IMG/VR virus record: IMGVR_UViG_3300030419_007306
Span: 5,207-69,206 of that record
DNA length: 64,000 nucleotides
Strand: one strand, 5' to 3'
Origin: a virus
Every line of letters starts with the position of its first letter. The stretch's first letter is position 1. A program made the position numbers and the translations under genes. The notes beneath the pieces were generated by a model. It worked only from the letters and a program-made list of their open reading frames with translations, was not told the DNA's origin and ran no database searches. Positions 1 to 64,000 of the stretch are shown here, one piece after another.

Positions 1-1
1 T

Positions 2-100
2 CGAGCGATATTGTCTCCTTTTGTTGGCAATACTTTCGACCCAAGGTCTTTGGGCGGGGGTACAGCCCGTGGTGGCAAACAACCATATAGAGAATCATAA
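2..100 (+). CDS. 3' end of upstream virion gene (partial; possible head-tail adaptor)
   Basis: Open frame from position 2 (RAILSPFVGNTFDPRSLGG...YRES*) ending in TAA that overlaps the next ATG (TAATG). Function inferred from position only. Confidence 0.55.
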   Translation, partial: RAILSPFVGNTFDPRSLGGGTARGGKQPYRES

Positions 101-1008
101 TGGCAATAGATATAATTAATACAAAAAAGGGTGGCACAAACCAACATAATATAAAGGTTGGTACGCCAGTTGTACAAGCTCCCATCAAAACTTTTGGGAC
201 AAATAATTTTGTTGATGAAGACCAATATACTTCTTATACAAGAGAGTCTGGTATTCATCCGTATGCTCATGATAAAATTAACGCCAAATATGATATTAGA
301 TTTGATGACCCAGCATATTATGGAGGAGGCGGACTAGTAAGAGATTTGGCAGCTTCCTATAGGCTTGATGAAACTGTTGGCGTAAGGATAGACCGGTCTG
401 GAAATAAAGTTCATCTGACAGACAATAATACGGTTGGTTATGCCACAGGAAAGGTTGGAATCGCCGCTGACTTTACAGAAGGTAATAGTGAGTATCTGAG
501 CGCTGCTAATGCAAGTCTCGGAAGCTTGAGTCCCGGAAGCACAGATTTTTCAATTTCTTTTTGGATTTACTTTAAAAGCTCTGGTTTTACAGGACAACAA
601 TTTGTTGGCGGAATTTGGAAGCCGACAGATAATCATAGAGAATGGTTGTTGTTATATAACGCAACCGCAGATGGAGACAATAAGCTAGGCTTTTATACTT
701 CAGCCAATGGCTCAGCAGAGACAAAGGTGAAAACAGACGCCCTTTCTCACAGCACATGGTATCATATAGTCATTCTTCATAACAAGACGGGTGGAACAAG
801 AACAATTTATCAAGATACTGTGGCCAAGGGTAGTGATAGCAATATTACAATAAATCAGGGAACTGGAGATTTTCAATTAGGAAATGTTCAAGAATCTTCA
901 GATTATTTTAGTGGATATCTAGATGAATTTAATATGTGGAGCAAGGTATTATCAACCGATGAGATTGCCACATTATACCATGGCGGTAACGGAAAGCACG
1001 TCAGATAG
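100..1008 (+). CDS. Virion protein: N-terminal ~75-aa module plus LamG/concanavalin A-like lectin domain
   Basis: LamG-type motifs FSISFW, WYHIVI, FSGYLDEFNMWSKVLSTDEIATLY. The N-terminus is paralogous to ORF 1598..1828. Confidence 0.8.
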   Translation: MAIDIINTKKGGTNQHNIKVGTPVVQAPIKTFGTNNFVDEDQYTSYTRESGIHPYAHDKINAKYDIRFDDPAYYGGGGLVRDLAASYRLDETVGVRIDRSGNKVHLTDNNTVGYATGKVGIAADFTEGNSEYLSAANASLGSLSPGSTDFSISFWIYFKSSGFTGQQFVGGIWKPTDNHREWLLLYNATADGDNKLGFYTSANGSAETKVKTDALSHSTWYHIVILHNKTGGTRTIYQDTVAKGSDSNITINQGTGDFQLGNVQESSDYFSGYLDEFNMWSKVLSTDEIATLYHGGNGKHVR

Positions 1009-1021
1009 GAGAAAATTATAA

Positions 1022-1582
1022 ATGGCTAATGAAATAAAAGTAACTATAGGGTGCAGTTATATAAATGGTAGGCTTAGAGAACAATTTGGAACTCCCTTAG
1101 AGCTTCAAAATGTTCCAAGGCTAGCGTCAGATAGTTCTAAACATTTAGACACGCTTTTTGTAGCCAGCGGAGTTGACCAGTCTACGCTGGGAGTTGATGC
1201 TGGTGTAGTTACCGCCGGAACCGGCATTACTGAGCTAGACACTTATAATAACTCAAAGGTTGCAACGGCAGGCTGGTTGTTTATGCAAAACATAGAGGCT
1301 GTTCCGTCAGGAGATTATATAGAATGGGGGCCTCGGGTTACATACAACGCCGCCAATGCTATAAGCATGACTGGTCCAGATGGCGTTGCTATGGACCTTC
1401 AAAGTAATAATGGAGATGTAGTTATGGTTCCTTTTGGGAGGTTGGAAGCAGGAGAATCCGCTGCAATGAGAGTTACCCCCAGCGGTCTAAATATTGGAAT
1501 TGTAGCTGGTTCAGGATTATCTACTATAGCGACCCCAGGAAATCCAAGCGCTAAATTAAAATATATACTTTTTGCAGACTAA
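1022..1582 (+). CDS. Hypothetical virion protein
   Basis: 186-aa ORF with AGGAG RBS, beta-rich composition, inside the structural block. Confidence 0.6.
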   Translation: MANEIKVTIGCSYINGRLREQFGTPLELQNVPRLASDSSKHLDTLFVASGVDQSTLGVDAGVVTAGTGITELDTYNNSKVATAGWLFMQNIEAVPSGDYIEWGPRVTYNAANAISMTGPDGVAMDLQSNNGDVVMVPFGRLEAGESAAMRVTPSGLNIGIVAGSGLSTIATPGNPSAKLKYILFAD

Positions 1583-1597
1583 TGGAGAACAATAAAA

Positions 1598-1828
1598 ATG
1601 GCTAATGACATTAATAATGCTAAATCCGGCGCTACGGATAATACCGGTAACATTAAAATTGGAACCGTTGTTGTTCAGGCTCCTATGAAAACATTTACTA
1701 CTAATAATTTTATAAACGAAGATACATATACAGCTTATACAAGGCCTTCTGGGACACATGTATATGGCATAGACAAGATTCAGGATAAATATGATGGTAG
1801 ATTTGATGACCCAACCTATTACTCATAA
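1598..1828 (+). CDS. Small virion protein, paralog of the N-terminus of 100..1008
   Basis: GGAG RBS; shares NIKxGTxVVQAPxKTF...KYDxRFDDPxYY with 100..1008. Confidence 0.75.
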   Translation: MANDINNAKSGATDNTGNIKIGTVVVQAPMKTFTTNNFINEDTYTAYTRPSGTHVYGIDKIQDKYDGRFDDPTYYS

Positions 1829-1837
1829 GGTGCATGA

Positions 1838-2368
1838 ATGGCCACTAATCCATTTTCTGGTACAATAAGTACTAGTTTAAAAGATACATTTGACAATGCA
1901 ATAAAATCTCTCTTGGAGGACGGAGGGGGTTCTACACCTTGTAGATTGATTTATGGGGCCACCAAATTTACCTTATGTAGCAATTGTATATTTGATGCCA
2001 TTGGCAAAAAATCCTCTAATAGGTATTTGAGCGGCGGTCCTGTCCCCTTTACGGACGGACAGATATGTCCTATGTGCAACGGAATTGGAAGAATCCCACA
2101 AGAAAATACAGAGAATATAAACTTAGTTGTAATTTGGGATTATAAAAGCTGGATAGACCTTGGGGTGAATGTTAACGCACCGGAAGGGTTTGTCCAAACT
2201 ATAAGTGAAATGGATACCTTGCCAAAAATCAAAAGAACAAAAGATATAATAATAAATACAGATATAGAAAAGCATGTTCGTCACGCTTTTGTTAGACATG
2301 GAGAACCTGCACCTGCTGGGTTAGGTCGCGATACATTTGTTGTTACTATGTGGAAAAGGTCTTCATAA
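1838..2368 (+). CDS. Putative head-closure/neck protein with CxxC...CxxC motifs
   Basis: CSNC and CPMC motifs; located upstream of the tail genes. Confidence 0.5.
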   Translation: MATNPFSGTISTSLKDTFDNAIKSLLEDGGGSTPCRLIYGATKFTLCSNCIFDAIGKKSSNRYLSGGPVPFTDGQICPMCNGIGRIPQENTENINLVVIWDYKSWIDLGVNVNAPEGFVQTISEMDTLPKIKRTKDIIINTDIEKHVRHAFVRHGEPAPAGLGRDTFVVTMWKRSS

Positions 2369-3021
2369 TGAAAGCTAATTTTAAATTATTGGAATCGCAG
2401 GCTGAAATCAATAAAAAAATTGTTAAGCAGCTCGCAACTTCCTTAAACTCTGCTGTTATGGGAGCCGTGCCGACAATAGCTAGTCAGATTAAAAATTTGG
2501 TTAGAACCGCGATAACTAGCGCTCCAGAATATAATGAGCTTTCAGGAGGTTCTTTACAAGCTGAACTTGGGGTTCCTTCTAGTGAAAGTAGGCTCGCAAG
2601 AATATTGGATGTTTGGCTGGGAAGTATGCAGATTTCCAAAAAGCCTGTTAGAGCATCTGGAAATAGGATTGTTGGTGGTATAAGCATTAGTATGATTAAA
2701 GATGATTTCTCGGATGTTTTAGGTACTGCTGAAGCTTCATATACAACAGCAAAAGGAATAAGAATTCCTTGGTTAAGATGGCTTCTTATAGCTGGAGATG
2801 AAACTAAATTGGTTGCAGATTATGTCTTTACAGAAGATACTAGCTTTGGCAATAGTAGAACTGGACTAGGCTTGATGAGAAGTCAAAGGGGTGGAAGATG
2901 GCATGTTCCCAGAGAGTTTGCTGGCACAATAAAAAATAACTTCGTTACTAGGGCATTATCTAAACTTGAGACTCAGGTTATAAATATAATGCAAACTGAA
3001 ATAGCAAAAAGGCTAAAATAG
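2368..3021 (+). CDS. Putative tail-completion/neck protein
   Basis: Likely start is the ATG at 2368 (TAATG coupling); C-terminal NNFVTRAL segment; position in the neck region. Confidence 0.45.
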   Translation: MKANFKLLESQAEINKKIVKQLATSLNSAVMGAVPTIASQIKNLVRTAITSAPEYNELSGGSLQAELGVPSSESRLARILDVWLGSMQISKKPVRASGNRIVGGISISMIKDDFSDVLGTAEASYTTAKGIRIPWLRWLLIAGDETKLVADYVFTEDTSFGNSRTGLGLMRSQRGGRWHVPREFAGTIKNNFVTRALSKLETQVINIMQTEIAKRLK

Positions 3022-4016
3022 TGGCGATTAAAGATTATACAAAATTCAAGGGTTTAAATAATATTGGCGATAGCCAATTCATGATAATTCTTGAAAACAA
3101 TTTAAAAGCTTTTTGCGACTGGAGTTTCTTAGGAGTAGGAGCCTGGTTCGATGTAACCATTCCTACTTCAGGAGCGTTTGGGGGAACTTTCCATCAATTA
3201 AGACTGGTTGATGACCCCGCTTACGATGCAGGACAAGTTTGGGAAACTCCTCGTAAAGATTTAGTTTGGGAGACTGGGGTTTCGTATCCTAGTGGATTGG
3301 GAACTATACAACCTATACAGATTTCTGGTGTATTTGTAGATGGGACTACTGCGGCTAATTTTTACGGCCCAGGAGACTCAACTTATGGACACCATATAGA
3401 TTATCCTTTGGGCAGAATCGTATTTGACAGTGCTATAGACACCACCAGTACTGTTTATATGAATCATAGCTATCGTTGGGTACAGGTTTATTTAGCGGAC
3501 AAGGCTCCGTGGTGGCAGGAACTACAATATAGGTCATTTAGAGTTGATAGTAGCCATATTTCCCAAACCGGCTCGGGAGATTGGTCTATAGGTGGCCAAC
3601 ATAGGGTCCAGCTTCCTGCTGTCGTAATTGAAGCTGTTCCTCGGAGACATTCTGAGGGATACGAACTTGGCAATGCTAATTTAAGGACTTATCAGGACGT
3701 ATTATTTCATGTAGTAGCAGAATCAAAATGGCAAAGGAACCAACTTGTTGACATATTCAGCATGCAGCAGGACAAGTCCATTTATTTGTTTAATACTAAT
3801 AAAGTGGCAGAAGAAGGAGTATATCCCCTAGATTATAGAGGTATGCTTGCAAGCGGCAATCCCTTAATGTATCCAAATTTAGTAGCTACTTCTGGTTATC
3901 GCTGGAAGGAGTGTAGGTTTGGCCAAACGACCTTATCTGAGGTCCAATCGCCTCATCCTGGGTTACACGAAGGAATTGTTAGGACCACTTTTGAAGTAAT
4001 AGTTGGCAATACATAA
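3021..4016 (+). CDS. Putative tail terminator protein
   Basis: GTG start overlapping the previous TAG; LPAVVIE...YELG...DVLFHVVAE pattern; lies immediately before the major tail gene. Confidence 0.5.
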   Translation: MAIKDYTKFKGLNNIGDSQFMIILENNLKAFCDWSFLGVGAWFDVTIPTSGAFGGTFHQLRLVDDPAYDAGQVWETPRKDLVWETGVSYPSGLGTIQPIQISGVFVDGTTAANFYGPGDSTYGHHIDYPLGRIVFDSAIDTTSTVYMNHSYRWVQVYLADKAPWWQELQYRSFRVDSSHISQTGSGDWSIGGQHRVQLPAVVIEAVPRRHSEGYELGNANLRTYQDVLFHVVAESKWQRNQLVDIFSMQQDKSIYLFNTNKVAEEGVYPLDYRGMLASGNPLMYPNLVATSGYRWKECRFGQTTLSEVQSPHPGLHEGIVRTTFEVIVGNT

Positions 4017-4032
4017 TACTATTTGTGTTTTC

Positions 4033-4040
4033 GGTGTATA
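4033..4040 (+). promoter_or_regulatory. Candidate phage promoter motif GGTGTATA
   Basis: Intergenic, 57 nt upstream of the major tail gene; the motif recurs at 7312, 28384 and 60467 (- strand). Confidence 0.5.
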
Positions 4041-4097
4041 TATTTGTATACAAGTATATTTTTAATAATGGATAGCATTTAAAAGGAGACTTTTAAT

Positions 4098-5312
4098 ATG
4101 GCAGCTAATAATAGAATTTTCTATGCCTGTCAACAAGTTGGTTTAAAACCAGATGGTAGTACAGATAACTTTGCTGCGATTCATGGCGTGCAGAGTGTTG
4201 GTATTACCACTAACTTTAATTTAAGCCAAGTGTTTGAACTAGGCCAAATTTCGATTTATGAAAACATTGAAGATATTCCTGACGTGGAAGTTTCTATGAC
4301 TAAGGTTCTGGATGGGACGCCGCCGATTTATTTGCTTGCAACTAAAGGTTCGAGTAGCCCAACCCTTTCCGGTCGTCAAAACCAAAAGAGTGTATTTGCG
4401 CTGGGTATTTGGCCCGATACAAATGACTCTGCCAATGGCAGTCCAAACTCTCAAGTAGAATGCTCTGGGATGTTTGTTTCCTCTTTGGCTTATAACTTCC
4501 CACTGGAAGATAATTTCACTGAAGATGTTACGCTTGTGGGTAATCATAAAATATGGCATAGGGATACTCGCGTTATCTCTGGTGGTGCTACGGCAAATGC
4601 CTATGGCGCACCACAAACCCCAGACTTTACCGGCGCCTTTACTGACGCTGGCGAAGACCCCAGTGGTTTAACAACTGGCGGTGGCGTCAATAGACGTGAA
4701 AATCTTAACTTTGGTAATTTCAGAGACGTTGAGTTTACCGATGAGGCCAGTGGTCTCTCTGATAAGAATTATCATCGTGACCCTGATGTTTGTTGCTTCC
4801 CGAAAGAAATTCATGGAATTTCTTCTTCCGGCACAAACAACAAAGATGCCAACGGTAACTTCGGCGCTCATATGAGCAACATCACCGTTTCGGCTGACTT
4901 GGGTAGAGAGCAAATCTTGGAACTGGGTCGTAAGGCTCCGTATCATCGTTATGCTACCTTCCCGATTGAAGTCACGACGGAAATTGAAGTTACGGCGATT
5001 AGTGGTGACTTGATTTCCGCAACCGAAGAAGGTATTCTCAGCGGAACAAGTGATTCATGCACTGCCGATTCTGGTAACTTAACTGATGCCACGATTCGCA
5101 TTGCAAGCTGTGAAGGTACTAGAATTTACTTGGGCAAGAAGAATAAGCTTGCTTCTGTGAACTATGCGGGAGGAGATGCTGGTGGAGGTAATGCAACCGT
5201 CACCTACACATTCACCACGTTTAATGATTTTACTGTCATGCATCAATATGATGTTGATGGTAGTGCATCGACTTGGTGGAGTGAAAGAGGCACCTATTTA
5301 GCTCCTGCCTAA
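4098..5312 (+). CDS. Putative major tail tube protein
   Basis: Strong RBS (AAGGAG), upstream promoter motif and downstream hairpin. Internally duplicated xELGx motif (VFELGQ / ILELGR). Lies upstream of the chaperone-like genes and TMP. Confidence 0.7.
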   Translation: MAANNRIFYACQQVGLKPDGSTDNFAAIHGVQSVGITTNFNLSQVFELGQISIYENIEDIPDVEVSMTKVLDGTPPIYLLATKGSSSPTLSGRQNQKSVFALGIWPDTNDSANGSPNSQVECSGMFVSSLAYNFPLEDNFTEDVTLVGNHKIWHRDTRVISGGATANAYGAPQTPDFTGAFTDAGEDPSGLTTGGGVNRRENLNFGNFRDVEFTDEASGLSDKNYHRDPDVCCFPKEIHGISSSGTNNKDANGNFGAHMSNITVSADLGREQILELGRKAPYHRYATFPIEVTTEIEVTAISGDLISATEEGILSGTSDSCTADSGNLTDATIRIASCEGTRIYLGKKNKLASVNYAGGDAGGGNATVTYTFTTFNDFTVMHQYDVDGSASTWWSERGTYLAPA

Positions 5313-5320
5313 TTGATTGT

Positions 5321-5369
5321 TGACTGATAAAAAGCGGGGGCGGCAATTTTGTCGCCCCTGCTTCAGTCA
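5321..5369 (+). terminator. Long GC-rich hairpin after the major tail gene (terminator or processing/stabilising stem)
   Basis: TGACTG..AAGCGGGGGCGGCAA-TT-TTGTCGCCCCTGCTT-CAGTCA inverted repeat; no U-tract on the + strand. Confidence 0.6.
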
Positions 5370-5458
5370 GTGCGTTTAACCCTGCGATAGCCCTAATAGG
5401 GGCAAGTGGTACGCTCTGACTCTTTTTAAGGAAAAATAGACTGGGAAAGAAAGTATCA

Positions 5459-6508
5459 ATGGATTTAAATACTAAAGAATTTTTATTATATAGAATTTTT
5501 TCGAGTATAACAGCCATAGGTATAGGCGGCGTTGATTATATTCTCAAGCACCCCAGTAGAATAGATAGATATAAAGCCCAGCAGGTTTATAATAATTCTA
5601 TCTATAAAAACAGATATAACAATTGGTATACAAGACGCAGCATTCAAAAGCTTTTAGAGGAACAGGGAATTTTTTCGCAAGAGGATGATAAAAAACTAGA
5701 AAAGCTGGAAAAAGATTTAGACAACTTAAAAGTCCAATTGTTTCAATCTGTACTTAATGTTGAAAAATCAAAATTCATTAGAAAAAGTCTTGACAGAGTA
5801 AAAACTCTTACAGCTATTCTAAATTCTTCTAAACACGCCTTAGACTATCTAACATTAGAAGGCTACGCATCTCTTGAGAAAAGCCAGTATTTAATTGCGG
5901 CCACACTATGCGACAAAGACGGAAATCGAATATTTTCTGATAACTATAAACAGGAAGATACGTCTGGGCTAGTGGAAGAATGCATCTTGGAGACAGCCCG
6001 CAATCAAGTAACTGTCGCGCAAAGTAGAGAGTTGGCTAGAAGTGAGCCATGGAGAAATTATTGGGGTTCCGATAAAAGCAATATTTTTGGTAAACCAGCA
6101 ATAGATTTAACAGAAGAACAAAGAAGCTTGGTATTGTATAGCAAAATGTATGATGGGGCCTATGAGCACCCAGACTGCCCCGAAGAAAATGTTATAAAAG
6201 ATGACGATATGTTTGATGGTTGGATGATATTCCAGAGAAGAAAAAGAGAGAAGAAGAAAACTGCAAATCAGGTTGACAGTGTTATTGGGGCTAAACAGAG
6301 AGACGCTGAGGAATTATTTATACCTAGACAAAATCAAGATTCCGCACAAAAGATACATGAGATGAATACTTATGAATCAAGAATAAAAAGAAAACAACGA
6401 GACAAAGTTATACAAAAAGTTGGTTCGGCAAGAGATTCTCAATTCCCAGATAGAAAACAACAAATAGTAACGCAGGCGAACAGAGAGTTTGCAGAGAAGG
6501 TTCGATAA
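5459..6508 (+). CDS. Hypothetical protein, possible tail assembly chaperone
   Basis: Helical and charged; HPDCPEENVIKDDDMFDGW motif; between tube and TMP genes. Confidence 0.45.
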   Translation: MDLNTKEFLLYRIFSSITAIGIGGVDYILKHPSRIDRYKAQQVYNNSIYKNRYNNWYTRRSIQKLLEEQGIFSQEDDKKLEKLEKDLDNLKVQLFQSVLNVEKSKFIRKSLDRVKTLTAILNSSKHALDYLTLEGYASLEKSQYLIAATLCDKDGNRIFSDNYKQEDTSGLVEECILETARNQVTVAQSRELARSEPWRNYWGSDKSNIFGKPAIDLTEEQRSLVLYSKMYDGAYEHPDCPEENVIKDDDMFDGWMIFQRRKREKKKTANQVDSVIGAKQRDAEELFIPRQNQDSAQKIHEMNTYESRIKRKQRDKVIQKVGSARDSQFPDRKQQIVTQANREFAEKVR

Positions 6509-6882
6509 TGAGTACCTACGAAGAACAGAAAAAATTAAGAGAACAAGTAAAAAAAAGAAATGAGGAGAAATATAGAGAAAGCTCTAAAAAACGCCTCATA
6601 AAAAATGTGGAGAAAAAGTTTAAGACCACTATGATTGGGTCTCTTGCATGTTTTGAAAAATATTTTGGGGACTTATGGGGTCATGATAAAGACGAACTTA
6701 CCGAAGAACAATTGAGATTTAAAGAACTTTGGGAACAAGCTAGAACAGAAATATTGAATAATGGAAATAGCCAGCTTAGGATAGCTCAAGAGGAAATTGC
6801 TCAGTATAGTATGACGTGGAATAGGTATCACATAGATTTTCTAGTGACACCACAGGATAACAAGGAGAATAAAGATGAGTAA
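6508..6882 (+). CDS. Hypothetical protein
   Basis: 124-aa ORF translationally coupled on both sides. Confidence 0.6.
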   Translation: MSTYEEQKKLREQVKKRNEEKYRESSKKRLIKNVEKKFKTTMIGSLACFEKYFGDLWGHDKDELTEEQLRFKELWEQARTEILNNGNSQLRIAQEEIAQYSMTWNRYHIDFLVTPQDNKENKDE

Positions 6883-7765
6883 AGATAAAGACACTTTTGA
6901 ATTTGAAGTTGAAGAAAAAGGAAAGCCTGTCAAGAGAGCCTTTAAAATTTCAGAGGCAACTCTTCAGCAGCAAAATGAGGCTACCAAGGTTTATAATAGA
7001 ACATTTAGAGATGCTCTAGAGTCTGGTGCTTTATTGAGAAATAAACTAGAAGACTACATGAGAAATCAAGGGATGTGGAACGATGAGAAACAAGCAGACC
7101 TAGAACTTCTCCAAAAAGAAATTTTAGACAAAGAAAAACAACTGGCCAAAGGCGGCATACGGCTTTCTGTTGCAAAAGATATTGCCATAGAAATGGCAGA
7201 TAAAAGAACGGAAATTAGAAGTATGCTTATGGAGAGAAATAGTCTTGACGGCTCTACGGCGGAGGGACAGGCTGATAATGCCAAATTTGATTATTTAGTA
7301 TCGGCTACTTTGGTGTATAATGATAGTAATAAGCCTTATTTTAAAGACTTAGCAGACTATAGAAATAAAAATACTGACCCTGTTGCTATTGAGGCTGCTA
7401 GAAAACTAGCACAAAAAATGTATGGCTTAGATTCGAATCATGAGCACAACTTGGCTGAAAATAAGTTTTTGCGAGAATTTGAGTTTGTTGACGAAGAATT
7501 AAGACTTGTCAATAAACAAGGTAAATTGATTGACCGAGAAGGTAACTTAATAAATGAAGACGGTCGTTATATTGACGAGAAAGGCAACCTTATAGATTTA
7601 GACGGAAATCCCGTCACTGAAGAAGGTGAATATAAATTTGACAGAAAGCCGTTTTTAGATGATGACGGCAAAGAGATTAAAGCGGAATCTGAACCTGAGC
7701 CACAAGAAGAGGTAAAGGCTGAAGGTTCTGAAGCCGAGGCTGAAGCTGAAGCTACAAGCGATTAA
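6875..7765 (+). CDS. Putative tail assembly chaperone with IDxxG repeats and acidic tail
   Basis: Directly upstream of TMP; repeats VNKQGKL/IDREGNL/INEDGRY/IDEKGNL/IDLDGNP. Confidence 0.5.
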   Translation: MSKDKDTFEFEVEEKGKPVKRAFKISEATLQQQNEATKVYNRTFRDALESGALLRNKLEDYMRNQGMWNDEKQADLELLQKEILDKEKQLAKGGIRLSVAKDIAIEMADKRTEIRSMLMERNSLDGSTAEGQADNAKFDYLVSATLVYNDSNKPYFKDLADYRNKNTDPVAIEAARKLAQKMYGLDSNHEHNLAENKFLREFEFVDEELRLVNKQGKLIDREGNLINEDGRYIDEKGNLIDLDGNPVTEEGEYKFDRKPFLDDDGKEIKAESEPEPQEEVKAEGSEAEAEAEATSD

Positions 7766-7777
7766 ATAAAGTCGGAT

Positions 7778-7829
7778 AGTGGTTGTACCGGGAAATGTTT
7801 TATTACACTACCGGTATAGCCACTTTTTT
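7778..7829 (+). terminator. Rho-independent terminator-like hairpin upstream of TMP
   Basis: AGTGGTTGTACCGG...CCGGTATAGCCACT followed by a T-run. Confidence 0.6.
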
Positions 7830-7842
7830 ATAGGTACTGACC

Positions 7843-10800
7843 ATGGCAAAGCCATTTAATTTAACAGCACAATTAAATGTAACTGGACCCGTAGGGCTTA
7901 AGCCTGTAATTAGTTCTATTAAAAAACAGCTTACGGGAATTACTACCAATGTAAATGTTAAGATAGACCCCAAAGCAAGTCGAGGAGTAAAAAATCTCAA
8001 TAGAGATGTTGTTCTATTAAACAAAGCTCTTCGCACTGCCTCTAGTCACGCATCTTCTCTTTCTGCGTCAATGAGTAAATTGGGAAGTTCTCTTAAGACT
8101 GTACAAAGCTCTTCTGCTAAAAGTGCTAAAGGGTTATCCTCCGTTGGCAAGAGCGCACAACAGACCGGAAAAGAACTGGCCGTTGCCAAAACCGAAATGG
8201 AAGAATTCGGTAGAATTTCTGGGCTGGCTCTGAGAAGATATGCTGGCTTTACTGTCGCGACTACTTTGACCTTCGGTTTCGTGCGGGCTGTTAGCACCGC
8301 CGTTGGTGAAGCTCTTAAGTTTGAAAGAGAGCTTATAAAAATAGGTCAGGTGACTGGTAAAACCATGGGTGGTTTGAAAAGTCTTACGGACGAAGTTGGA
8401 AGGCTGGCTACTACATGGGGTGTTGCTTCTAGCGAGCTATTAGAAGTTTCTAGAATTCTTGCCCAAACTGGGTTGAATGCCAAAGAAGTTAAAACCGCAT
8501 TAAGTGCTTTGGCAAAATCCAATCTTGCTCCTACCTTTAAGGATATGAAAAGCACAGCTGAGGGCGCTATTGCTGCCATGTCTCAATTTGGTTTGAGGGC
8601 AAAAGATTTAGATGCAGTACTTGGTTCTTTGAATGCTGTTGCTGGTAAGTTTGCCGTTGAGTCTGGCGATTTGATTTCAGTTATTCGAAGAACCGGTGGT
8701 GTGTTTAAGGCTGCTGCTGGTGATATAGGAGCGCCCAAGCGACAACTAAATGAACTAGCTGCTATTTTTACGTCGGTCAGGTCTACTACTCGTGAGAGCG
8801 CAGAAAGTATTGCTACTGGTCTTAGAACTATTTTTACTCGTATACAAAGACCAAGAAGTATTCAATTTCTGAGAGAGCTTGGGGTAGAGGTGCAAGGACT
8901 TGGCGGCAAGTTTGTTGGTCCTTACGAAGCTTTAAATAGACTTAGCAAAGCCCTTAAAACCTTAGACCCAAGAGACGTTCGATTCGCAAAAATTGTTGAA
9001 GAGCTTGGTGGATTTAGACAGGTAGGTAAATTAATTCCTGCTATTCAACAGTTTGGAAAAGCCCAGCAAGTGTTAAAGGTCGCAATGGCAGGGCAAGATA
9101 GCTTGGCTAAAGATGCAGCAGAAGCTCAAAAATCCTTGTTGGTTCAGGCTACTAAGGTTAGGGAGGAGTTCAATAAGCTTTTTCGCACGGTAGCTCAAAG
9201 CACATCCTTCCGTGTTGTTGCTAAATCTGTTTTGCAGTTATCTAGTTCACTTATAAAATTAGCAGAATCTGTTGCTCCAGTTTTGCCTTTTCTAACTTTA
9301 ATAGGTGGAATAAAAGGAGCTGGTCTGGCAAGACAGTTCGGGTCAGGTTTCTTAGGGGGGATTGGAAAAGCAGGAGGAGCTGGTGCTGTTGGCAAGGGAA
9401 TGGCAGGTGCTGTAACTGGGCAGGCCAGTCAAGCACAAGGAAAAGCTGCCGTTGCAAATCAGGCTCTTGCCAATGCTCAAAAAGCTCAAACTACTGCTAC
9501 TCTGGCAAATACTAAAGCATTGGCTGCTTTATCTGTTGCTGTCAATCGTATGGCCAACCGACCGATGGGACCAATAGGAGGGGGGAGAAGAGGCTTTGCT
9601 GCTGGCGGCTTAGTTCCCGGCCAAGGTAATCGTGATACCGTTCCTGCTAACTTGACTCCTGGCGAATTTGTTATTAGAAAATCGTCTGTAGCCCAACTTG
9701 GAGTAGATAACTTAAGACGTATGAATAAGATGGCGTCTGGTGGTAGGGTATCAAGAGCGAGACGCGGTTATAATATAAGAACGCCCTTTGGTCCCTTAAA
9801 CGCCACAAAAAAAGAGATGGCTAGAGCACTCGGTGTTTCCCCATCGTCCTTGGCGGAAATGAAGTCAGGAAGAGGCCATACTACCTCTGAGATGACTTGG
9901 GAGCAAGCGCAAGCGAAGTATGTGCAACACAAGGCGGACCAAGGAAATGCAGAAGCACTGGCACTCAAGAAAAAGCAGGCAGGAGCAAAAAAACAAGCAG
10001 AAAGAACAGGGGTTTCGAGAGCCATTAATCAGGGTGTTCTTAGAATTGGGCAGGAGGGTGTGCCTCTAGTGGGAATGCTTTCTGTTAGACCCGAAAAGGG
10101 AGCGTCAGACATAAAAAGCAAGACCTATTCGTATAATAATGAAGAGGCAATAATAAGAGTATTGCGGACAGCGAATATGGCGGGCAACGAAGAACAAGTC
10201 AGCAAAATAAGTGCTAAAGGCGGCGTACAAATTCCTATGTCTGTGGGCTATATTGACCCAAAGAAAAGACAGAAGTTCGACACTGTAACTAAGGAAGGAA
10301 TTGCAAGTGCGATAGGTAACGTGATGGATATTTTTAGCGTCAGTAAAGGCTCTAAAACACTGGGCAAATCCGACCGAGGCGTCTCCAGAGCGATGAAACA
10401 AATAGGTATTAAAGATATTCAAGGCAAAACGTTTGAAGCTGCGACTGCTGGATTGACCGGAATTTTTGGCACGGATGATAAGGCTAGATTTGATTTTAAT
10501 ATGACGAGCGCCGTCGACATCCAAAAGGACAGAATGCGAGAGCTGTTTGGAGAGAATACAGCAGTAACTGAACGATTTCTTGATGCGAAGATGACTGCTT
10601 CTAGTACTAATGTAAGTAGTATAAAAGACAAGACTACTTCTGCCAAGGTATTGCCTCATCTTAAAGACCAAATCACGGCCTTTAATAAAGGTGGTTCTGT
10701 TGACTCGGTTCCCGCCCTTCTTACTCCCGGTGAATTTGTCATCAATAAAGGCGCTGCTTCAAAAATAGGTTTAGGAAACCTTGTTAAAATGAATCAGGGA

Positions 10801-13800
10801 CAAATGCCCGCCTTCCATGGTGGCGGCTTTGTGGGCAGAATGAGGGATAGAATAAGCGGATTTGGAGCAGGAATGAAGGAGAGGATGGGGAAAGCAGGAG
10901 CTGGTCAAATTGGAATGGGTATGATGTTTGCGGGACCAATGGCTCAGCAAGCAATAGGAACACGTAGCGCGAGTGCGTCAGGGATTGGAGGTGCCCTTGG
11001 CGGTGCTGCTATGGCGGGCGGTACTGCAGGAATGTTGGGGCTCGGACCCTTGGGCGTTGGCATTGCTGCGGCTACAGGAGCGATTTCGGGGCTCGCGTCT
11101 GGAATAGCCGACTTTACCACAAATCTCAACGCAGATGCTATTAAGTTAGCTTCTGAAAAATTAGAAAAAGCTTTTGACAACTTAAGAAGCGGAGCCAAGG
11201 GAGCAGACGTACAATATGCCCGAGCCTCCAGAGCCGCTGCTAGAGCCGCTCAGGACTCGATGGACCATGCACTGGGACTTGGCCAATTTGCTAAGAGAGT
11301 ACAGGGTCTTGGTATGGTTCTTACTCCTATTCTGGAACTTGGTGGTGGCGGCTTTTCAAACAGGGGTGATATGAGGACGGTGCACGCAGAGATGGGCTTC
11401 TTAGGGGTTATGTCACGACTGGTCAGCAGCCCACAAGAGAACGCTAAACAGGTGGAAAAAGCCTATATGCAAATAGGTAGAAGACAGGCTGAGCAAAATC
11501 AAGCAGCAGGTCAGGTGGCATTAGAAGCGTTTGCAGAACGATTTCAAAAAGCAGACATAAGTACGCTTGGAACAGGAACAGCTAGAACCCGAGCTAATAA
11601 GTTAGCGGAAGATGAGAGAAGTGACCTAATAAATATAGCACATGCGGACGCAGAAGCTTCAGCACGATTAGCACAAATTCATAAAAAGAACATCTCTGAG
11701 GTTGAAAAGAGGGCTAAAATCGAGCAAGTTTATCTTGAAGTTTATCAAAAAACAGTTGCTCCTCTTGAGAAGAGAATCGAGTTAGAAAGAGAGTTGGATG
11801 GCATAGCGAGACGTGCGACAAAAGCATTTGATATGATGAATAATCGCTTTGAAACAAGCGTACAAATGATAAATCGTATTGTTGCGGCCATGGGCAACTG
11901 GGAACAGCGACTCAGTAGTAATGTTCGCGCAGCGCAGGGCGCTCCCACAATATCATCTCCTCAAAATGCTCTAACCAACATAGTACAAAATCCTCGGGCG
12001 TTTTCTCTAAGAGAGTCTAGGAATGCCATGAGGAATATGGATAGGCAGGTTGGCGGCACACCACAATTCAGAGAAGCCGCATTGGTTCGACAGATGGGCA
12101 TGCAATTAGAGAGAAGCTTACCTCGCATCATGAAAATAGCAGAGAGTAGGCCTGTTGGGGAACAAACGGAATTTGTTGAAAAGGCAATTAGAAGAATGGG
12201 GGGAACAGGAGGAGGGACCCAGCAAAAATTCTTTAATAATATGGCCGATGTCCTAGCAAGAGAATTGGCTACTGGAGGAAATCGTCAAGGGAAAATGACT
12301 ATACGGTCTCTGGGAGAGGACCCGAGTCAAATTAAAAAAATACAAGGTGCCGGAGAAGCTTTTGAGAAAGCACAAAAGACTGTTCTCGCCTATGCAAAAG
12401 CACTTGACAAAGCAGCGGCAATAGCAGACAAGCTGGCAAATCAACATGTGCAATTAATGTTGGCAGCCAGAGAAGCACAAAGAGATGTTGCGAGAATAGG
12501 GTTTGAAAGAATCGCAGCCTTTGCACAGGTGGCAGGAAGAGAACTAACGACCAGAGAACAGATGGCTCCCTTTGATGCTGAGATTAGAAGCCTTAGCGGA
12601 AAAGGTGTCTTTGGTACTACTACCACAGACCCTCATCAGCTTGCACAAAGAAGGCAAGCTATGGAAGCAGAGAGAAGGGCAATAGAAGACAGACGGAACG
12701 CAATTCGTCGAGGCGGAGGAGAAGTACCGAAATCTCTTAATAATAGGTACAAGCTGCTTACTGCTTCTATTAGAGAAAACCATATGGCTCTAAAGAAACT
12801 TGCAACAGATACCAGTAGAGTTAGTGCAATCATGAACAAGCTTGCCAAGATTCAAGAAAAGAGAACGAAGTCTCGTGACATCTTGAAAGGCTTGTTGACC
12901 GCTGACCCTGAGCAATTGGCCGAAATGAGAAGGGGGCAGGCGATAGTTGGTGGTGTCATGCGTGGAGGAAATATATCTCAGCTTTCTCCGCAAGACAGAG
13001 CTTTGTTCTTCCAAACCTTACAACAGATGAAAGAGATAGCACAAGTTAGCGGAGATACTAAGCAAGGACAACTGATACTTAGAAAACTCGACAAGCTTGA
13101 AGCTGATGCGATTAGAAGGGCGTTTGGAGGAGCGGCTGGTGGAAGAGGCGGCAATTTCATGATAAGAAACTTGCTAAGATATGCCGGAACCACACGAGGA
13201 GGAACCGATATAGAAAAATCGCTAGGTGGAAAATTATCAAAAGTCTTTGGAGAAAGAAAAGATGCCGCACAAGCACTGGCTGGCTTAGCGGGTGATATTG
13301 CTAGAGAGTTTGGGGACGAGTCGGCTAAACAATATATACTAATGAGACAAGCTTTTATAGCTGGCTTTAAGTCTATAAATAACAATGGTTTCTTTATCAA
13401 AGAAGTCAAGAAACTGCCTACTCCTGTAGCCGTGGTCTTCCCTGCCGCTGGCAGAGGACCTCTTGGTGGCGGAGCAGGCGGTGGTGGCGGATTCGGTGGC
13501 GGTGGTGCAGGCGGTGGCGGCGCAGGCGGCGGTTTTGGTCCTCCTCCTGCACCCTTTGCAGCGGATGCCTTTGCGGACAAAAGATGGGGCCCTTCTGGTC
13601 TAGGTGGTAGATTTGGGAATGAGTGGGCCATGCGAGGCAAGGAGATGCGTACAAGAATGGGAGATGATTGGATAAAAGCCGCTGGGAGACGGGCTGGTTC
13701 TCGTAAGGTAATAGATATATGGAACGATATGCTCAATATGGATTCGCGGAAGAGAATAGCGGAAGCCGTATTGAAAATGGCTAAGGATGAAAAGGCTCCG

Positions 13801-16800
13801 TGGGTGAAGGATACCCGAGAGCGAAAGGATATGATTGCTCGCTATGATGCATTCAAAGATTTTGGTGAACCGCATTGGTTGAAGGCTAATCGTGGCGCTG
13901 TAGTTCCTGGCACTGGAAACAGCGATACTGTTCCTGCTATGTTGACGCCAGGTGAGTTTGTTGTTAATGCCGCTGCCAGTCAAGCTAATCTTGGTTTGCT
14001 TCATGACATTAATACTCATGGTGCAGTTCAGAGATTTAACTCAGGCGGGGAGGTTGCGCCAGGTAGGGTTCAAAGGTTTGCTGGTTTCTTTAGGAATCGA
14101 AGAGTGAAGTCTCGCAAGCCTCGCAGCACCACTGGCTGGAAAATGGGAGAAGGTGTGCCTGACCGCCCCGGTACAAAAACAGCGGCTCAGATTGACCAAG
14201 AAGCCTATGCGGGCCCCAAGAAACCTAAACTTCATGAAGTTGACCCTAAGAAGCCCTTGGCTGTTGACACTACGAGGTCAGAAGCGGAAGTTCAAAGAGC
14301 AGCCTTTGGGTCGGATAAAAAGTCGTTGACAGAACTGGCGAAAGACCAAGGGAAACCAACTGCTCAAGAAGCAAAGTTTGACGAGCTGGCCAAGACGGGA
14401 GAATCGCAGCCCGATGCAAAAATTCGGACAAAAGGGAGACAGGAGATTGGAGGGAAGGGAGATGCGCCGGGGTCAACAAGAGGAGCAGTACAGAGGAGTC
14501 AGAGAGTCATAGCGTCCCAAGCTGAAATGCTAGAGGAAATAAATAGGGCTAAGGTACAGATTGAACAACATAAAAGAGTGGGAGGCAAAAAACGTACTTT
14601 AAAGAATCTACAAACAGAGCTAGCAGCACTAGAAGCAGATTACAATGCTCGCTACGGAAAGGCTACGGTTCCATTGGAACAAGGAACAGCTCCCGCAGGC
14701 ACAGAAGGAAAGGGGGCTTTAACTCCTGAGGAGACGAGGAGTGGCAGAGCGAAGGTTGCGGCTGACGCTGGGGCTACTAAGACGCCCGATGTCACTCGTC
14801 AAAGAATCACGGCTGACCAGCCGAAACCTGCTGCGAAACCTGCTCCTGCTCGGCAAGTGGTGATGCAATTAGAAGATGGTACGACTATAACTAAGCAAGG
14901 AAGTATTGGTCCGAAAGGCTGGCATCCCAAAACCGTTGAAATGTTTCCTGACGAAGTTGCTAGATATAACAAAATCCAAAGGGCATTTCCTGCTCGTTTG
15001 AATTCTGAATGGGCAAAACTATGGTTCGGGCACGTTGGAAATGACGCAGCCAAGTTAGATTGGCTGGGTGCTCAATCAACCCAAGAATGGTTGAGACAAT
15101 CCGAAGTTCAGGCTCGCCTTAAAAGGACCGACCCTCTAGCAGCCCGAGGTCAGGGTAAATCTCCGGCGGCACAACGGGGTCATCATGAAAAGCCGACGAA
15201 AAGACCCCCTAAGTCAGGCCCTCTGGGTGAAAGAGTACGTCCAGGCGACACGTTTCCAGACGAATATAACAGATTTTCCGACGAAACGGCTATAGACAGA
15301 CAGAGAAGACTTAATCAGGCTGAGCTTGACCGTAAGGTTGCAGAAGGAGTAGACAAACAGCAAGCAATAGAGGATGCTAAACATAAATATGGGGTCGCTA
15401 AAAGACAAGCCGATATAGATGAGCTTACGAAGACTGCCGGTAAACGAATGGGCAACAGCGGAGTTTATGACCTAGGAAAACTAGAGATGCCACAACCTGA
15501 TTATCGGGGTTTTGGGGCTAGTAATGATGCTAGGATACGCGGCTACATAGAAAATCTTGATTCAACGCAGTCGATTGAAGCTAGATATAAGCAAGTTACT
15601 GATACACTCTTTGATAAGAGAGCAAGGCTAAGTGACCCCAGTACGAGTCGCCTACCACCGGATGATTTAGTTCGCGCACAGCAGCAGATGGATGACTTAG
15701 TAAAGATGGAAAGACGCCTCTCGGCTAAACTGGACCTTGCTAGGGCGCGGGATAAATTAGTGTCGGCATATGGAGGAGGAACAACACCCCCAAACAAGAC
15801 GACGCGCGCCGTGACCGGAAAGACGCTGAGAAGCCCAGATTCGATGTTGAAGACCCTAAAAGACCTTGAGGGTCAGCGACATGTTCTTGAGTCGGTGGGA
15901 GACCAAAAAGGTGTTGCCGCAATACAAGAGAGGATAAGAGGCGTAGAGAAAAGCCTGAGCAAACATCCGGCTAACTCTGTACTGAGACATGGACAGAAAT
16001 ATGATATGGTTCTTGGTACTGCTGACGACTTAGGTCTACCCGAAACACGCGCGAAGGCCCTGTTCGATAGGGTCGAGGCCAGAGCAAAATTAAATAACTT
16101 GCTTGATAATGAAGTTAAAAAAACAAAAGTTAACCCAAATAAGGTAAGGCGTAAGATTGTAGCAGATGTCAATAGGGGCGTCAGGCCATCGGAAGGACTG
16201 GAATTGGTTAAACAAGAACCATTTAGAACAGGACCCGACCTAGGTAATATGGAAGCTGATTTAGATAGGATAGCAAAGAACACTAAGCCAACAACTGATT
16301 CCGTAGAACAGTACACCAAGAAACTTTTTGCCGAAGCAAGTGACAGTGCAGCAGAAGCGGCCCGTCAAAAAGAATTTGCTGCAATACTTGAAGAAGCAGG
16401 GCCTAGCAAAAGCGTTCATGCAAGGTCGCAGTTGGCAAAGAATCGCATGAACAACGCGTTGGGAGCAGGCGACACCTCCATGAGAGGTAGAGTTTTGGAG
16501 GCGGTGGAGGCTGCTAGGTTTGAAAATGCTAAGGCGTTGGCTGCCAAAAACGATGCTCTTCGAAGAATTACTTCCATAGAAAATAGTGGTGCATATCCAC
16601 GAAGCCATCCGGTTTATCAAGGTCTATTGGAAGAATATAGAGTAGCATCACAAAACCTTGATTCTACCAGAATGCAGCTGACACAAGACCTTAATTATAG
16701 TGGCACAAAGTTTTTTGGACAAGGATATGGAGCAGGGGCAGATTTGTCTACGGGTCTAACTAAAAGAACTAACTGGCTACCAGACCAAAAAGTAACGGAT

Positions 16801-19800
16801 ATTGAAACTGGTTATACAAGAGGAAAGGGTGGGATGAGGCTGGCAGACCAAGGAGCAGGTAGTATGGCCGCTAAGCAGAAAGCGAGAATACGGGCTTCAA
16901 AAGCAGCGGTGAAATCCACCACTAAAGCAGCTTTAGCCAAGAGTCTGCCAGCACTGGCCATCGGAGCGGATTTATGGATGGCTTATGATGCGATAAGGTC
17001 AGGAGACAAAAAATATCAGGCTTATGCTGCGGGTCGTATTACTGCCGACATTGCAACAAGAGGTGTTTATTCTGGTGTGGATTTGACTTCAACTCTTATT
17101 CAGAAGTTGCAGAAAACACTTAGACCTGACTTAGACGACGGTCGTTTCGACCGCCGCGACGAGTATGATAATATTGTTGGAATTTTCCAGAGTTCATGGA
17201 AGGCGTGGAACATTAGTAGAGATGCTAACGATATGGCGCAGTCAAAAAATATAATTGAACTAGCAGCCCAGCAAATAGCCGAGAGTCGCGGTTATAAACC
17301 AGAAAAAACGTCTGCATGGCAAGATAAAGTTAGAGGAACAAATTGGGCAAATATTTTAACAGGAAGAAAACAGGGTACTGGAGGAGATGATGGAAGACGA
17401 GCACACATAGCAGACCTCCAAAGACAAGTCAAAGAGACAAAGGGCCTTGCAACGGGGGAAACGCAGCAAAAAAAGGCTCATATAAATCGTTTAAATGAAA
17501 GAATTAACGCAGCACAGCAGGCAGCGGGCATAGGATTTGATGACCCAAATAAATTCTTCGAACAATATTTAAGAATGAATGTGGGAGGTACTGAATTAGA
17601 AAAGCTTGGCATGAGCTTACCATCCACTTATGGCATGAGGACTGACAAGTTAGCAGAAATTTGGGACCAATCGAATGGCTGGGCAGGAGAATGGGCATAC
17701 AAGAGTGAGGTTTATAAAGCATTACAAAGTCAAGTTAAGGGAATCAACTATGCAGGACCAGACCAGAGCAAGACGGCTCGCAACAGAGCTTTGCTTTTTT
17801 CTGGAATTTCTGGAAGACACGGAACGGGTTACACCAAAACAGACATAGCAAAAATTAACGATAAATTTGATGCAATTTCTGTAAGATGGGGTGCTCAAAA
17901 AAAGGGTCGTGAGTACATTGCTCTCCAAAAAGAAAAATCAAAAGCGAGGCATCAGCAAGAAGTTGATAGAAGAAAGGCTATTGCCGATGAGCATGCGGCG
18001 GATTATGGGTTATTACCAGGCGACCCCAAGGCCGAGGGTATCGACTTGATGGCTCGTGTTAGTCAAGGGCTCTATGATTATGTTAGTAGTGGAGGAAAAG
18101 GTGGCCCACAGGCCCTTTTGCATGGACTGAACCGTCCATTGAAGAGAGACCTCGTTTTAGATTATCGCAGTAGGTATCCTAATGACGATATAAGAGGCCC
18201 AGAAAGAGCCATTCATCCATTCCAAGATTTTTATGGTCCAGAAGGACTATTTCCTTTTCCTCTTCAAGAGTTCGCCTATGGAGAGGGTATTACGAAGGAG
18301 ATGCAAGAACTTCTTGGTCCTTATTATGCCGGTGCCGGTAAATTGACATTTGCTCCACAGGAGGCTGATTTTGGAGGTGATATAAGACACAAAGAGGATA
18401 GAGAGGCTGTTAGCAAGGAAATGTTTGGGTCGATGTTGCGAACAGCAGACAAAAGGATGGGAACGGCCTATGTAGAAAAAGCCAGAGCAGCTTCCGGAGC
18501 GAAGGCTCTTTTTGCTGCTTTGGAATCTGCCTTAGGACTTGACCGGAAGGCTGGACTGGACGCACAACGGAGTGAATTTCATTCAGAGGAAGGTCAACAT
18601 GAGTTCAAGACTGGAATGAAAGCTCTTGCAAGCAAATTTGGTTTGTGGGGAAGCGCTGGAACAATGGAGGCTCTTGGTACAGATATAATACCGGTTGGGA
18701 GATGGGCCTATGGATTCCCAAATTTTGATAAAGACATACACGCTGGACAGCATCTTGGCGACGAAAATTTGAAGAAAGTGCTACTGGGCAACTTCCCAGG
18801 TCGTATCGATGTGGGGAGCTACAAAGAGACGCTTCTTTCCATTATAAAAAATATGAACAAACCAACATGGGCTGACAAGGTAAAAATTGGATTTCCTCCC
18901 CTGTCAGAAGTACAGGCGATGATGGCTCAAGGAGACAAAAATTATCAAGACGATAGCTCCTTTGGTTATAAACCGTCTCAGTTTGGTCATAGGTCTTGGA
19001 GTGCTTTGGGTATAAGTGCGTGGACTGACCCGGTCGGCTATCATGGTAGCTTTAGCCAGGATATATCAAAGTTTGCAGAGGACTATGATGGCAAGAAAGC
19101 TGTAAAGAAAAATGCTGGAGGAAGAATTCCCGGCACTGGTACTAGTGATACTGTTCCCGCTATGTTAACTCCGGGCGAGTTTGTCGTAAACGCAGCAGCT
19201 AGTCAAGCAAACCTAGGACTTCTTCAGAGTATTAATACTCATGGTGCTACTCAGAGATTTGCAATGGGAGGTCAGGCTGCCTATAAAGTAAACGGACTGT
19301 GGGTGGCTCCAATAGGTAGTAAACTAACGCCTGCTCAGATTAAAGAGAATAGATTCAATAGGGGTAGAGGCAGAAGACCAAAAACTGAAAAGGAGAAAAG
19401 GGCTCTTCGAGAAGAATTAGAAGAACGACAGGAGAGAATAAGGGACAGGAGACAGCGCGCCGAGAGAGGCATAACAGGGGCAAGTCTTATAGACATTCGT
19501 GCCAGCCAAAGAACGCCCGCGGAGAGAAGAAGAAGAACAGCACTAGAAAGAGCAAGGCGTAAACAAAATGAAAGAATCGCGGACAGAAACTTGGCGGCGG
19601 ATGATGCAGCCGCAAAAAGAAAGAAAGAGTTTGAAACTCCCGCAGCAGGAGAGGTTATAAGCGCAGACTTGATGCTCCGAGCACAACAATTGCTTGGATA
19701 TCTTCAAGACACACCTATTCCAAAACAAATTTCTCTTGGTGATGTTGCGGGCACGACAGCTCAGCAAGTCCAAAAACTTCAAGAACATAACTTTTTGTCG

Positions 19801-20667
19801 GGAGAAGCGGTAAGCACATGGGCAAAAACAAATAAGGATGTCGTAGACCTAACTTCAAAATATGTAGAAGGTAAGCTTGCGGCAAAAGCCACTGCAGCTA
19901 AAAATAAGTATTTTGAAAATCTAGAAAAAGCTTACTACAAAGGTGTTAAGCGACAGCTGCAAATAAACTTAGACCGACAACATCCGGGAACCGAAGAGAA
20001 TCCAGATTTATCGCCCATTACGAGAACCACCCGAACAGGGACACAAAATAGTTTAGAGCAAATGAGGAGTAGGAGCAGAACTTATGGAAGCTATTCCAGA
20101 AGATACTCTACTGGCGGCGGTGTAGATAGTGTTCCAGCTATGTTAACTCCCGGTGAGTTTGTAGTAAATGCTGAAGCAGCACAAAGAAATCTTGGTTTAC
20201 TTCATGCTATAAATAATACTCCAGTACAAAAGTTTGCAAAAGGCGGGCCGGTACGAAGATATCGAGACGGAGGAAGAGAAGGAAGAGGAGGGTTGTTTGG
20301 TGGAAACCGTGAGCTTGCTACTGCCATAACCACTTTCAATGCAACGACACCAACTCTGGCTGCTGCTATGAATAATTTTAAGTCTTCTGAATTGGCTGCT
20401 GCTATGAATAGTTTAGCCGCTAGCAGCTCAAAGCTTTATGACGCAGCTGTCAAACTTGCAGACGCCCTTAGTCAAATGCCCAATATTCCAGAGCAAATAA
20501 GCGGTGCTTTTGCGGCCAGTGTAAATCTCTCGAACGAAGCGGGCTTTGGCGAAACTCTGGCGAAGGCAATGGGACGCGAACTGGGAGACACAATATCAGG
20601 CGAAGTATCAAAACACACTCAGAAAAGAAATGTAGACGGCACACCATCTGGGCCAGTTACGTCATAG
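7843..20667 (+). CDS. Giant tail tape measure protein (4274 aa) with repeated DTVPAxLTPGEFV cassettes
   Basis: TP901-type TMP core near the N-terminus (FERELIKIGQVTG...LAQTG...IATGLRTIFTRI), Ala/Gly-rich helical and hydrophobic segments, canonical position after tube and chaperone genes. Confidence 0.9.
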   Translation: MAKPFNLTAQLNVTGPVGLKPVISSIKKQLTGITTNVNVKIDPKASRGVKNLNRDVVLLNKALRTASSHASSLSASMSKLGSSLKTVQSSSAKSAKGLSSVGKSAQQTGKELAVAKTEMEEFGRISGLALRRYAGFTVATTLTFGFVRAVSTAVGEALKFERELIKIGQVTGKTMGGLKSLTDEVGRLATTWGVASSELLEVSRILAQTGLNAKEVKTALSALAKSNLAPTFKDMKSTAEGAIAAMSQFGLRAKDLDAVLGSLNAVAGKFAVESGDLISVIRRTGGVFKAAAGDIGAPKRQLNELAAIFTSVRSTTRESAESIATGLRTIFTRIQRPRSIQFLRELGVEVQGLGGKFVGPYEALNRLSKALKTLDPRDVRFAKIVEELGGFRQVGKLIPAIQQFGKAQQVLKVAMAGQDSLAKDAAEAQKSLLVQATKVREEFNKLFRTVAQSTSFRVVAKSVLQLSSSLIKLAESVAPVLPFLTLIGGIKGAGLARQFGSGFLGGIGKAGGAGAVGKGMAGAVTGQASQAQGKAAVANQALANAQKAQTTATLANTKALAALSVAVNRMANRPMGPIGGGRRGFAAGGLVPGQGNRDTVPANLTPGEFVIRKSSVAQLGVDNLRRMNKMASGGRVSRARRGYNIRTPFGPLNATKKEMARALGVSPSSLAEMKSGRGHTTSEMTWEQAQAKYVQHKADQGNAEALALKKKQAGAKKQAERTGVSRAINQGVLRIGQEGVPLVGMLSVRPEKGASDIKSKTYSYNNEEAIIRVLRTANMAGNEEQVSKISAKGGVQIPMSVGYIDPKKRQKFDTVTKEGIASAIGNVMDIFSVSKGSKTLGKSDRGVSRAMKQIGIKDIQGKTFEAATAGLTGIFGTDDKARFDFNMTSAVDIQKDRMRELFGENTAVTERFLDAKMTASSTNVSSIKDKTTSAKVLPHLKDQITAFNKGGSVDSVPALLTPGEFVINKGAASKIGLGNLVKMNQGQMPAFHGGGFVGRMRDRISGFGAGMKERMGKAGAGQIGMGMMFAGPMAQQAIGTRSASASGIGGALGGAAMAGGTAGMLGLGPLGVGIAAATGAISGLASGIADFTTNLNADAIKLASEKLEKAFDNLRSGAKGADVQYARASRAAARAAQDSMDHALGLGQFAKRVQGLGMVLTPILELGGGGFSNRGDMRTVHAEMGFLGVMSRLVSSPQENAKQVEKAYMQIGRRQAEQNQAAGQVALEAFAERFQKADISTLGTGTARTRANKLAEDERSDLINIAHADAEASARLAQIHKKNISEVEKRAKIEQVYLEVYQKTVAPLEKRIELERELDGIARRATKAFDMMNNRFETSVQMINRIVAAMGNWEQRLSSNVRAAQGAPTISSPQNALTNIVQNPRAFSLRESRNAMRNMDRQVGGTPQFREAALVRQMGMQLERSLPRIMKIAESRPVGEQTEFVEKAIRRMGGTGGGTQQKFFNNMADVLARELATGGNRQGKMTIRSLGEDPSQIKKIQGAGEAFEKAQKTVLAYAKALDKAAAIADKLANQHVQLMLAAREAQRDVARIGFERIAAFAQVAGRELTTREQMAPFDAEIRSLSGKGVFGTTTTDPHQLAQRRQAMEAERRAIEDRRNAIRRGGGEVPKSLNNRYKLLTASIRENHMALKKLATDTSRVSAIMNKLAKIQEKRTKSRDILKGLLTADPEQLAEMRRGQAIVGGVMRGGNISQLSPQDRALFFQTLQQMKEIAQVSGDTKQGQLILRKLDKLEADAIRRAFGGAAGGRGGNFMIRNLLRYAGTTRGGTDIEKSLGGKLSKVFGERKDAAQALAGLAGDIAREFGDESAKQYILMRQAFIAGFKSINNNGFFIKEVKKLPTPVAVVFPAAGRGPLGGGAGGGGGFGGGGAGGGGAGGGFGPPPAPFAADAFADKRWGPSGLGGRFGNEWAMRGKEMRTRMGDDWIKAAGRRAGSRKVIDIWNDMLNMDSRKRIAEAVLKMAKDEKAPWVKDTRERKDMIARYDAFKDFGEPHWLKANRGAVVPGTGNSDTVPAMLTPGEFVVNAAASQANLGLLHDINTHGAVQRFNSGGEVAPGRVQRFAGFFRNRRVKSRKPRSTTGWKMGEGVPDRPGTKTAAQIDQEAYAGPKKPKLHEVDPKKPLAVDTTRSEAEVQRAAFGSDKKSLTELAKDQGKPTAQEAKFDELAKTGESQPDAKIRTKGRQEIGGKGDAPGSTRGAVQRSQRVIASQAEMLEEINRAKVQIEQHKRVGGKKRTLKNLQTELAALEADYNARYGKATVPLEQGTAPAGTEGKGALTPEETRSGRAKVAADAGATKTPDVTRQRITADQPKPAAKPAPARQVVMQLEDGTTITKQGSIGPKGWHPKTVEMFPDEVARYNKIQRAFPARLNSEWAKLWFGHVGNDAAKLDWLGAQSTQEWLRQSEVQARLKRTDPLAARGQGKSPAAQRGHHEKPTKRPPKSGPLGERVRPGDTFPDEYNRFSDETAIDRQRRLNQAELDRKVAEGVDKQQAIEDAKHKYGVAKRQADIDELTKTAGKRMGNSGVYDLGKLEMPQPDYRGFGASNDARIRGYIENLDSTQSIEARYKQVTDTLFDKRARLSDPSTSRLPPDDLVRAQQQMDDLVKMERRLSAKLDLARARDKLVSAYGGGTTPPNKTTRAVTGKTLRSPDSMLKTLKDLEGQRHVLESVGDQKGVAAIQERIRGVEKSLSKHPANSVLRHGQKYDMVLGTADDLGLPETRAKALFDRVEARAKLNNLLDNEVKKTKVNPNKVRRKIVADVNRGVRPSEGLELVKQEPFRTGPDLGNMEADLDRIAKNTKPTTDSVEQYTKKLFAEASDSAAEAARQKEFAAILEEAGPSKSVHARSQLAKNRMNNALGAGDTSMRGRVLEAVEAARFENAKALAAKNDALRRITSIENSGAYPRSHPVYQGLLEEYRVASQNLDSTRMQLTQDLNYSGTKFFGQGYGAGADLSTGLTKRTNWLPDQKVTDIETGYTRGKGGMRLADQGAGSMAAKQKARIRASKAAVKSTTKAALAKSLPALAIGADLWMAYDAIRSGDKKYQAYAAGRITADIATRGVYSGVDLTSTLIQKLQKTLRPDLDDGRFDRRDEYDNIVGIFQSSWKAWNISRDANDMAQSKNIIELAAQQIAESRGYKPEKTSAWQDKVRGTNWANILTGRKQGTGGDDGRRAHIADLQRQVKETKGLATGETQQKKAHINRLNERINAAQQAAGIGFDDPNKFFEQYLRMNVGGTELEKLGMSLPSTYGMRTDKLAEIWDQSNGWAGEWAYKSEVYKALQSQVKGINYAGPDQSKTARNRALLFSGISGRHGTGYTKTDIAKINDKFDAISVRWGAQKKGREYIALQKEKSKARHQQEVDRRKAIADEHAADYGLLPGDPKAEGIDLMARVSQGLYDYVSSGGKGGPQALLHGLNRPLKRDLVLDYRSRYPNDDIRGPERAIHPFQDFYGPEGLFPFPLQEFAYGEGITKEMQELLGPYYAGAGKLTFAPQEADFGGDIRHKEDREAVSKEMFGSMLRTADKRMGTAYVEKARAASGAKALFAALESALGLDRKAGLDAQRSEFHSEEGQHEFKTGMKALASKFGLWGSAGTMEALGTDIIPVGRWAYGFPNFDKDIHAGQHLGDENLKKVLLGNFPGRIDVGSYKETLLSIIKNMNKPTWADKVKIGFPPLSEVQAMMAQGDKNYQDDSSFGYKPSQFGHRSWSALGISAWTDPVGYHGSFSQDISKFAEDYDGKKAVKKNAGGRIPGTGTSDTVPAMLTPGEFVVNAAASQANLGLLQSINTHGATQRFAMGGQAAYKVNGLWVAPIGSKLTPAQIKENRFNRGRGRRPKTEKEKRALREELEERQERIRDRRQRAERGITGASLIDIRASQRTPAERRRRTALERARRKQNERIADRNLAADDAAAKRKKEFETPAAGEVISADLMLRAQQLLGYLQDTPIPKQISLGDVAGTTAQQVQKLQEHNFLSGEAVSTWAKTNKDVVDLTSKYVEGKLAAKATAAKNKYFENLEKAYYKGVKRQLQINLDRQHPGTEENPDLSPITRTTRTGTQNSLEQMRSRSRTYGSYSRRYSTGGGVDSVPAMLTPGEFVVNAEAAQRNLGLLHAINNTPVQKFAKGGPVRRYRDGGREGRGGLFGGNRELATAITTFNATTPTLAAAMNNFKSSELAAAMNSLAASSSKLYDAAVKLADALSQMPNIPEQISGAFAASVNLSNEAGFGETLAKAMGRELGDTISGEVSKHTQKRNVDGTPSGPVTS
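9595..9744 (+). repeat. TMP cassette copy 1 (FAAGG...DTVPANLTPGEFVI...MASGG)
   Basis: Protein-level repeat read from the translation. Confidence 0.85.
10681..10827 (+). repeat. TMP cassette copy 2 (FNKGGSVDSVPALLTPGEFVI...FHGGG)
   Basis: Protein-level repeat. Confidence 0.85.
13885..14049 (+). repeat. TMP cassette copy 3 (PGTGNSDTVPAMLTPGEFVVNAAASQANLGLL...FNSGG)
   Basis: Protein-level repeat, nearly identical to copy 4. Confidence 0.9.
19111..19272 (+). repeat. TMP cassette copy 4 (NAGGRIPGTGTSDTVPAMLTPGEFVVNAAASQANLGLL...FAMGG)
   Basis: Protein-level repeat. Confidence 0.9.
20104..20247 (+). repeat. TMP cassette copy 5 (YSTGGGVDSVPAMLTPGEFVVN...FAKGG)
   Basis: Protein-level repeat. Confidence 0.9.
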
Positions 20668-20676
20668 GAGCATAAA

Positions 20677-22275
20677 ATGGGCGGGTTTTTTAACGCATCA
20701 GATAAAAATTTAGAAAATAATACCACGATGATGTATGGGGATTATACATTTTCGCCGGTTCCTATTATTAGCATCAATAAAGAAATACAGTCAGCTGGAG
20801 ATGGCCAAGCTCTAGGAACTTTATTTGCTCTTTCTCTTGAAGGTTCTCTCGTTCCCGGTGCTACTGGTGTAAATGGAATAGCTAACATAACAGAAGAACA
20901 AGATAGACTAATGGCAGCTTTCGCTGCTTCAGGACAAGGTTATGAATTTAAAGTAAGCTGTGGCGACTCTGATGTCATTAAATGTTTTCCTAGAATTAAA
21001 TCTTTAAACTTTGAAGCTGGCCCTTGGGTAGACGTATCTAAATATACTATTGAACTGGAATATGATAGAGACTTTGCTGCCGATATAGGTGCTCCTTGGA
21101 ACGATGAGCATAAATCGGGCTCCGGCAGTCCGGAACCTCTAATTTCTTCTGCAGAAGAATCTTGGAGTATAGAGCCAACGGAACAGAACTTCTTTCATTT
21201 TGAATTGGCCCAGAGCGGAAAGCCAACGTTTATAGAAACGTGTCCTCCAAGCTTTTCAGTAACGCATAATATATCTGCTGTTGGAAAGCCTCTTATAGTT
21301 AGCGGAGTACTGGCAGATGGCGGATACGCTTGGCAGCAAGCAAGCGGCTATGTTATCCCTAGACTAGGTTTTGACAATGAGAAAGTCACTAAGAACGGAG
21401 CTATTTGCTTTGACCAGAATGGGGCTCTCGTTGTTTCTAACCATGCTAGAACAGTAAATTTTGGTGAGCTAGACGGAACATATTCTGTTGTTGAGAGTTG
21501 GACTGTTTATAGTAGCGGTATATGGTCTTCTGGAATTAATGCCTTGGGTGCAAATGATTCATGGGATGTTGGGGTTGAATCTAGCCTTGAAAGCAGTCTA
21601 ACAACTGTAAATGTTCAAGGCACCATAACTGGACAAGCATCAGGTCTATTTTGTAGCGATAATTCGGCGGGTGGTAGTGACCCTCCAATATATGAAATAG
21701 TTAAAAGTAAATATGCAAATGCTAAGGAATACTTGGATAATATTAGTGACGACATATTTTGGGCTAGAGCACATCATTTTGCTAGTGGCGTTTCTACAAG
21801 AGGCGTTAACCCGATTCCCATTGCAACGTCAATTGGACACAACCCCTCACAGGGAGTTATAACCTATAATTATAGATATGACGATAGACCTAGCGTATGT
21901 CTAACTGGAGCTAGAACAACTGAGATATCCATGTCCGACACAAACGCAACAGATGTTTTTGCAGAACTTACTGTTCTTGGTCGTGCTCCGGGCCCTGTCA
22001 TGCAAAGCATAGGTACAGTTACATCAAAGAAAAGAGAGGTGACTTTAGACGCCACGATGGAAGTAAATAGCATAATATGCGATTGCCCCAGTGCTACCGG
22101 ACAAATGCCAAGCATCGAAGCTGAAACTATTTTGTTGACATTTAGACCTGACAATTGTGGAGACCCCTCACTAGAGCTTACGATATTTAAACACCTTGAT
22201 TCTGAAAGCTGGAATCCAACAACAGGAAAATACGCAAGACAAATGGGATGGACTTATACTACATGTGGTTCATAG
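20677..22275 (+). CDS. Putative distal tail/baseplate protein
   Basis: First gene after TMP; beta-rich and Ser/Thr-rich. Confidence 0.55.
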   Translation: MGGFFNASDKNLENNTTMMYGDYTFSPVPIISINKEIQSAGDGQALGTLFALSLEGSLVPGATGVNGIANITEEQDRLMAAFAASGQGYEFKVSCGDSDVIKCFPRIKSLNFEAGPWVDVSKYTIELEYDRDFAADIGAPWNDEHKSGSGSPEPLISSAEESWSIEPTEQNFFHFELAQSGKPTFIETCPPSFSVTHNISAVGKPLIVSGVLADGGYAWQQASGYVIPRLGFDNEKVTKNGAICFDQNGALVVSNHARTVNFGELDGTYSVVESWTVYSSGIWSSGINALGANDSWDVGVESSLESSLTTVNVQGTITGQASGLFCSDNSAGGSDPPIYEIVKSKYANAKEYLDNISDDIFWARAHHFASGVSTRGVNPIPIATSIGHNPSQGVITYNYRYDDRPSVCLTGARTTEISMSDTNATDVFAELTVLGRAPGPVMQSIGTVTSKKREVTLDATMEVNSIICDCPSATGQMPSIEAETILLTFRPDNCGDPSLELTIFKHLDSESWNPTTGKYARQMGWTYTTCGS

Positions 22276-22283
22276 GATAGAAA

Positions 22284-25200
22284 ATGATATTCGGACATTC
22301 ACCATCGGCAAAACCAATATCGGTTCCCCACTCTTTTGCTTCAAATGGCAAACCGATAAGCGCTACTACTGTTCCAGCAGGACAGAGGGAGCTGCCAGGC
22401 AATAACGGAGCAGGAGACGGAGGGGTCGCCTCTGCCGTAGAACTAAACTATGGTTCTAACAATACTGGCCGAGGAAGATATTTTGGAACCTTAAACCCTA
22501 ACGTAGCTACAACCAGCGCTGTTTTATGCGACGGAGACGATACGTTTACTCAGACGGCGTTTCTAGGGGCTAGCATTATGGATTTTTCCGTAACGTTGGG
22601 ATACGGAGAACAAAGTAGTTCCTTAACGGTTAAGCTGGTAGAAGATTTATGCGAAGGTCATTCTAGAATATATTATCATGGTCATGCAGATTTAAAGGTC
22701 GGTAATTTCTCTACTCTACGAGCAGCTACCCGAACAACTGCCGATTACTTTTTACCCCCAGCTCCCGGCTCTCCTGTTTATTTTAGAATGGGAAGATTTG
22801 AATTTTCGGGCTTACTTCAAAGCTGGACTAAGACAAATTCAACAGGTGGCTATCCAACCTATACGGTAAATATTCAAGACCCCAGAGAACTTTTGGCTGG
22901 GGTTAGTCTTATTATTGGAGAAGAAACTACAATTCCTTCTATCTCAAATATATATAATGTTTTTGGTACGATGGAACAGTACGGAAATGCTTGCGCTGTT
23001 TCTCCCGTAGGAGGCTTTGGTGGGGCAAACGTAAATGGCGAAGGAATGCCTTGGAACAAAATTTTAACTGGACTTCATCTTCTTCAGGCTCAGGGTAAAT
23101 ATATTAGTTTCGCTGGGGCCACCTACGTTTTAGATTTGACTGATTTGCCTGCGGTTCCCGACGATTTTAGAATTGGCGGGGCTACTGTTACATTATCAGA
23201 TGCGATAAGCAAGGTGTGTGAAGATTCTGGGCGAGATTATTTTGTTGACTTAATTCCAACACCATTATCTCAAGGCGGGTTTACGCCTCTGTTTTATAGT
23301 AATGTTTTAAATATATTAAAAATTAGAACTATTGATAGAACAGCAGTTCCGAGTCTTAATACAATAGCAGCATTTGTTGAAACAACAGACAACTTGGTAA
23401 TGGAAAGTTCTCGTGGCCGTGAGCTTAGGAACGAAATTACCAATGCTATGATTATTGGCGCAAGCAAACAAGATATCTATGAGTGTGAGTGTGCAACCAG
23501 TATTTCAGAAGACCGAGACGGAGGAAGAGCTAGCGAATGGCTTGACGGCATTATTCCCTTCTGGGGCGCGAAAAGACCAGATAGTCATGAGATAATTCTA
23601 ACCCGCAAAAAGAAACCTGTGCATGGCGCAGCGGGAGACCCTAAAATTCTGGGCATATGGGCTCCATTTGAAGACGTTCAATTCCAATTAGAAAAGAAGC
23701 TGTTAGAAGATGGAAGCCGATTGAGAAGAGACCCTGTAGATGGAGAAACTCTTGTTTATGATTTAGATGAAGATGAACTGAGGGCAGCTCTTTCATCGCA
23801 GCAGGACTGGCAGTTCTGGATAACGTCTCAAAAAGACCATCCTGTCAACAGAACATACTTTCCCAAGAGAGATAAAGCTGGAAATATCATTGTCCCCAGA
23901 CGCGGTAACGTTGGAGGCATGTCCAACGGTGTTTTTAATGGTTTTTGGGATTTATTTGAAGCCATATTAGGAGGAACCGGAACTCCCAACCCAGCTGATT
24001 TGATGGAATTTAATTCAAATGTCTCTAAACTAGCTTCTGAGAAAATTTCGACAGGCCAAGAGCAAAGAGACCTAGATAAGATTTTTAGATGGGTCCAAAC
24101 ATATGCCAATAGATATGGAAGAGAATGGCTTGTTCCTTTATATGGAAATTTATGTTGGCAATTGGATACAGACGACCCATATAAAAAGAAGTACTCTGTT
24201 GAGCCAATTGATTCAGGATGGCCAGAATCATCGGGCAGTGAGGTTATTGGCTTAAGCTTGCCTATAGCTCGAATAATATCTGGAGACGAGACTGGAAAAG
24301 TAGCACCTTTTTTGAGATTTCTTATAAAATCCAAGGATAGTGATTTTGAGCCTTCAATGGCAGGGGCTGGGTTGGCCGGAGGAACTAAGACAGATTTTAC
24401 AGAGTTGTCTCCTGAAGAATATTATATTTCAGAGAGCGCTCTTTCAGGATGGGTAAAAGCCTCTGTAGATAAAAATATTTATTTTTTAAAGGAAGCTTGG
24501 GGCACCGAAGACTACGGTCCCCATGCTCTATTGCAAATGAGCGCCTCTATTAAGGAGCTGCAAGATACGGCGGCAGGAGGTACATATAATTCGGCTCTTG
24601 CGGGTTTTAAGAAAATATTTGAAGAATTGGTTAACGACCCCGTGGGGCCTGGTGGGAATAGTTTGAGAGCCATGTTTCCGGGACGGGTTGATGATTTATT
24701 TAAAGCCATAATGAATGAGCCAAATTCAAGAATGCTTAATTTTGGAATGGAACATTCAACTCTGTCTCCTGCTGCTGGTGCGGTGCCACTACTAAATAAT
24801 ATCTTAAACTATGGTCCGTGGCAATCAAGTCCACCTGGCGCTGATGGTAAAACGGCAACAGAAGTAATAGATGGACTTGCTCCATGGGAATACGGTGGCT
24901 TTGATTTAATGAATACAGCTGGTCAAAACTTGGCCAATCAAAGAGTTACCCATATGCAACAAGGAGAGATGGGAAGTATAAAAGTTCCTGGCTTACCTAA
25001 TAATGTAAGAGTTGGTTTTGAGTTAAATGATATAGGAGGAAGCAAGGCTTTAATTGCTACTGACAGAAGTATGAGCAGCGCTGTTCTGATTGGAGAAGGA
25101 ACGCTAGAAGATACCAACCAAAGTTATTACTATGTTGCCGCCGGAGGTTTGGATGGCGCCGGAGGTCCAAATATTACTGCCATTAATGTATCAGTAGGAG

Positions 25201-27605
25201 CTGGCGGTGTTACAACCCAATATGATTTTAAAACCTATACTCCTGAGTATGGTAAGTTTAGTAAATTTAATGCTGAACGACTAAAGAGAATGGGTAAGGC
25301 AAGAATAAATGCTGAAAGAGAACGAATAAAAAGAAGCGACCATGTATTATCAGCGTTTGGCTCTAAAAGAGCGGCGACTCTTATTAGGGGCGTAGGCAGG
25401 CGGGCTCGTGGAGTACCACAACCAAGACGAGCGGCAGCGTCTCCTCATCCGTTCTTTATAGGAACTGTAAGTGACTGGTCAGCGCCTAATCTTAAGAATA
25501 TAAAATATGCAAGGGTAATTACCGAAAGTTTTCACGAGGGAACCACTGAATTAGATGAGAACTATGGACAAAAAGCTATCATGGACCTCGCCGGTCTTAT
25601 AAGACCAGTTTCTATGGCTGGAGATGGGAATCTTCCTCAATACTATAGTAGTCAGAATTTAGTTGACGACCCGCCGTGTACTAATAGTCAACACATTACC
25701 TCTAGACCAACTCCTCCTATTAATGGATATAATGCTCCAGAAGGCCTAGCTCAGGGTGATTTTGATATTAATATAAATTATCTTAATCCTTTTACTAACC
25801 CTAGCAACAAACAAAAGAGTGCCAAGCACATTAGCGATGAGGACGAGAGTACTGCTAAGGAACACGGCCATGATATTGCTATGATAGCAAGGGGCGAAAC
25901 TCCTACTGATGGACATTTCAGTATTAGTATGCAAGAATGGAATGAAGGAGAAGATAAAGATGAGGTTGCATACGCAGATGATTATCGTATGTTTGCATTG
26001 AGAGGCCCGCTTCTTATTCATGGCTGGGGATATGATTTACAAGGTAAGCCGATTCCTAATGAAGCTGACCCGGAAGCGGATGCAGCGGTAGGAAAATTTA
26101 AAGAGACTGACCTGAAAGATTATTTCTTGCCCAACTTCTTAAGAAAATCTCATACATGGCCGGTGGCTCCTGTTGATTTGAGATTTGATAGGAATAGAGG
26201 AGTTTGGACAGTTCCTCCTCCTCCTGCATTTGTTTTGCTTGAATTTACTGAAGCTGTTAGCCCCAATAGCACAAACGAAAAAGCTAAAATAATTGATGCT
26301 GCCGACTCGTCTTCTTCTCCGGGGTTTCCTGCTATTTATGGTAAAGATGGTTCTGTAATAAGTAGCGATAAGTTTGTTAAGTTTGAAGAGGACGCAGGAG
26401 TAAGGTTTGAAGAGGGAATGAAAACTAGAGCTTATTACGATGAAAACGCATGTGTATATAAATCCTTTGGTAGCCCAGACGACTATGTACCTGCCGCCAG
26501 CGAAGCGGATTGCAATGGTTTGGTTATTGGAACAATATATGGCAAGATGATGAAGGCCGATGAGCATGGAGAGGCAACATTAGATGAAGCCTTTGGCGGC
26601 GAAGTAGTTACTGTTATAAATATTTTAAACCAACCAATACTTGAAGGTTCCAAGGTAATTTTATGGAAGAGGTGTGAGAGTCCAGAAACAGAGGAGGGCG
26701 AGTGCTCCGAAGGTACGGAAACATGTGGGGGAGACCCGGATGGCGAACCCTGTGAGGAAGACGCGGATTGTAGTACTACTACACAATCAATACAATATCA
26801 TGTGGTACAGGCTCAGTTTAGACCTATGTGCGTTGTAACTTCAATTGGAATTGATGAAAATTATCCGTATACTCCTCCAGCTAATGTAGCGAGTGTAGAA
26901 ATAACTAACAAAAAAATAATAACATCTGTTTATGTAGATGACTTTTCGGAGGGCATGCATTGTTGGGGTCCAAGCGGCCCTCCATTCGAAGCCCCGTGCG
27001 GTCATGGAATTAATGATGCCACCAAAGGCAACTGTGAGTGTAAGGTTACAGTAGACGATTTAACAGATTGTAGTGACCATAGTTATTATTCAAACGTGAT
27101 TCCTCCAGGCGCAATACAAACATGTTTTACTGACTTAGAGAACGAGGGAGAATTTAATCATCGCCACCAACTAGGAAGTTTTGCCCTAGTAGCACAAAGC
27201 GATTTTGACTTTGACGCATATGTAGCGGTAGACCATCCTTCATATCCTGTTTTACACATTGATATCTGTGAAAGAACAATTTATCTGGAGAGTGCTTGGA
27301 GTAATGCATATTGTAGCGACGAGAGAAGTGAGTCGGCAGGACTGAGTGTCTATGCTGGAGATAATCAGTGGGGCAAGGGAGTTCCTGTGTACGGAGAAGC
27401 CTTGGATGTTGCTATTGATGATTCATTTGATGAAACAACATGTCACGAAGGAGACTCTAATGATAGCACAGGTCTTGCAGAGGGAGGGCTAATTGATATA
27501 GTAGGATTTCATGAAGATGTCAACGTACCCGCTGAAATAGCTGTTGACGATTGCGGCGGTTGTACTGGCGACCAGACCTGTATTGATGGTGAATGTGTGG
27601 ATTAA
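22284..27605 (+). CDS. Large tail tip/baseplate hub protein with Cys- and acid-rich C-terminus
   Basis: 1773 aa; hub-like N-terminal region (FLGASIMDFS...FEFSGLLQSW...YTVNIQDPR); many Cys in the last ~380 aa. Confidence 0.6.
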   Translation: MIFGHSPSAKPISVPHSFASNGKPISATTVPAGQRELPGNNGAGDGGVASAVELNYGSNNTGRGRYFGTLNPNVATTSAVLCDGDDTFTQTAFLGASIMDFSVTLGYGEQSSSLTVKLVEDLCEGHSRIYYHGHADLKVGNFSTLRAATRTTADYFLPPAPGSPVYFRMGRFEFSGLLQSWTKTNSTGGYPTYTVNIQDPRELLAGVSLIIGEETTIPSISNIYNVFGTMEQYGNACAVSPVGGFGGANVNGEGMPWNKILTGLHLLQAQGKYISFAGATYVLDLTDLPAVPDDFRIGGATVTLSDAISKVCEDSGRDYFVDLIPTPLSQGGFTPLFYSNVLNILKIRTIDRTAVPSLNTIAAFVETTDNLVMESSRGRELRNEITNAMIIGASKQDIYECECATSISEDRDGGRASEWLDGIIPFWGAKRPDSHEIILTRKKKPVHGAAGDPKILGIWAPFEDVQFQLEKKLLEDGSRLRRDPVDGETLVYDLDEDELRAALSSQQDWQFWITSQKDHPVNRTYFPKRDKAGNIIVPRRGNVGGMSNGVFNGFWDLFEAILGGTGTPNPADLMEFNSNVSKLASEKISTGQEQRDLDKIFRWVQTYANRYGREWLVPLYGNLCWQLDTDDPYKKKYSVEPIDSGWPESSGSEVIGLSLPIARIISGDETGKVAPFLRFLIKSKDSDFEPSMAGAGLAGGTKTDFTELSPEEYYISESALSGWVKASVDKNIYFLKEAWGTEDYGPHALLQMSASIKELQDTAAGGTYNSALAGFKKIFEELVNDPVGPGGNSLRAMFPGRVDDLFKAIMNEPNSRMLNFGMEHSTLSPAAGAVPLLNNILNYGPWQSSPPGADGKTATEVIDGLAPWEYGGFDLMNTAGQNLANQRVTHMQQGEMGSIKVPGLPNNVRVGFELNDIGGSKALIATDRSMSSAVLIGEGTLEDTNQSYYYVAAGGLDGAGGPNITAINVSVGAGGVTTQYDFKTYTPEYGKFSKFNAERLKRMGKARINAERERIKRSDHVLSAFGSKRAATLIRGVGRRARGVPQPRRAAASPHPFFIGTVSDWSAPNLKNIKYARVITESFHEGTTELDENYGQKAIMDLAGLIRPVSMAGDGNLPQYYSSQNLVDDPPCTNSQHITSRPTPPINGYNAPEGLAQGDFDININYLNPFTNPSNKQKSAKHISDEDESTAKEHGHDIAMIARGETPTDGHFSISMQEWNEGEDKDEVAYADDYRMFALRGPLLIHGWGYDLQGKPIPNEADPEADAAVGKFKETDLKDYFLPNFLRKSHTWPVAPVDLRFDRNRGVWTVPPPPAFVLLEFTEAVSPNSTNEKAKIIDAADSSSSPGFPAIYGKDGSVISSDKFVKFEEDAGVRFEEGMKTRAYYDENACVYKSFGSPDDYVPAASEADCNGLVIGTIYGKMMKADEHGEATLDEAFGGEVVTVINILNQPILEGSKVILWKRCESPETEEGECSEGTETCGGDPDGEPCEEDADCSTTTQSIQYHVVQAQFRPMCVVTSIGIDENYPYTPPANVASVEITNKKIITSVYVDDFSEGMHCWGPSGPPFEAPCGHGINDATKGNCECKVTVDDLTDCSDHSYYSNVIPPGAIQTCFTDLENEGEFNHRHQLGSFALVAQSDFDFDAYVAVDHPSYPVLHIDICERTIYLESAWSNAYCSDERSESAGLSVYAGDNQWGKGVPVYGEALDVAIDDSFDETTCHEGDSNDSTGLAEGGLIDIVGFHEDVNVPAEIAVDDCGGCTGDQTCIDGECVD

Positions 27606-27609
27606 AAAA

Positions 27610-28392
27610 ATGCCTAAAATTATATTAACAAGGCACCCCAAAACAAAGCAACTGATGTCTCCAAGATTTCCATTGCCTTTGACGGTGAAAAAGTGGGCAG
27701 TTGGTGTTACCGTGGCTCCTAGGAAAAACCCCACTTTTGAGCGGTGCTATGAGAGTTTTTTGAGAGCTGGATTTACCCCTCATATCTTTAAAGAACCAGG
27801 CGTGTCTATAGACCCTAGATTTTTTAAATACGGCGTCACAGAGCGCGCACAGAGGCTAGGAGCGTGGAAAAATTGGCTGACCAGTCTTTTTGAGCTTCGT
27901 CGTAAAAACCCAAATGCCGACGCCTACGCGATATTCCAAGATGATGTTGTTTTGTGCCGAAATATAAAGACGTACTTAGAACAGGAATTGTGGCCTTCTC
28001 CTTTTACTGGCCTTGTCTCTGTGTTTACGCCAAATCATTACAGGGGAAATTATAATTGGAATGTTGTTGACGAGGGGGCGAATTTGTGGATGGCTCAGAC
28101 TTTTATTTTTTCGCCGCTGGCCGTTGATTCAATTTTAAGTCATCCGATAATCAGAAATTGGAAGGGAGATAAAAATATTGATAGTAAGATAGGAGAATGG
28201 GCTCGGGCTATTGGAATGCTCGCATATTATCACTCACCTTCCTTGGGGCAACACGTAGGGCATTCATCTACTCTTTGGGCAAACAAAAACAATCCTCTCG
28301 GATTAGATGAGCTGCCTGCTCTTGGAGATAGGTCAGCAAGCGATTTTGTTGGAGAATCTTTTGACGCAATGCAACTTTTACATGGTGTATAA
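27610..28392 (+). CDS. Putative GT-A fold glycosyltransferase
   Basis: AIFQDDVVL (xDD motif) and PSLGQHVG, as in GT25/GT2-like enzymes; likely start is the ATG at 27610. Confidence 0.65.
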   Translation: MPKIILTRHPKTKQLMSPRFPLPLTVKKWAVGVTVAPRKNPTFERCYESFLRAGFTPHIFKEPGVSIDPRFFKYGVTERAQRLGAWKNWLTSLFELRRKNPNADAYAIFQDDVVLCRNIKTYLEQELWPSPFTGLVSVFTPNHYRGNYNWNVVDEGANLWMAQTFIFSPLAVDSILSHPIIRNWKGDKNIDSKIGEWARAIGMLAYYHSPSLGQHVGHSSTLWANKNNPLGLDELPALGDRSASDFVGESFDAMQLLHGV

Positions 28393-28393
28393 T
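28384..28393 (+). promoter_or_regulatory. Candidate phage promoter GGTGTATAAT
   Basis: About 40 nt upstream of gene 28436; same motif as at 4033. Confidence 0.5.
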
Positions 28394-28435
28394 TTTAGTG
28401 TGTAGCTTTATTTTATAACCTCATGGAGCATTGTA

Positions 28436-28717
28436 ATGAGAGATATATGGAAAACCTTAGCAATTAGTGCTACCAGCTGTGTTGTTTTAATGGTTTCTTT
28501 TTGGTTGATTGAGATGAAAGATTATGTTACGAGAGACCAGGCCTCTCAAATGATTCAAACACAATCCCCTTATCTTGTAGATAAGCAAGTTGTTTTAAAA
28601 AGCTTAAATGATATGAATGAAGTGCTGAGGAAAAATACTGAGGTAATTTCCGAATTAAATTTAGAAATAGCTAGACTAAGGACGGAGTTAGATAGGATTG
28701 CACATGAAGGTTCCTAA
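28436..28717 (+). CDS. Membrane-anchored coiled-coil protein
   Basis: N-terminal hydrophobic helix and C-terminal heptad repeats. Confidence 0.6.
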   Translation: MRDIWKTLAISATSCVVLMVSFWLIEMKDYVTRDQASQMIQTQSPYLVDKQVVLKSLNDMNEVLRKNTEVISELNLEIARLRTELDRIAHEGS

Positions 28718-29030
28718 AAAGTATAAACAAAAACTCAAACAAAAGAAAAAAAATAAAGAGAAGATTAAATCTCCATCTCTTTCTAAAAGACTTAAAAATT
28801 TTACCGTAAGTGCTATAAAGCATGTGGCCAAAGGAATGCCCACCTGCACCCAAGAAGAGGTTGATGAACGATTAGAAATATGTAAAGGGTGCAAATGGTT
28901 TAATGGAGAAAGTTGTCGAAAATGTGGTTGTGCGTGCAATAGCAATAAAAAGTTTTTAAACAAGCTTGCGTGGGCAGACCAAGAGTGTCCTATAGGCAAG
29001 TGGGGAAAGATAGAAAAGGAAGAGGAATGA
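28704..29030 (+). CDS. Small Cys-rich (Zn/Fe-S-binding) phage protein
   Basis: RLEICKGC...CRKCGC...KLAWADQECPIGKW motif. Confidence 0.65.
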   Translation: MKVPKKYKQKLKQKKKNKEKIKSPSLSKRLKNFTVSAIKHVAKGMPTCTQEEVDERLEICKGCKWFNGESCRKCGCACNSNKKFLNKLAWADQECPIGKWGKIEKEEE

Positions 29031-29185
29031 TACTTTATATATTAGGCGGAATTTATTTACTAACCTCGCTCTTTCTTATCATTAGATGGGCGATAAAAAG
29101 AGTTCGAAGAAATAGAATATTAAAAGAGATAGAAGAGGTTGAAAAACAAGACCCGTTTTTTGATAAGTTTTACCCACACTTTTAA
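29027..29185 (+). CDS. Small single-TM membrane protein
   Basis: ATGA coupling at 29027; MILYILGGIYLLTSLFLIIRW transmembrane helix. Confidence 0.55.
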   Translation: MILYILGGIYLLTSLFLIIRWAIKRVRRNRILKEIEEVEKQDPFFDKFYPHF

Positions 29186-29997
29186 AGCAACTCATTTTCT
29201 TTTATAAAAGAATAGAGCTTATCGGCCCATAGTTTAGACCCCAGTGGATTGGGGTGTCCATCTGTTTCGCTCAAGGTCAACATTTCTTTCTCTACATAAT
29301 CCATATGGCTTTCTCCATCGAACTGAAAGAATCTTTGCTTGTCTACCTTGTCTGCAAGCCCATCGAGTCCCTCCGTATGACCATAGGGGATGAGGGGGGG
29401 CAGCGCATTATACATACAATAGTTAATACTGTTCAATTTGAAAAAGTCCTGCAGACTTAGAACCTGTTCCAGATATTTAAGTCTACAGGTTCTGCTTATA
29501 TCATAGTCAACCACCTTGAAACATTTGTGCCTTTCGCCTCCGTTCAGGAAAGCAAACCATTCCTTCTCTTTCTTTTGCTTCTCTTCACTGCTGTCCTCAG
29601 TGTTTCGCCAGGGGTAAACCCAGTTAAACGCCCCCCAGCCAACGAGAGACCCGTTGTATTTCAGGGGCCCGGACGGTCTTCCTATCGGTGATTTATCTGG
29701 GTCGAAACCCTCTTTAGGAGAGTGGTTTAATAAACGAGCCGAGGTTTTAAGATAATCCTGCCTAACAACAGAGGACCACCCTATTAAAACAAACGTATCT
29801 TTTATTAATTCAGGGTTATCATAAAAGAATAGCTTTGTTGTGGCAATGATTCGGTCATTACCTCGTGCTGAAGCAGCATATCCAATAGGATTAAGTTTAA
29901 GTTTTTCGGCCAAGCAGTGGCCCGCTGGTGCTCTGGCTCTATCGACATCGTATACCTCCAAGAAAGAGCATCCGTTGATGAATAGATTTTCTAACAC
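29182..29997 (-). CDS. SGNH/GDSL hydrolase-like protein (paralog 2)
   Basis: NGCSF block I, RGNDRI, C-terminal DGHPN (DxHP). Confidence 0.7.
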   Translation of the reverse strand: MLENLFINGCSFLEVYDVDRARAPAGHCLAEKLKLNPIGYAASARGNDRIIATTKLFFYDNPELIKDTFVLIGWSSVVRQDYLKTSARLLNHSPKEGFDPDKSPIGRPSGPLKYNGSLVGWGAFNWVYPWRNTEDSSEEKQKKEKEWFAFLNGGERHKCFKVVDYDISRTCRLKYLEQVLSLQDFFKLNSINYCMYNALPPLIPYGHTEGLDGLADKVDKQRFFQFDGESHMDYVEKEMLTLSETDGHPNPLGSKLWADKLYSFIKENELL

Positions 29998-30722
29998 AGG
30001 CTATTTGTCCTTATAAAGTCGTAAAGTTTATCCGCCCAAAGCTTGTGCCCTTTATAGTTTGGGTGTACGTCTGTCTCGCTCACGGTTAACATTTCTTTCT
30101 TTGAATCGCACACAAAACTAAGATGGCTTTCTCCATTAAACTGAAAGAATCTCTGCTTGTCTATCTTGTCTGTAAGCCTATCGAGTCCTGTGCATGTGTT
30201 CGTATTATAGGCAGTAAGAGCATTGTACATGCAATAATTGATATCGTTTAACTTAAAAAAATCCTGCAGGGTAAGAACTTGCTCTAGGTATCTAAGCCTC
30301 ATGGTTTTATTTATATCATAGTCATTCAACTTAAAACATTCGTGTTCTTCGTCTTCGTTCAAGAGAGCCAGCCATTTTTCCATTTTTACTGGGTCTGTAA
30401 TTTTCCAAGTCCCCCAGTCTTGGATAGGAGACGGTCCCTTTTTGGGGGAGTGGCTTAAACAAGCTGAGGTTTTAAGATAATCCTGCCTAATAACACCAGA
30501 CCATCCTATTAAAACAAACGTATCTTTCATCAACTCAGGATTGTCATAAAAGAATAATTTTGTTGTGGAGATGATTCGGTCATTGCCTCTTCCTGAAGCA
30601 GCGTATCCGATTGGATTTAAGCCCATGGTTTCAGCTAACTTATGACCAGCTGTTGTACTGCAGATGTCTTTGTCGTATATGTCCAAGAAAGAGCATCCAT
30701 TAATAAATAGATTTTTTACCAT
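29991..30722 (-). CDS. SGNH/GDSL hydrolase-like protein (paralog 1)
   Basis: NGCSF, GRGNDRI, DVHPNYKGH; tandem duplicate of 29182..29997. Confidence 0.7.
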   Translation of the reverse strand: MVKNLFINGCSFLDIYDKDICSTTAGHKLAETMGLNPIGYAASGRGNDRIISTTKLFFYDNPELMKDTFVLIGWSGVIRQDYLKTSACLSHSPKKGPSPIQDWGTWKITDPVKMEKWLALLNEDEEHECFKLNDYDINKTMRLRYLEQVLTLQDFFKLNDINYCMYNALTAYNTNTCTGLDRLTDKIDKQRFFQFNGESHLSFVCDSKKEMLTVSETDVHPNYKGHKLWADKLYDFIRTNSLC

Positions 30723-31228
30723 TGATACTTTTCTATAACAGCCCTCTCCAATAAGACCTTAAGAATTTGAGCTTCCCCAAACGAAAGCGTGTGCTTGACC
30801 TCCGTTAGCTCTCCTCCGTTTGGCTTTTTTGCAAGCCTTATATAATATCCTTTTCCCTCGGCTTTCTTAAACGAAAAGGTGGTGCTGCCGCTTTGATTCT
30901 GATGGTAGATACCGGGAAACTTTCCTCCAGTTTGCCCCGCTTCAGGCTTTTCATTATTAAGAACTGCCAGTAATTCTCCGACATCGGCCTCTCCTAGTTT
31001 TAGAGTAACCGACTTTTTGTCATCCTTCTCTCTCCACGCAAAAGCAGCCTGTCCTTTTTCATCAGTTCCTGTTTGAGGAGATGCAACCCAGAACAGTTGA
31101 ACATCACGGATTTCCGCATCACCTCTTTCGGTAATCACGGTTTTCATTTCTAGTCTGCTGGCAGCGCCAGTGTTACTTTTATTTGGCTTATATACTCGCC
31201 ACTGTGTTTGCTTACGAATCGTTGACAT
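30716..31228 (-). CDS. Putative Whirly/PC4-like ssDNA-binding protein
   Basis: Two repeats of a beta-strand/helix unit (VYKP...FAW...KLGEADVGELL; IYHQ...LSFGEAQIL) resembling the Whirly fold. Confidence 0.5.
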   Translation of the reverse strand: MSTIRKQTQWRVYKPNKSNTGAASRLEMKTVITERGDAEIRDVQLFWVASPQTGTDEKGQAAFAWREKDDKKSVTLKLGEADVGELLAVLNNEKPEAGQTGGKFPGIYHQNQSGSTTFSFKKAEGKGYYIRLAKKPNGGELTEVKHTLSFGEAQILKVLLERAVIEKYQW

Positions 31229-32102
31229 CGAACTTTAGCCTCCAATTATCTTTATAGGTTTTTATAGCTGCAGGTATACTTTCCATATTCTGTTGGTAAT
31301 GAGATAACATTTGTATTAAATCTGCAGCTTCGTTATGGGTAACATTTCTAATAGACTTGCACTGAGGATGCTTCGACTTAACCATTGCTTCTACGTTTAT
31401 ATCTAAACCTCGGCCAACAGATTTACACATAACATCAATAAAATTAATTTGATTATCACTTATTTCCGTGCTATAATCCTGCTCTTCTTTATTTGCCGTT
31501 GTAGATAATTCCTCAGCCGCTACAACCTTCCTTAATTGCAGTAACCTTCTCAGCGCTCGTCCTTCCGCTCTAGTCTCTGCCATTGCAACAGGGAACTTAC
31601 TATAAGGCATATCGGTATTTTTATGCCATGCGTCTCCTGAGCCCGTTGCGCTTCTTTCGTGCCCAGCATATACAGTTACTTTACATGTGGCGGTTGCGCG
31701 ACCTTCATTTTCTTTTGTTGGTATTTGAAGTATGTCTATTTTGGTTTCAATTATTGGGCCTAAAACAAGTTCGGTAATACGTCGTAGCCCATCAACAGTA
31801 GGATTGCCATCCATAATTTCGTCATGCTCAAACTGAGACAAAACATACTCGCTCCACTCTGGAGAAGACATTGCGGGAGAAGCGGGGCGTGTCTGTAACT
31901 GGGTAGGGTTCATATGAGTCTCTTCTTCTGTTTCGGCGGTAAAGTCTTTGGTTCCATCTTCAAAGTCTAGGTTTTCAATTTGTTGAAGGCCTCTCTCCTC
32001 TTCTAGAAGACTTTCAAGCTCTGTTTTTTTTGCTGTTTTAATTTGTTCTGTCTTGTATCCATGAACTTTTACAAGTTCCTCACGCATTTCTGCTACTTTC
32101 AT
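31212..32102 (-). CDS. Rad52/Rad22-like single-strand annealing protein
   Basis: ATCKVTV...SATGSGDA...AMAETRAEGRALRRLL motif. Confidence 0.6.
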   Translation of the reverse strand: MKVAEMREELVKVHGYKTEQIKTAKKTELESLLEEERGLQQIENLDFEDGTKDFTAETEEETHMNPTQLQTRPASPAMSSPEWSEYVLSQFEHDEIMDGNPTVDGLRRITELVLGPIIETKIDILQIPTKENEGRATATCKVTVYAGHERSATGSGDAWHKNTDMPYSKFPVAMAETRAEGRALRRLLQLRKVVAAEELSTTANKEEQDYSTEISDNQINFIDVMCKSVGRGLDINVEAMVKSKHPQCKSIRNVTHNEAADLIQMLSHYQQNMESIPAAIKTYKDNWRLKFDVNDS

Positions 32103-32104
32103 TT

Positions 32105-32878
32105 TTAGTCTCCTATTTCAATATAACGATTTTCACGAGAAGGATATTTTTTCTTTATCTCATCAAGAGTTTCTGTAAGGCTAGATAAAATTTCTCTTTT
32201 ATATTTTTCCGACAATCCTTTTTGCTGTTTGACCCGTATCAAAACAAACCCATTTGAAAGTAACAACCCTGTTTTTTGCTGGTCTGCTTTTTGGGTTCTT
32301 AGCAATGCCTCTTCTCCCCATACCGGTTCAAAATGAGAGGGTCCATCTACTTCTATTGCCGTAGCCATATCGGGTAAAAATAAATCAATGTGCAGTCGTT
32401 CATTTAAGAGCATGTGCTCCTTATGAAAATCGACTCTGAACCCACTGTTTGTCAAGGACTCGAACAAATATTTTTCAAGCTTAGAACCTTCTTTGCTTGC
32501 TTTTCTTATAGCTTCTCCAGATAGTTGATGGATATTTTTTTTCTGCTCCTCTGTTAGAGACTCCCAATGCTTTTTGCCTAGCTCCGACCTTCTATCTCTT
32601 TCGTTCTCATCCATTTTTTGCCAATAGTCATGTGTGGTATTACTAATTTTTTCCTTTGTCTTTGCGCTGTGTCCCTTGCCTTTTGTTGGGTGTTTGTGTC
32701 TTCCAGATGCTAAAGCATTCTTTTGGGCCTTTGCCTTATCTCTGGGTTGTATTCCCATCGCTATAGCAGCTCTTCTAATTTTATTAGGATATGTTCCCAG
32801 CTGTTTTGCTATACTGGAAAAACTTCTCTTATTTTTTACGTACTCTTCAACAATAAATTCTTTTGATAAATTACTCAT
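32105..32878 (-). CDS. Free-standing homing-type endonuclease (HTH/NUMOD3-like region plus Vsr/DUF559-like nuclease)
   Basis: KGKGHSAKTKEKIS (NUMOD3-like); SKLEK...HIDLFLP..AIEVDGPSHF...D..K..LL..GF.LIRV. Confidence 0.7.
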   Translation of the reverse strand: MSNLSKEFIVEEYVKNKRSFSSIAKQLGTYPNKIRRAAIAMGIQPRDKAKAQKNALASGRHKHPTKGKGHSAKTKEKISNTTHDYWQKMDENERDRRSELGKKHWESLTEEQKKNIHQLSGEAIRKASKEGSKLEKYLFESLTNSGFRVDFHKEHMLLNERLHIDLFLPDMATAIEVDGPSHFEPVWGEEALLRTQKADQQKTGLLLSNGFVLIRVKQQKGLSEKYKREILSSLTETLDEIKKKYPSRENRYIEIGD

Positions 32879-33335
32879 TATTTATTATCCTAATTAAATC
32901 TTTATGGTTGAAATCATCCATGACATGAGAAGGATATCTCCAACATTGGCCTATTATACGCTGATGTCTCTTACTTCTTGATATTAATTGTATATCTTCG
33001 TGATTGTATATCTTTGAAAGCTCTTTATGCATAAAGCCCTCTAGCCTCATCCATTCTAAATCCCAAAGATAAAAGTATTTTTTTGTAGGTCCTACTGTAT
33101 CTATCAGAGTGGATGCTGTCTCTAGGCTTGTCGAAATTATTGGTGCATTAAAGCCCCACATTTCAACTTCCGACATGATAGAAAATAGTGGCGTAACGGG
33201 AGGAACAGATGGTTCTCTTGTAAAAACTATGATATCCACATTTACCATATTTTCTGAAATATGATTTATGCATTTGGTTATATTGAAACCCAGCTGAGAG
33301 CCGTCTATTCTGTTTACTAAAATTCCGGCTTTCAT
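32871..33335 (-). CDS. Glycosyltransferase-like fragment
   Basis: ISTSLETA...KKYFYLWDLEW resembles the N-terminal domain of GT-B enzymes; part of the GT cluster. Confidence 0.4.
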   Translation of the reverse strand: MKAGILVNRIDGSQLGFNITKCINHISENMVNVDIIVFTREPSVPPVTPLFSIMSEVEMWGFNAPIISTSLETASTLIDTVGPTKKYFYLWDLEWMRLEGFMHKELSKIYNHEDIQLISRSKRHQRIIGQCWRYPSHVMDDFNHKDLIRIINNE

Positions 33336-34177
33336 ACATACTCCTCTAATTTATTTAGGCAGCTTTTTGAATATTCTTTGTATCCTAGTAGCGAAAGCAT
33401 ATCGGATGCCCTATGGAAATAGGTATGTTTTTCCATTACAAATTGATAGCATTTTTCGACATGTTCTTCTCTAAAAGATTTCTTTAATACTATAGCCTTT
33501 ATACAAGCTGTTAACTCCTCAAGACTGGCAGCTTTTGGCATATAATCTACGCTTAAAACAGTCTCGTTTGCAGACAGACATGGGCAGCTATTTGCCATTG
33601 CTGAAAGCAGCAGGTCGTTGTGTCCGTCCGTATCTAAATATAAGTTACAAGATGAAAATATGCTTGGTATTTCATTTGGCAATATTTTTCCTACATAGTT
33701 AGGGTATCTTAATTTTCTAGTATAGCTGAAAGATTTTAAAGAAAAGCTTGACAAGCTATTAATGACTGGGCTTTCATTGTCTGATATAGTAGATATTTCT
33801 GATTTATATTTATCCTTGGCCGGAGACGGAGCATAGTCAATCAGATTAGCGGCAGGTTGTAAGTCATATAATTTCTCTCCCGATGCCCCTGGATAACATG
33901 TTAAGTCTGGTTCAAAATAATCTGGTACTTCAGGACCAATTGCTATTACCTTAGTGTCTTTGTATTCCTGCAGAACATTAGACAGGGAGCTATCTATAGT
34001 TTTATCCATACAGATTAATATCTCTGGTTGGCATTCATAAAATACATCGTATGTAGGTTTTTTTGCGTCCCAGATGTAAATGCCATCATTTACTGAAGAA
34101 AACGCAGAGCACACTCCCTCTAAGGTTGGAATATATCCTATAGAGGAATCTACTTTAATCAATATTTTTGTTTTCAT
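33332..34177 (-). CDS. GT-B glycosyltransferase (YkvP/CgeB-like)
   Basis: C-terminal YQFVMEKHTYFHRA motif; AMANSCPCLS. Confidence 0.65.
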   Translation of the reverse strand: MKTKILIKVDSSIGYIPTLEGVCSAFSSVNDGIYIWDAKKPTYDVFYECQPEILICMDKTIDSSLSNVLQEYKDTKVIAIGPEVPDYFEPDLTCYPGASGEKLYDLQPAANLIDYAPSPAKDKYKSEISTISDNESPVINSLSSFSLKSFSYTRKLRYPNYVGKILPNEIPSIFSSCNLYLDTDGHNDLLLSAMANSCPCLSANETVLSVDYMPKAASLEELTACIKAIVLKKSFREEHVEKCYQFVMEKHTYFHRASDMLSLLGYKEYSKSCLNKLEEYV

Positions 34178-34893
34178 TATATAATTTTTCTCGCAGCAAT
34201 CAAATCTTTAGAAGAATCTATGTCGATGACCTTGGCCCCTTCGGGGGAGACAGCCTTAAAATTCCCTCCTCTGTCTATAATTTCATTAATCGCTTCAAAG
34301 CCAAAATAATGACTTTTGTTTTTATCCCAGGCTATTTTCTTTAACAAGCTAAGTTCTTTGTCTATAAAAAAAGATATTTGACCCCATTTGTTAGGCATGT
34401 CTGGCAGCATTTGTTCAACTGACCCATCGCAGATATTGCAACCCACCTCTTCTTCTCCCATGGTTTCTGACTCATCTATCATAATGCAAGATTGTTCAAA
34501 TTTAAAATTTGATATAGCCTCTTCATTGAAAACTAAATCCCCATACATTATTACTATTTTATCTGTAGTTGCTGCTCTAAGAGCCATTCCTATACTTCTA
34601 ACCACATTATTTTTTTCGTAACTTTCATTTTCTACTTTTATTAAAAAATCTGGTGTGTTTTTCATCAGCTTATCTGACTCGAAGCCGGTAACCAATACTA
34701 TTTCGTAATTAGTGAAGTTATTCTGTATTATCTTAATTTGTCTTTGTATTATATTTTGGCTTGCGTCTAGTCTTATAAGAGGCTTTGGTCCATACGACCG
34801 CATGCGATAACCCATACCAGCAGCTGGTATTATTATGCTGTACTTGTCGGTTTTTTTGCCATGTATATTAAGCGTGTTGCGGCTGCGTGACAT
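34177..34893 (-). CDS. NTP transferase (sugar or choline-phosphate nucleotidyltransferase, LicC-like)
   Basis: IIPAAGMGYRM...GPKPL; YGDLVF; IDIDSSKDL. Confidence 0.8.
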   Translation of the reverse strand: MSRSRNTLNIHGKKTDKYSIIIPAAGMGYRMRSYGPKPLIRLDASQNIIQRQIKIIQNNFTNYEIVLVTGFESDKLMKNTPDFLIKVENESYEKNNVVRSIGMALRAATTDKIVIMYGDLVFNEEAISNFKFEQSCIMIDESETMGEEEVGCNICDGSVEQMLPDMPNKWGQISFFIDKELSLLKKIAWDKNKSHYFGFEAINEIIDRGGNFKAVSPEGAKVIDIDSSKDLIAARKII

Positions 34894-35470
34894 TTTTTAA
34901 ATAATTAATATCTTCTTGTACATCAATTTGCCTTGAAACCAAATGAAATAACAATTGGGGAATATGTGAAACGATAAAACTATTTGAAATCTTAACTAAG
35001 ATGTCATGTCCATAAAGATGTTTTAAATTTTCATCTAACGACTTGTCCTGCACCGCTTCCGAATTAAAGAATACAGGAAATATTCCAATTAGCTTGGAAA
35101 ATGTTTGATGGTCATGAGGGGGAAAATAAAATTCCTGACTAATCTCTCCGCTTTTTACACAAGCATCTGCATATATACCACCTATAAATTTTTCAGATAA
35201 TTTATTAACTAGGACCTGCAAAGAATCTTTAGAGGCAAATGTGTCCCCAGGATTCATAAGGCCATAAATTTCATATTCCTCAGATAGATTATTGAAAAAG
35301 TGAGGAGCAGGCTGTTCTGCATTTTGAATAACTACCACATTTTTATATGATTGCTCTTCAACACTTTTTTGTGTTTTTTCTATGGCTTTTAAATTTTTGC
35401 CCGTTAAAATAATAGCTACTCTGGGAAGCTTGGGCAAATCGTTGTTACCGGTATTATGTTCTCTAAGCAT
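34868..35470 (-). CDS. Degenerate GT2-family glycosyltransferase
   Basis: PRVAII...SVEEQSYKN...GLMNPGD...HIPQLLF. Confidence 0.55.
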   Translation of the reverse strand: MLREHNTGNNDLPKLPRVAIILTGKNLKAIEKTQKSVEEQSYKNVVVIQNAEQPAPHFFNNLSEEYEIYGLMNPGDTFASKDSLQVLVNKLSEKFIGGIYADACVKSGEISQEFYFPPHDHQTFSKLIGIFPVFFNSEAVQDKSLDENLKHLYGHDILVKISNSFIVSHIPQLLFHLVSRQIDVQEDINYLKNVTQPQHA

Positions 35471-36183
35471 CCGTCCTCTTCTATTTTCTTTTCTAATTTT
35501 TTGTCAGAATTTCCACTATAATATTTATGAATTAAGCTTGAGACTACCATGCCGTCTCCAGAAGAATTTGGAGAAATCATAGCAAACTGAAGCATCAATT
35601 CATTAACGGCATAATTAATTATCTCAAAAAAATCAGATGGAACCACACAGCCAGCATAAAATATGGAGTAAAATTGTTTCGGATTTATGTCTTGAACTAT
35701 GTCTATACAATCCCCGTCTTTCATCTTTGGGTGGAGTATGTTTTGTATTTTCCATTCTACGCCCAAAGAATCCATATATTCTACTAGTTTTTCTGGCGGT
35801 TGTACACAATCAGGCTTTCTAATAACAACGATTCTTTTGGGTATATGCGATTGACTAATTAAGGAATTAATGGTTTGCTTTAAGTCAGATTCTTCTTTGT
35901 CGTGAAAAACAATAGCCTGAAATTGCAGGGCCATTTCTTCTCGGACAGTCTCTTCCCATTTTTTTTCTTCTACTTTTTCTCCCCAGTCTCTATTTCTGCA
36001 GGCCAAGCAGTATCTATTATCTATTACAAAGGACTTAGCTCCTGTTTCTGTGTCCTTAGCTTCCACCACGCAGTCCAATGACCGATATTTTTCTAGCCTG
36101 TCTAATTTGCACCCAATTTGAACAAGAGGGTCTTTATCGTTCTCGTGAGTTGCAAATATACAGTTTTTACACAGGGTTCGCAT
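35416..36183 (-). CDS. GT2-like protein with N-terminal Cys cluster
   Basis: CKNCIF...C...CLAC; LKQTINSLISQSHIP. Confidence 0.45.
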   Translation of the reverse strand: MRTLCKNCIFATHENDKDPLVQIGCKLDRLEKYRSLDCVVEAKDTETGAKSFVIDNRYCLACRNRDWGEKVEEKKWEETVREEMALQFQAIVFHDKEESDLKQTINSLISQSHIPKRIVVIRKPDCVQPPEKLVEYMDSLGVEWKIQNILHPKMKDGDCIDIVQDINPKQFYSIFYAGCVVPSDFFEIINYAVNELMLQFAMISPNSSGDGMVVSSLIHKYYSGNSDKKLEKKIEEDGCLENIIPVTTICPSFPE

Positions 36184-36595
36184 TTGGGGCTGGTCTTTCC
36201 GCTATTATTGTATACTTAAAATCGTTAACTCTTTTATGCAGAACCTTCAACCCTAGCTGCTGGAGCTTAGCGACCATATCTAGTACGCTACTAATAGAGT
36301 ATCTGCCGTCATAAATAATCGAATTGGCTTCTTCTAAACCTATGGTTTTGCTTACCATAGCCCTAGAAATTTCGTACATGTCTGAGCCGGATATAATTAT
36401 TTGTCCTTTATATCTTATTTTTTTTACTAGCTCTTTAGTAAAATCATCTCTTTGTTCAATAAAATCTAGACAGCTATCTACAAATATTTCTTCATAGGCT
36501 CCGTCATCTAGCCCTCCTATCTCTGAAAGGTCTACGTGTTCATACCCATCCGTCTTTGTTTCAAATAGACCAGGCAAATAGATTGCAATTTTCAT
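36167..36595 (-). CDS. Degenerate SAM-dependent methyltransferase-like protein
   Basis: VDL...DDGAYEEIF..CLDFI......KKIRYKGQI resembles class I methyltransferase motifs, but no glycine-rich loop is visible. Confidence 0.45.
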   Translation of the reverse strand: MKIAIYLPGLFETKTDGYEHVDLSEIGGLDDGAYEEIFVDSCLDFIEQRDDFTKELVKKIRYKGQIIISGSDMYEISRAMVSKTIGLEEANSIIYDGRYSISSVLDMVAKLQQLGLKVLHKRVNDFKYTIIAERPAPNANPV

Positions 36596-36596
36596 T

Positions 36597-37136
36597 TTAC
36601 ATCCTCGTGTATACTAAGCTACAGGACTCTTGAAGCACATTGTTCCAAGAGTCACAGAAGTTATCTCCGTCTTTTGGAATTACATAACCCAACTGCTCCC
36701 ATTCATCTCTCGCTTCATTTGAGACAAATACATTTATGTCTCCTTCGTATTGTTTTGTCATCAACCATTCTTGTTGATTAAATTGCTTATATTCATCTGT
36801 TGGTATTTGAGATTCCAACAATACAATGGGAATATGCCAAAAGTCTGAGATATTTTTGCAGAACTGAAAGAAGCCTCTATTAGGACACAAAACAACATCA
36901 AAGTCTAAATGCTCTGGCATTGACTGTCCTTTTATACTGGAAAAATTATCAGGCTTCATTACGATAGTGTCGTTCCATTTTGTGTCGTTAACAGATTCCC
37001 AGAAATAAAATTTATTTCCGGTCTCAGATAGCTTAGCCATATAAGGAAAGATATTTTCATCTAGTAACGTAATAATATTATATGGCTCATTCTCTTTTTT
37101 TGTTGCGGCCCTTATAATAGTTCTCATTGCAGTCAT
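36597..37136 (-). CDS. Glycosyltransferase-like protein (GT-B N-terminal domain)
   Basis: DFDVVLC...IPIVLLE...NVFVS; inside the GT cluster. Confidence 0.4.
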   Translation of the reverse strand: MTAMRTIIRAATKKENEPYNIITLLDENIFPYMAKLSETGNKFYFWESVNDTKWNDTIVMKPDNFSSIKGQSMPEHLDFDVVLCPNRGFFQFCKNISDFWHIPIVLLESQIPTDEYKQFNQQEWLMTKQYEGDINVFVSNEARDEWEQLGYVIPKDGDNFCDSWNNVLQESCSLVYTRM

Positions 37137-38242
37137 GAAAGAACCTCGCTAATTTTTTCTGCTATTTTTTTGTACGAATATTGTTTTGAACTTTTTATGC
37201 CTTTTTCAGACTTGTTAGAGTAAACCTCTTTGTTCTCATACGCCTCTCTCATGCTTCGTCTTAATTCCATAACATCTATTTGCCTCCAAGTTTCTCTTGC
37301 TGTATATATATCGCTTAGAGGAGCCTCTTTTGTAGTCGTAGGTTGCTCGTAGCTTTTTACAGCCCATCCGTTTTCCTCTGCGAAGTCTGCGGCCCCAATG
37401 TCTTTTGTGGCTATAACAGGATTTCCCATAGCCATTGCGTCAAAAGCTGGGATACACCAAGATTCTCCCTGTGATGGCATCACAAAACAATCACATGCAG
37501 CGTGCAAGGACATTAATTGTTCTTCGGGTAAATAGCTTGTTATCAAGACATCTGATTTATAGTCTGCCATATCCGGATACATTCTCAGACGTGACTTTAC
37601 ATTTGATATTTTCTGAGACACCTCATTAGAAAGCTGGGCTGGGTTAGCTCCTGTTTTGTTTGTTTTTATAACTAATTTAGTATTTTCATTAAATTCAAAT
37701 TCAGAATGAAATGCAGTTATCAAAGAAACTAAATTTTTTCTTTGTATATATTCTCCAATAAAGTAAAATACAAAATCCTCTTCTTCTACAGTAGGTAGCT
37801 TGAAGGGCCTGTATTCTTTTTCAAATTTTGTTATATCAGAGGGTATCGGAATTACTTTTATTTTTTCTTCTTTTACTCCACTAACAATAAGACTATTTTT
37901 ATTAGCTTCGCTAGGAACCCATATCTCATCCATAAGATTAGCTCTACTTGGCCACGACGTATATTGTAGGTGGCTGGTTTCTAGGTGGCACAAAAGAACA
38001 TTCTTGTAATTTCCATTATAATCGGCAAAGTGTGGGAGACAGTTTTGAACAATGACATCGTAATCTTTCAAATCATTAAATTCATATTCCAATAAATCTT
38101 CGTCAAGCTCACAATAGGAGCTGCCTAAATAAATTGGTCTTATTGCTAAGTCTCCAACGTTGGCAAGAGCTTTTATATAATGCTTTGCCGCCTCTCCCCA
38201 TCCATCTGCTTGTCTGTATGGGCCTACAAATAATATGTTCAC
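37133..38242 (-). CDS. GT4-family glycosyltransferase
   Basis: DEIWVPS; RKNL; DCFVMPSQGESWCIPAFDAMAMGNPVIAT. Confidence 0.9.
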   Translation of the reverse strand: MNILFVGPYRQADGWGEAAKHYIKALANVGDLAIRPIYLGSSYCELDEDLLEYEFNDLKDYDVIVQNCLPHFADYNGNYKNVLLCHLETSHLQYTSWPSRANLMDEIWVPSEANKNSLIVSGVKEEKIKVIPIPSDITKFEKEYRPFKLPTVEEEDFVFYFIGEYIQRKNLVSLITAFHSEFEFNENTKLVIKTNKTGANPAQLSNEVSQKISNVKSRLRMYPDMADYKSDVLITSYLPEEQLMSLHAACDCFVMPSQGESWCIPAFDAMAMGNPVIATKDIGAADFAEENGWAVKSYEQPTTTKEAPLSDIYTARETWRQIDVMELRRSMREAYENKEVYSNKSEKGIKSSKQYSYKKIAEKISEVLS

Positions 38243-39903
38243 ATTGATTTCCTTGCGTGCGCGTATTGAATAAAGTCTGGTATCTCATGGGTTGTTAGTC
38301 CACACCTAGCCTTTTCACATTCATTTATATTGTTGGCTAATATTTTCATCGTTTTTAGAACATCTTCTCTGCCAAAAGGAATCCATGTTTTTCCAGTAAA
38401 TCTTGCTCCGTAGTTTAAGTCCCTTATCATTTCACTTTTTTGATGGGTTCTCATTCTTCCATGAAGTATTTGTTTCAAGGCAATTTCTACAAAATCCTTG
38501 TGGCTTATAATATTTTCAGGAACTTCTGCTGCCTCGTTCACAAGCCTAGGAGACGAACCCCATTGCCCCTGCAATTTTTTCAGCTCTATAGAATCAAAAT
38601 AATTTTCCCATGCCTTAGCAGTATGGTCCCAAGTGTAGTTATTAACTGCCGCTTCTCTGGCTTTAAACCCTTTCCTTTGTCTTATTGGCTCAGGAGAAGA
38701 AAAGAAGGCCAGCAAGGTTTGAGCTAAGTCATCGTTGTCTGGCATTGCTCTATATGCGCCAGTTTCTAGTTCTCTGAATAATCTTTTGACTTTGATTGGT
38801 TGTCCGTTTAAGTTTCTAACAACGTCTTCCATTGCGCTGTAGTCTACAGACATTATTGGAACGCCACAGGCTGCAGCTTCAACCTGAGGCATACCAAATC
38901 CCTCACAAATACTATATTGAACATACACATCAAATAGACACATTATATTTCTAAGCTGTTGGTCTGAAATTCCCTGCACTACGCTCGGAAACACGGCTGT
39001 ATGCTGTTTCGTAAAGGGCGACATCATGCTTGCGCCTTGAAAAAAAGACGGGAAGCATTGCCCTGTTTGCTTGCACAAGTATGTGAAAATAACCTTATTG
39101 CCTAGGCCAAACTCTTTGAGTAAAACTGGGATATCCCAGCCTACGTCCGGATAGCTAGTATGTAAATATAAAAATGTTTTTTTTGCCAGCTCCGTTTTTC
39201 CTTGCTGTTCGCATTGGTCTAGAAACTTTCTGAAAGCTTGGAATAAGTCTGGAAAAAGCTTTCTTTTTTGGTTTCTCATTACGGTGCCTATAATTTTAAT
39301 ATCACCTAACAACCCAGACTGTTCTTTATGAGTGGATTTATTTGCCACTGGCTTAAAAACTTCTATGTCTACACCCGGAGAAGCTATACCTACTGGATTT
39401 ATAGCGCCCCCGCTTTCTTTCGCTAGAACTTTTGCGCTCCAATCAGTGTATGTGAAAACTCCATCTGCACCAGAAAATACATCAATCCAGTCTGGTTGTT
39501 GAGGAGCAGAATCTACTGTTGGCATAATTGCCCAGTGATAATAATCCCTGAGAGGAGACCAAGACTGATAGCCCAACATCCAAAAATCTCTGATGTCGAA
39601 AACTATATCTGGCTTAAAATCCAGCAAAACCCTTTCAAATCTCCATCCTCCGAATTGATTGGTTGCGTTGCTATTGTATTCTTGCAACCTAGGGTCTTTA
39701 TCGTTTGGCGCATTCGCGTAGTAAGTCCAAGGAATTCCTCTGTCTCTTGGGTCGTTCACTCTTCCGTAAGTAGCAAATTCGGCTAATTCATACTTGCCGG
39801 TATTATGTAGCCTAGACATTACTTCCTTACCGTACTTACCATAACCACTAAATAAGAACGAGGCTTCATTGCAGAGAAGTATTTTATGTTTCTTGGTTGG
39901 CAT
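38239..39903 (-). CDS. GT4-family glycosyltransferase
   Basis: SGYG; RNQKRK; DVYVQYSICEGFGMPQVEAAACGVP. Confidence 0.9.
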   Translation of the reverse strand: MPTKKHKILLCNEASFLFSGYGKYGKEVMSRLHNTGKYELAEFATYGRVNDPRDRGIPWTYYANAPNDKDPRLQEYNSNATNQFGGWRFERVLLDFKPDIVFDIRDFWMLGYQSWSPLRDYYHWAIMPTVDSAPQQPDWIDVFSGADGVFTYTDWSAKVLAKESGGAINPVGIASPGVDIEVFKPVANKSTHKEQSGLLGDIKIIGTVMRNQKRKLFPDLFQAFRKFLDQCEQQGKTELAKKTFLYLHTSYPDVGWDIPVLLKEFGLGNKVIFTYLCKQTGQCFPSFFQGASMMSPFTKQHTAVFPSVVQGISDQQLRNIMCLFDVYVQYSICEGFGMPQVEAAACGVPIMSVDYSAMEDVVRNLNGQPIKVKRLFRELETGAYRAMPDNDDLAQTLLAFFSSPEPIRQRKGFKAREAAVNNYTWDHTAKAWENYFDSIELKKLQGQWGSSPRLVNEAAEVPENIISHKDFVEIALKQILHGRMRTHQKSEMIRDLNYGARFTGKTWIPFGREDVLKTMKILANNINECEKARCGLTTHEIPDFIQYAHARKSM

Positions 39904-40396
39904 CTTTAACTTTCTTTATAGCTGACTTAAATGCTTCGTTAGCCCACCCTCTTGAATGTCCAAAATGATGGCCTATTTCTTGCATCGTATAACCACAGAC
40001 ACGCAATCTCAAAATTTTTCTTTCCTTAGAAGTAAGATTGCTTGGTTCTAATTCGTTAAAAATGGTTTCGTACTTTTTGTCTTCTGTCATCTTTGGTAAC
40101 GAGTAGGGCAGGTCACTAAAGTTTACAAACTTTAATTCTTGCTCTTTGGTCCTAGTCTTTGGCATGTTCCTTATTATTTCCCATCGAATATAATACCATG
40201 CTATAGTAGACAGAGCGCCTCTTTTTGGGTTGTGCTTTTGTATGGCTTTCCATAGACCAATACGGCCCGATTGTATATAATCATCAAGCTCTAAAGCAGT
40301 TTTAGGTTTAAAAGAACGGGCAAGAGAAACAACCAACCCCATATTATCTGAGATTAGTTGCTCCTCTTTCTCCCGTATTTTGGAATCCGCTGTCAT
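39884..40396 (-). CDS. Phage sigma-70 family RNA polymerase sigma factor
   Basis: Region 2 (NMGLVVSLA..DDYIQSGRIGLWKAIQKHNPKRG.LSTIAWYYIR) and region 4 HTH (LTSKERKILRLR..GYTMQEIG). Confidence 0.85.
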   Translation of the reverse strand: MTADSKIREKEEQLISDNMGLVVSLARSFKPKTALELDDYIQSGRIGLWKAIQKHNPKRGALSTIAWYYIRWEIIRNMPKTRTKEQELKFVNFSDLPYSLPKMTEDKKYETIFNELEPSNLTSKERKILRLRVCGYTMQEIGHHFGHSRGWANEAFKSAIKKVKDANQET

Positions 40397-40405
40397 AAAA
40401 TCCTT

Positions 40406-40834
40406 TTAAAACGGCACAGATTCTTCGGTGCTTGTAGACGAAGAACCTTGTCCTTCTGCGGCTGAGGCTTCAGAAGAGTCGCTTGTTTCCTGAGATGATT
40501 TTTTTCCACGAGGAGGAAACTCAAAACTACTTACCCTAATCTTATCACGAGAGCGCTTATTTCCCTCTTTATCTTCCCATTTTTCATTTTTAAGAGAACC
40601 ATTAATAATTATTTGGTCTCCTTTACTAAACCACTTGGCTATTGTTTCTGCTCCGCTGTCCCAAGCTTCACAATTAACAAAAGTCGTTTCTTCGTCCGAA
40701 GTCCCATCTTTCTTTCTGAACCTTCTAGAAGAGGCTAAAACAAAGTTAACAACCTTAGTACCTCTTTCTCCCACTGTAATCTCTTTTAGTTCAGGGTCTC
40801 TTGTAAAAGCTCCGCTGAGATGCACAATATTCAT
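40406..40834 (-). CDS. ssb: Single-stranded DNA-binding protein
   Basis: G.FTRDPEL; FVNCEAW; KGDQI.I.G.L...WEDKEG; C-terminal VPF. Confidence 0.9.
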   Translation of the reverse strand: MNIVHLSGAFTRDPELKEITVGERGTKVVNFVLASSRRFRKKDGTSDEETTFVNCEAWDSGAETIAKWFSKGDQIIINGSLKNEKWEDKEGNKRSRDKIRVSSFEFPPRGKKSSQETSDSSEASAAEGQGSSSTSTEESVPF

Positions 40835-40869
40835 ACTAGTCCTCCATAAGAAAATAATTACATACTAAC

Positions 40870-40897
40870 AATATATTCACAACTAAAGTTTTGTCAA
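40870..40897 (-). promoter_or_regulatory. Sigma70-type promoter TTGACA-16-TATATT for ssb/sigma/GT operon
   Basis: Perfect -35 and near-consensus -10 in the intergenic gap. Confidence 0.65.
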
Positions 40898-40905
40898 GGC
40901 AAAAG

Positions 40906-42549
40906 CTATATTTGCCAGACTTTTTGTACAATAAAACTTTCTTTCTTTTTATCTAAAGTACCACTTATCATTAAGGTGTTACCCTCTGTTAGCAAATCTT
41001 TATATGACCTCCAACTCTCTGGAAATATAACGCAATCTAAAGCACATGTGCTATCGCTTACATTAAGAAAAGCCATCTCTTCTCCTCTGCTTGGGCCATT
41101 CTTAACTTGAATTTGTCTAATAGAATCTAATTGAACCGCAACCAAGGGAGTTTCTCCTGCGTTTCTGTTTGCTATATCTCGGCAGGTGGCGTTTGCTGAG
41201 CTTGTATCACACGCATCTATTTTTGTGCATGTTACTGGTATTCCTAGTAAAAATTCTTCTTTATTAGCAACCCACTCTGGAGTGTCTTCTAGTGCGTAAG
41301 GAGGCTTTTCAAGAGACTGAGCTATGCTTTTAAATGATTCAAATCTTTTTTTGTTTGCTATAGCACCCGCCCTACCAATGGGCTGTTCCATCATTAGGTT
41401 CATAGCGTCTATCACAGCAATATGATTTTGATTTTTGTTATCCAAAACAAATTTACGAATCCACCCCAGTTCCTTATTTGTAAAGTTTGATACAACATCA
41501 TACTCATATAACATTTTTGTTCGATTGGAATTTATAAAAGACAAGGCCCCAACGGATACCATGGCTTTAACTGCTGTGCTATTTATTTTTGTGCAGAAAA
41601 ACAACAGAGATTCTAGCCAAGACCAGTTCTCCAAAGGTCTTCCTAGAACGTCAGACGTTTCTTCTATTTCCTTTTTTATTTTTTTAATTACGGCTAGCCC
41701 AACCCCCTTGATGTCGGAAATCCCAAAATAAATGTTATCTTCACTAAGTTTAAAATTAGAATTCAACTTTCTAAGGTCTGGAGGATAAATATCTATGTTC
41801 ATAAGCCTTGCATTATTTACCAGCTCATTTATTTCTTCGTGTGGTTTTTGTTTCTCTTTAGAGAAGTACAAGTAGGATGTAAAAAATTCCTTGCTAAAGT
41901 GAGCTTTTGAATACGCTGACAAATAAGCATTTATTGCATAGCTGACAGCATGAGATTTATTAAATGAATATCTCTGAGATTTTTCCACCCAGCTAAAAAT
42001 TTCTTCTGCCTGCTCTTTATTTACTATATTGAGTTCGCTAGTTCCTTCTAAGAACATCTTCTTTACTCTTGACATTTCATCGGTCTTTTTTTTGCCGATT
42101 GCTTTACGGAGAATATCTGCTTTTTGGAGATTAAAATTTGCTATCTTTTGAGCTATTTGCATACTCTGTTCTTGAAATACCAGAATACCATAAGTTTCTT
42201 TTAAGATTTCTTCCAGAGACGGATGGAAATAATCTATAGGCTCTTTTCCATGCTTACGGTCTATATAATGATTGGTGAGGCTTTTGCCTTCCACCATAGC
42301 TTCCATACAGCCCGGTCTCATGATAGAAATGAGAGCGGCTAATTCATCTATGTTTCTTGGTTTAGCTCTTTTTGCCAAGCTTTGCCCCAACCGACTTTCT
42401 AGCTGAAAGCAGCCTTTGGTATTTCCGTTGCCTATGATGTCCCAAGTGTTAGAACAATCTAGAGGCAAGGATTCTATGTTGGGGTTGAAACAAATTTTAT
42501 TGTCTACTAGCGGGAATTTACACCCGCAAGAAAATTCCAAATGAGACAT
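40906..42549 (-). CDS. dnaE: DNA polymerase III alpha, C-terminal half (fingers, HhH, OB)
   Basis: GCFQLES; RPG; ETYGILVFQEQ; LRKAIGKK; YSFNKSHAVSYA; IKGVG; MAFL..SD. Confidence 0.9.
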   Translation of the reverse strand: MSHLEFSCGCKFPLVDNKICFNPNIESLPLDCSNTWDIIGNGNTKGCFQLESRLGQSLAKRAKPRNIDELAALISIMRPGCMEAMVEGKSLTNHYIDRKHGKEPIDYFHPSLEEILKETYGILVFQEQSMQIAQKIANFNLQKADILRKAIGKKKTDEMSRVKKMFLEGTSELNIVNKEQAEEIFSWVEKSQRYSFNKSHAVSYAINAYLSAYSKAHFSKEFFTSYLYFSKEKQKPHEEINELVNNARLMNIDIYPPDLRKLNSNFKLSEDNIYFGISDIKGVGLAVIKKIKKEIEETSDVLGRPLENWSWLESLLFFCTKINSTAVKAMVSVGALSFINSNRTKMLYEYDVVSNFTNKELGWIRKFVLDNKNQNHIAVIDAMNLMMEQPIGRAGAIANKKRFESFKSIAQSLEKPPYALEDTPEWVANKEEFLLGIPVTCTKIDACDTSSANATCRDIANRNAGETPLVAVQLDSIRQIQVKNGPSRGEEMAFLNVSDSTCALDCVIFPESWRSYKDLLTEGNTLMISGTLDKKKESFIVQKVWQI

Positions 42550-42551
42550 GA

Positions 42552-43229
42552 TTACCCTGCGTTTGCAAATGAGTTCCTAAATTTTACCGTCTTTGCCGTC
42601 CTACGATGAAGCCGCAAAAACCTACAAAGTAAATTGGCTGCGTCCTTAACATCTTGAAGGGCGTCGTGAGCATTGGCCACACTCATCCCAAAATATTCTC
42701 TCATATTATCCATGCTGTAGCTAGTGACTTCTGTTGAGTTTTCAAACCAAGGAAACATCCAGTGCATCAAATCTATCTTATCCCTTGGGTGAAATATTTC
42801 TTTCGATTTAGAATGCTTTGCGCACATTCTTTCTACTATGGGCAAATCAAAATTATGTATATTATAACCACACGCTATGGGAGCGGAGAATTTTGTTTTT
42901 CTTTGGCCTACCTTATGAAATTTACTCAAGAACTCTATAAAATTTCCCCAGACAATTTTTTGAGGAGGAGCGCTTTTCCATAATTCCAATATTTCATCTA
43001 CGCTGCATCCTCTAATATTTGCATGCCATTCTATGGTTGCTCTATTTTTATCTACATAGTTTTTATTATCAATTCCTTCTGGCCTTATAAAGGAGTTGAA
43101 TTCTGCCTTATTAACCAACTCTAGCTTTCTAGGGTCTACAATGACAGCAGCCAGCTGCACTGGATTCAAGGTCTTTACATCTCTGCCATCTGTTTCAAAA
43201 TCGAATACGCAAATTTTATTTTTATTCAT
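42552..43229 (-). CDS. DEDDh 3'-5' exonuclease (DnaQ/epsilon-like)
   Basis: FDFETDG; GYN..NFD; AHDALQD. Confidence 0.9.
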   Translation of the reverse strand: MNKNKICVFDFETDGRDVKTLNPVQLAAVIVDPRKLELVNKAEFNSFIRPEGIDNKNYVDKNRATIEWHANIRGCSVDEILELWKSAPPQKIVWGNFIEFLSKFHKVGQRKTKFSAPIACGYNIHNFDLPIVERMCAKHSKSKEIFHPRDKIDLMHWMFPWFENSTEVTSYSMDNMREYFGMSVANAHDALQDVKDAANLLCRFLRLHRRTAKTVKFRNSFANAG

Positions 43230-44305
43230 TTTATTCTACTAACCCTCACAAAAGTAGTTCTTTTACTTAAATCTTTCAGTCTCTTTGCCCCAACATAGGC
43301 GCAGGCGCTCCTAATACCACCTAGTATTTGATGTACTACATCATCAACAGGGCCTTTGTATGCAATTTTTTTAACCTCACCCTCTGATGCTCGGTATTCT
43401 GCTACTCCTCCGCTGTGTTTTTTCATTGCCGTTGAACTTGACATACCATAAAATTTAAGAGATTTCTTTTTTTGTCCGTTTACTTTTCCAGATGTAAATG
43501 TGTCTTTTTCCTTAACCCCCCATTCTATGTCTGCTCCGTACTCCCATTCTCCATCGCATTCGTCTGTCCCAGCAAACATTCCGCCTAGCATTACAAAATC
43601 TGCACCGCCACCAAAAGCCTTGGATACATCAGAGGGAGTCTGGCATCCTCCATCGGCGCATATGTGCGCCCCTAGTCCATGTGCAGCGTCAGAGCATTCT
43701 ATTACAGCAGAAAGCTGCGGATATCCTACTCCAGCGACTAGCCTAGTTGTGCAAACACTGCCTGGCCCAATGCCTATTTTGACTATATCTACTCCGGCTT
43801 GTAAGACAAGCTCTTGTACCATTTCTGGAGTGCATACATTTCCAGCCATTAAAATTGATTTAGGAAACTGACTTCTAATCTCAGCAACTCTTTCCACAAA
43901 ATAATCCGTATAACCATTAGCTACATCAATACAAATGCTGTTAATAGGAACTCTGTTTGATACTTCGTTTAATTTCGCTCTGTCTTTTTTGCCTGTTCCT
44001 AATGTATAGAAGGTTAAGTCTGACATCAGAGAATTGGATTTTATGAAATCGCAAATAGAATCTATTTCATAATGTTTATGTAGGCATGTAGGCATATTGT
44101 GTTGATAGAGAGCCTTTGCCATCGCAAAGGTTCCCGTTGTGTCCATATTGGCCGCAAAAATTGGAATCCCTTCCCATCCTTGCCTTGACCCCCTAAATTT
44201 AAAAAACCTTCGTAGGTCAACCTCTTTTCTGCTAGCCGTGGCAGACCTTTGTGGTCGTATTAAAACGTCTTTGAAGTCAAGCTTTGTATCATGTAGTATT
44301 TGCAT
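43226..44305 (-). CDS. guaC: GMP reductase
   Basis: KLDFKDVLIRP; AANMDTTGT; IDVANGY; KIGIGPGSVCTTR; FYGMSS; YRASEG. Confidence 0.93.
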   Translation of the reverse strand: MQILHDTKLDFKDVLIRPQRSATASRKEVDLRRFFKFRGSRQGWEGIPIFAANMDTTGTFAMAKALYQHNMPTCLHKHYEIDSICDFIKSNSLMSDLTFYTLGTGKKDRAKLNEVSNRVPINSICIDVANGYTDYFVERVAEIRSQFPKSILMAGNVCTPEMVQELVLQAGVDIVKIGIGPGSVCTTRLVAGVGYPQLSAVIECSDAAHGLGAHICADGGCQTPSDVSKAFGGGADFVMLGGMFAGTDECDGEWEYGADIEWGVKEKDTFTSGKVNGQKKKSLKFYGMSSSTAMKKHSGGVAEYRASEGEVKKIAYKGPVDDVVHQILGGIRSACAYVGAKRLKDLSKRTTFVRVSRIK

Positions 44306-44614
44306 TTAATTTTCACTTGGTTCTGAAAAATTTCTACGTAGATTTATAATATACTGCTGTAGCGCATTTCTTTGAGCTTTTAACTTATCTATTTCATTAC
44401 AGAGTAGGTCTTGATTAATTTGATGGGCGTATTTTTCGAAACTGTTATATTGATTATATTTCAAAACCTCGTTTTCTTTTTTAAAGCGTCGAATCGCAAG
44501 GCTTGCAGAATAAATAGCATCAGCAATTAAGTCTGGTCCCGACAACATAGGGTCACAAAAATCTTTTAGCCAAACATCTACGGCGTCTTCTAGGTCTTCA
44601 TAACTAAATTGCAT
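44306..44614 (-). CDS. Hypothetical protein
   Basis: 102-aa ORF in the operon with a C-terminal coiled coil. Confidence 0.5.
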   Translation of the reverse strand: MQFSYEDLEDAVDVWLKDFCDPMLSGPDLIADAIYSASLAIRRFKKENEVLKYNQYNSFEKYAHQINQDLLCNEIDKLKAQRNALQQYIINLRRNFSEPSEN

Positions 44615-45146
44615 TTTTTGCCAACCTTATACATTCTAAAGCTATATCCATTTTGTTTCTGCCGGTTTGCATTAGATAAGAGGGGTGATAGCACGGCACG
44701 ACTAACGACGGCAGATATTCGAGCTGATGTTCTTTATTTATATAGTCGGCTAATTTGAAAGTCTTTTTTAATCTCAATAATAAGCCAGTGGGAGTTTTGC
44801 CAAGTGTTAAAATTACCTTTGGATTTATGCTTTTCATCTCAGTCCAGAGCCATCTTTTACATGTCGCAATTTCTTCGGAGGTAGGAGCGCGATTCTTTTT
44901 GCCTGCGACTGGCCGACATTTGACAACGTTGGTTATATAGATATTATCTCTGTCGATTCCACATTCGTCAAGCATCTTTGTTAGAAGGTCTCCGCATCTG
45001 CCAATAAACGGTTCCGCCAACAAGTCTTCGTCTGCGCCGGGAGCCTCTCCGATAATCATTAAACTAGAGGGGACTGGACCCTTTCCGACTACTACATTTG
45101 TTCTTGTCTCACACAACCCACACAACATGCAATTAATATCAGTCAT
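44604..45146 (-). CDS. udg: Uracil-DNA glycosylase family 4 (4Fe-4S)
   Basis: CxxC; IGEAPG..ED...PFIG; NVVKCRP..NRAP; YHPSY. Confidence 0.92.
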   Translation of the reverse strand: MTDINCMLCGLCETRTNVVVGKGPVPSSLMIIGEAPGADEDLLAEPFIGRCGDLLTKMLDECGIDRDNIYITNVVKCRPVAGKKNRAPTSEEIATCKRWLWTEMKSINPKVILTLGKTPTGLLLRLKKTFKLADYINKEHQLEYLPSLVVPCYHPSYLMQTGRNKMDIALECIRLAKNAI

Positions 45147-46345
45147 TTTTGAAAATATCCTTTATTTCCTAAACATTCATTAGCTTCTCCAATTCTTTTA
45201 AGAGCAAGCGAGTATGCTGCTGCGCGCATGGAAATACCATGTTCTATACATCTCTCAAAAACTTTTTGAGTTGCTTGTCTTATTTTATTTCTTAATTGTA
45301 GATTAACTTCATCTTCCTGCCACTCTTGGGCCTGTCTGTTCTGGAGCCATTCAAAATATGAAACTATAACACCGCCAGAATTTGCCAATATATCTGGAAC
45401 AACAAATACATTTTTATTTTCTAGGATTAAATCTGCTTCATGGCTTGTTGGACTATTTGCCAACTCAAGAACAATCTTGGCTTTTATTTTATCTGCATTG
45501 CTTTCAGTTATAACATTTTCTATGGCTGCTGGTACTAATATTTCTACGGGAAGTTCTAGTAGCTCTTCGTTTGTTATTTTTTCACCCTTGATATTGTTAG
45601 GGTCGATTCCTTCTGGGTTATACACTCCCCCTGCGACATCAGAAACAGCAACGATTTTAAGACCTTCTTGTTGGCATTTGCTGGCAAAGTGATAGCCAAC
45701 ATTTCCAAGTCCTTGAATTGCTATAGAAGCCTGCTTATTAGATTGGAGTCTGTTCAAAATATAATTTAAAACGTAATATCCTCCATATCCAGTTGCTGTT
45801 GTTCTTCCTTTTATGCCCCCCAGAGGAACTGGTTTTCCTGTAATTATATCTTTAGGATTTCCTCTCTTGATTCTTTTGTATTCAGAATACATCCATCCCA
45901 TCACTATTTCGTCAGTTCCCATGTCGGGAGCAGGAACATCGGTGTCTGGTCCGATAAAATCACAGAAGGTTGCTATATATGCCTTGCTTAACCTTTCTAA
46001 TTCTCTATGGGATAATTTGCTAGGGTCAACCGCAACTCCTCCCTTAGCTCCTCCAAATGGAACTTTGGCAACTGCGCATTTGAATGTCATAAGAAAAGCT
46101 AAGGTTTCTGCGTGCTCCCTGTCTACGGAAGGGTGGTATCTTATACCTCCTTTTGTTGGTCCTAAAGTATCATCGTACTGACAACGATATGCCCTATATG
46201 TTTTAAGAGTTCCGTCGTCGTGTCTCATAGGCAGAGTGGCTTCCATTGTTTTGTGGGGATACTGTAATTTTTCCCAACTTTCTGGGTCTATGTCGGCATA
46301 TGGTAGCGCAAGATTTAAATACTTCTTTACTGAACTTAAAAGCAT
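45143..46345 (-). CDS. gdhA: Glu/Leu/Phe/Val dehydrogenase (glutamate dehydrogenase)
   Basis: GPTKGGIRYHP; MTFKC; FGGAKGG; DVPAPD; GLGNVG; PDILANSGGVIVSYFEW. Confidence 0.92.
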   Translation of the reverse strand: MLLSSVKKYLNLALPYADIDPESWEKLQYPHKTMEATLPMRHDDGTLKTYRAYRCQYDDTLGPTKGGIRYHPSVDREHAETLAFLMTFKCAVAKVPFGGAKGGVAVDPSKLSHRELERLSKAYIATFCDFIGPDTDVPAPDMGTDEIVMGWMYSEYKRIKRGNPKDIITGKPVPLGGIKGRTTATGYGGYYVLNYILNRLQSNKQASIAIQGLGNVGYHFASKCQQEGLKIVAVSDVAGGVYNPEGIDPNNIKGEKITNEELLELPVEILVPAAIENVITESNADKIKAKIVLELANSPTSHEADLILENKNVFVVPDILANSGGVIVSYFEWLQNRQAQEWQEDEVNLQLRNKIRQATQKVFERCIEHGISMRAAAYSLALKRIGEANECLGNKGYFQK

Positions 46346-48255
46346 TCTACATCACCTTCTTTCAGTATACTTTTTACTCCCATAATCTTATCCAACATGG
46401 CCACTCCCAAGACATCAAATTTAATCATACCGATGTCCTCCATGTCCTGCATCTCTAAACCGCCTACAAGCTGCTTTGCTTTAGTGTCTAAGACCATTGG
46501 GCAGATTTCGTGTAGTGGATGAGGAGATATTACAACCCCTGCAGCGTGCTTGCTTTGTGCTCTCTTGGTGCCCTCTAACCGTATTGCCTGCTCAAATCTT
46601 TTAGCCAGTCTTCCTTGCAAATTTCCTTGTTCATCAATATAACACCATTCTCTAAGTTGTTCGGGTTTATTTTCTAGAGCCCATTTTATAACAGAAGACT
46701 CCCCTGTTTCTTCTAGCATTTCTTGTAATTCATCAGCAACTGCTGCTTTATCTGGAATGTGTTGGGTTATCAAATTCATTTCATCAAAAGATATGCCACC
46801 ATAAGCCCTTAAGACATCTTTAATCGCCCCACGACCCATCATGGTTTGGAACGTAATCATTTGTCCCACTTTATCATGACCATATTTTTCTTTGATGTAG
46901 TCAATTATTTCATCTCTTTTTGAAACTGGAACGTCCATATCTATATCCGGCATAGAAACCCTACCGTCAGTGTTTCTTCCGGCATTATAAAATCTTTCAA
47001 AAATAAGACCGTATTTGATAGGGTCTATTGAAGTGATACCTATAAGATATGACACAAGACAGCCTGCTGCTGAGCCTCTGCCAGGACCAGGCAGCCAGCC
47101 ATTTTTTCTAACATAGTCAATTATATCTGCAACTATTAAAAAATAACTAGACAAACCAGCACCCTGAAGAACTTCTAATTCATGCTTTACTCTTTCTGAA
47201 TAAGCCTCGGTTTTTTCTTTTTCAACCTTTCCTGCTATTTTGTCTTGCCATCCTTGTCTGCATAGGTCTCTCAGGTGTTCGTCTGGCCCTTTGTCACAAA
47301 AGAACGGAGGCAAGATTGGTGCGTGCAAGATATTATATTCTTCGCACATATTTGCTATTTCAAGAGTGTTGGCTAACTCTTCTTCTGTATGAATTTCGAC
47401 CATCTCTTCATAAGAAGGTATGTGGTATTTATCAGAGCGAAAGAATCCAGACAGAGGAACCTTTTCGTTTTTTGTCATCTTCTGTTTAATAGCTGGAACC
47501 GTAGTCTCCAGCATATTGCAGATTAATATCCGTTGGTCATCCGCATTTTCTGGGGCTGGGTAATGAGCATCAGGAGTAGCCACACAGGGAATACCTGTCT
47601 TCTTAGAAATATATCTCAGTCCCTCTGCTAGTATTTGTTGAATTGGTAAAATCTCTTTATCTATTAACTGAATCTCGATATAGAAATTTCCTTTTCCAAA
47701 TACTTCTTGATGTTTAAGGGCCAGTTGGCTAGTGTGCTCGACCCAATCTGGTCTAATTAGTGTTTTAACTTCTTCATAAGATAGGCCATCCATTTCCTTT
47801 ATGGCTCCGTCTATGAATAGTGCTTCGGCTAAATCAGAGCCTAGATGACCACTGAACGAAACGAGATTTCCATCACAAAATTCTGATAGCTGTTCTAAGC
47901 TAAGCCTTGGTTTTCTATAGAAGAAGTCTGGCTTGTTAGATTCTGAAGTTATCCTGATTAACTGTTTCCATCCAGCTAAATTCTTGGCTAAGATAACAAG
48001 ATGATTTAATTTAGCATTCTCTTTATTTCTTTCGCTCGCATGTTCTTTGCATATGTATAATTCACACCCTAGTATTGGCTTAAGATTATTCTTTTTCATC
48101 TCTTTGGTGAAAGCAACACTTCCAGAGATATTGCCATGGTCTGTAAGAGCGCAGCCAGCCAACCCTAGGCTTTTAATACGACCAGCAATTTGAGACGGAC
48201 TACTTAGCCCATCCAGCAAACTATAATGACTATGACAATGCAATGGAAAATACAT
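46336..48255 (-). CDS. dnaE: DNA polymerase III alpha, N-terminal half (PHP, palm, thumb)
   Basis: HCHSHYSLLDG; TDHG; GPGRGSAAG; PDIDMD; HAAGVVI; KFDVLG near the C-terminus. Confidence 0.92.
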   Translation of the reverse strand: MYFPLHCHSHYSLLDGLSSPSQIAGRIKSLGLAGCALTDHGNISGSVAFTKEMKKNNLKPILGCELYICKEHASERNKENAKLNHLVILAKNLAGWKQLIRITSESNKPDFFYRKPRLSLEQLSEFCDGNLVSFSGHLGSDLAEALFIDGAIKEMDGLSYEEVKTLIRPDWVEHTSQLALKHQEVFGKGNFYIEIQLIDKEILPIQQILAEGLRYISKKTGIPCVATPDAHYPAPENADDQRILICNMLETTVPAIKQKMTKNEKVPLSGFFRSDKYHIPSYEEMVEIHTEEELANTLEIANMCEEYNILHAPILPPFFCDKGPDEHLRDLCRQGWQDKIAGKVEKEKTEAYSERVKHELEVLQGAGLSSYFLIVADIIDYVRKNGWLPGPGRGSAAGCLVSYLIGITSIDPIKYGLIFERFYNAGRNTDGRVSMPDIDMDVPVSKRDEIIDYIKEKYGHDKVGQMITFQTMMGRGAIKDVLRAYGGISFDEMNLITQHIPDKAAVADELQEMLEETGESSVIKWALENKPEQLREWCYIDEQGNLQGRLAKRFEQAIRLEGTKRAQSKHAAGVVISPHPLHEICPMVLDTKAKQLVGGLEMQDMEDIGMIKFDVLGVAMLDKIMGVKSILKEGDVECF

Positions 48256-48256
48256 A

Positions 48257-48472
48257 TTAATCTTCCCTAAATCTAGCGAACCAATTTGAAACTGCCTTTT
48301 GATTTTCGGACTTTACAGCCTCTACTATATAGATAATGTCCTGAAGAGACTCTATATACATATTTAATATTTTTATATATGAAGACTTGTCTATATATTC
48401 ATTTGGGTCGTTTAATACCTTGGCCTTTGCTGCTATTAGCTGCTTTACTCTTTGTTTTATTTCAGATTTCAT
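48257..48472 (-). CDS. Hypothetical protein
   Basis: 71-aa ORF coupled to both neighbours. Confidence 0.5.
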   Translation of the reverse strand: MKSEIKQRVKQLIAAKAKVLNDPNEYIDKSSYIKILNMYIESLQDIIYIVEAVKSENQKAVSNWFARFRED

Positions 48473-49512
48473 TCTATACTGCCAGGTGCTTTATATTTTG
48501 CAACGTCATGATTAGGTGCCGTATAATCTTCCACAACCTTCTGCATGCCCTTGCTTTCTATTTCGTATCTAACCTGCTCACATTTGCTCATCGTTTGGCC
48601 ATACGGGGTTACTTTCCCATGTCTTGTTTCTAACATCGGGTGTACGTCTGTGTCCTCAAAGGTAGTCATACCTTGGTGGCAAATTTTTGAACATTTCCAA
48701 GACCTTTTAAGCCTAGGAATTCTAGTGCTCTTAATGTCTTCGAATTTTTTTCTTATCATTGCCTTAGTTTCTGGCATATCTTTTTTGGTAAAGCAGATGG
48801 AAAAAGGACCTCCGTCATTTATAAAATAAATAGTAACCATTATTTGCTCTGCTTCTGGGTAAAGCTGAGATGCGGCATAATGATAAATTCTCAACTGAGG
48901 GTCCTTGGTAAGCTTGGCAAAAGTTTTTTCTTCACCTGTCGCCCAGTCAAGCCTGCGTCCGGTTTTCCAGTCTACTATTTCGTAAAACCCATCGTCTACT
49001 TTGGTTATAAGGTCTATGGTCCCTTTCATGGATAATGTACCACGGATTTTTTCACCGTTCAAGTCATATTCATACTTGGCCCAAGGTTCGTCAATCTCAA
49101 AATCAAAGTGAGGCTCAGCTTCTACTACATGTCTTTTTCTGGGGTCAAACATTCCATCGTTAAATTTTACAGCTTTCCAAGTCCAGTTTATACAGTCTTT
49201 TAAGTCTCTGGGCTTCCAGTCATGATAGCTAAAAGCTGTAGAATAATATGTGTATATTCGTTCCGTAATTTCATTCAGGTCGTAACGACTGGATGACACC
49301 TCTCCGAGTATGTCGTCTGTGTAGAAACTAAGGCCATCTTGCTTGGCCTTTTTCGCAAGAGCCATGACCTCAAGTGCCTTATGAACTATGGTCCCCTTGT
49401 CTGCCTTTAGCCCACCCTTTCCTCTCCACCCAAGCACATATTCCATAAAATATTGCTGAGGACACATCGAGTGACAATTGAAACTTGAAGAACGAAAATA
49501 TGTGATTATAAT
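48469..49512 (-). CDS. PD-(D/E)xK exonuclease (RecB/AddB/Cas4-like)
   Basis: GTIVH; KGTIDL...IVDWKTG; QLRIYH; Cys cluster. First ATG is at 49467, but the frame extends to an ATT at 49512. Confidence 0.85.
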   Translation of the reverse strand: MIITYFRSSSFNCHSMCPQQYFMEYVLGWRGKGGLKADKGTIVHKALEVMALAKKAKQDGLSFYTDDILGEVSSSRYDLNEITERIYTYYSTAFSYHDWKPRDLKDCINWTWKAVKFNDGMFDPRKRHVVEAEPHFDFEIDEPWAKYEYDLNGEKIRGTLSMKGTIDLITKVDDGFYEIVDWKTGRRLDWATGEEKTFAKLTKDPQLRIYHYAASQLYPEAEQIMVTIYFINDGGPFSICFTKKDMPETKAMIRKKFEDIKSTRIPRLKRSWKCSKICHQGMTTFEDTDVHPMLETRHGKVTPYGQTMSKCEQVRYEIESKGMQKVVEDYTAPNHDVAKYKAPGSIE

Positions 49513-49514
49513 GA

Positions 49515-50273
49515 TTAGGTTCCTTCTGATATATTAAGAGCTAACCAATCCCAGCTCTTTAGTGTTTTGTACAACAGTTTGTTCTGGTCTTGTATATCTA
49601 TATTTTTGTTGTCTAAAATCAAGTCAAATTTATCCCAATCAAAATTGTCTTTATCTAGCGCCGTTTCGCTCTCATGCACATCGGGGCTTTCGTCGTTTCT
49701 TGTTAATCTAATAGTCTTGCCGCCAGCCTTTTTTATACCATCTACTTCATTTGGAAATCTGCAATCACAAATTATAGCTAGCTCAGGACTCTCTTCTTTA
49801 ATCTTTCTTATCGTAGCATCGACCCATACATTTGGGTATATACTACGGAAAAAATCTGTACCGACGAATTGCATAACTTCTCTCGCAGTTGCCCTCTTTC
49901 CTGTTTCTGGAGAAACAATATCGGTCATAGTGTTTTTATTTTCGTCTGTTCCATAGCATTGTTCATAGGACAGTCCAAGAACATCCATGCATACGCCCTT
50001 TTTGAGAAGGTCGGCAAAGGAGTATAGCTTAACAAATGGATTTAGATGTTCCTCCAAAAATCTTTTCATCGACTCTCCCTTGTTCATCACATCAAAGATT
50101 CCTTGGTTGTTTTCAGAATCTCCAAATATATCGGCAACCCAAAGCTGACCTTTGTTATTAATCTTAAAATTCGATGTTATCCCTAGGCTTAGCATCTCCC
50201 ATCCTATAATGAGGTTTGCGCAGGTGTTTTTGCCGCTTTGCTTCCTTCCGGAAAAGCCTAGTATATTCATCAC
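49515..50273 (-). CDS. Deoxynucleoside monophosphate kinase
   Basis: GFSGRKQSGK P-loop; SFADLLK; REVMQFVGTD; DCRFPNE; HESE. Confidence 0.85.
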   Translation of the reverse strand: MMNILGFSGRKQSGKNTCANLIIGWEMLSLGITSNFKINNKGQLWVADIFGDSENNQGIFDVMNKGESMKRFLEEHLNPFVKLYSFADLLKKGVCMDVLGLSYEQCYGTDENKNTMTDIVSPETGKRATAREVMQFVGTDFFRSIYPNVWVDATIRKIKEESPELAIICDCRFPNEVDGIKKAGGKTIRLTRNDESPDVHESETALDKDNFDWDKFDLILDNKNIDIQDQNKLLYKTLKSWDWLALNISEGT

Positions 50274-51376
50274 ATATTCCTTATTTGTTCTATGATTGGT
50301 TTAATGTCAGACGTTATTGCGTCTTTATCCATATCCCCAATATCGTTAAAATTAGAATGCTTGGGAAAATATATTCTATAAGTTTTATTGCACTGTTGAA
50401 AGATAGCGTCTGCCCCAGTTTTTCCGGCGTCATCATTATCAGTTAATACAACCAATGACATTGCGCCCAGAATATCCAATAAATCTTTTTGTGATTCGCT
50501 TAAATAGGTCCCAAATATTGCGACAGAATTATGTATTCCATTCTCTTCTAGTTTCCAGACATCTCCTGGTCCTTCTACTAGTATAACCGTACCACTTTCC
50601 TTTATATAATCCTTTGCTTTCCAATAATTATATAGATAGCTATCCGCATCAAAGCCCTTGCTGTGCAACCACTTGGGGGTCTGTCCTTCTACTGTCGCCC
50701 TTGCCGTGCAGCCAACCATGTACTTATGATTTTCATCGTATATTGGAACCACTATTCTATTGTACATAGGGGCTCCTGCTCTGGTACAAAGACCAACATC
50801 ATATTCCTCTAGAATAGAGCGGGTATATCCTCTATCTATATAATATTTCGCTGGTATTTCTAGTGAGCCTATAACTTTTTCTCTACTGATTAAAGAATTG
50901 TTATTTTTCCTGCCGTTAGAAAAAACACTATTTATCTTTGATTCAAACCTTCTTTTTTCTATGGATTGATAATCAGTATTTATATCTTCGTAATCTTTTT
51001 TTATAAATGAAAGTAAATACTTTATTGTGTCGGGAAAGGTTGTGTATTTGTCACCAATCTCCGACCATCCGTATGTGTTGTGTGATAAAACGCCTCTAAC
51101 AAAACCGATAAGAGTTGGTTTAAAAAACTTTTCGCAGTGATGCGTATTACACACCCAATGCCCCGCTCTAGTGTGTCCGGTTAGATATAGGTTTAGTGCC
51201 GTTGCATTATCCCCACCATGTACTGGGCATGGCCCATCTATTCTTCTGTGGCCTACGTCATATTCTACCCCAAGCAATTCTAGCAGCTCTTCTATATTTT
51301 CCAATACGGAAGCTTCTATCTCTGCCAGTTTCCAAGGGTCGAATTTCTCAACTGAACGGGATTTCTTCTTCGTCAT
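50270..51376 (-). CDS. dnaG: DNA primase (Zn finger plus TOPRIM)
   Basis: CPVHGGDN...C..C; RIVVPI; LVEGPGD; DNDDAG. Confidence 0.9.
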   Translation of the reverse strand: MTKKKSRSVEKFDPWKLAEIEASVLENIEELLELLGVEYDVGHRRIDGPCPVHGGDNATALNLYLTGHTRAGHWVCNTHHCEKFFKPTLIGFVRGVLSHNTYGWSEIGDKYTTFPDTIKYLLSFIKKDYEDINTDYQSIEKRRFESKINSVFSNGRKNNNSLISREKVIGSLEIPAKYYIDRGYTRSILEEYDVGLCTRAGAPMYNRIVVPIYDENHKYMVGCTARATVEGQTPKWLHSKGFDADSYLYNYWKAKDYIKESGTVILVEGPGDVWKLEENGIHNSVAIFGTYLSESQKDLLDILGAMSLVVLTDNDDAGKTGADAIFQQCNKTYRIYFPKHSNFNDIGDMDKDAITSDIKPIIEQIRNM

Positions 51377-52811
51377 TATCAACTACAAAACCCTCCTCAA
51401 TCTGAGTGTTGTTTGCACGAATTTCTGAGGCTGTTTTTCCTTCATTTATTTTACCGCACCAGCCCTTCATTTCCATATTAATATAATCACCGTCGTCAAT
51501 GCCTCCTCCGTGTCTAGCTACGAGGGGAACAAGCTTTCTGTTGCCATTAGATATTCCATCTTCTGCAATTTCTTCATCGGACTTGCGTTTGAATATACTA
51601 AAATTACTACAAAGCCAGATGATTCTATCTGAGCCACTGGCTGTATCGGTAGATTCTCTTGTAATACCGTCTCTATTTAATTGAATAAAAGCAAGGATGG
51701 GAACCTTATATCTTAACGCAAAATTATGAAGCCCCGTCATCATAAAACCTAGAACTTGGAACTCAGCCATCTGATTTGAAATTGAATCGGAAGACATCAG
51801 TTTAACATAATCATAAATCAAAACACACTCTTTGGCCGTACCGTCCGCATTTAACCCTACTTCTTTAGCCAACCATCTTCTCATAACAGAAAGCTGTTCT
51901 TCAAAAGGCATCCCTCCAATAGAATAATGAAAATACGGAACTTTGTCAAGCTTTTCAGCAGCTCTGTATATTTTATCTCTTTTGTCTGGTGTTTTTGCAA
52001 ACTGCCCCGTTTCTATGTCGTCAATAGAAACCTCGCTCATCATAGCTAGACTGCGATGTCTGTGGTCATCAAGTACCATTTCGGTATCTAAATTCAAGAC
52101 GGGAATATTAATTTCAGAGGATATGTGTAAACCAATATTATCTGCTAGTAATGTTTTACCGGTTTTTGGCCTAGCGCCTATAACATTTACAGTACCTCTT
52201 CTTAGGCCTCCTCCAATAGCACTATCATAGACTGGATAGCCTGTTGATATACCCATTTGTTCGCACGGGTTTTCTTCAAGGAATTTTATGTATTCTTGAA
52301 TTCCGTCTCCGACTATTACAGGAGCATCTCCTTTGTCATTAAGAAGAGAGCTAAAATCAAAAATAGCATCTTCCGCTATACCCAGTATATGGGATAGGTT
52401 TTCATCTCCGTTGAGCGTTTTAATTTTGTCTTGCGCTTCGCCAAGCTGACCATTTAGAAGACGTGCTATTTCTAGCTTTCGTATTTTTGCTGCAAATTTT
52501 CTAACGTTTCCGGAATTAACGGGAAATTTTGTTACAGCATCTAAATGTTTTACTTCTTCTCTTTTATCGAATACATGGCTTAAGCCAAGCTCTGAAGAAG
52601 CTGAAAAAATACTTGGAATGTCTACTGATTCATTTTTATTATTCTCTAAAACATGTTTTAAACATTTGAAAATTACAGCATTAGAATCTACCGTAAAGGT
52701 GTTTTCATTCACTATGTCTGCGACATCAAAATATGCACTATTGCCGTGGTTAAATATTCCAGACAACACAGCTCTTTCTGCGGCAGGGTCTGTTAAAAGC
52801 ATCTCTGACAC
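51348..52811 (-). CDS. dnaB: Replicative DNA helicase
   Basis: AERAVL; GARPKTGKT Walker A; DTEM; YDYVKLM; QLNR. Confidence 0.92.
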   Translation of the reverse strand: MSEMLLTDPAAERAVLSGIFNHGNSAYFDVADIVNENTFTVDSNAVIFKCLKHVLENNKNESVDIPSIFSASSELGLSHVFDKREEVKHLDAVTKFPVNSGNVRKFAAKIRKLEIARLLNGQLGEAQDKIKTLNGDENLSHILGIAEDAIFDFSSLLNDKGDAPVIVGDGIQEYIKFLEENPCEQMGISTGYPVYDSAIGGGLRRGTVNVIGARPKTGKTLLADNIGLHISSEINIPVLNLDTEMVLDDHRHRSLAMMSEVSIDDIETGQFAKTPDKRDKIYRAAEKLDKVPYFHYSIGGMPFEEQLSVMRRWLAKEVGLNADGTAKECVLIYDYVKLMSSDSISNQMAEFQVLGFMMTGLHNFALRYKVPILAFIQLNRDGITRESTDTASGSDRIIWLCSNFSIFKRKSDEEIAEDGISNGNRKLVPLVARHGGGIDDGDYINMEMKGWCGKINEGKTASEIRANNTQIEEGFVVDNDEEEIPFS

Positions 52812-53263
52812 TATTTTTTAAACCCCCTGACTTGACAACGATTACAAATATATCTTTCAATTTCTTGAGGCACTAGAGAAGCTGAGATTGCTTCGCTTTT
52901 ATTACAAGCGCGACATCTCACATCTATTAAGTTTGACTTTCTACTTCTATCAGAAGGTGGGTGTATAGCCAGCTTTTTATCAATCTCAACATCTTCTTTA
53001 TGATGGTTTTTTTCTGGCATTTTATCAAAGAGATTAGCCCTTTTTCCTTCTGTAGGAACAGGCTCTCCTCTTCCTTCCTCAGTCTTGGACTCTATCTTAT
53101 GCAGAAACTTGAAATCGGCGTTCTCTTCTTTTTTTTGCTGGGTTTTCTTAGCGGTTTTTCGAGAAGTCTTTTTGTTGGCTAGTTTTTGTATCATCTTACT
53201 AACCTTAAACAAGTCTTCTTGATTTAATTTGGACAGTGCTTTTTCAGTTTTTTTGTCAAACAT
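52811..53263 (-). CDS. Hypothetical protein with C-terminal zinc ribbon
   Basis: CRAC...CNRC. Confidence 0.55.
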   Translation of the reverse strand: MFDKKTEKALSKLNQEDLFKVSKMIQKLANKKTSRKTAKKTQQKKEENADFKFLHKIESKTEEGRGEPVPTEGKRANLFDKMPEKNHHKEDVEIDKKLAIHPPSDRSRKSNLIDVRCRACNKSEAISASLVPQEIERYICNRCQVRGFKK

Positions 53264-53774
53264 TATTTACCCTCTTAGACCTCTGTACTGCTAAGAAAAT
53301 ATCTGCGCGATTGTTTATATTTGAAGAAAGGAAATTCAATCTATCTGAGCGTTGTTTGGCATACACTTTAATTTTTTTTAGCTTCATAGCATATGTATTA
53401 TTTTTTATAGCTTGTTCGAGCCTTTCAGCATAAGAGTAGCCTTTATAATTATGAACCTCATGAGCGACAAGAGTTTTAATGGTATCTTCGGCCCAGTTCA
53501 CACGGGCCATTTCTCTATTATACGCCCTTTGGACATGAAATGATAGTTCATTTAGTATGAGGGCTGCGGAAGCACAATCTTGGGGACTGAGCTTTTCTAT
53601 GTGCCCTCTATTTATATGCATGTATTCAGAGGCCTCAGGGTTTTTATACGCCACAAGAAAAGGAGGGAGGCCTGTTGAGGATTCGTATTCGTCTAGAATT
53701 TTATCCCACTTTTCAAGCTCTTCCTTGGCTGGATTGGAGACCTTATTTGTTTTCGATTCTTCGTTTCCACTCAT
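53256..53774 (-). CDS. Helical protein, possible UvsY-like recombination mediator
   Basis: Coiled-coil ending QRSK, located near recA; start chosen at MSGNEE. Confidence 0.4.
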   Translation of the reverse strand: MSGNEESKTNKVSNPAKEELEKWDKILDEYESSTGLPPFLVAYKNPEASEYMHINRGHIEKLSPQDCASAALILNELSFHVQRAYNREMARVNWAEDTIKTLVAHEVHNYKGYSYAERLEQAIKNNTYAMKLKKIKVYAKQRSDRLNFLSSNINNRADIFLAVQRSKRVNNV

Positions 53775-54153
53775 TGTCATCCTCATTATATGGAAGCTGG
53801 ACAACTTCTATTCCGTTTTTTTCACACCACTCGACTTTTTCTTCATCTCTTTTTTTAGACTTTGCAAACCCAAAGGTCGAACCATGATAAAAAGGAATAA
53901 ATTTGTAATGCTGTTCTCCGTGAACTTCTATACATAAATTATGCAGCGGGAGAAAAAAGTCAAGGTATAGTACCTGCCCCTTTCTTAACGGAATAGATAC
54001 TTCTTCGAGCACCTGACAAGTGGGGAATATCTCTTTAAGTAAGGCTCTAGCTCTTAAATGATATTCAGAACGACCTCGTCCAGCATTGTTCTTGGGAATG
54101 TGGCCAGTAATCTTCCAAGTATGATATTCATTATCTAAGTCTACTATCCTCAT
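53743..54153 (-). CDS. Vsr/DUF559-like endonuclease
   Basis: LYLDFFLP...IEVHGEQH...RDEEK..WC..NGI. Confidence 0.75.
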   Translation of the reverse strand: MRIVDLDNEYHTWKITGHIPKNNAGRGRSEYHLRARALLKEIFPTCQVLEEVSIPLRKGQVLYLDFFLPLHNLCIEVHGEQHYKFIPFYHGSTFGFAKSKKRDEEKVEWCEKNGIEVVQLPYNEDDNEWKRRIENK

Positions 54154-55163
54154 ATCCCCAAAAAGCCTTTAATACTATTTTGTAATGATTCTCTAAACTG
54201 AGGGTTCTCTAATAAGGCGATTCTACATTTTTCGATGCCTTGAAACTTTGGCTTTTCTTCCTCTTCTACGAAAGAAAGTGTCATCCAGGCACCCGCTTTT
54301 TGAATTATGCCTAGGTCTGTACCAAGTACTATAAGCTCTGTAAGCTCATCTATTCCTTCTCCATATCTTAAATAGCTTTCAATCCTACCTCCGGGAGGGC
54401 CTAGCGCAGATGTAATGACTTGCCATTCTATGGTCTGTCCTATTTGAGTTCCAGAAATTTCCCATGGAGAAAACCTTCTAGCCCGCAGTTTCACATCGAC
54501 TTGATACGCAACAGCTTGACCAGACTTTTCTTTGAATTCTGCTCCATATCCAGTAGGATTCCCCATCAAGTGGGTGATGCCAATAACTACGTTTTTGTTA
54601 ACAGGAACTACATTAGCAACTTTTCTACAAAACTTTGCCAATAACTTAGCCCCATCTGCTCTTTGCATTTTATCCATACCAGATGTAATTTCTGCTTCTG
54701 TACATAAAGCCGAATAAGAATCTAGTATGACCACTGAGCCGGGAACATTGTTGATAGTCTTTTCTGCTATAGAAAGGTAGTCTTCTGCCGACAAAATCTT
54801 TCCTGGCTCGGAACCTATGACATGAAATCTATCTAAATCTAATCCCGGTATTCCTTCTAGGTCTCTTTTTTTTAACCTGCCTTCTATATTGAAAAAATAT
54901 ACGTCACGACCATCCTTACAAAGCTCGCCGTTATATTTGGCTTCTTGGCACCTTGCGGCAAAGTGAAGAGACAGAGTTGTCTTGCCGCATTTTGGTTGAC
55001 CCGTTAACACGACAAAACTTCCTTCTGGTATTCCTCCTCCTAGAACAACATCTAAAGAAGGAGATATTGGAATTGTGAGTAACTCTGAGTCAACAACAGA
55101 AGAACCTGACCGTATGACACCCTCTCCAAATTCCTTCAAAATATCTTTTTCTATACTAATCAT
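54150..55163 (-). CDS. recA: RecA/UvsX-like recombinase
   Basis: LDVVLGGGIPEG; GQPKCGKTT; ILDSYSAL; LRYGEGID; AGAW. Confidence 0.9.
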   Translation of the reverse strand: MISIEKDILKEFGEGVIRSGSSVVDSELLTIPISPSLDVVLGGGIPEGSFVVLTGQPKCGKTTLSLHFAARCQEAKYNGELCKDGRDVYFFNIEGRLKKRDLEGIPGLDLDRFHVIGSEPGKILSAEDYLSIAEKTINNVPGSVVILDSYSALCTEAEITSGMDKMQRADGAKLLAKFCRKVANVVPVNKNVVIGITHLMGNPTGYGAEFKEKSGQAVAYQVDVKLRARRFSPWEISGTQIGQTIEWQVITSALGPPGGRIESYLRYGEGIDELTELIVLGTDLGIIQKAGAWMTLSFVEEEEKPKFQGIEKCRIALLENPQFRESLQNSIKGFLGI

Positions 55164-55588
55164 ATATCTAACTCGCTAAGCCTTCCAAGTATATTGTCTT
55201 TGACTCGGTGTTGTCTGGGTTTGGTCGTAGTGTCTTTTCGAATTATGTCCGCTTCTTTACTTTTTGCTTTATCTAGCTCCAAGTTGTGCTTGCATTCTTT
55301 TATAATATCATCTAATGTAGGAGCGCGTAAAGAATATATGTATTGCGCTTTTTTAGATTTTATTGCTTTTATGACAACCACCTCATCATATAGCTTCAAT
55401 AAACCACGGGCGGCAAACAGCTGAGATGTAAACCTTTTCTTCCAATGAGGAAGGTTCCAGAACTGCTTCGGTAATTCTTTTTTGTCCTTTTGGGCCTGTC
55501 TCTCACAGACCACTTCAGCCAGATACTGGGCGGCAGTTACTTTTTTATCGCCGTGTGTATATCTAGAAGGATATTTGCTGCTGCTCAT
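55160..55588 (-). CDS. Hypothetical protein
   Basis: 142-aa ORF coupled to recA. Confidence 0.55.
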   Translation of the reverse strand: MSSSKYPSRYTHGDKKVTAAQYLAEVVCERQAQKDKKELPKQFWNLPHWKKRFTSQLFAARGLLKLYDEVVVIKAIKSKKAQYIYSLRAPTLDDIIKECKHNLELDKAKSKEADIIRKDTTTKPRQHRVKDNILGRLSELDI

Positions 55589-55950
55589 TCATCAGAACCA
55601 TCTATCTTGTAAATAGCGCCTTGGGACATTCTGGAGGGTGTTAGCTCCTGATTTCCATCTCCTCTAGCAGAAGCTGCTTCTGTCATTACAGATACTCCCC
55701 TTTCCTTTTTGGCCAGTGTTTTATTGACCATTAAATCCTTAGCCCTTAAAGGCTGTGACTTAGCTTCTTTTGCTTTTTGTGCCTTCTTTGTTTTTTGCTT
55801 AGTCGCTTTTCTTTTAATTTCGCTTCGGTAGTTTTCAACTGTTTTCTTGGTTCTACCAAGCTCCTTGGCAATTTCTTCTGGCGTATGTTTATCTTTAAGC
55901 ATACCCTCTATAATATATTTTTCGTTTTGTGTTAATTTTCCTCTGGCCAT
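55585..55950 (-). CDS. HTH DNA-binding protein
   Basis: KLTQNEK...EEIAKELGRTKKTVENY; start at 55950 (TAATG coupling). Confidence 0.65.
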   Translation of the reverse strand: MARGKLTQNEKYIIEGMLKDKHTPEEIAKELGRTKKTVENYRSEIKRKATKQKTKKAQKAKEAKSQPLRAKDLMVNKTLAKKERGVSVMTEAASARGDGNQELTPSRMSQGAIYKIDGSDE

Positions 55951-56339
55951 TATACCAACTCTCTTTCTGCATTGTTCAGCCATGCTTCATTTTTGGTTTC
56001 TAAAAACTTAAGATAATAATCAAAAACTTTTTTATTAACATCTCTAAAAACCCAGTTCGGCCTGCCAGCGTGTCGAAGCTGCTTCGATTCATTTCCTTCA
56101 GAATACATTCCGCTAGGATTGTACAAACGACCATATTTATTTTGCTTTACGTAATAGGTTGCTTTGCCATTTACTCGGATGACTTTCGCATAGGCCGCAG
56201 CAGCATCTTCTTCTATCTCTTCCAAGAGGGTTGTGTATGCAACAACATCTCTCTCATCTTCGTTTTGGATTTCGTTGCTGTCAAGAGATGAGGGCTTATA
56301 AACCGCGCCATCTAATTCTTCATTAGATATTCTAGCCAT
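55950..56339 (-). CDS. Hypothetical protein
   Basis: 129-aa ORF in the operon. Confidence 0.55.
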   Translation of the reverse strand: MARISNEELDGAVYKPSSLDSNEIQNEDERDVVAYTTLLEEIEEDAAAAYAKVIRVNGKATYYVKQNKYGRLYNPSGMYSEGNESKQLRHAGRPNWVFRDVNKKVFDYYLKFLETKNEAWLNNAERELV

Positions 56340-56748
56340 TTTTCTTTCCTGTTCTTATATAGTTTTTTTGTTGGGTGGGAGTCATGCCCTGTACATCATT
56401 ATTGGTTTTATACCAAGGTTTTGTCTTAGATTTTTTAATTCTTTCTCCCTTTACTGGAAGTTCGTCTTTGTTTTCTCTATAAGCATTATGGTGTTTTTTA
56501 AGCCTATCTTTTTGGTCTCCACTTAGACGACTAGAATTTAATTCTGCTAAATGACCAAGTGTTTTGGCCCCATCAGAAACCTTGACAGAACAAGAAATAT
56601 TATCTGAACTGAGGTCCCTGATTAGCTTGTGCTTTTTGCACTCAGGGCACCTTTTTAATTCTTTGTATTCAGACACTCTCTGGAATACTGTAAAAAAATA
56701 ACCGCAACCCCCGTTCTGGGGGTCACAGCTATATGAATATTCAGGCAT
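56332..56748 (-). CDS. FmdB-family zinc ribbon protein
   Basis: MPEYSYSC....CG..F......CPEC. Confidence 0.8.
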   Translation of the reverse strand: MPEYSYSCDPQNGGCGYFFTVFQRVSEYKELKRCPECKKHKLIRDLSSDNISCSVKVSDGAKTLGHLAELNSSRLSGDQKDRLKKHHNAYRENKDELPVKGERIKKSKTKPWYKTNNDVQGMTPTQQKNYIRTGKKNG

Positions 56749-56750
56749 TG

Positions 56751-57113
56751 TTAAAAAGGAACCTTTTCTTTTTCTGTGGTTTTTGCAGCTCCGGTTTCTT
56801 CGTCTTTTTTACCGCCGCCAAGGAAATTAAAATTGTCTGCTACTATTGAATAGCTAGTCCGTTTATTTCCCTCTTTGTCTTGCCACTCGTCCTGTTCCAT
56901 TCTGCCACTAAGAGAAATCCACCTACCCTTTTCAGCATATTCTACAAGAGTTTCTGCAGGCTTTCCCCATAGGCTAACATCAAAAAAATTAGTTTTCTTC
57001 AATGTATTATTAGCAATTCTAAACGAAGCTACACTCTTGCCATTGGAAGTAGTCTTAAGCTCAGGGTCTCGGACAAGCCTTCCAGAAACAGTCACAACAT
57101 TAATATCAGCCAT
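56751..57113 (-). CDS. ssb: Single-stranded DNA-binding protein (second copy)
   Basis: N.V..SGRLVRDPELKTT..GKSVASF.IA; WGK.AE; C-terminal VPF. Confidence 0.92.
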   Translation of the reverse strand: MADINVVTVSGRLVRDPELKTTSNGKSVASFRIANNTLKKTNFFDVSLWGKPAETLVEYAEKGRWISLSGRMEQDEWQDKEGNKRTSYSIVADNFNFLGGGKKDEETGAAKTTEKEKVPF

Positions 57114-57817
57114 CACAAACCTCCTTCGTTATCATCGTTAAGTTTATCTAAAATTATTGGAATCAATGGATTTCGGACAATATCTTCCTTTTTTAGATAC
57201 ATTACGCCGAGGTTGTCCACCCCATCCAATCTCGTCAAACACTTGGAGAACGCCCCTCTTTGTCTGTAGGGAAGGTCGGACTGGGTATCGTCTCCTGTTA
57301 TTACTAATTTAGACTCCATGCCCATTCTTGTCAAGAGCATTTTGAGTTGTTTCATGGAAAGGTTTTGACATTCGTCGGCTATTATAAAACAGTTGTGAAA
57401 ATTACGGCCTCTCATAAGACCAATAGGAGCCACAACCAGCTTACCTTGGTTCTTCCAGTTATTTATTTGTTCGTGAGAAACGAAATAGTTTAACTCATCA
57501 AAAACCGGAAGAAGATAAGGATGAAGTTTTTTGTCTGCGTCTCCGGGTAGATAGCCAATTTTTTCACCTGCCTCTACGACAGGCCTAGTGATTATTATTC
57601 TATCTACCTGCCCAGAAACCAGCGCTTCAATAGCACAACCAACAGCTATGTGCGTTTTGCCGCTTCCAGCAGGACCATCACAAAATGTTAGAATATTATT
57701 CTTTATAGATTTAATATATTTTTTTTGATTAGGACTTCTTGCCGATAGCTTTTTCTTGAGATAAACACCTTCTTCTTGCTTCTCTTTTGTTTGATATTTA
57801 GGTTTTCTTCTTGCCAT
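57113..57817 (-). CDS. phoH: PhoH-family ATPase
   Basis: GPAGSGKT; IIITRPVVEAGEKIGYLPG; MRGRNF; DECQN; GDDTQSDL; DIVRNPL. Confidence 0.93.
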   Translation of the reverse strand: MARRKPKYQTKEKQEEGVYLKKKLSARSPNQKKYIKSIKNNILTFCDGPAGSGKTHIAVGCAIEALVSGQVDRIIITRPVVEAGEKIGYLPGDADKKLHPYLLPVFDELNYFVSHEQINNWKNQGKLVVAPIGLMRGRNFHNCFIIADECQNLSMKQLKMLLTRMGMESKLVITGDDTQSDLPYRQRGAFSKCLTRLDGVDNLGVMYLKKEDIVRNPLIPIILDKLNDDNEGGL

Positions 57818-60017
57818 TTTTCGGTACGCTAAAATCGACTTCGCAAGCACCGCCGCTGCATGCCCATTCCTGTTCAGCAGACGTGTTGTCTTCAGCCTCG
57901 GTTACATCGGTGTAGTCTACTTTCCTAAACGTTCTGATTAAATCCGAATATATTTTCCAATTATACACATCCTTTAGGCAGTGAGACAATTTTTTATAGT
58001 CTCCCTCAAAGTATTTTTCTGCAAACCTTCTGCATCTTGCTATAAAAGATTTCTTTCTTTTGTTTTCTTCTAACTCAGGGTCGTTTAAAATTGCGTCACA
58101 AGCGTCCCAAAGATTGTCTTTATAGTTTTGGAGACCAACGGTTATCAGTCCTGAGCACCATATAGCAGCATCGCCATACTCCCTGACTATTTCTCTGCTT
58201 GTATGAATAGTCACCATTGGTGCCTGCTGATAGTCCTTGTCTCCGCTTTGTGGAATAAGCGAAATCCCACAAAAGTATTTTCTATTTTTATAGATAAAAT
58301 TTGAAACCTCTGCCCATTCATCCGGCCTAACATTGATTGTATTAGATACATTGTGATTTAGCCAAGGCTTAGTACATCTATCGTTATTCTTTCCAGCCAT
58401 GACCCAGTTTTGCTGAGTGCTTTTTACAATTTTAAGTAGTTCAAGAGCAGGCAGTTGGTTTTTTGTTTTTGCCCCATCAGGAACTTCAATTGGAAAGGTT
58501 ATTACGTCGTCGGTATTATTTGCCGACCAAACAGATGCTTCACAGGCTTCTGGGTTTATTGATTTAAAATATTTATAAGGAGCCTCGTCTGTATTTGCTT
58601 GAACTCTTCTTAAATATCTTTTGGCATGATGAGGATGAATGCCCGAAGAAGTTCCCAGCATACAGCTAGACGAGCCCTCTGGCTTGAGGCATGTTGTTCT
58701 TGCCGCAGGTTTTATCTTTATTTTCTTGGACAGTTGTTCATTCGTTTTATTGACAATCTTAGCACCCCTTTTTTGCGTGGAAGGGTTTAAAACTATCTCA
58801 AACTTTTCCATGGTCCCAGTCATAGAAACGCCCAAAAGAGATTCTCTTCTGAAGATACTTTCGCTTGTTTTTCCTAGGTATTCAAAGTCGGTAAAACCAG
58901 CCTGCAGCGTTCCAAGGATTGATGCTGCACGACATCTGTCATAAAAGTCTTGTTCGTCTACTATTGTGGCGCAGTTAATTGTGGTGAGATTGCAGCCTTG
59001 CCATCCGCTTTCGCCTGTTTTTATGTCCACTGGATACATGCCAATTTCAACACATGGGTTTACTGTCATTTCAGTAGAGTCAGACCAAATAAATCCTGGC
59101 TCACCAAATTCTTTAACACATTCCATCAAATTGTCAAAATCCTCTTTGGACGTTTCATCTCTGACAAGAAGAGCTGAGTTATTAGACCTTGCTCTCTGTG
59201 GGTTTTCAGTAAACCAATCTCCGGTTTTAGCCCTTGCCATCTCTTCATCGTCAGCGCTAAATATAGAAATAGTAGCCGAACGACGAACTCCTCCAGAGAG
59301 AACAGCATCAGCACTATGCATAACTATATCATATGCATCAATTGGCCTTAGCTGCTCCTGATTATTTTTAATACATTTATCTAGTAAAGCTCTGATTTTA
59401 GACAAGGCATTCTTTAGGCCTTCAGGTCCAGGTGCTTTTCCTGCTCCAGAACTTAATATAGCACCTTTTGGTCTAATTTTAGAATAGTCAAACGTTACGT
59501 TGTAACCATAGTACTCATTAAAGACAGGGTGGTCAAAGTATGAGCTTAATAGTACTCCAAGAGCATCAGACCAACCCTCAATACTATCTGGAATGACAAA
59601 TCTTTTTCGCTCTAGCCCCCCTCTTCTTCTAGACGGAGAAAACTTAGGAAGCTTAGCCACATGGTGCTTTTGCACAGAAAAACCTGCGCCACAACCGCAC
59701 AGAAGCAACCAGAGACATTCTTGGAAAAATCTCAACCTATCACAATAAGAGGATACGCAGTTGTAGATACGAGCGTTAATTTTTTCCGCCGGAACTCCCC
59801 CGAATTGCAAGGCTCTTTGTGAGCCAAGCACCTTCTTTTGGTACATCATGTCGTAAGCAAAGTTTATTTCTTCTTCAGCTTCTGGGTATTTTCTTAGCAT
59901 CATGCTACGAACCCTGTCGTTGGCTTCCTTCCATGTTTCTCTTCTTTTTTTATCCTTATCCCATCTTGCGTATCTAGAAACGAAAGTGTAAGACTGTAGT
60001 TCGCTTAATGCAGACAC
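57798..60017 (-). CDS. nrdJ: Class II (adenosylcobalamin-dependent) monomeric-type ribonucleotide reductase
   Basis: YNC; GGVRRSA; NPCVEI; CNLT; KPEGSSS..G.SSGIHP; C-terminal CSGGAC; no nrdB in the window. Confidence 0.88.
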   Translation of the reverse strand: MSALSELQSYTFVSRYARWDKDKKRRETWKEANDRVRSMMLRKYPEAEEEINFAYDMMYQKKVLGSQRALQFGGVPAEKINARIYNCVSSYCDRLRFFQECLWLLLCGCGAGFSVQKHHVAKLPKFSPSRRRGGLERKRFVIPDSIEGWSDALGVLLSSYFDHPVFNEYYGYNVTFDYSKIRPKGAILSSGAGKAPGPEGLKNALSKIRALLDKCIKNNQEQLRPIDAYDIVMHSADAVLSGGVRRSATISIFSADDEEMARAKTGDWFTENPQRARSNNSALLVRDETSKEDFDNLMECVKEFGEPGFIWSDSTEMTVNPCVEIGMYPVDIKTGESGWQGCNLTTINCATIVDEQDFYDRCRAASILGTLQAGFTDFEYLGKTSESIFRRESLLGVSMTGTMEKFEIVLNPSTQKRGAKIVNKTNEQLSKKIKIKPAARTTCLKPEGSSSCMLGTSSGIHPHHAKRYLRRVQANTDEAPYKYFKSINPEACEASVWSANNTDDVITFPIEVPDGAKTKNQLPALELLKIVKSTQQNWVMAGKNNDRCTKPWLNHNVSNTINVRPDEWAEVSNFIYKNRKYFCGISLIPQSGDKDYQQAPMVTIHTSREIVREYGDAAIWCSGLITVGLQNYKDNLWDACDAILNDPELEENKRKKSFIARCRRFAEKYFEGDYKKLSHCLKDVYNWKIYSDLIRTFRKVDYTDVTEAEDNTSAEQEWACSGGACEVDFSVPKNGKKKT

Positions 60018-60221
60018 TTATGAATTCCCTTCATTTTTCTTTTGGTTTTTCTTTCTTCGTCTTTTTTTACGTGGCTTATTGCTTTCTACAAAGTTGTATA
60101 AGTCCGAAGAGTTATCAGAAGAGATGGTTTTCCTCTGTCCTGTCGGATTGCCATTTTTGTCTCGGACAATTATAGTAATTTCAAAATTTTTATTATTGTC
60201 TGAACCCTTGAACAAATCCAT
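60018..60221 (-). CDS. Small basic hypothetical protein
   Basis: GGAG RBS; 67 aa; directly upstream of nrdJ. Confidence 0.6.
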   Translation of the reverse strand: MDLFKGSDNNKNFEITIIVRDKNGNPTGQRKTISSDNSSDLYNFVESNKPRKKRRRKKNQKKNEGNS

Positions 60222-60233
60222 AATTTCTCCAAT

Positions 60234-60268
60234 AAAAAAGACCCCGCCTCAAGAGAGAGGACGGGGTC
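60234..60268 (-). terminator. Rho-independent terminator
   Basis: - strand GACCCCGTCCTC-loop-GAGGCGGGGTC-TTTTTT. Confidence 0.85.
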
Positions 60269-60278
60269 GTAATTAGTT

Positions 60279-60409
60279 AAGCGACACTTGGAAGGCCTTG
60301 CATTTCATAAATTTATAATTTTCAACGGGTAAGCTTGGCATTTACGTTGCTTTATTTCATTATCAAGCTATGCTAGGTTTAAATGTAAAAGCTGAGAAGG
60401 TGTCGCTTT
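60279..60409 (-). ncRNA. Candidate structured non-coding RNA (long irregular hairpin with central bubble)
   Basis: Closing stem AAGCGACAC/GTGTCGCTT, inner stems, TACAAT -10-like box just upstream, terminator just downstream. Confidence 0.45.
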
Positions 60410-60457
60410 AGCGGCATTGTATAAAAATACACACGCTTCTTTATATCCCAGCAGCCT

Positions 60458-60467
60458 ATTATACACC
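60458..60467 (-). promoter_or_regulatory. Candidate phage promoter GGTGTATAAT
   Basis: Intergenic; same motif as at 4033 and 28384. Confidence 0.5.
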
Positions 60468-60492
60468 GCTGAAGAAGGCCTCAAAAAAATGT

Positions 60493-60681
60493 TTATAATT
60501 TTTGTTTTCTAATATTTTTTTCTACACAGCTACAATAGGCGCTATATTCTTCTCCCTGAGGAGACAAATATTTTAACAACCCCCTACCGTAGCAATCCTT
60601 GCATCCGTGCTTCGCATAAGCCTTTGCTATATCAGTATTTAAAGTAGTTCTGTAAATACCGTTTTGATTAGTATCTTTCAT
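60493..60681 (-). CDS. Small zinc-finger protein
   Basis: CKDCYGRG...YCSC. Confidence 0.6.
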   Translation of the reverse strand: MKDTNQNGIYRTTLNTDIAKAYAKHGCKDCYGRGLLKYLSPQGEEYSAYCSCVEKNIRKQKL

Positions 60682-61685
60682 TAATGAAAATCCAAAAGAA
60701 GATTTGAGGGCCTTTTTTCTATCGGAACTAAAGGAGCCTTGGGGGTTTTAATAATCATAAACTTGATGCCGTATTTTTTATTGGCATCTTCCTCTTTTTT
60801 CTCCTCGTCTTGGCCAAAACCAGCATCTTCTATAGCCTGTTGTTTCTTAAGGTCTTCTAGCGTTGGAAGTTCTGCGTCGGGGTCTAATGCCCATTCTGCG
60901 TCAACCTTTTTGGCCCAGTCTTGCATCCTTCTCACAGGTACAATGAAATTAAAACCCTCCCCTGCTCCTCTAACTAACATTCCAACATACTTGCCAGATG
61001 TGTCTCCATTTTTATCCGAGAGGTATACACCGCCACCAGAGGAGCCAGGAAATGCAGTTACGGTGGTTTGGTCAAATACAGTTCCTTCTCCCTCTCCAAT
61101 GTCCAGCACTCGCCCCACTTTTGACATAATACCTCTTGTCATTGAATTGGAGCCAACCTGACCAAGTAGAGAGCCTACATGAAAAAGTTCCGTGCCGATG
61201 GGGATGATTTCATCGCCTAAGTAAAATTCAGCTGAAGACTTTACAAAACCCTTTTTCCTGACCATAAGCAGAGCCAAGTCTTCTCCTTCGTCTGCATCTG
61301 AATATCTAATGACCTTGCAATCCATTTTGACTTCGCCTACCTTGCGGCCATTTTCAACTAATTCCTGAACAATCTGAGCGTCCTTAAATTCTACGACCTT
61401 TTTTGTCTGGCCATTTTTTGTAATAGTTCTCACCGAACGCAAGTTGTCAACAACGTGAGCAGCGGTCCATACAAAATTAACGCTAGATTTAGTGTTGTCT
61501 TCTTTGCTGGCTCGAAGCTCTCTGGTAATGATAACACCAGAACCCTGAGAGGTGCCAAAATTGCCCGGTGCTTTTACTGTAACACTGATGTTTTGGAGGT
61601 GCTTGGAAATTTCCTCCGCTTCTGCAAATTGGTAAGAGGCCAGTGTTATAAGCACGGCGACAAAAGTGGGGATATATTTTTTCAT
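60681..61685 (-). CDS. Secreted trypsin-like serine protease
   Basis: Sec signal peptide (MKKYIPTFVAVLITLA...AEA); GSG; TAAHV; DLALL; PGSSGGG. Confidence 0.88.
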   Translation of the reverse strand: MKKYIPTFVAVLITLASYQFAEAEEISKHLQNISVTVKAPGNFGTSQGSGVIITRELRASKEDNTKSSVNFVWTAAHVVDNLRSVRTITKNGQTKKVVEFKDAQIVQELVENGRKVGEVKMDCKVIRYSDADEGEDLALLMVRKKGFVKSSAEFYLGDEIIPIGTELFHVGSLLGQVGSNSMTRGIMSKVGRVLDIGEGEGTVFDQTTVTAFPGSSGGGVYLSDKNGDTSGKYVGMLVRGAGEGFNFIVPVRRMQDWAKKVDAEWALDPDAELPTLEDLKKQQAIEDAGFGQDEEKKEEDANKKYGIKFMIIKTPKAPLVPIEKRPSNLLLDFH

Positions 61686-61738
61686 TGGTATCGTCCTTTC
61701 ATTCCTTGTTGATACGAAATGGTCACCGTTATTTTGAT

Positions 61739-61767
61739 AATATAGCTCAGGTAACCGCTGTTGTCAA
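61739..61767 (-). promoter_or_regulatory. Sigma70-type promoter TTGACA-17-TATATT
   Basis: Canonical spacing, intergenic, upstream of the protease gene. Confidence 0.75.
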
Positions 61768-61781
61768 GCTATTTTAAAGTT

Positions 61782-62051
61782 TTATGCGTCACAACCACAA
61801 TCACAGACGCATTCCTCGCAGCCACAGTCCCCTTCTCCGTGACAGCCACAATCACAACTACAGTCATCGCTACAAACACAGGCAGCTTTTTGCTCGGAGT
61901 CTCCTCCTAGCATTATATTAACTCTTTCTGAAAGGCTAGGAACCTTTGCTGATATTATAATTCCAATAATTATACCGATTATCACCGGCGTTAATCTGCG
62001 GGCCAGACTTTTACGAGCAGCCAACCCTTCTTTTCCGCCTATATCTGCCAT
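61782..62051 (-). CDS. Membrane-anchored protein with metallothionein-like Cys-rich tail
   Basis: TM helix, then CVCSDDCSCDCGCHGEGDCGCEECVCDCGC. Confidence 0.7.
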   Translation of the reverse strand: MADIGGKEGLAARKSLARRLTPVIIGIIIGIIISAKVPSLSERVNIMLGGDSEQKAACVCSDDCSCDCGCHGEGDCGCEECVCDCGCDA

Positions 62052-62052
62052 G

Positions 62053-62463
62053 TTAACAGTCTCCTTCTTTCATTGGAACGCATTTCTTAGCTTTTTTATC
62101 CCAGTGCTGTCCCTTTGGGCACACCTGACCACCGTCTTTCATATATTTTTCAGGGTTTCTCCAATCTGCCTCTGCATCCTTTTTCTCACAATCAGGACAC
62201 GGAATGCACTTCCCTGCTTTCTCGTTCCAAACCTGACCTTTCTCACACACCGACCCACCCTTATTATAGCACATAGGACAATTTAGAGGTGCCATAGTAA
62301 GTTCAGAATCTTCTGCGCTAGCGTCTGCATCCTTTTCTACAGGAACGCACTTGCCGTCTTTTTCAACGTAACCTTCGTTACAATTCGGGGGATAACCCGC
62401 CTTTTCATCTGCTTGTGTTTGCAGATTTTCTGACAGGGCTTTGAAATATTTGTTAGTTTTCAT
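62053..62463 (-). CDS. Cys-rich repeat protein
   Basis: Three C-x-x-G-x-x-(W)-x-x-K-x-x-K-C-[VI]-P repeats. Confidence 0.7.
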   Translation of the reverse strand: MKTNKYFKALSENLQTQADEKAGYPPNCNEGYVEKDGKCVPVEKDADASAEDSELTMAPLNCPMCYNKGGSVCEKGQVWNEKAGKCIPCPDCEKKDAEADWRNPEKYMKDGGQVCPKGQHWDKKAKKCVPMKEGDC

Positions 62464-63097
62464 TTTTCTCTCCGTTCGGTCTTCCGTAAAGTTTTTGAAT
62501 TTTTCTTATGTCATCTTCTCTTGGTTTCAACGCATCGTTTATATAAGGATACATCAAAGCCGACTCATCGTTTGAATGGTCCAATCCCAAAATATGTCCT
62601 ATTTCATGACAAGCAACTGAGCGTAGGATAATTCCATTTTCGTTATCAGGCAAAACCCACCTTTCAGCTAAATCAAATACTGTCCAAAGTTGACCGTCAT
62701 AATTTTTGCTGGTCGGCATTTCTGCCCAAGCAAGAACCCCACCACTACGCCCAAAACCAGACCTTCTTCTGCTGCTAACATCAATAATAATATCCGGAGC
62801 AACTTCATTTCCTACTTTTTCAAAAGTCAATGGAGTAATTTCTGACCAAGAATCAAAAGCTAGTCTAAATTCATTATCCCAAGTATCAGCCTCCATGTCA
62901 TTGCCGTCTCGACCAGCCATGTAATAAGTCAGATGGTTCTTACCCCATCTTTCCTTAAAAAATTTAAGTGCGTTTTCTGTGTTTTTAACGCCGCATCTAG
63001 GCTTGTCTTGAAAAACATCATTACCAAATGTATTTGAAGTAATAGTGAGGCCTAGCATCCCTGCCAGACCACACTTTAAGGCATCTCTTCTCTGCAT
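62453..63097 (-). CDS. Matrixin (M10 metzincin) with Tat signal peptide and cysteine switch
   Basis: MQRRDALK twin-arginine signal; PRCGV; HEIGHILGLDH; ALMYP Met-turn; IQKLYG. Confidence 0.9.
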   Translation of the reverse strand: MQRRDALKCGLAGMLGLTITSNTFGNDVFQDKPRCGVKNTENALKFFKERWGKNHLTYYMAGRDGNDMEADTWDNEFRLAFDSWSEITPLTFEKVGNEVAPDIIIDVSSRRRSGFGRSGGVLAWAEMPTSKNYDGQLWTVFDLAERWVLPDNENGIILRSVACHEIGHILGLDHSNDESALMYPYINDALKPREDDIRKIQKLYGRPNGEKNEN

Positions 63098-63124
63098 CTC
63101 TGTTCTCCCCTTTTGCTGATTGTT

Positions 63125-63310
63125 TTAGGCGCCTTTCTCTCCGAATAGGCCAGCCAGTACATTTGGCCACCAGCCCATGGTTACGCCTAAGAAATAAACT
63201 CCGCCGCCTACTAATACAGCAAACAGAAGCGGTTTTCTCTCAGCTAATTGAAAGGGATGAGTAATACCATAAATTAAATTCTTCAAAGGTTTACCTTCTT
63301 GAAAGCCCAT
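63125..63310 (-). CDS. Small membrane protein
   Basis: AGGAG RBS; one hydrophobic segment. Confidence 0.6.
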   Translation of the reverse strand: MGFQEGKPLKNLIYGITHPFQLAERKPLLFAVLVGGGVYFLGVTMGWWPNVLAGLFGEKGA

Positions 63311-63324
63311 TTTTGTTCTCCTTG

Positions 63325-63552
63325 TTAAAAGAAACTTTTTACTTTTTCTGTCAAACCACCTAGCCCCGCCAATCCCCCACTAGAAATAATAAAGTAGACA
63401 ATAATTCCGAGGCCAATCAAATACACCAACCATTTTCTTTTAGTCGCAACAGCATATGCCTTTGCGGTAAGAGCGTTTATCTTCTCAATTCTATAGCTTT
63501 GCCTATTTTCTCTTCTCTTTCCGCGTTCTTCTTTGTTACCAAAAAGTGGCAT
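63325..63552 (-). CDS. Small membrane protein
   Basis: Basic N-terminus followed by a TM helix (KRKWLVYLIGLGIIVYFII). Confidence 0.6.
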   Translation of the reverse strand: MPLFGNKEERGKRRENRQSYRIEKINALTAKAYAVATKRKWLVYLIGLGIIVYFIISSGGLAGLGGLTEKVKSFF

Positions 63553-63560
63553 TATAAAAC

Positions 63561-63737
63561 CTATGCCTCAGATGAACGCAAACTTTCACCGACAATCCAT
63601 GCTGCACCCAAAAGGACGAAGTTTGTCACCATTTCTTCTGACAAGCCAAGTCCAAGGGCATCTGACGTTACGGCAATAACGCCAGCAACAGCTACCCAGA
63701 ACCGCCGAGATTTTACTAGAGTTTGTAATTTACTCAT
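63561..63737 (-). CDS. Putative holin-like 2-TM protein (58 aa; not in the ORF track)
   Basis: AGGAG RBS; MSKLQTLVKSRRFWVAVAGVIAV...FVLLGAAWIVGESLRSSEA*; KSRxFW motif and two TM helices. Confidence 0.6.
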   Translation of the reverse strand: MSKLQTLVKSRRFWVAVAGVIAVTSDALGLGLSEEMVTNFVLLGAAWIVGESLRSSEA

Positions 63738-63758
63738 TTTAATATCTCCTATAAGAAT

Positions 63759-63796
63759 AAAAATGGCCAGGGGCTACCGGAGTAACCCCTAGACCA
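63759..63796 (-). terminator. Rho-independent terminator
   Basis: - strand TGGTCTAGGGGTTAC-TCCG-GTAGCCCCTGGCCA-TTTTT. Confidence 0.75.
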
Positions 63797-63805
63797 ATAA
63801 GAAAA

Positions 63806-64000
63806 TTAAGAAGTAGTGCCGTGCTTAGCCTTGTAAACAAGGTTGGTGTCATCGCCACTATTGGTTGGTTTACCGAGTCTTCCGTGATGGAATGTAATCT
63901 CGCCACCAGTCTGGTCCGGTCTGCCCAGCGTGCTTTTCGCAGCGTGGTCATCGTCGGTAGACGCAACACCATTCGATGCGTTGTCCCAAAGACCAGATGC
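63806..64000 (-). CDS. 3' end of an upstream gene (partial)
   Basis: Open frame from the window edge (ASGLWDNASNG...YKAKHGTTS*) followed by a terminator. Confidence 0.6.
   Translation of the reverse strand, partial: ASGLWDNASNGVASTDDDHAAKSTLGRPDQTGGEITFHHGRLGKPTNSGDDTNLVYKAKHGTTS

Follow-up and report, generated by a model that had tools for sequence, protein, structure and literature searches.

Among phage proteins, tape measure proteins (TMPs) enter the host envelope first, and those of lambda and T5 are reported to be cut inside the tail, with the resulting fragments remaining in the virion. For lambda gpH, the cut that yields gpH* and gpHC is estimated at about residues 690 to 720, within a Gly-rich region, while T5 pb2 is cut after R1127 to produce pb2* and the enzymatic pb2C. 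For JBD30 gp46, the authors predict a hook at residues 1022 to 1066 and speculate that a cut follows it. Structural models of TMPs, as described in the respective reports, cover residues 1658 to 1699 of mycobacteriophage Douge gp16, the last 33 residues of JBD30 gp46, and residues 818 to 849 of lambda gpH. The TMP of Thermus phage P23-45, gp96, carries a fused virion RNA polymerase, and the tail of this phage is termed extraordinarily long in the corresponding paper. The proteomics paper on Cluster O mycobacteriophages contained nothing relevant to TMP cleavage, and a survey of the literature, mostly outside subscription journals, yielded no description of variable segments (here termed bays) located between repeated gpH-type modules. 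Such an arrangement is apparent in the protein described here, in which the module occurs five times.

A giant tape measure protein with five modules

The window, a stretch of 64,000 nucleotides from an uncultured virus (positions 5,207 to 69,206 of IMG/VR record IMGVR_UViG_3300030419_007306), harbors an open reading frame (ORF) at 7843..20667 on the plus strand which starts with ATG and encodes a product of 4274 residues, designated P0001. The identification of this product as a TMP in the earlier note was upheld: residues 185 to 389 match PF10145 (PhageMin_Tail) with 81.6 bits, compared to a Pfam gathering cut-off of 33.2; TMP PHROGs 4211, 1533, 1272, and 4704 are matched; and P0002, a protein of 4,280 residues from another source, is collinear with P0001 over its full length and harbors the same five modules. 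P0001 is, therefore, a genuine siphophage TMP, and the uncultured family of which it is a member is very large. Because the source is an uncultured viral contig which is 46% complete, the possibility was considered that the long ORF represents an assembly chimera or several fused genes. This explanation was rejected as vanishingly improbable based on the collinearity of the independently derived P0002, the six member sequences of the exact P0001 protein, the 12.8 kb of sequence without any stop, and an architecture which is common to hundreds of relatives.

The features of the region, in window coordinates, are as follows.

5459..7765, plus strand: three ORFs (5459-6508, 6508-6882, 6875-7765) in tail assembly chaperone position
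7843..9588, plus strand: block A, conserved N-terminal TMP core, aa 1-582 (PF10145 at nt 8395-9009)
9589..9777, plus strand: module 1, "first" subtype (GEFVIRK), aa 583-645, HMM envelope
9778..10644, plus strand: block B, variable bay 1, aa 646-934, about 289-304 aa
10645..10857, plus strand: module 2, "second" subtype (GEFVINK), aa 935-1005, HMM envelope
10858..13854, plus strand: block C, backbone segment, aa 1006-2004, about 1000 aa
13855..14082, plus strand: module 3, "later" subtype (GEFVVNA), aa 2005-2080, HMM envelope
14083..19077, plus strand: block D, lineage-specific bay, aa 2081-3745, about 1665-1679 aa
19078..19305, plus strand: module 4, "later" subtype, nearest paralogue module 3, aa 3746-3821, HMM envelope
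19306..20076, plus strand: block E, basic variable bay, aa 3822-4078, about 257-270 aa
20077..20283, plus strand: module 5, terminal, "later" subtype, aa 4079-4147, HMM envelope
20284..20664, plus strand: block F, C-terminal tail, aa 4148-4274, 127 aa
20677..27605, plus strand: two ORFs (532 aa and 1773 aa) in distal tail/hub position, by position only

Among the upstream ORFs, that at 5459-6508 weakly matches the tail assembly chaperone family phrog_344 (E 2e-6), with no Pfam support, and neither the 532-aa nor the 1773-aa downstream ORF matched a PHROG or Pfam family.

The module comprises 55 to 75 residues with the consensus GG...D-[TS]-V-P-A-x-L-T-P-G-E-F-V...L..N...GG, and exactly five copies are present in P0001, in which the exact string TPGEFV occurs at residues 605, 961, 2035, 3776, and 4102 (nt 9655, 10723, 13945, 19168, and 20146). 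A hidden Markov model (HMM) was built from 470 modules of 115 relatives, leaving out P0001 to P0005, and was matched by precisely these five copies (iE 7e-21 to 1e-26), while the six-frame translation of the entire record (69,206 bp, 677 ORFs) provided no match in any of the other 676 ORFs. As the model was constructed without P0001 to P0005, such recovery indicates that the five modules are not a product of chance, and their envelopes lie within about 30 nt of the positions at which the earlier note had placed five cassettes. Sixteen columns are invariant across the five copies, GG motifs flank all of them, and module 3 did not match any Pfam family at E values of up to 1.

Scoring of the modules by anchored consensus and residue counts revealed subtypes which depend on position, RK following GEFVI in 75 of 120 first modules, compared to 1 of the 116 modules in second position and 3 of the 257 located beyond it. 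Such position-specific subtypes imply that the modules poorly fit the description of generic, interchangeable signals. Modules 3 and 4 are identical at 46 of 75 aligned residues, 24 of which are specified by differing synonymous codons, and their 48-codon core exhibits 73.6% nucleotide identity, a dN of 0.15, and a dS of 1.58. Based on the latter two values, modules 3 and 4 represent old copies which have been held alike in protein, in agreement with the purifying selection previously proposed from their many synonymous differences. All five modules are paralogues which arose long ago, are specific to their positions, and have been maintained by purifying selection.

The contrasting sizes and character previously ascribed to the intervening blocks agree with their computed sizes and composition. 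Hydropathy analysis marks residues 470 to 495 of block A (nt 9250-9327) as a hydrophobic segment, which is followed by a Gly/Ala-rich stretch. Block C begins with hydrophobic, Gly-rich sequence (residues 1063 to 1088, nt 11029-11106), is largely helix-prone and charged, and includes a poly-Gly run near residues 1860 to 1895. The first half of block D is of low complexity and highly charged, with few order-promoting residues and more Pro; in the second half, aromatic residues are more frequent and conservation is higher. Block E is basic (K+R 20.4%, net charge +20). Residues 655 to 684 of block B (nt 9805-9894) resemble an Xre-type helix-turn-helix below threshold (HTH_3, E 0.0023, 18.4 bits, below the cut-off of 23).

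None of blocks B to F matched a Pfam family at its cut-off, and Pfam searches with the whole of P0001 and with single blocks identified no peptidase family and, in the blocks, no toxin family. Free-standing homologues of block B of 167 to 532 residues were not found, residues 2555 to 3754 in block D retrieved from 1.84 billion representatives nothing beyond the cluster to which they belong and a single fragment (P0241), and the ESM Atlas provided no usable match for block B or the C-terminal half of block D. AlphaFold2 modeling returned a mean pLDDT of 36.9 for module 1-block B-module 2 (4-row alignment) and of 33.5 for the C-terminal part of block D with module 4 (2 rows), the latter as helices and coil only. 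The globular or effector blocks which the earlier note had envisaged in P0001 were, therefore, not recovered, with no confident fold being obtained for B or D. Bays B, D, and E of P0001 are orphan sequences with no recognisable domain and no homologue outside the lineage.

Backbone and bays among the relatives of P0001

The family of P0001 was found to include 137 giant relatives, of which 120 were compared, and 1,405 shorter relatives. The module is present in all of the 120 giant relatives compared, in one to eight copies per protein, and protein length varies continuously across the family, from about 1,850 to 7,279 residues. Block A has a BLAST homologue in 119 of 119 relatives and falls into a single block family in 117 of the 120 proteins; in 101 of 120, module 1 is preceded, at a distance of no more than 170 residues, by a hydrophobic 19-mer, and hydrophobic peaks are concentrated in slots 0 and 2 (415 and 293 of 901, respectively). 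Weak conservation of block C was detected by BLAST in 61 of 119 relatives, and block F is homologous in P0002, P0003, and P0004, the last block measuring about 100 to 260 residues in most relatives. BLAST homologues of B, D, and E were limited to 5, 2, and 1 of 119 relatives, respectively. Matches to D were confined to P0002 (about 65 to 66% identity) and a weak, partial match in P0005, while E has its sole BLAST homologue in P0002 and displays 23% identity to its P0003 equivalent in a global alignment. The family backbone consists of A (the PF10145 core and the hydrophobic segment), C, and F, with variable bays between them and a module at every junction. By its position, block F may be the counterpart of the hub-bound C-terminal helix region in lambda gpHC, JBD30 gp46, and Douge gp16.

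The 593 blocks of these proteins fall into 257 families, of which 180 are singletons, generating 111 distinct architectures among 120 proteins; slot 1 is occupied by 64 block families. Of 57 pairs of proteins in which block A is at least 80% identical, 48 differ in block content, some at 100% identity in A, and between P0003 and P0004, identity is 96% in A compared to 24% in B. Segments separated by the modules are exchanged among relatives, as had been suggested. The additional proposal that the modules are recombination hotspots is less well supported: 87 of 222 identity breakpoints (39%) are located within 50 residues of a module, compared to 18% expected, an enrichment which is itself partly expected because modules are conserved islands, but the remaining 135 of 222 are located elsewhere. 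Near-identical DNA was not found among cultured phages, and a search with block A and module 1 (tblastn) returned from these only SPbeta-like TMPs (24 records, 23 to 24% identity). Related viral contigs provided six loci, the best of which is 61% identical, too distant for recombination at the modules to be traced in DNA. Across the family, bays have been acquired, dropped, and replaced, in many cases at a module.

Some bays contain enzymes. P0007 harbors an ADP-ribosyltransferase domain (PF03496) at residues 1303 to 1513, between modules 1 and 2, and in gp16 of the cultured Gordonia phage Bunnybear, an SLT transglycosylase domain (residues 1543 to 1633) abuts a module (residues 1625 to 1679). 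Recognised non-TMP domains are rare among relatives, being present in 11 of 120 according to a precomputed Pfam column and in 1 of 12 in our own Pfam scan. Enzyme domains are located in bays in P0007 and Bunnybear gp16, but no such domain is recognisable in P0001. The analogy with polymorphic toxins did not hold, as the variable parts of P0001 are internal, block F is conserved (P0002 to P0004), no toxin family was identified, and the genes which follow the TMP gene are large ORFs in a structural position.

We consider it probable that these proteins consist of a backbone with exchanged bays, in which the modules act as conserved joints and the bays provide a place for ejected sequences. The TMP would fill the tail lumen and exit before the DNA, and the contents of the bays may in this manner reach the host envelope or cell. 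The bays would represent the site where a lineage tries out ejected sequences, with enzymes in some relatives, while the modules would be conserved joints for TMP assembly, docking, or processing, their role being as for the single module beside the lambda gpH*/gpHC cut and at the "hook" predicted for JBD30 gp46. An arrangement of joints would be compatible with cleavage at each module but does not require it.

It may alternatively be argued that all 4274 residues merely set tail length, B, D, and E being drifting filler without cargo and the modules structural repeats, e.g., contact sites for a chaperone, the tube, or the hub; taken as a whole, this explanation seems rather unlikely. TMPs specify approximately 1.5 Å of tail length per residue, and P0001 would correspond to a tail of about 640 nm. 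A plain ruler segment could resemble the model of D, which consists only of helices and coil, and the low complexity of the first half of D, the lack of an enzyme domain in P0001, the position-specific module subtypes, and the continuum of family lengths are all consistent with a ruler, as is, in the account of P23-45, the coincidence of a 5,002-residue TMP with an extraordinarily long tail. The presence of genuine enzyme domains in the bays of relatives argues against it, and the occurrence of unrelated bays of different length behind block A sequences which are 96 to 100% identical is unexpected if only length counts. Furthermore, identity between P0001 and P0002 rises from 66% over the whole of D to 79% in the aligned stretch of its second half, which suggests constraint beyond length.

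The lambda-type module and possible processing of the tape measure protein

The earlier note had stated that the motif occurs in other TMPs, and tblastn searches located it at 380 places in 299 records of cultured phages, with one or two copies in most TMPs; the 60 matches listed are annotated as TMP (52), "endolysin" (7), or "hypothetical protein" (1). The HMM of relatives' modules matches residues 719 to 793 of lambda gpH (iE 2.3e-11), and hhalign aligned the five P0001 copies with residues 734 to 785 of the same protein (probability 62.5%, E 7e-5). The profile of the five P0001 copies also produced two matches in Douge gp16 (E 5e-9), and residues 1022 to 1066 of JBD30 gp46 constitute a weak match (E 0.96). 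The module was sought in P23-45 gp96 without success (best iE 0.8) and was not detectable in T5 pb2. On the strength of these profile matches, the P0001 module is the lambda gpH-type C-terminal module and is not private to the phage encoding P0001. Comparison of the HMM limits with the published estimate places the start of the lambda module (about residue 719) approximately at the estimated gpH*/gpHC cut. Because only C-terminal stretches were built in the structures of Douge, JBD30, and lambda, as presented in the available text, the module is outside the built part in all three.

The location of the lambda module, with the cut estimated at about residues 690 to 720, is one argument for a true polyprotein, in which each module would be a cleavage signal and about six pieces would be ejected in turn as effectors. 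The GG motifs which flank all modules, the cut in T5 pb2, for which release of an enzymatic C-terminal piece has been proposed, and the speculation of the JBD30 authors on a cut just after the module-equivalent "hook" (each as given in those papers) are in keeping with such a scheme, which we nonetheless regard as doubtful. No cut is known at a module. Only two TMPs, among them T5 pb2, have been demonstrated to undergo cleavage, and pb2 lacks the module. The differences between module subtypes by position are at odds with a common signal. No natural gene split at a module was observed among 120 shorter relatives, those of fewer than 1,000 residues having ragged or junk ends and appearing to be truncated. 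Finally, no protease was identified in the record, which is 46% complete. Lambda gpK, which carries a JAB domain, provided a lead for the peptidase search, but no JAB-type peptidase (PF14464) is present in this 46% of the genome, and the 1773-aa ORF in hub position matched no Pfam family and no protease. A more elaborate scheme, in which the tape is cut at each module in the finished tail to form a magazine of separate proteins fired before the DNA, C-terminal piece first, with bays as payload slots reloaded by recombination in an aquatic family and B, D, and E as new injected host-takeover or anti-defence proteins, is in our judgment speculative and improbable.

Why, where, and by what lambda gpH is cut is, according to the literature, a question more than 40 years old, and the module makes it testable: the element at the lambda cut is a deeply conserved module which occurs up to eight times per chain in a family of more than 1,500 uncultured TMPs, and lambda, Bunnybear, and Douge offer it as a well-delimited object for mutagenesis and N-terminomics. 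Provided that the bays have a function, the tails of the P0001 family would constitute a general, reloadable protein delivery route, and the orphan bay families (180 singletons among 257) a reservoir of early-acting phage proteins. Should the bays be nothing but filler, the modules would still indicate places at which TMPs can accommodate large insertions, which would be useful for engineering.

Comparison with known systems

P23-45 gp96 resembles P0001 in being a giant TMP (5,002 residues) which carries a protein acting inside the host. In contrast to P0001, its enzyme is N-terminal and not located in a bay between repeats, and the accessible text provides no description of a family-wide exchange of inserts of the kind apparent among P0001 relatives. 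Assignment of P0001 to the type with a TMP-fused virion RNA polymerase was rejected, as the protein starts directly with block A (119 of 119 relatives).

The polyvalent proteins (Iyer et al. 2017) are, like the P0001 family, large and modular, with exchangeable domains that are delivered to a target; the accessible text of that paper contains no mention of tape measure proteins and describes embedded metallopeptidases for release. P0001 was not considered to be a polyvalent protein, since blocks B to F contain no effector or enzyme Pfam domain and no embedded processing metallopeptidase. The Sle1-type TMP-related effectors share with the P0001 family the delivery of exchangeable domains by a tail-like machine, but they belong to contractile injection systems, and the abstract of the corresponding report does not refer to a repeated gpH-type module.

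T5 pb2 and JBD30 gp46 differ from P0001 in possessing a single site each. Multiple modules, as in P0001, are found in Douge gp16 (residues 973 to 1027 and 1421 to 1461) and Bunnybear gp16 (residues 947 to 1015, 1262 to 1319 [weak], 1625 to 1679, and 1965 to 2025), although both proteins are shorter and have an N-terminal core unrelated to block A, and the cargo of Bunnybear gp16, a cell wall enzyme, represents a type which has been familiar from TMPs for a long time. Lambda gpH, of 853 residues, has one module and no bays, but, like P0001, it ends in a module followed by a short C-terminal hub-binding tail, an arrangement comparable to that of module 5 and block F.

The tape measure gene and its modules

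The open frame at 7843-20667 (+) comprises 4,274 codons, and its product, P0001, carries PF10145 at residues 185-389 (score, 81.6 bits; cut-off, 33.2) and is matched by four tape measure PHROGs, which bears out its original designation as a tape measure protein (TMP). P0001 contains no cysteine, and its hydrophobic stretches are located at residues 470-495 and 1063-1088. The G+C content of the gene (44 to 49% across window positions 8001-20000, versus 34 to 43% in the adjacent structural genes and elsewhere in the window) may be due to a Gly/Ala-rich composition or to a separate history. The window represents bases 5207 to 69206 of one 69,206-bp viral record, to which none of 50,697 cultured-phage records is near-identical in DNA. 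Because the completeness of this record was estimated at 46% (CheckV), the phage genome may be about twice its size, and genes such as that of a tail protease could be located outside it. A tail-chaperone match 5′ of the TMP gene is weak (phrog_344; E = 2e-6), while two large unannotated ORFs on its 3′ side occupy the position expected of distal-tail and hub genes. Other neighboring genes with database matches are as follows.

100-1008, + strand: ORF of 302 aa with a concanavalin A-like lectin domain (Laminin_G_3, E = 3.4e-23)
27544-28392, + strand: ORF of 282 aa matching a PHROG annotated as glucosyltransferase (E = 5.7e-10)
29182-30722, - strand: two adjacent paralogous ORFs of 271 and 243 aa (DUF6071, E = 1e-5 and 2e-6)

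The lectin-domain product may be a carbohydrate-binding decoration or fiber protein of the virion. The 282-aa ORF overlaps the end of the 1773-aa ORF at the hub position by about 60 nt, and the DUF6071 pair coincides with a switch in both gene orientation and GC skew at about 29 to 30 kb.

The five cassettes described in the earlier note are recovered as five copies of a 55- to 75-aa module, among which TPGEFV occurs five times and 16 columns are invariant. An HMM trained solely on 470 modules from 115 relatives recovered exactly five modules in P0001 (iE of 7e-21 to 1e-26) and none in the other 676 of the 677 six-frame ORFs of the record. The sizes and composition of the intervening blocks, here termed A to F, likewise agree with the initial description. 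Across a 48-codon core, modules 3 and 4 share 73.6% DNA identity, with a dN of 0.15 and a dS of 1.58, in line with the purifying selection previously proposed from their synonymous differences; judged by this codon divergence, the two are old duplicates kept similar in protein rather than a recent repeat.

The module is also shared beyond this phage. The five-copy profile matches the TMP of mycobacteriophage Douge twice (residues 973-1027 and 1421-1461; E = 5e-9), and a single-copy search located it at 380 places in the TMP genes of 299 cultured-phage records, mostly from Mycobacterium, Gordonia, Arthrobacter, Burkholderia, and Nodularia hosts, as anticipated by the remark that the motif occurs in other TMPs. 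Based on profile comparison, the module is of the gpH type: a larger module model matches lambda gpH at residues 719-793 of 853 (iE = 2.3e-11), and hhalign places it at 734-785 (E = 7e-5). The single-copy search gave a weak match in the region of residues 1022-1066 of the JBD30 TMP (E = 0.96), and the module is absent from T5 pb2 and P23-45 gp96. For seven of the 60 listed single-copy matches, all in Mycobacterium phage records (e.g., Shandong1, KiSi, and Unicorn), the underlying TMP gene is annotated as "endolysin," probably owing to embedded cell wall hydrolase domains.

Backbone and exchange of bays among relatives

A full-length P0001 search returned 137 giant relatives, the details of which derive from the 120 listed (2,381 to 7,279 aa). 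All but four close giants share just the first 9 to 16% of P0001, corresponding to block A and module 1. Modules were present in all 120, at one to eight per protein and at four or five in 68. Another 1,405 relatives fall below 2,350 aa in length; those that look complete span about 1,850 to 2,350 aa and have two to four modules. No natural split of the TMP gene at a module was seen among the shorter relatives examined, those below 1,000 aa looking truncated.

Block A was detected in 119 of 119 relatives, the individual modules in 113 to 118, and block C, weakly, in 61; blocks B, D, E, and F were detected in 5, 2, 1, and 3, respectively. The 593 inter-module blocks cluster into 257 families (180 singletons), with a single family in slot 0, before module 1, in 117 of 120 proteins, as opposed to 64, 49 (one with 46 members), and 68 families in slots 1, 2, and 3, and the 120 proteins display 111 distinct architectures. 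The modules themselves differ by position: GEFVIRK is typical of the first module (RK in 75/120, compared with 1/116 second and 3/257 later modules), the second is mostly GEFVINK (62/116), and in later modules GEFVVN is followed by a non-K residue (182/257), a pattern which P0001 obeys. In 101 of 120 proteins, module 1 comes after a hydrophobic segment, and peaks of hydrophobicity cluster in slots 0 and 2. These position-specific subtypes, coupled with the hydrophobic placement, point to a fixed family backbone (A-module-bay-module-C-module-...-F) with specialized joints rather than to a string of generic signals. Close to the end of block C, a poly-glycine run (residues about 1860-1895; window about 13400-13530) is far longer in P0002, the closest relative, and therefore behaves as an expandable tract.

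Turnover of the bays is frequent. The block-family string differs in 48 of the 57 pairs that share at least 80% identity in block A; P0087 and P0094 have identical A blocks (100%) and a replaced slot 1, and P0028 harbors a whole block missing from P0053, P0059, and P0078. Relatives P0003 and P0004 share 96% identity in A, 24% in B, and 81 to 100% in later parts, the divergence extending into the first third of C. P0001 and P0003 are 81, 68, 31, 16, 23, and 42% identical across A to F, respectively, with the modules as islands of 58 to 87%. A comparison of 24 related pairs yielded 222 breakpoints in identity, 87 of them no more than 50 aa from a module (expected proportion, 18%), although the pairs overlap, such that a nominal P value is no true probability, and conserved islands produce breakpoints at their own edges, which makes part of the enrichment expected. 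The other 135 breakpoints fell elsewhere, and "cassette-delimited," the term of the earlier note, is therefore a good first description but not a strict rule.

Bay contents, proposed delivery, and possible cleavage

Domain matches suggest that the bays hold cargo in some relatives. P0007 carries an ADP-ribosyltransferase exoenzyme-type domain at residues 1303-1513, between modules 1 and 2 (26.8 bits; cut-off 23.4), and the precomputed Pfam column assigns the same family to P0117. In Gordonia phage Bunnybear gp16, an SLT transglycosylase domain (1543-1633) overlaps a module at 1625-1679, and the protein also has modules at 947-1015, 1262-1319 (weak), and 1965-2025. Recognized non-TMP domains are few, being present in 11 of 120 relatives in the precomputed column and in 1 of 12 in our own Pfam scan (an EF-hand).

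The bays of P0001 itself provide no functional clue. No Pfam family exceeded its cut-off and no look-alike was found in the ESM Atlas; block B has no free-standing homolog that we could find, and a search of 1.84 billion representatives gave none for block D beyond its own cluster. The best match is an Xre-type HTH-like stretch just after module 1 (HTH_3, residues 655-684, window 9805-9894; E = 0.0023; 18.4 bits, under the cut-off of 23). This stretch is the sole part of the AF2 model with a pLDDT of about 58 to 73; P0002 and P0003, the closest relatives, have unrelated sequence there, and the shorter relative P0240 has HTH families in the precomputed column. AF2 models of the bays, built on alignments four and two sequences deep, reached pLDDT values of 36.9 and 33.5. 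The first half of block D has a high content of charged residues and few order-promoting ones, and aromatic residues are more frequent in the second half; the stretch covering this second half plus module 4 shares 79% identity with P0002, versus 66% for the whole of D, which hints at structural constraint.

The proposal of swappable effector domains is supported as regards bay turnover and the enzymes of some relatives, but the bays of P0001 are blank to Pfam and AF2. These blank bays would also suit the chief rival explanation, a plain long ruler, which we regard as unlikely beside that turnover and those enzymes. According to published accounts, TMPs occupy the tail lumen and exit ahead of the DNA, those of lambda and T5 are cut within the tail with the fragments remaining in the virion, and a TMP can bear an enzyme acting within the host. 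We propose that bay contents would be delivered at infection and that the modules would serve as joints on which assembly, docking, or processing depends; it is doubtful that every module is cut.

The 2025 Ur-lambda paper reports that gpH is cut in a Gly-rich region, describes both the exact site and the protease as unknown, and estimates gpH* at roughly residues 1-710 and gpHC at roughly 690-853. Given the gpH match at 719-793, the module starts at about the presumed cut, a coincidence which is suggestive and no more. According to the structure papers, the models built comprise only residues 818-849 of gpH, 1658-1699 of the Douge TMP, and the last 33 of the JBD30 TMP, with the module or module stretch outside each, and the JBD30 authors describe 1022-1066 as a predicted "hook" followed by a speculative cut. 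A peptidase domain of the JAB type, as in lambda gpK, might act after GG; no member of this family was detected in the 69,206-bp record, itself 46% complete.

Comparison with known systems

A literature search spanning main texts and few subscription journals returned no description of TMPs in which repeated modules of the gpH type separate exchangeable segments. Polyvalent proteins and Sle1-type effectors are similar in spirit, yet P0001 lacks their defining features, and P23-45 gp96 is the published example of a giant TMP with an intracellular enzyme, but has no module. The closest cultured multi-module TMPs are gp16 of Bunnybear and gp16 of Douge. The closest known object remains lambda gpH, in which the same module is present as a single copy adjoining an unmapped cut, and the striking architecture described here makes the lambda cleavage question testable.
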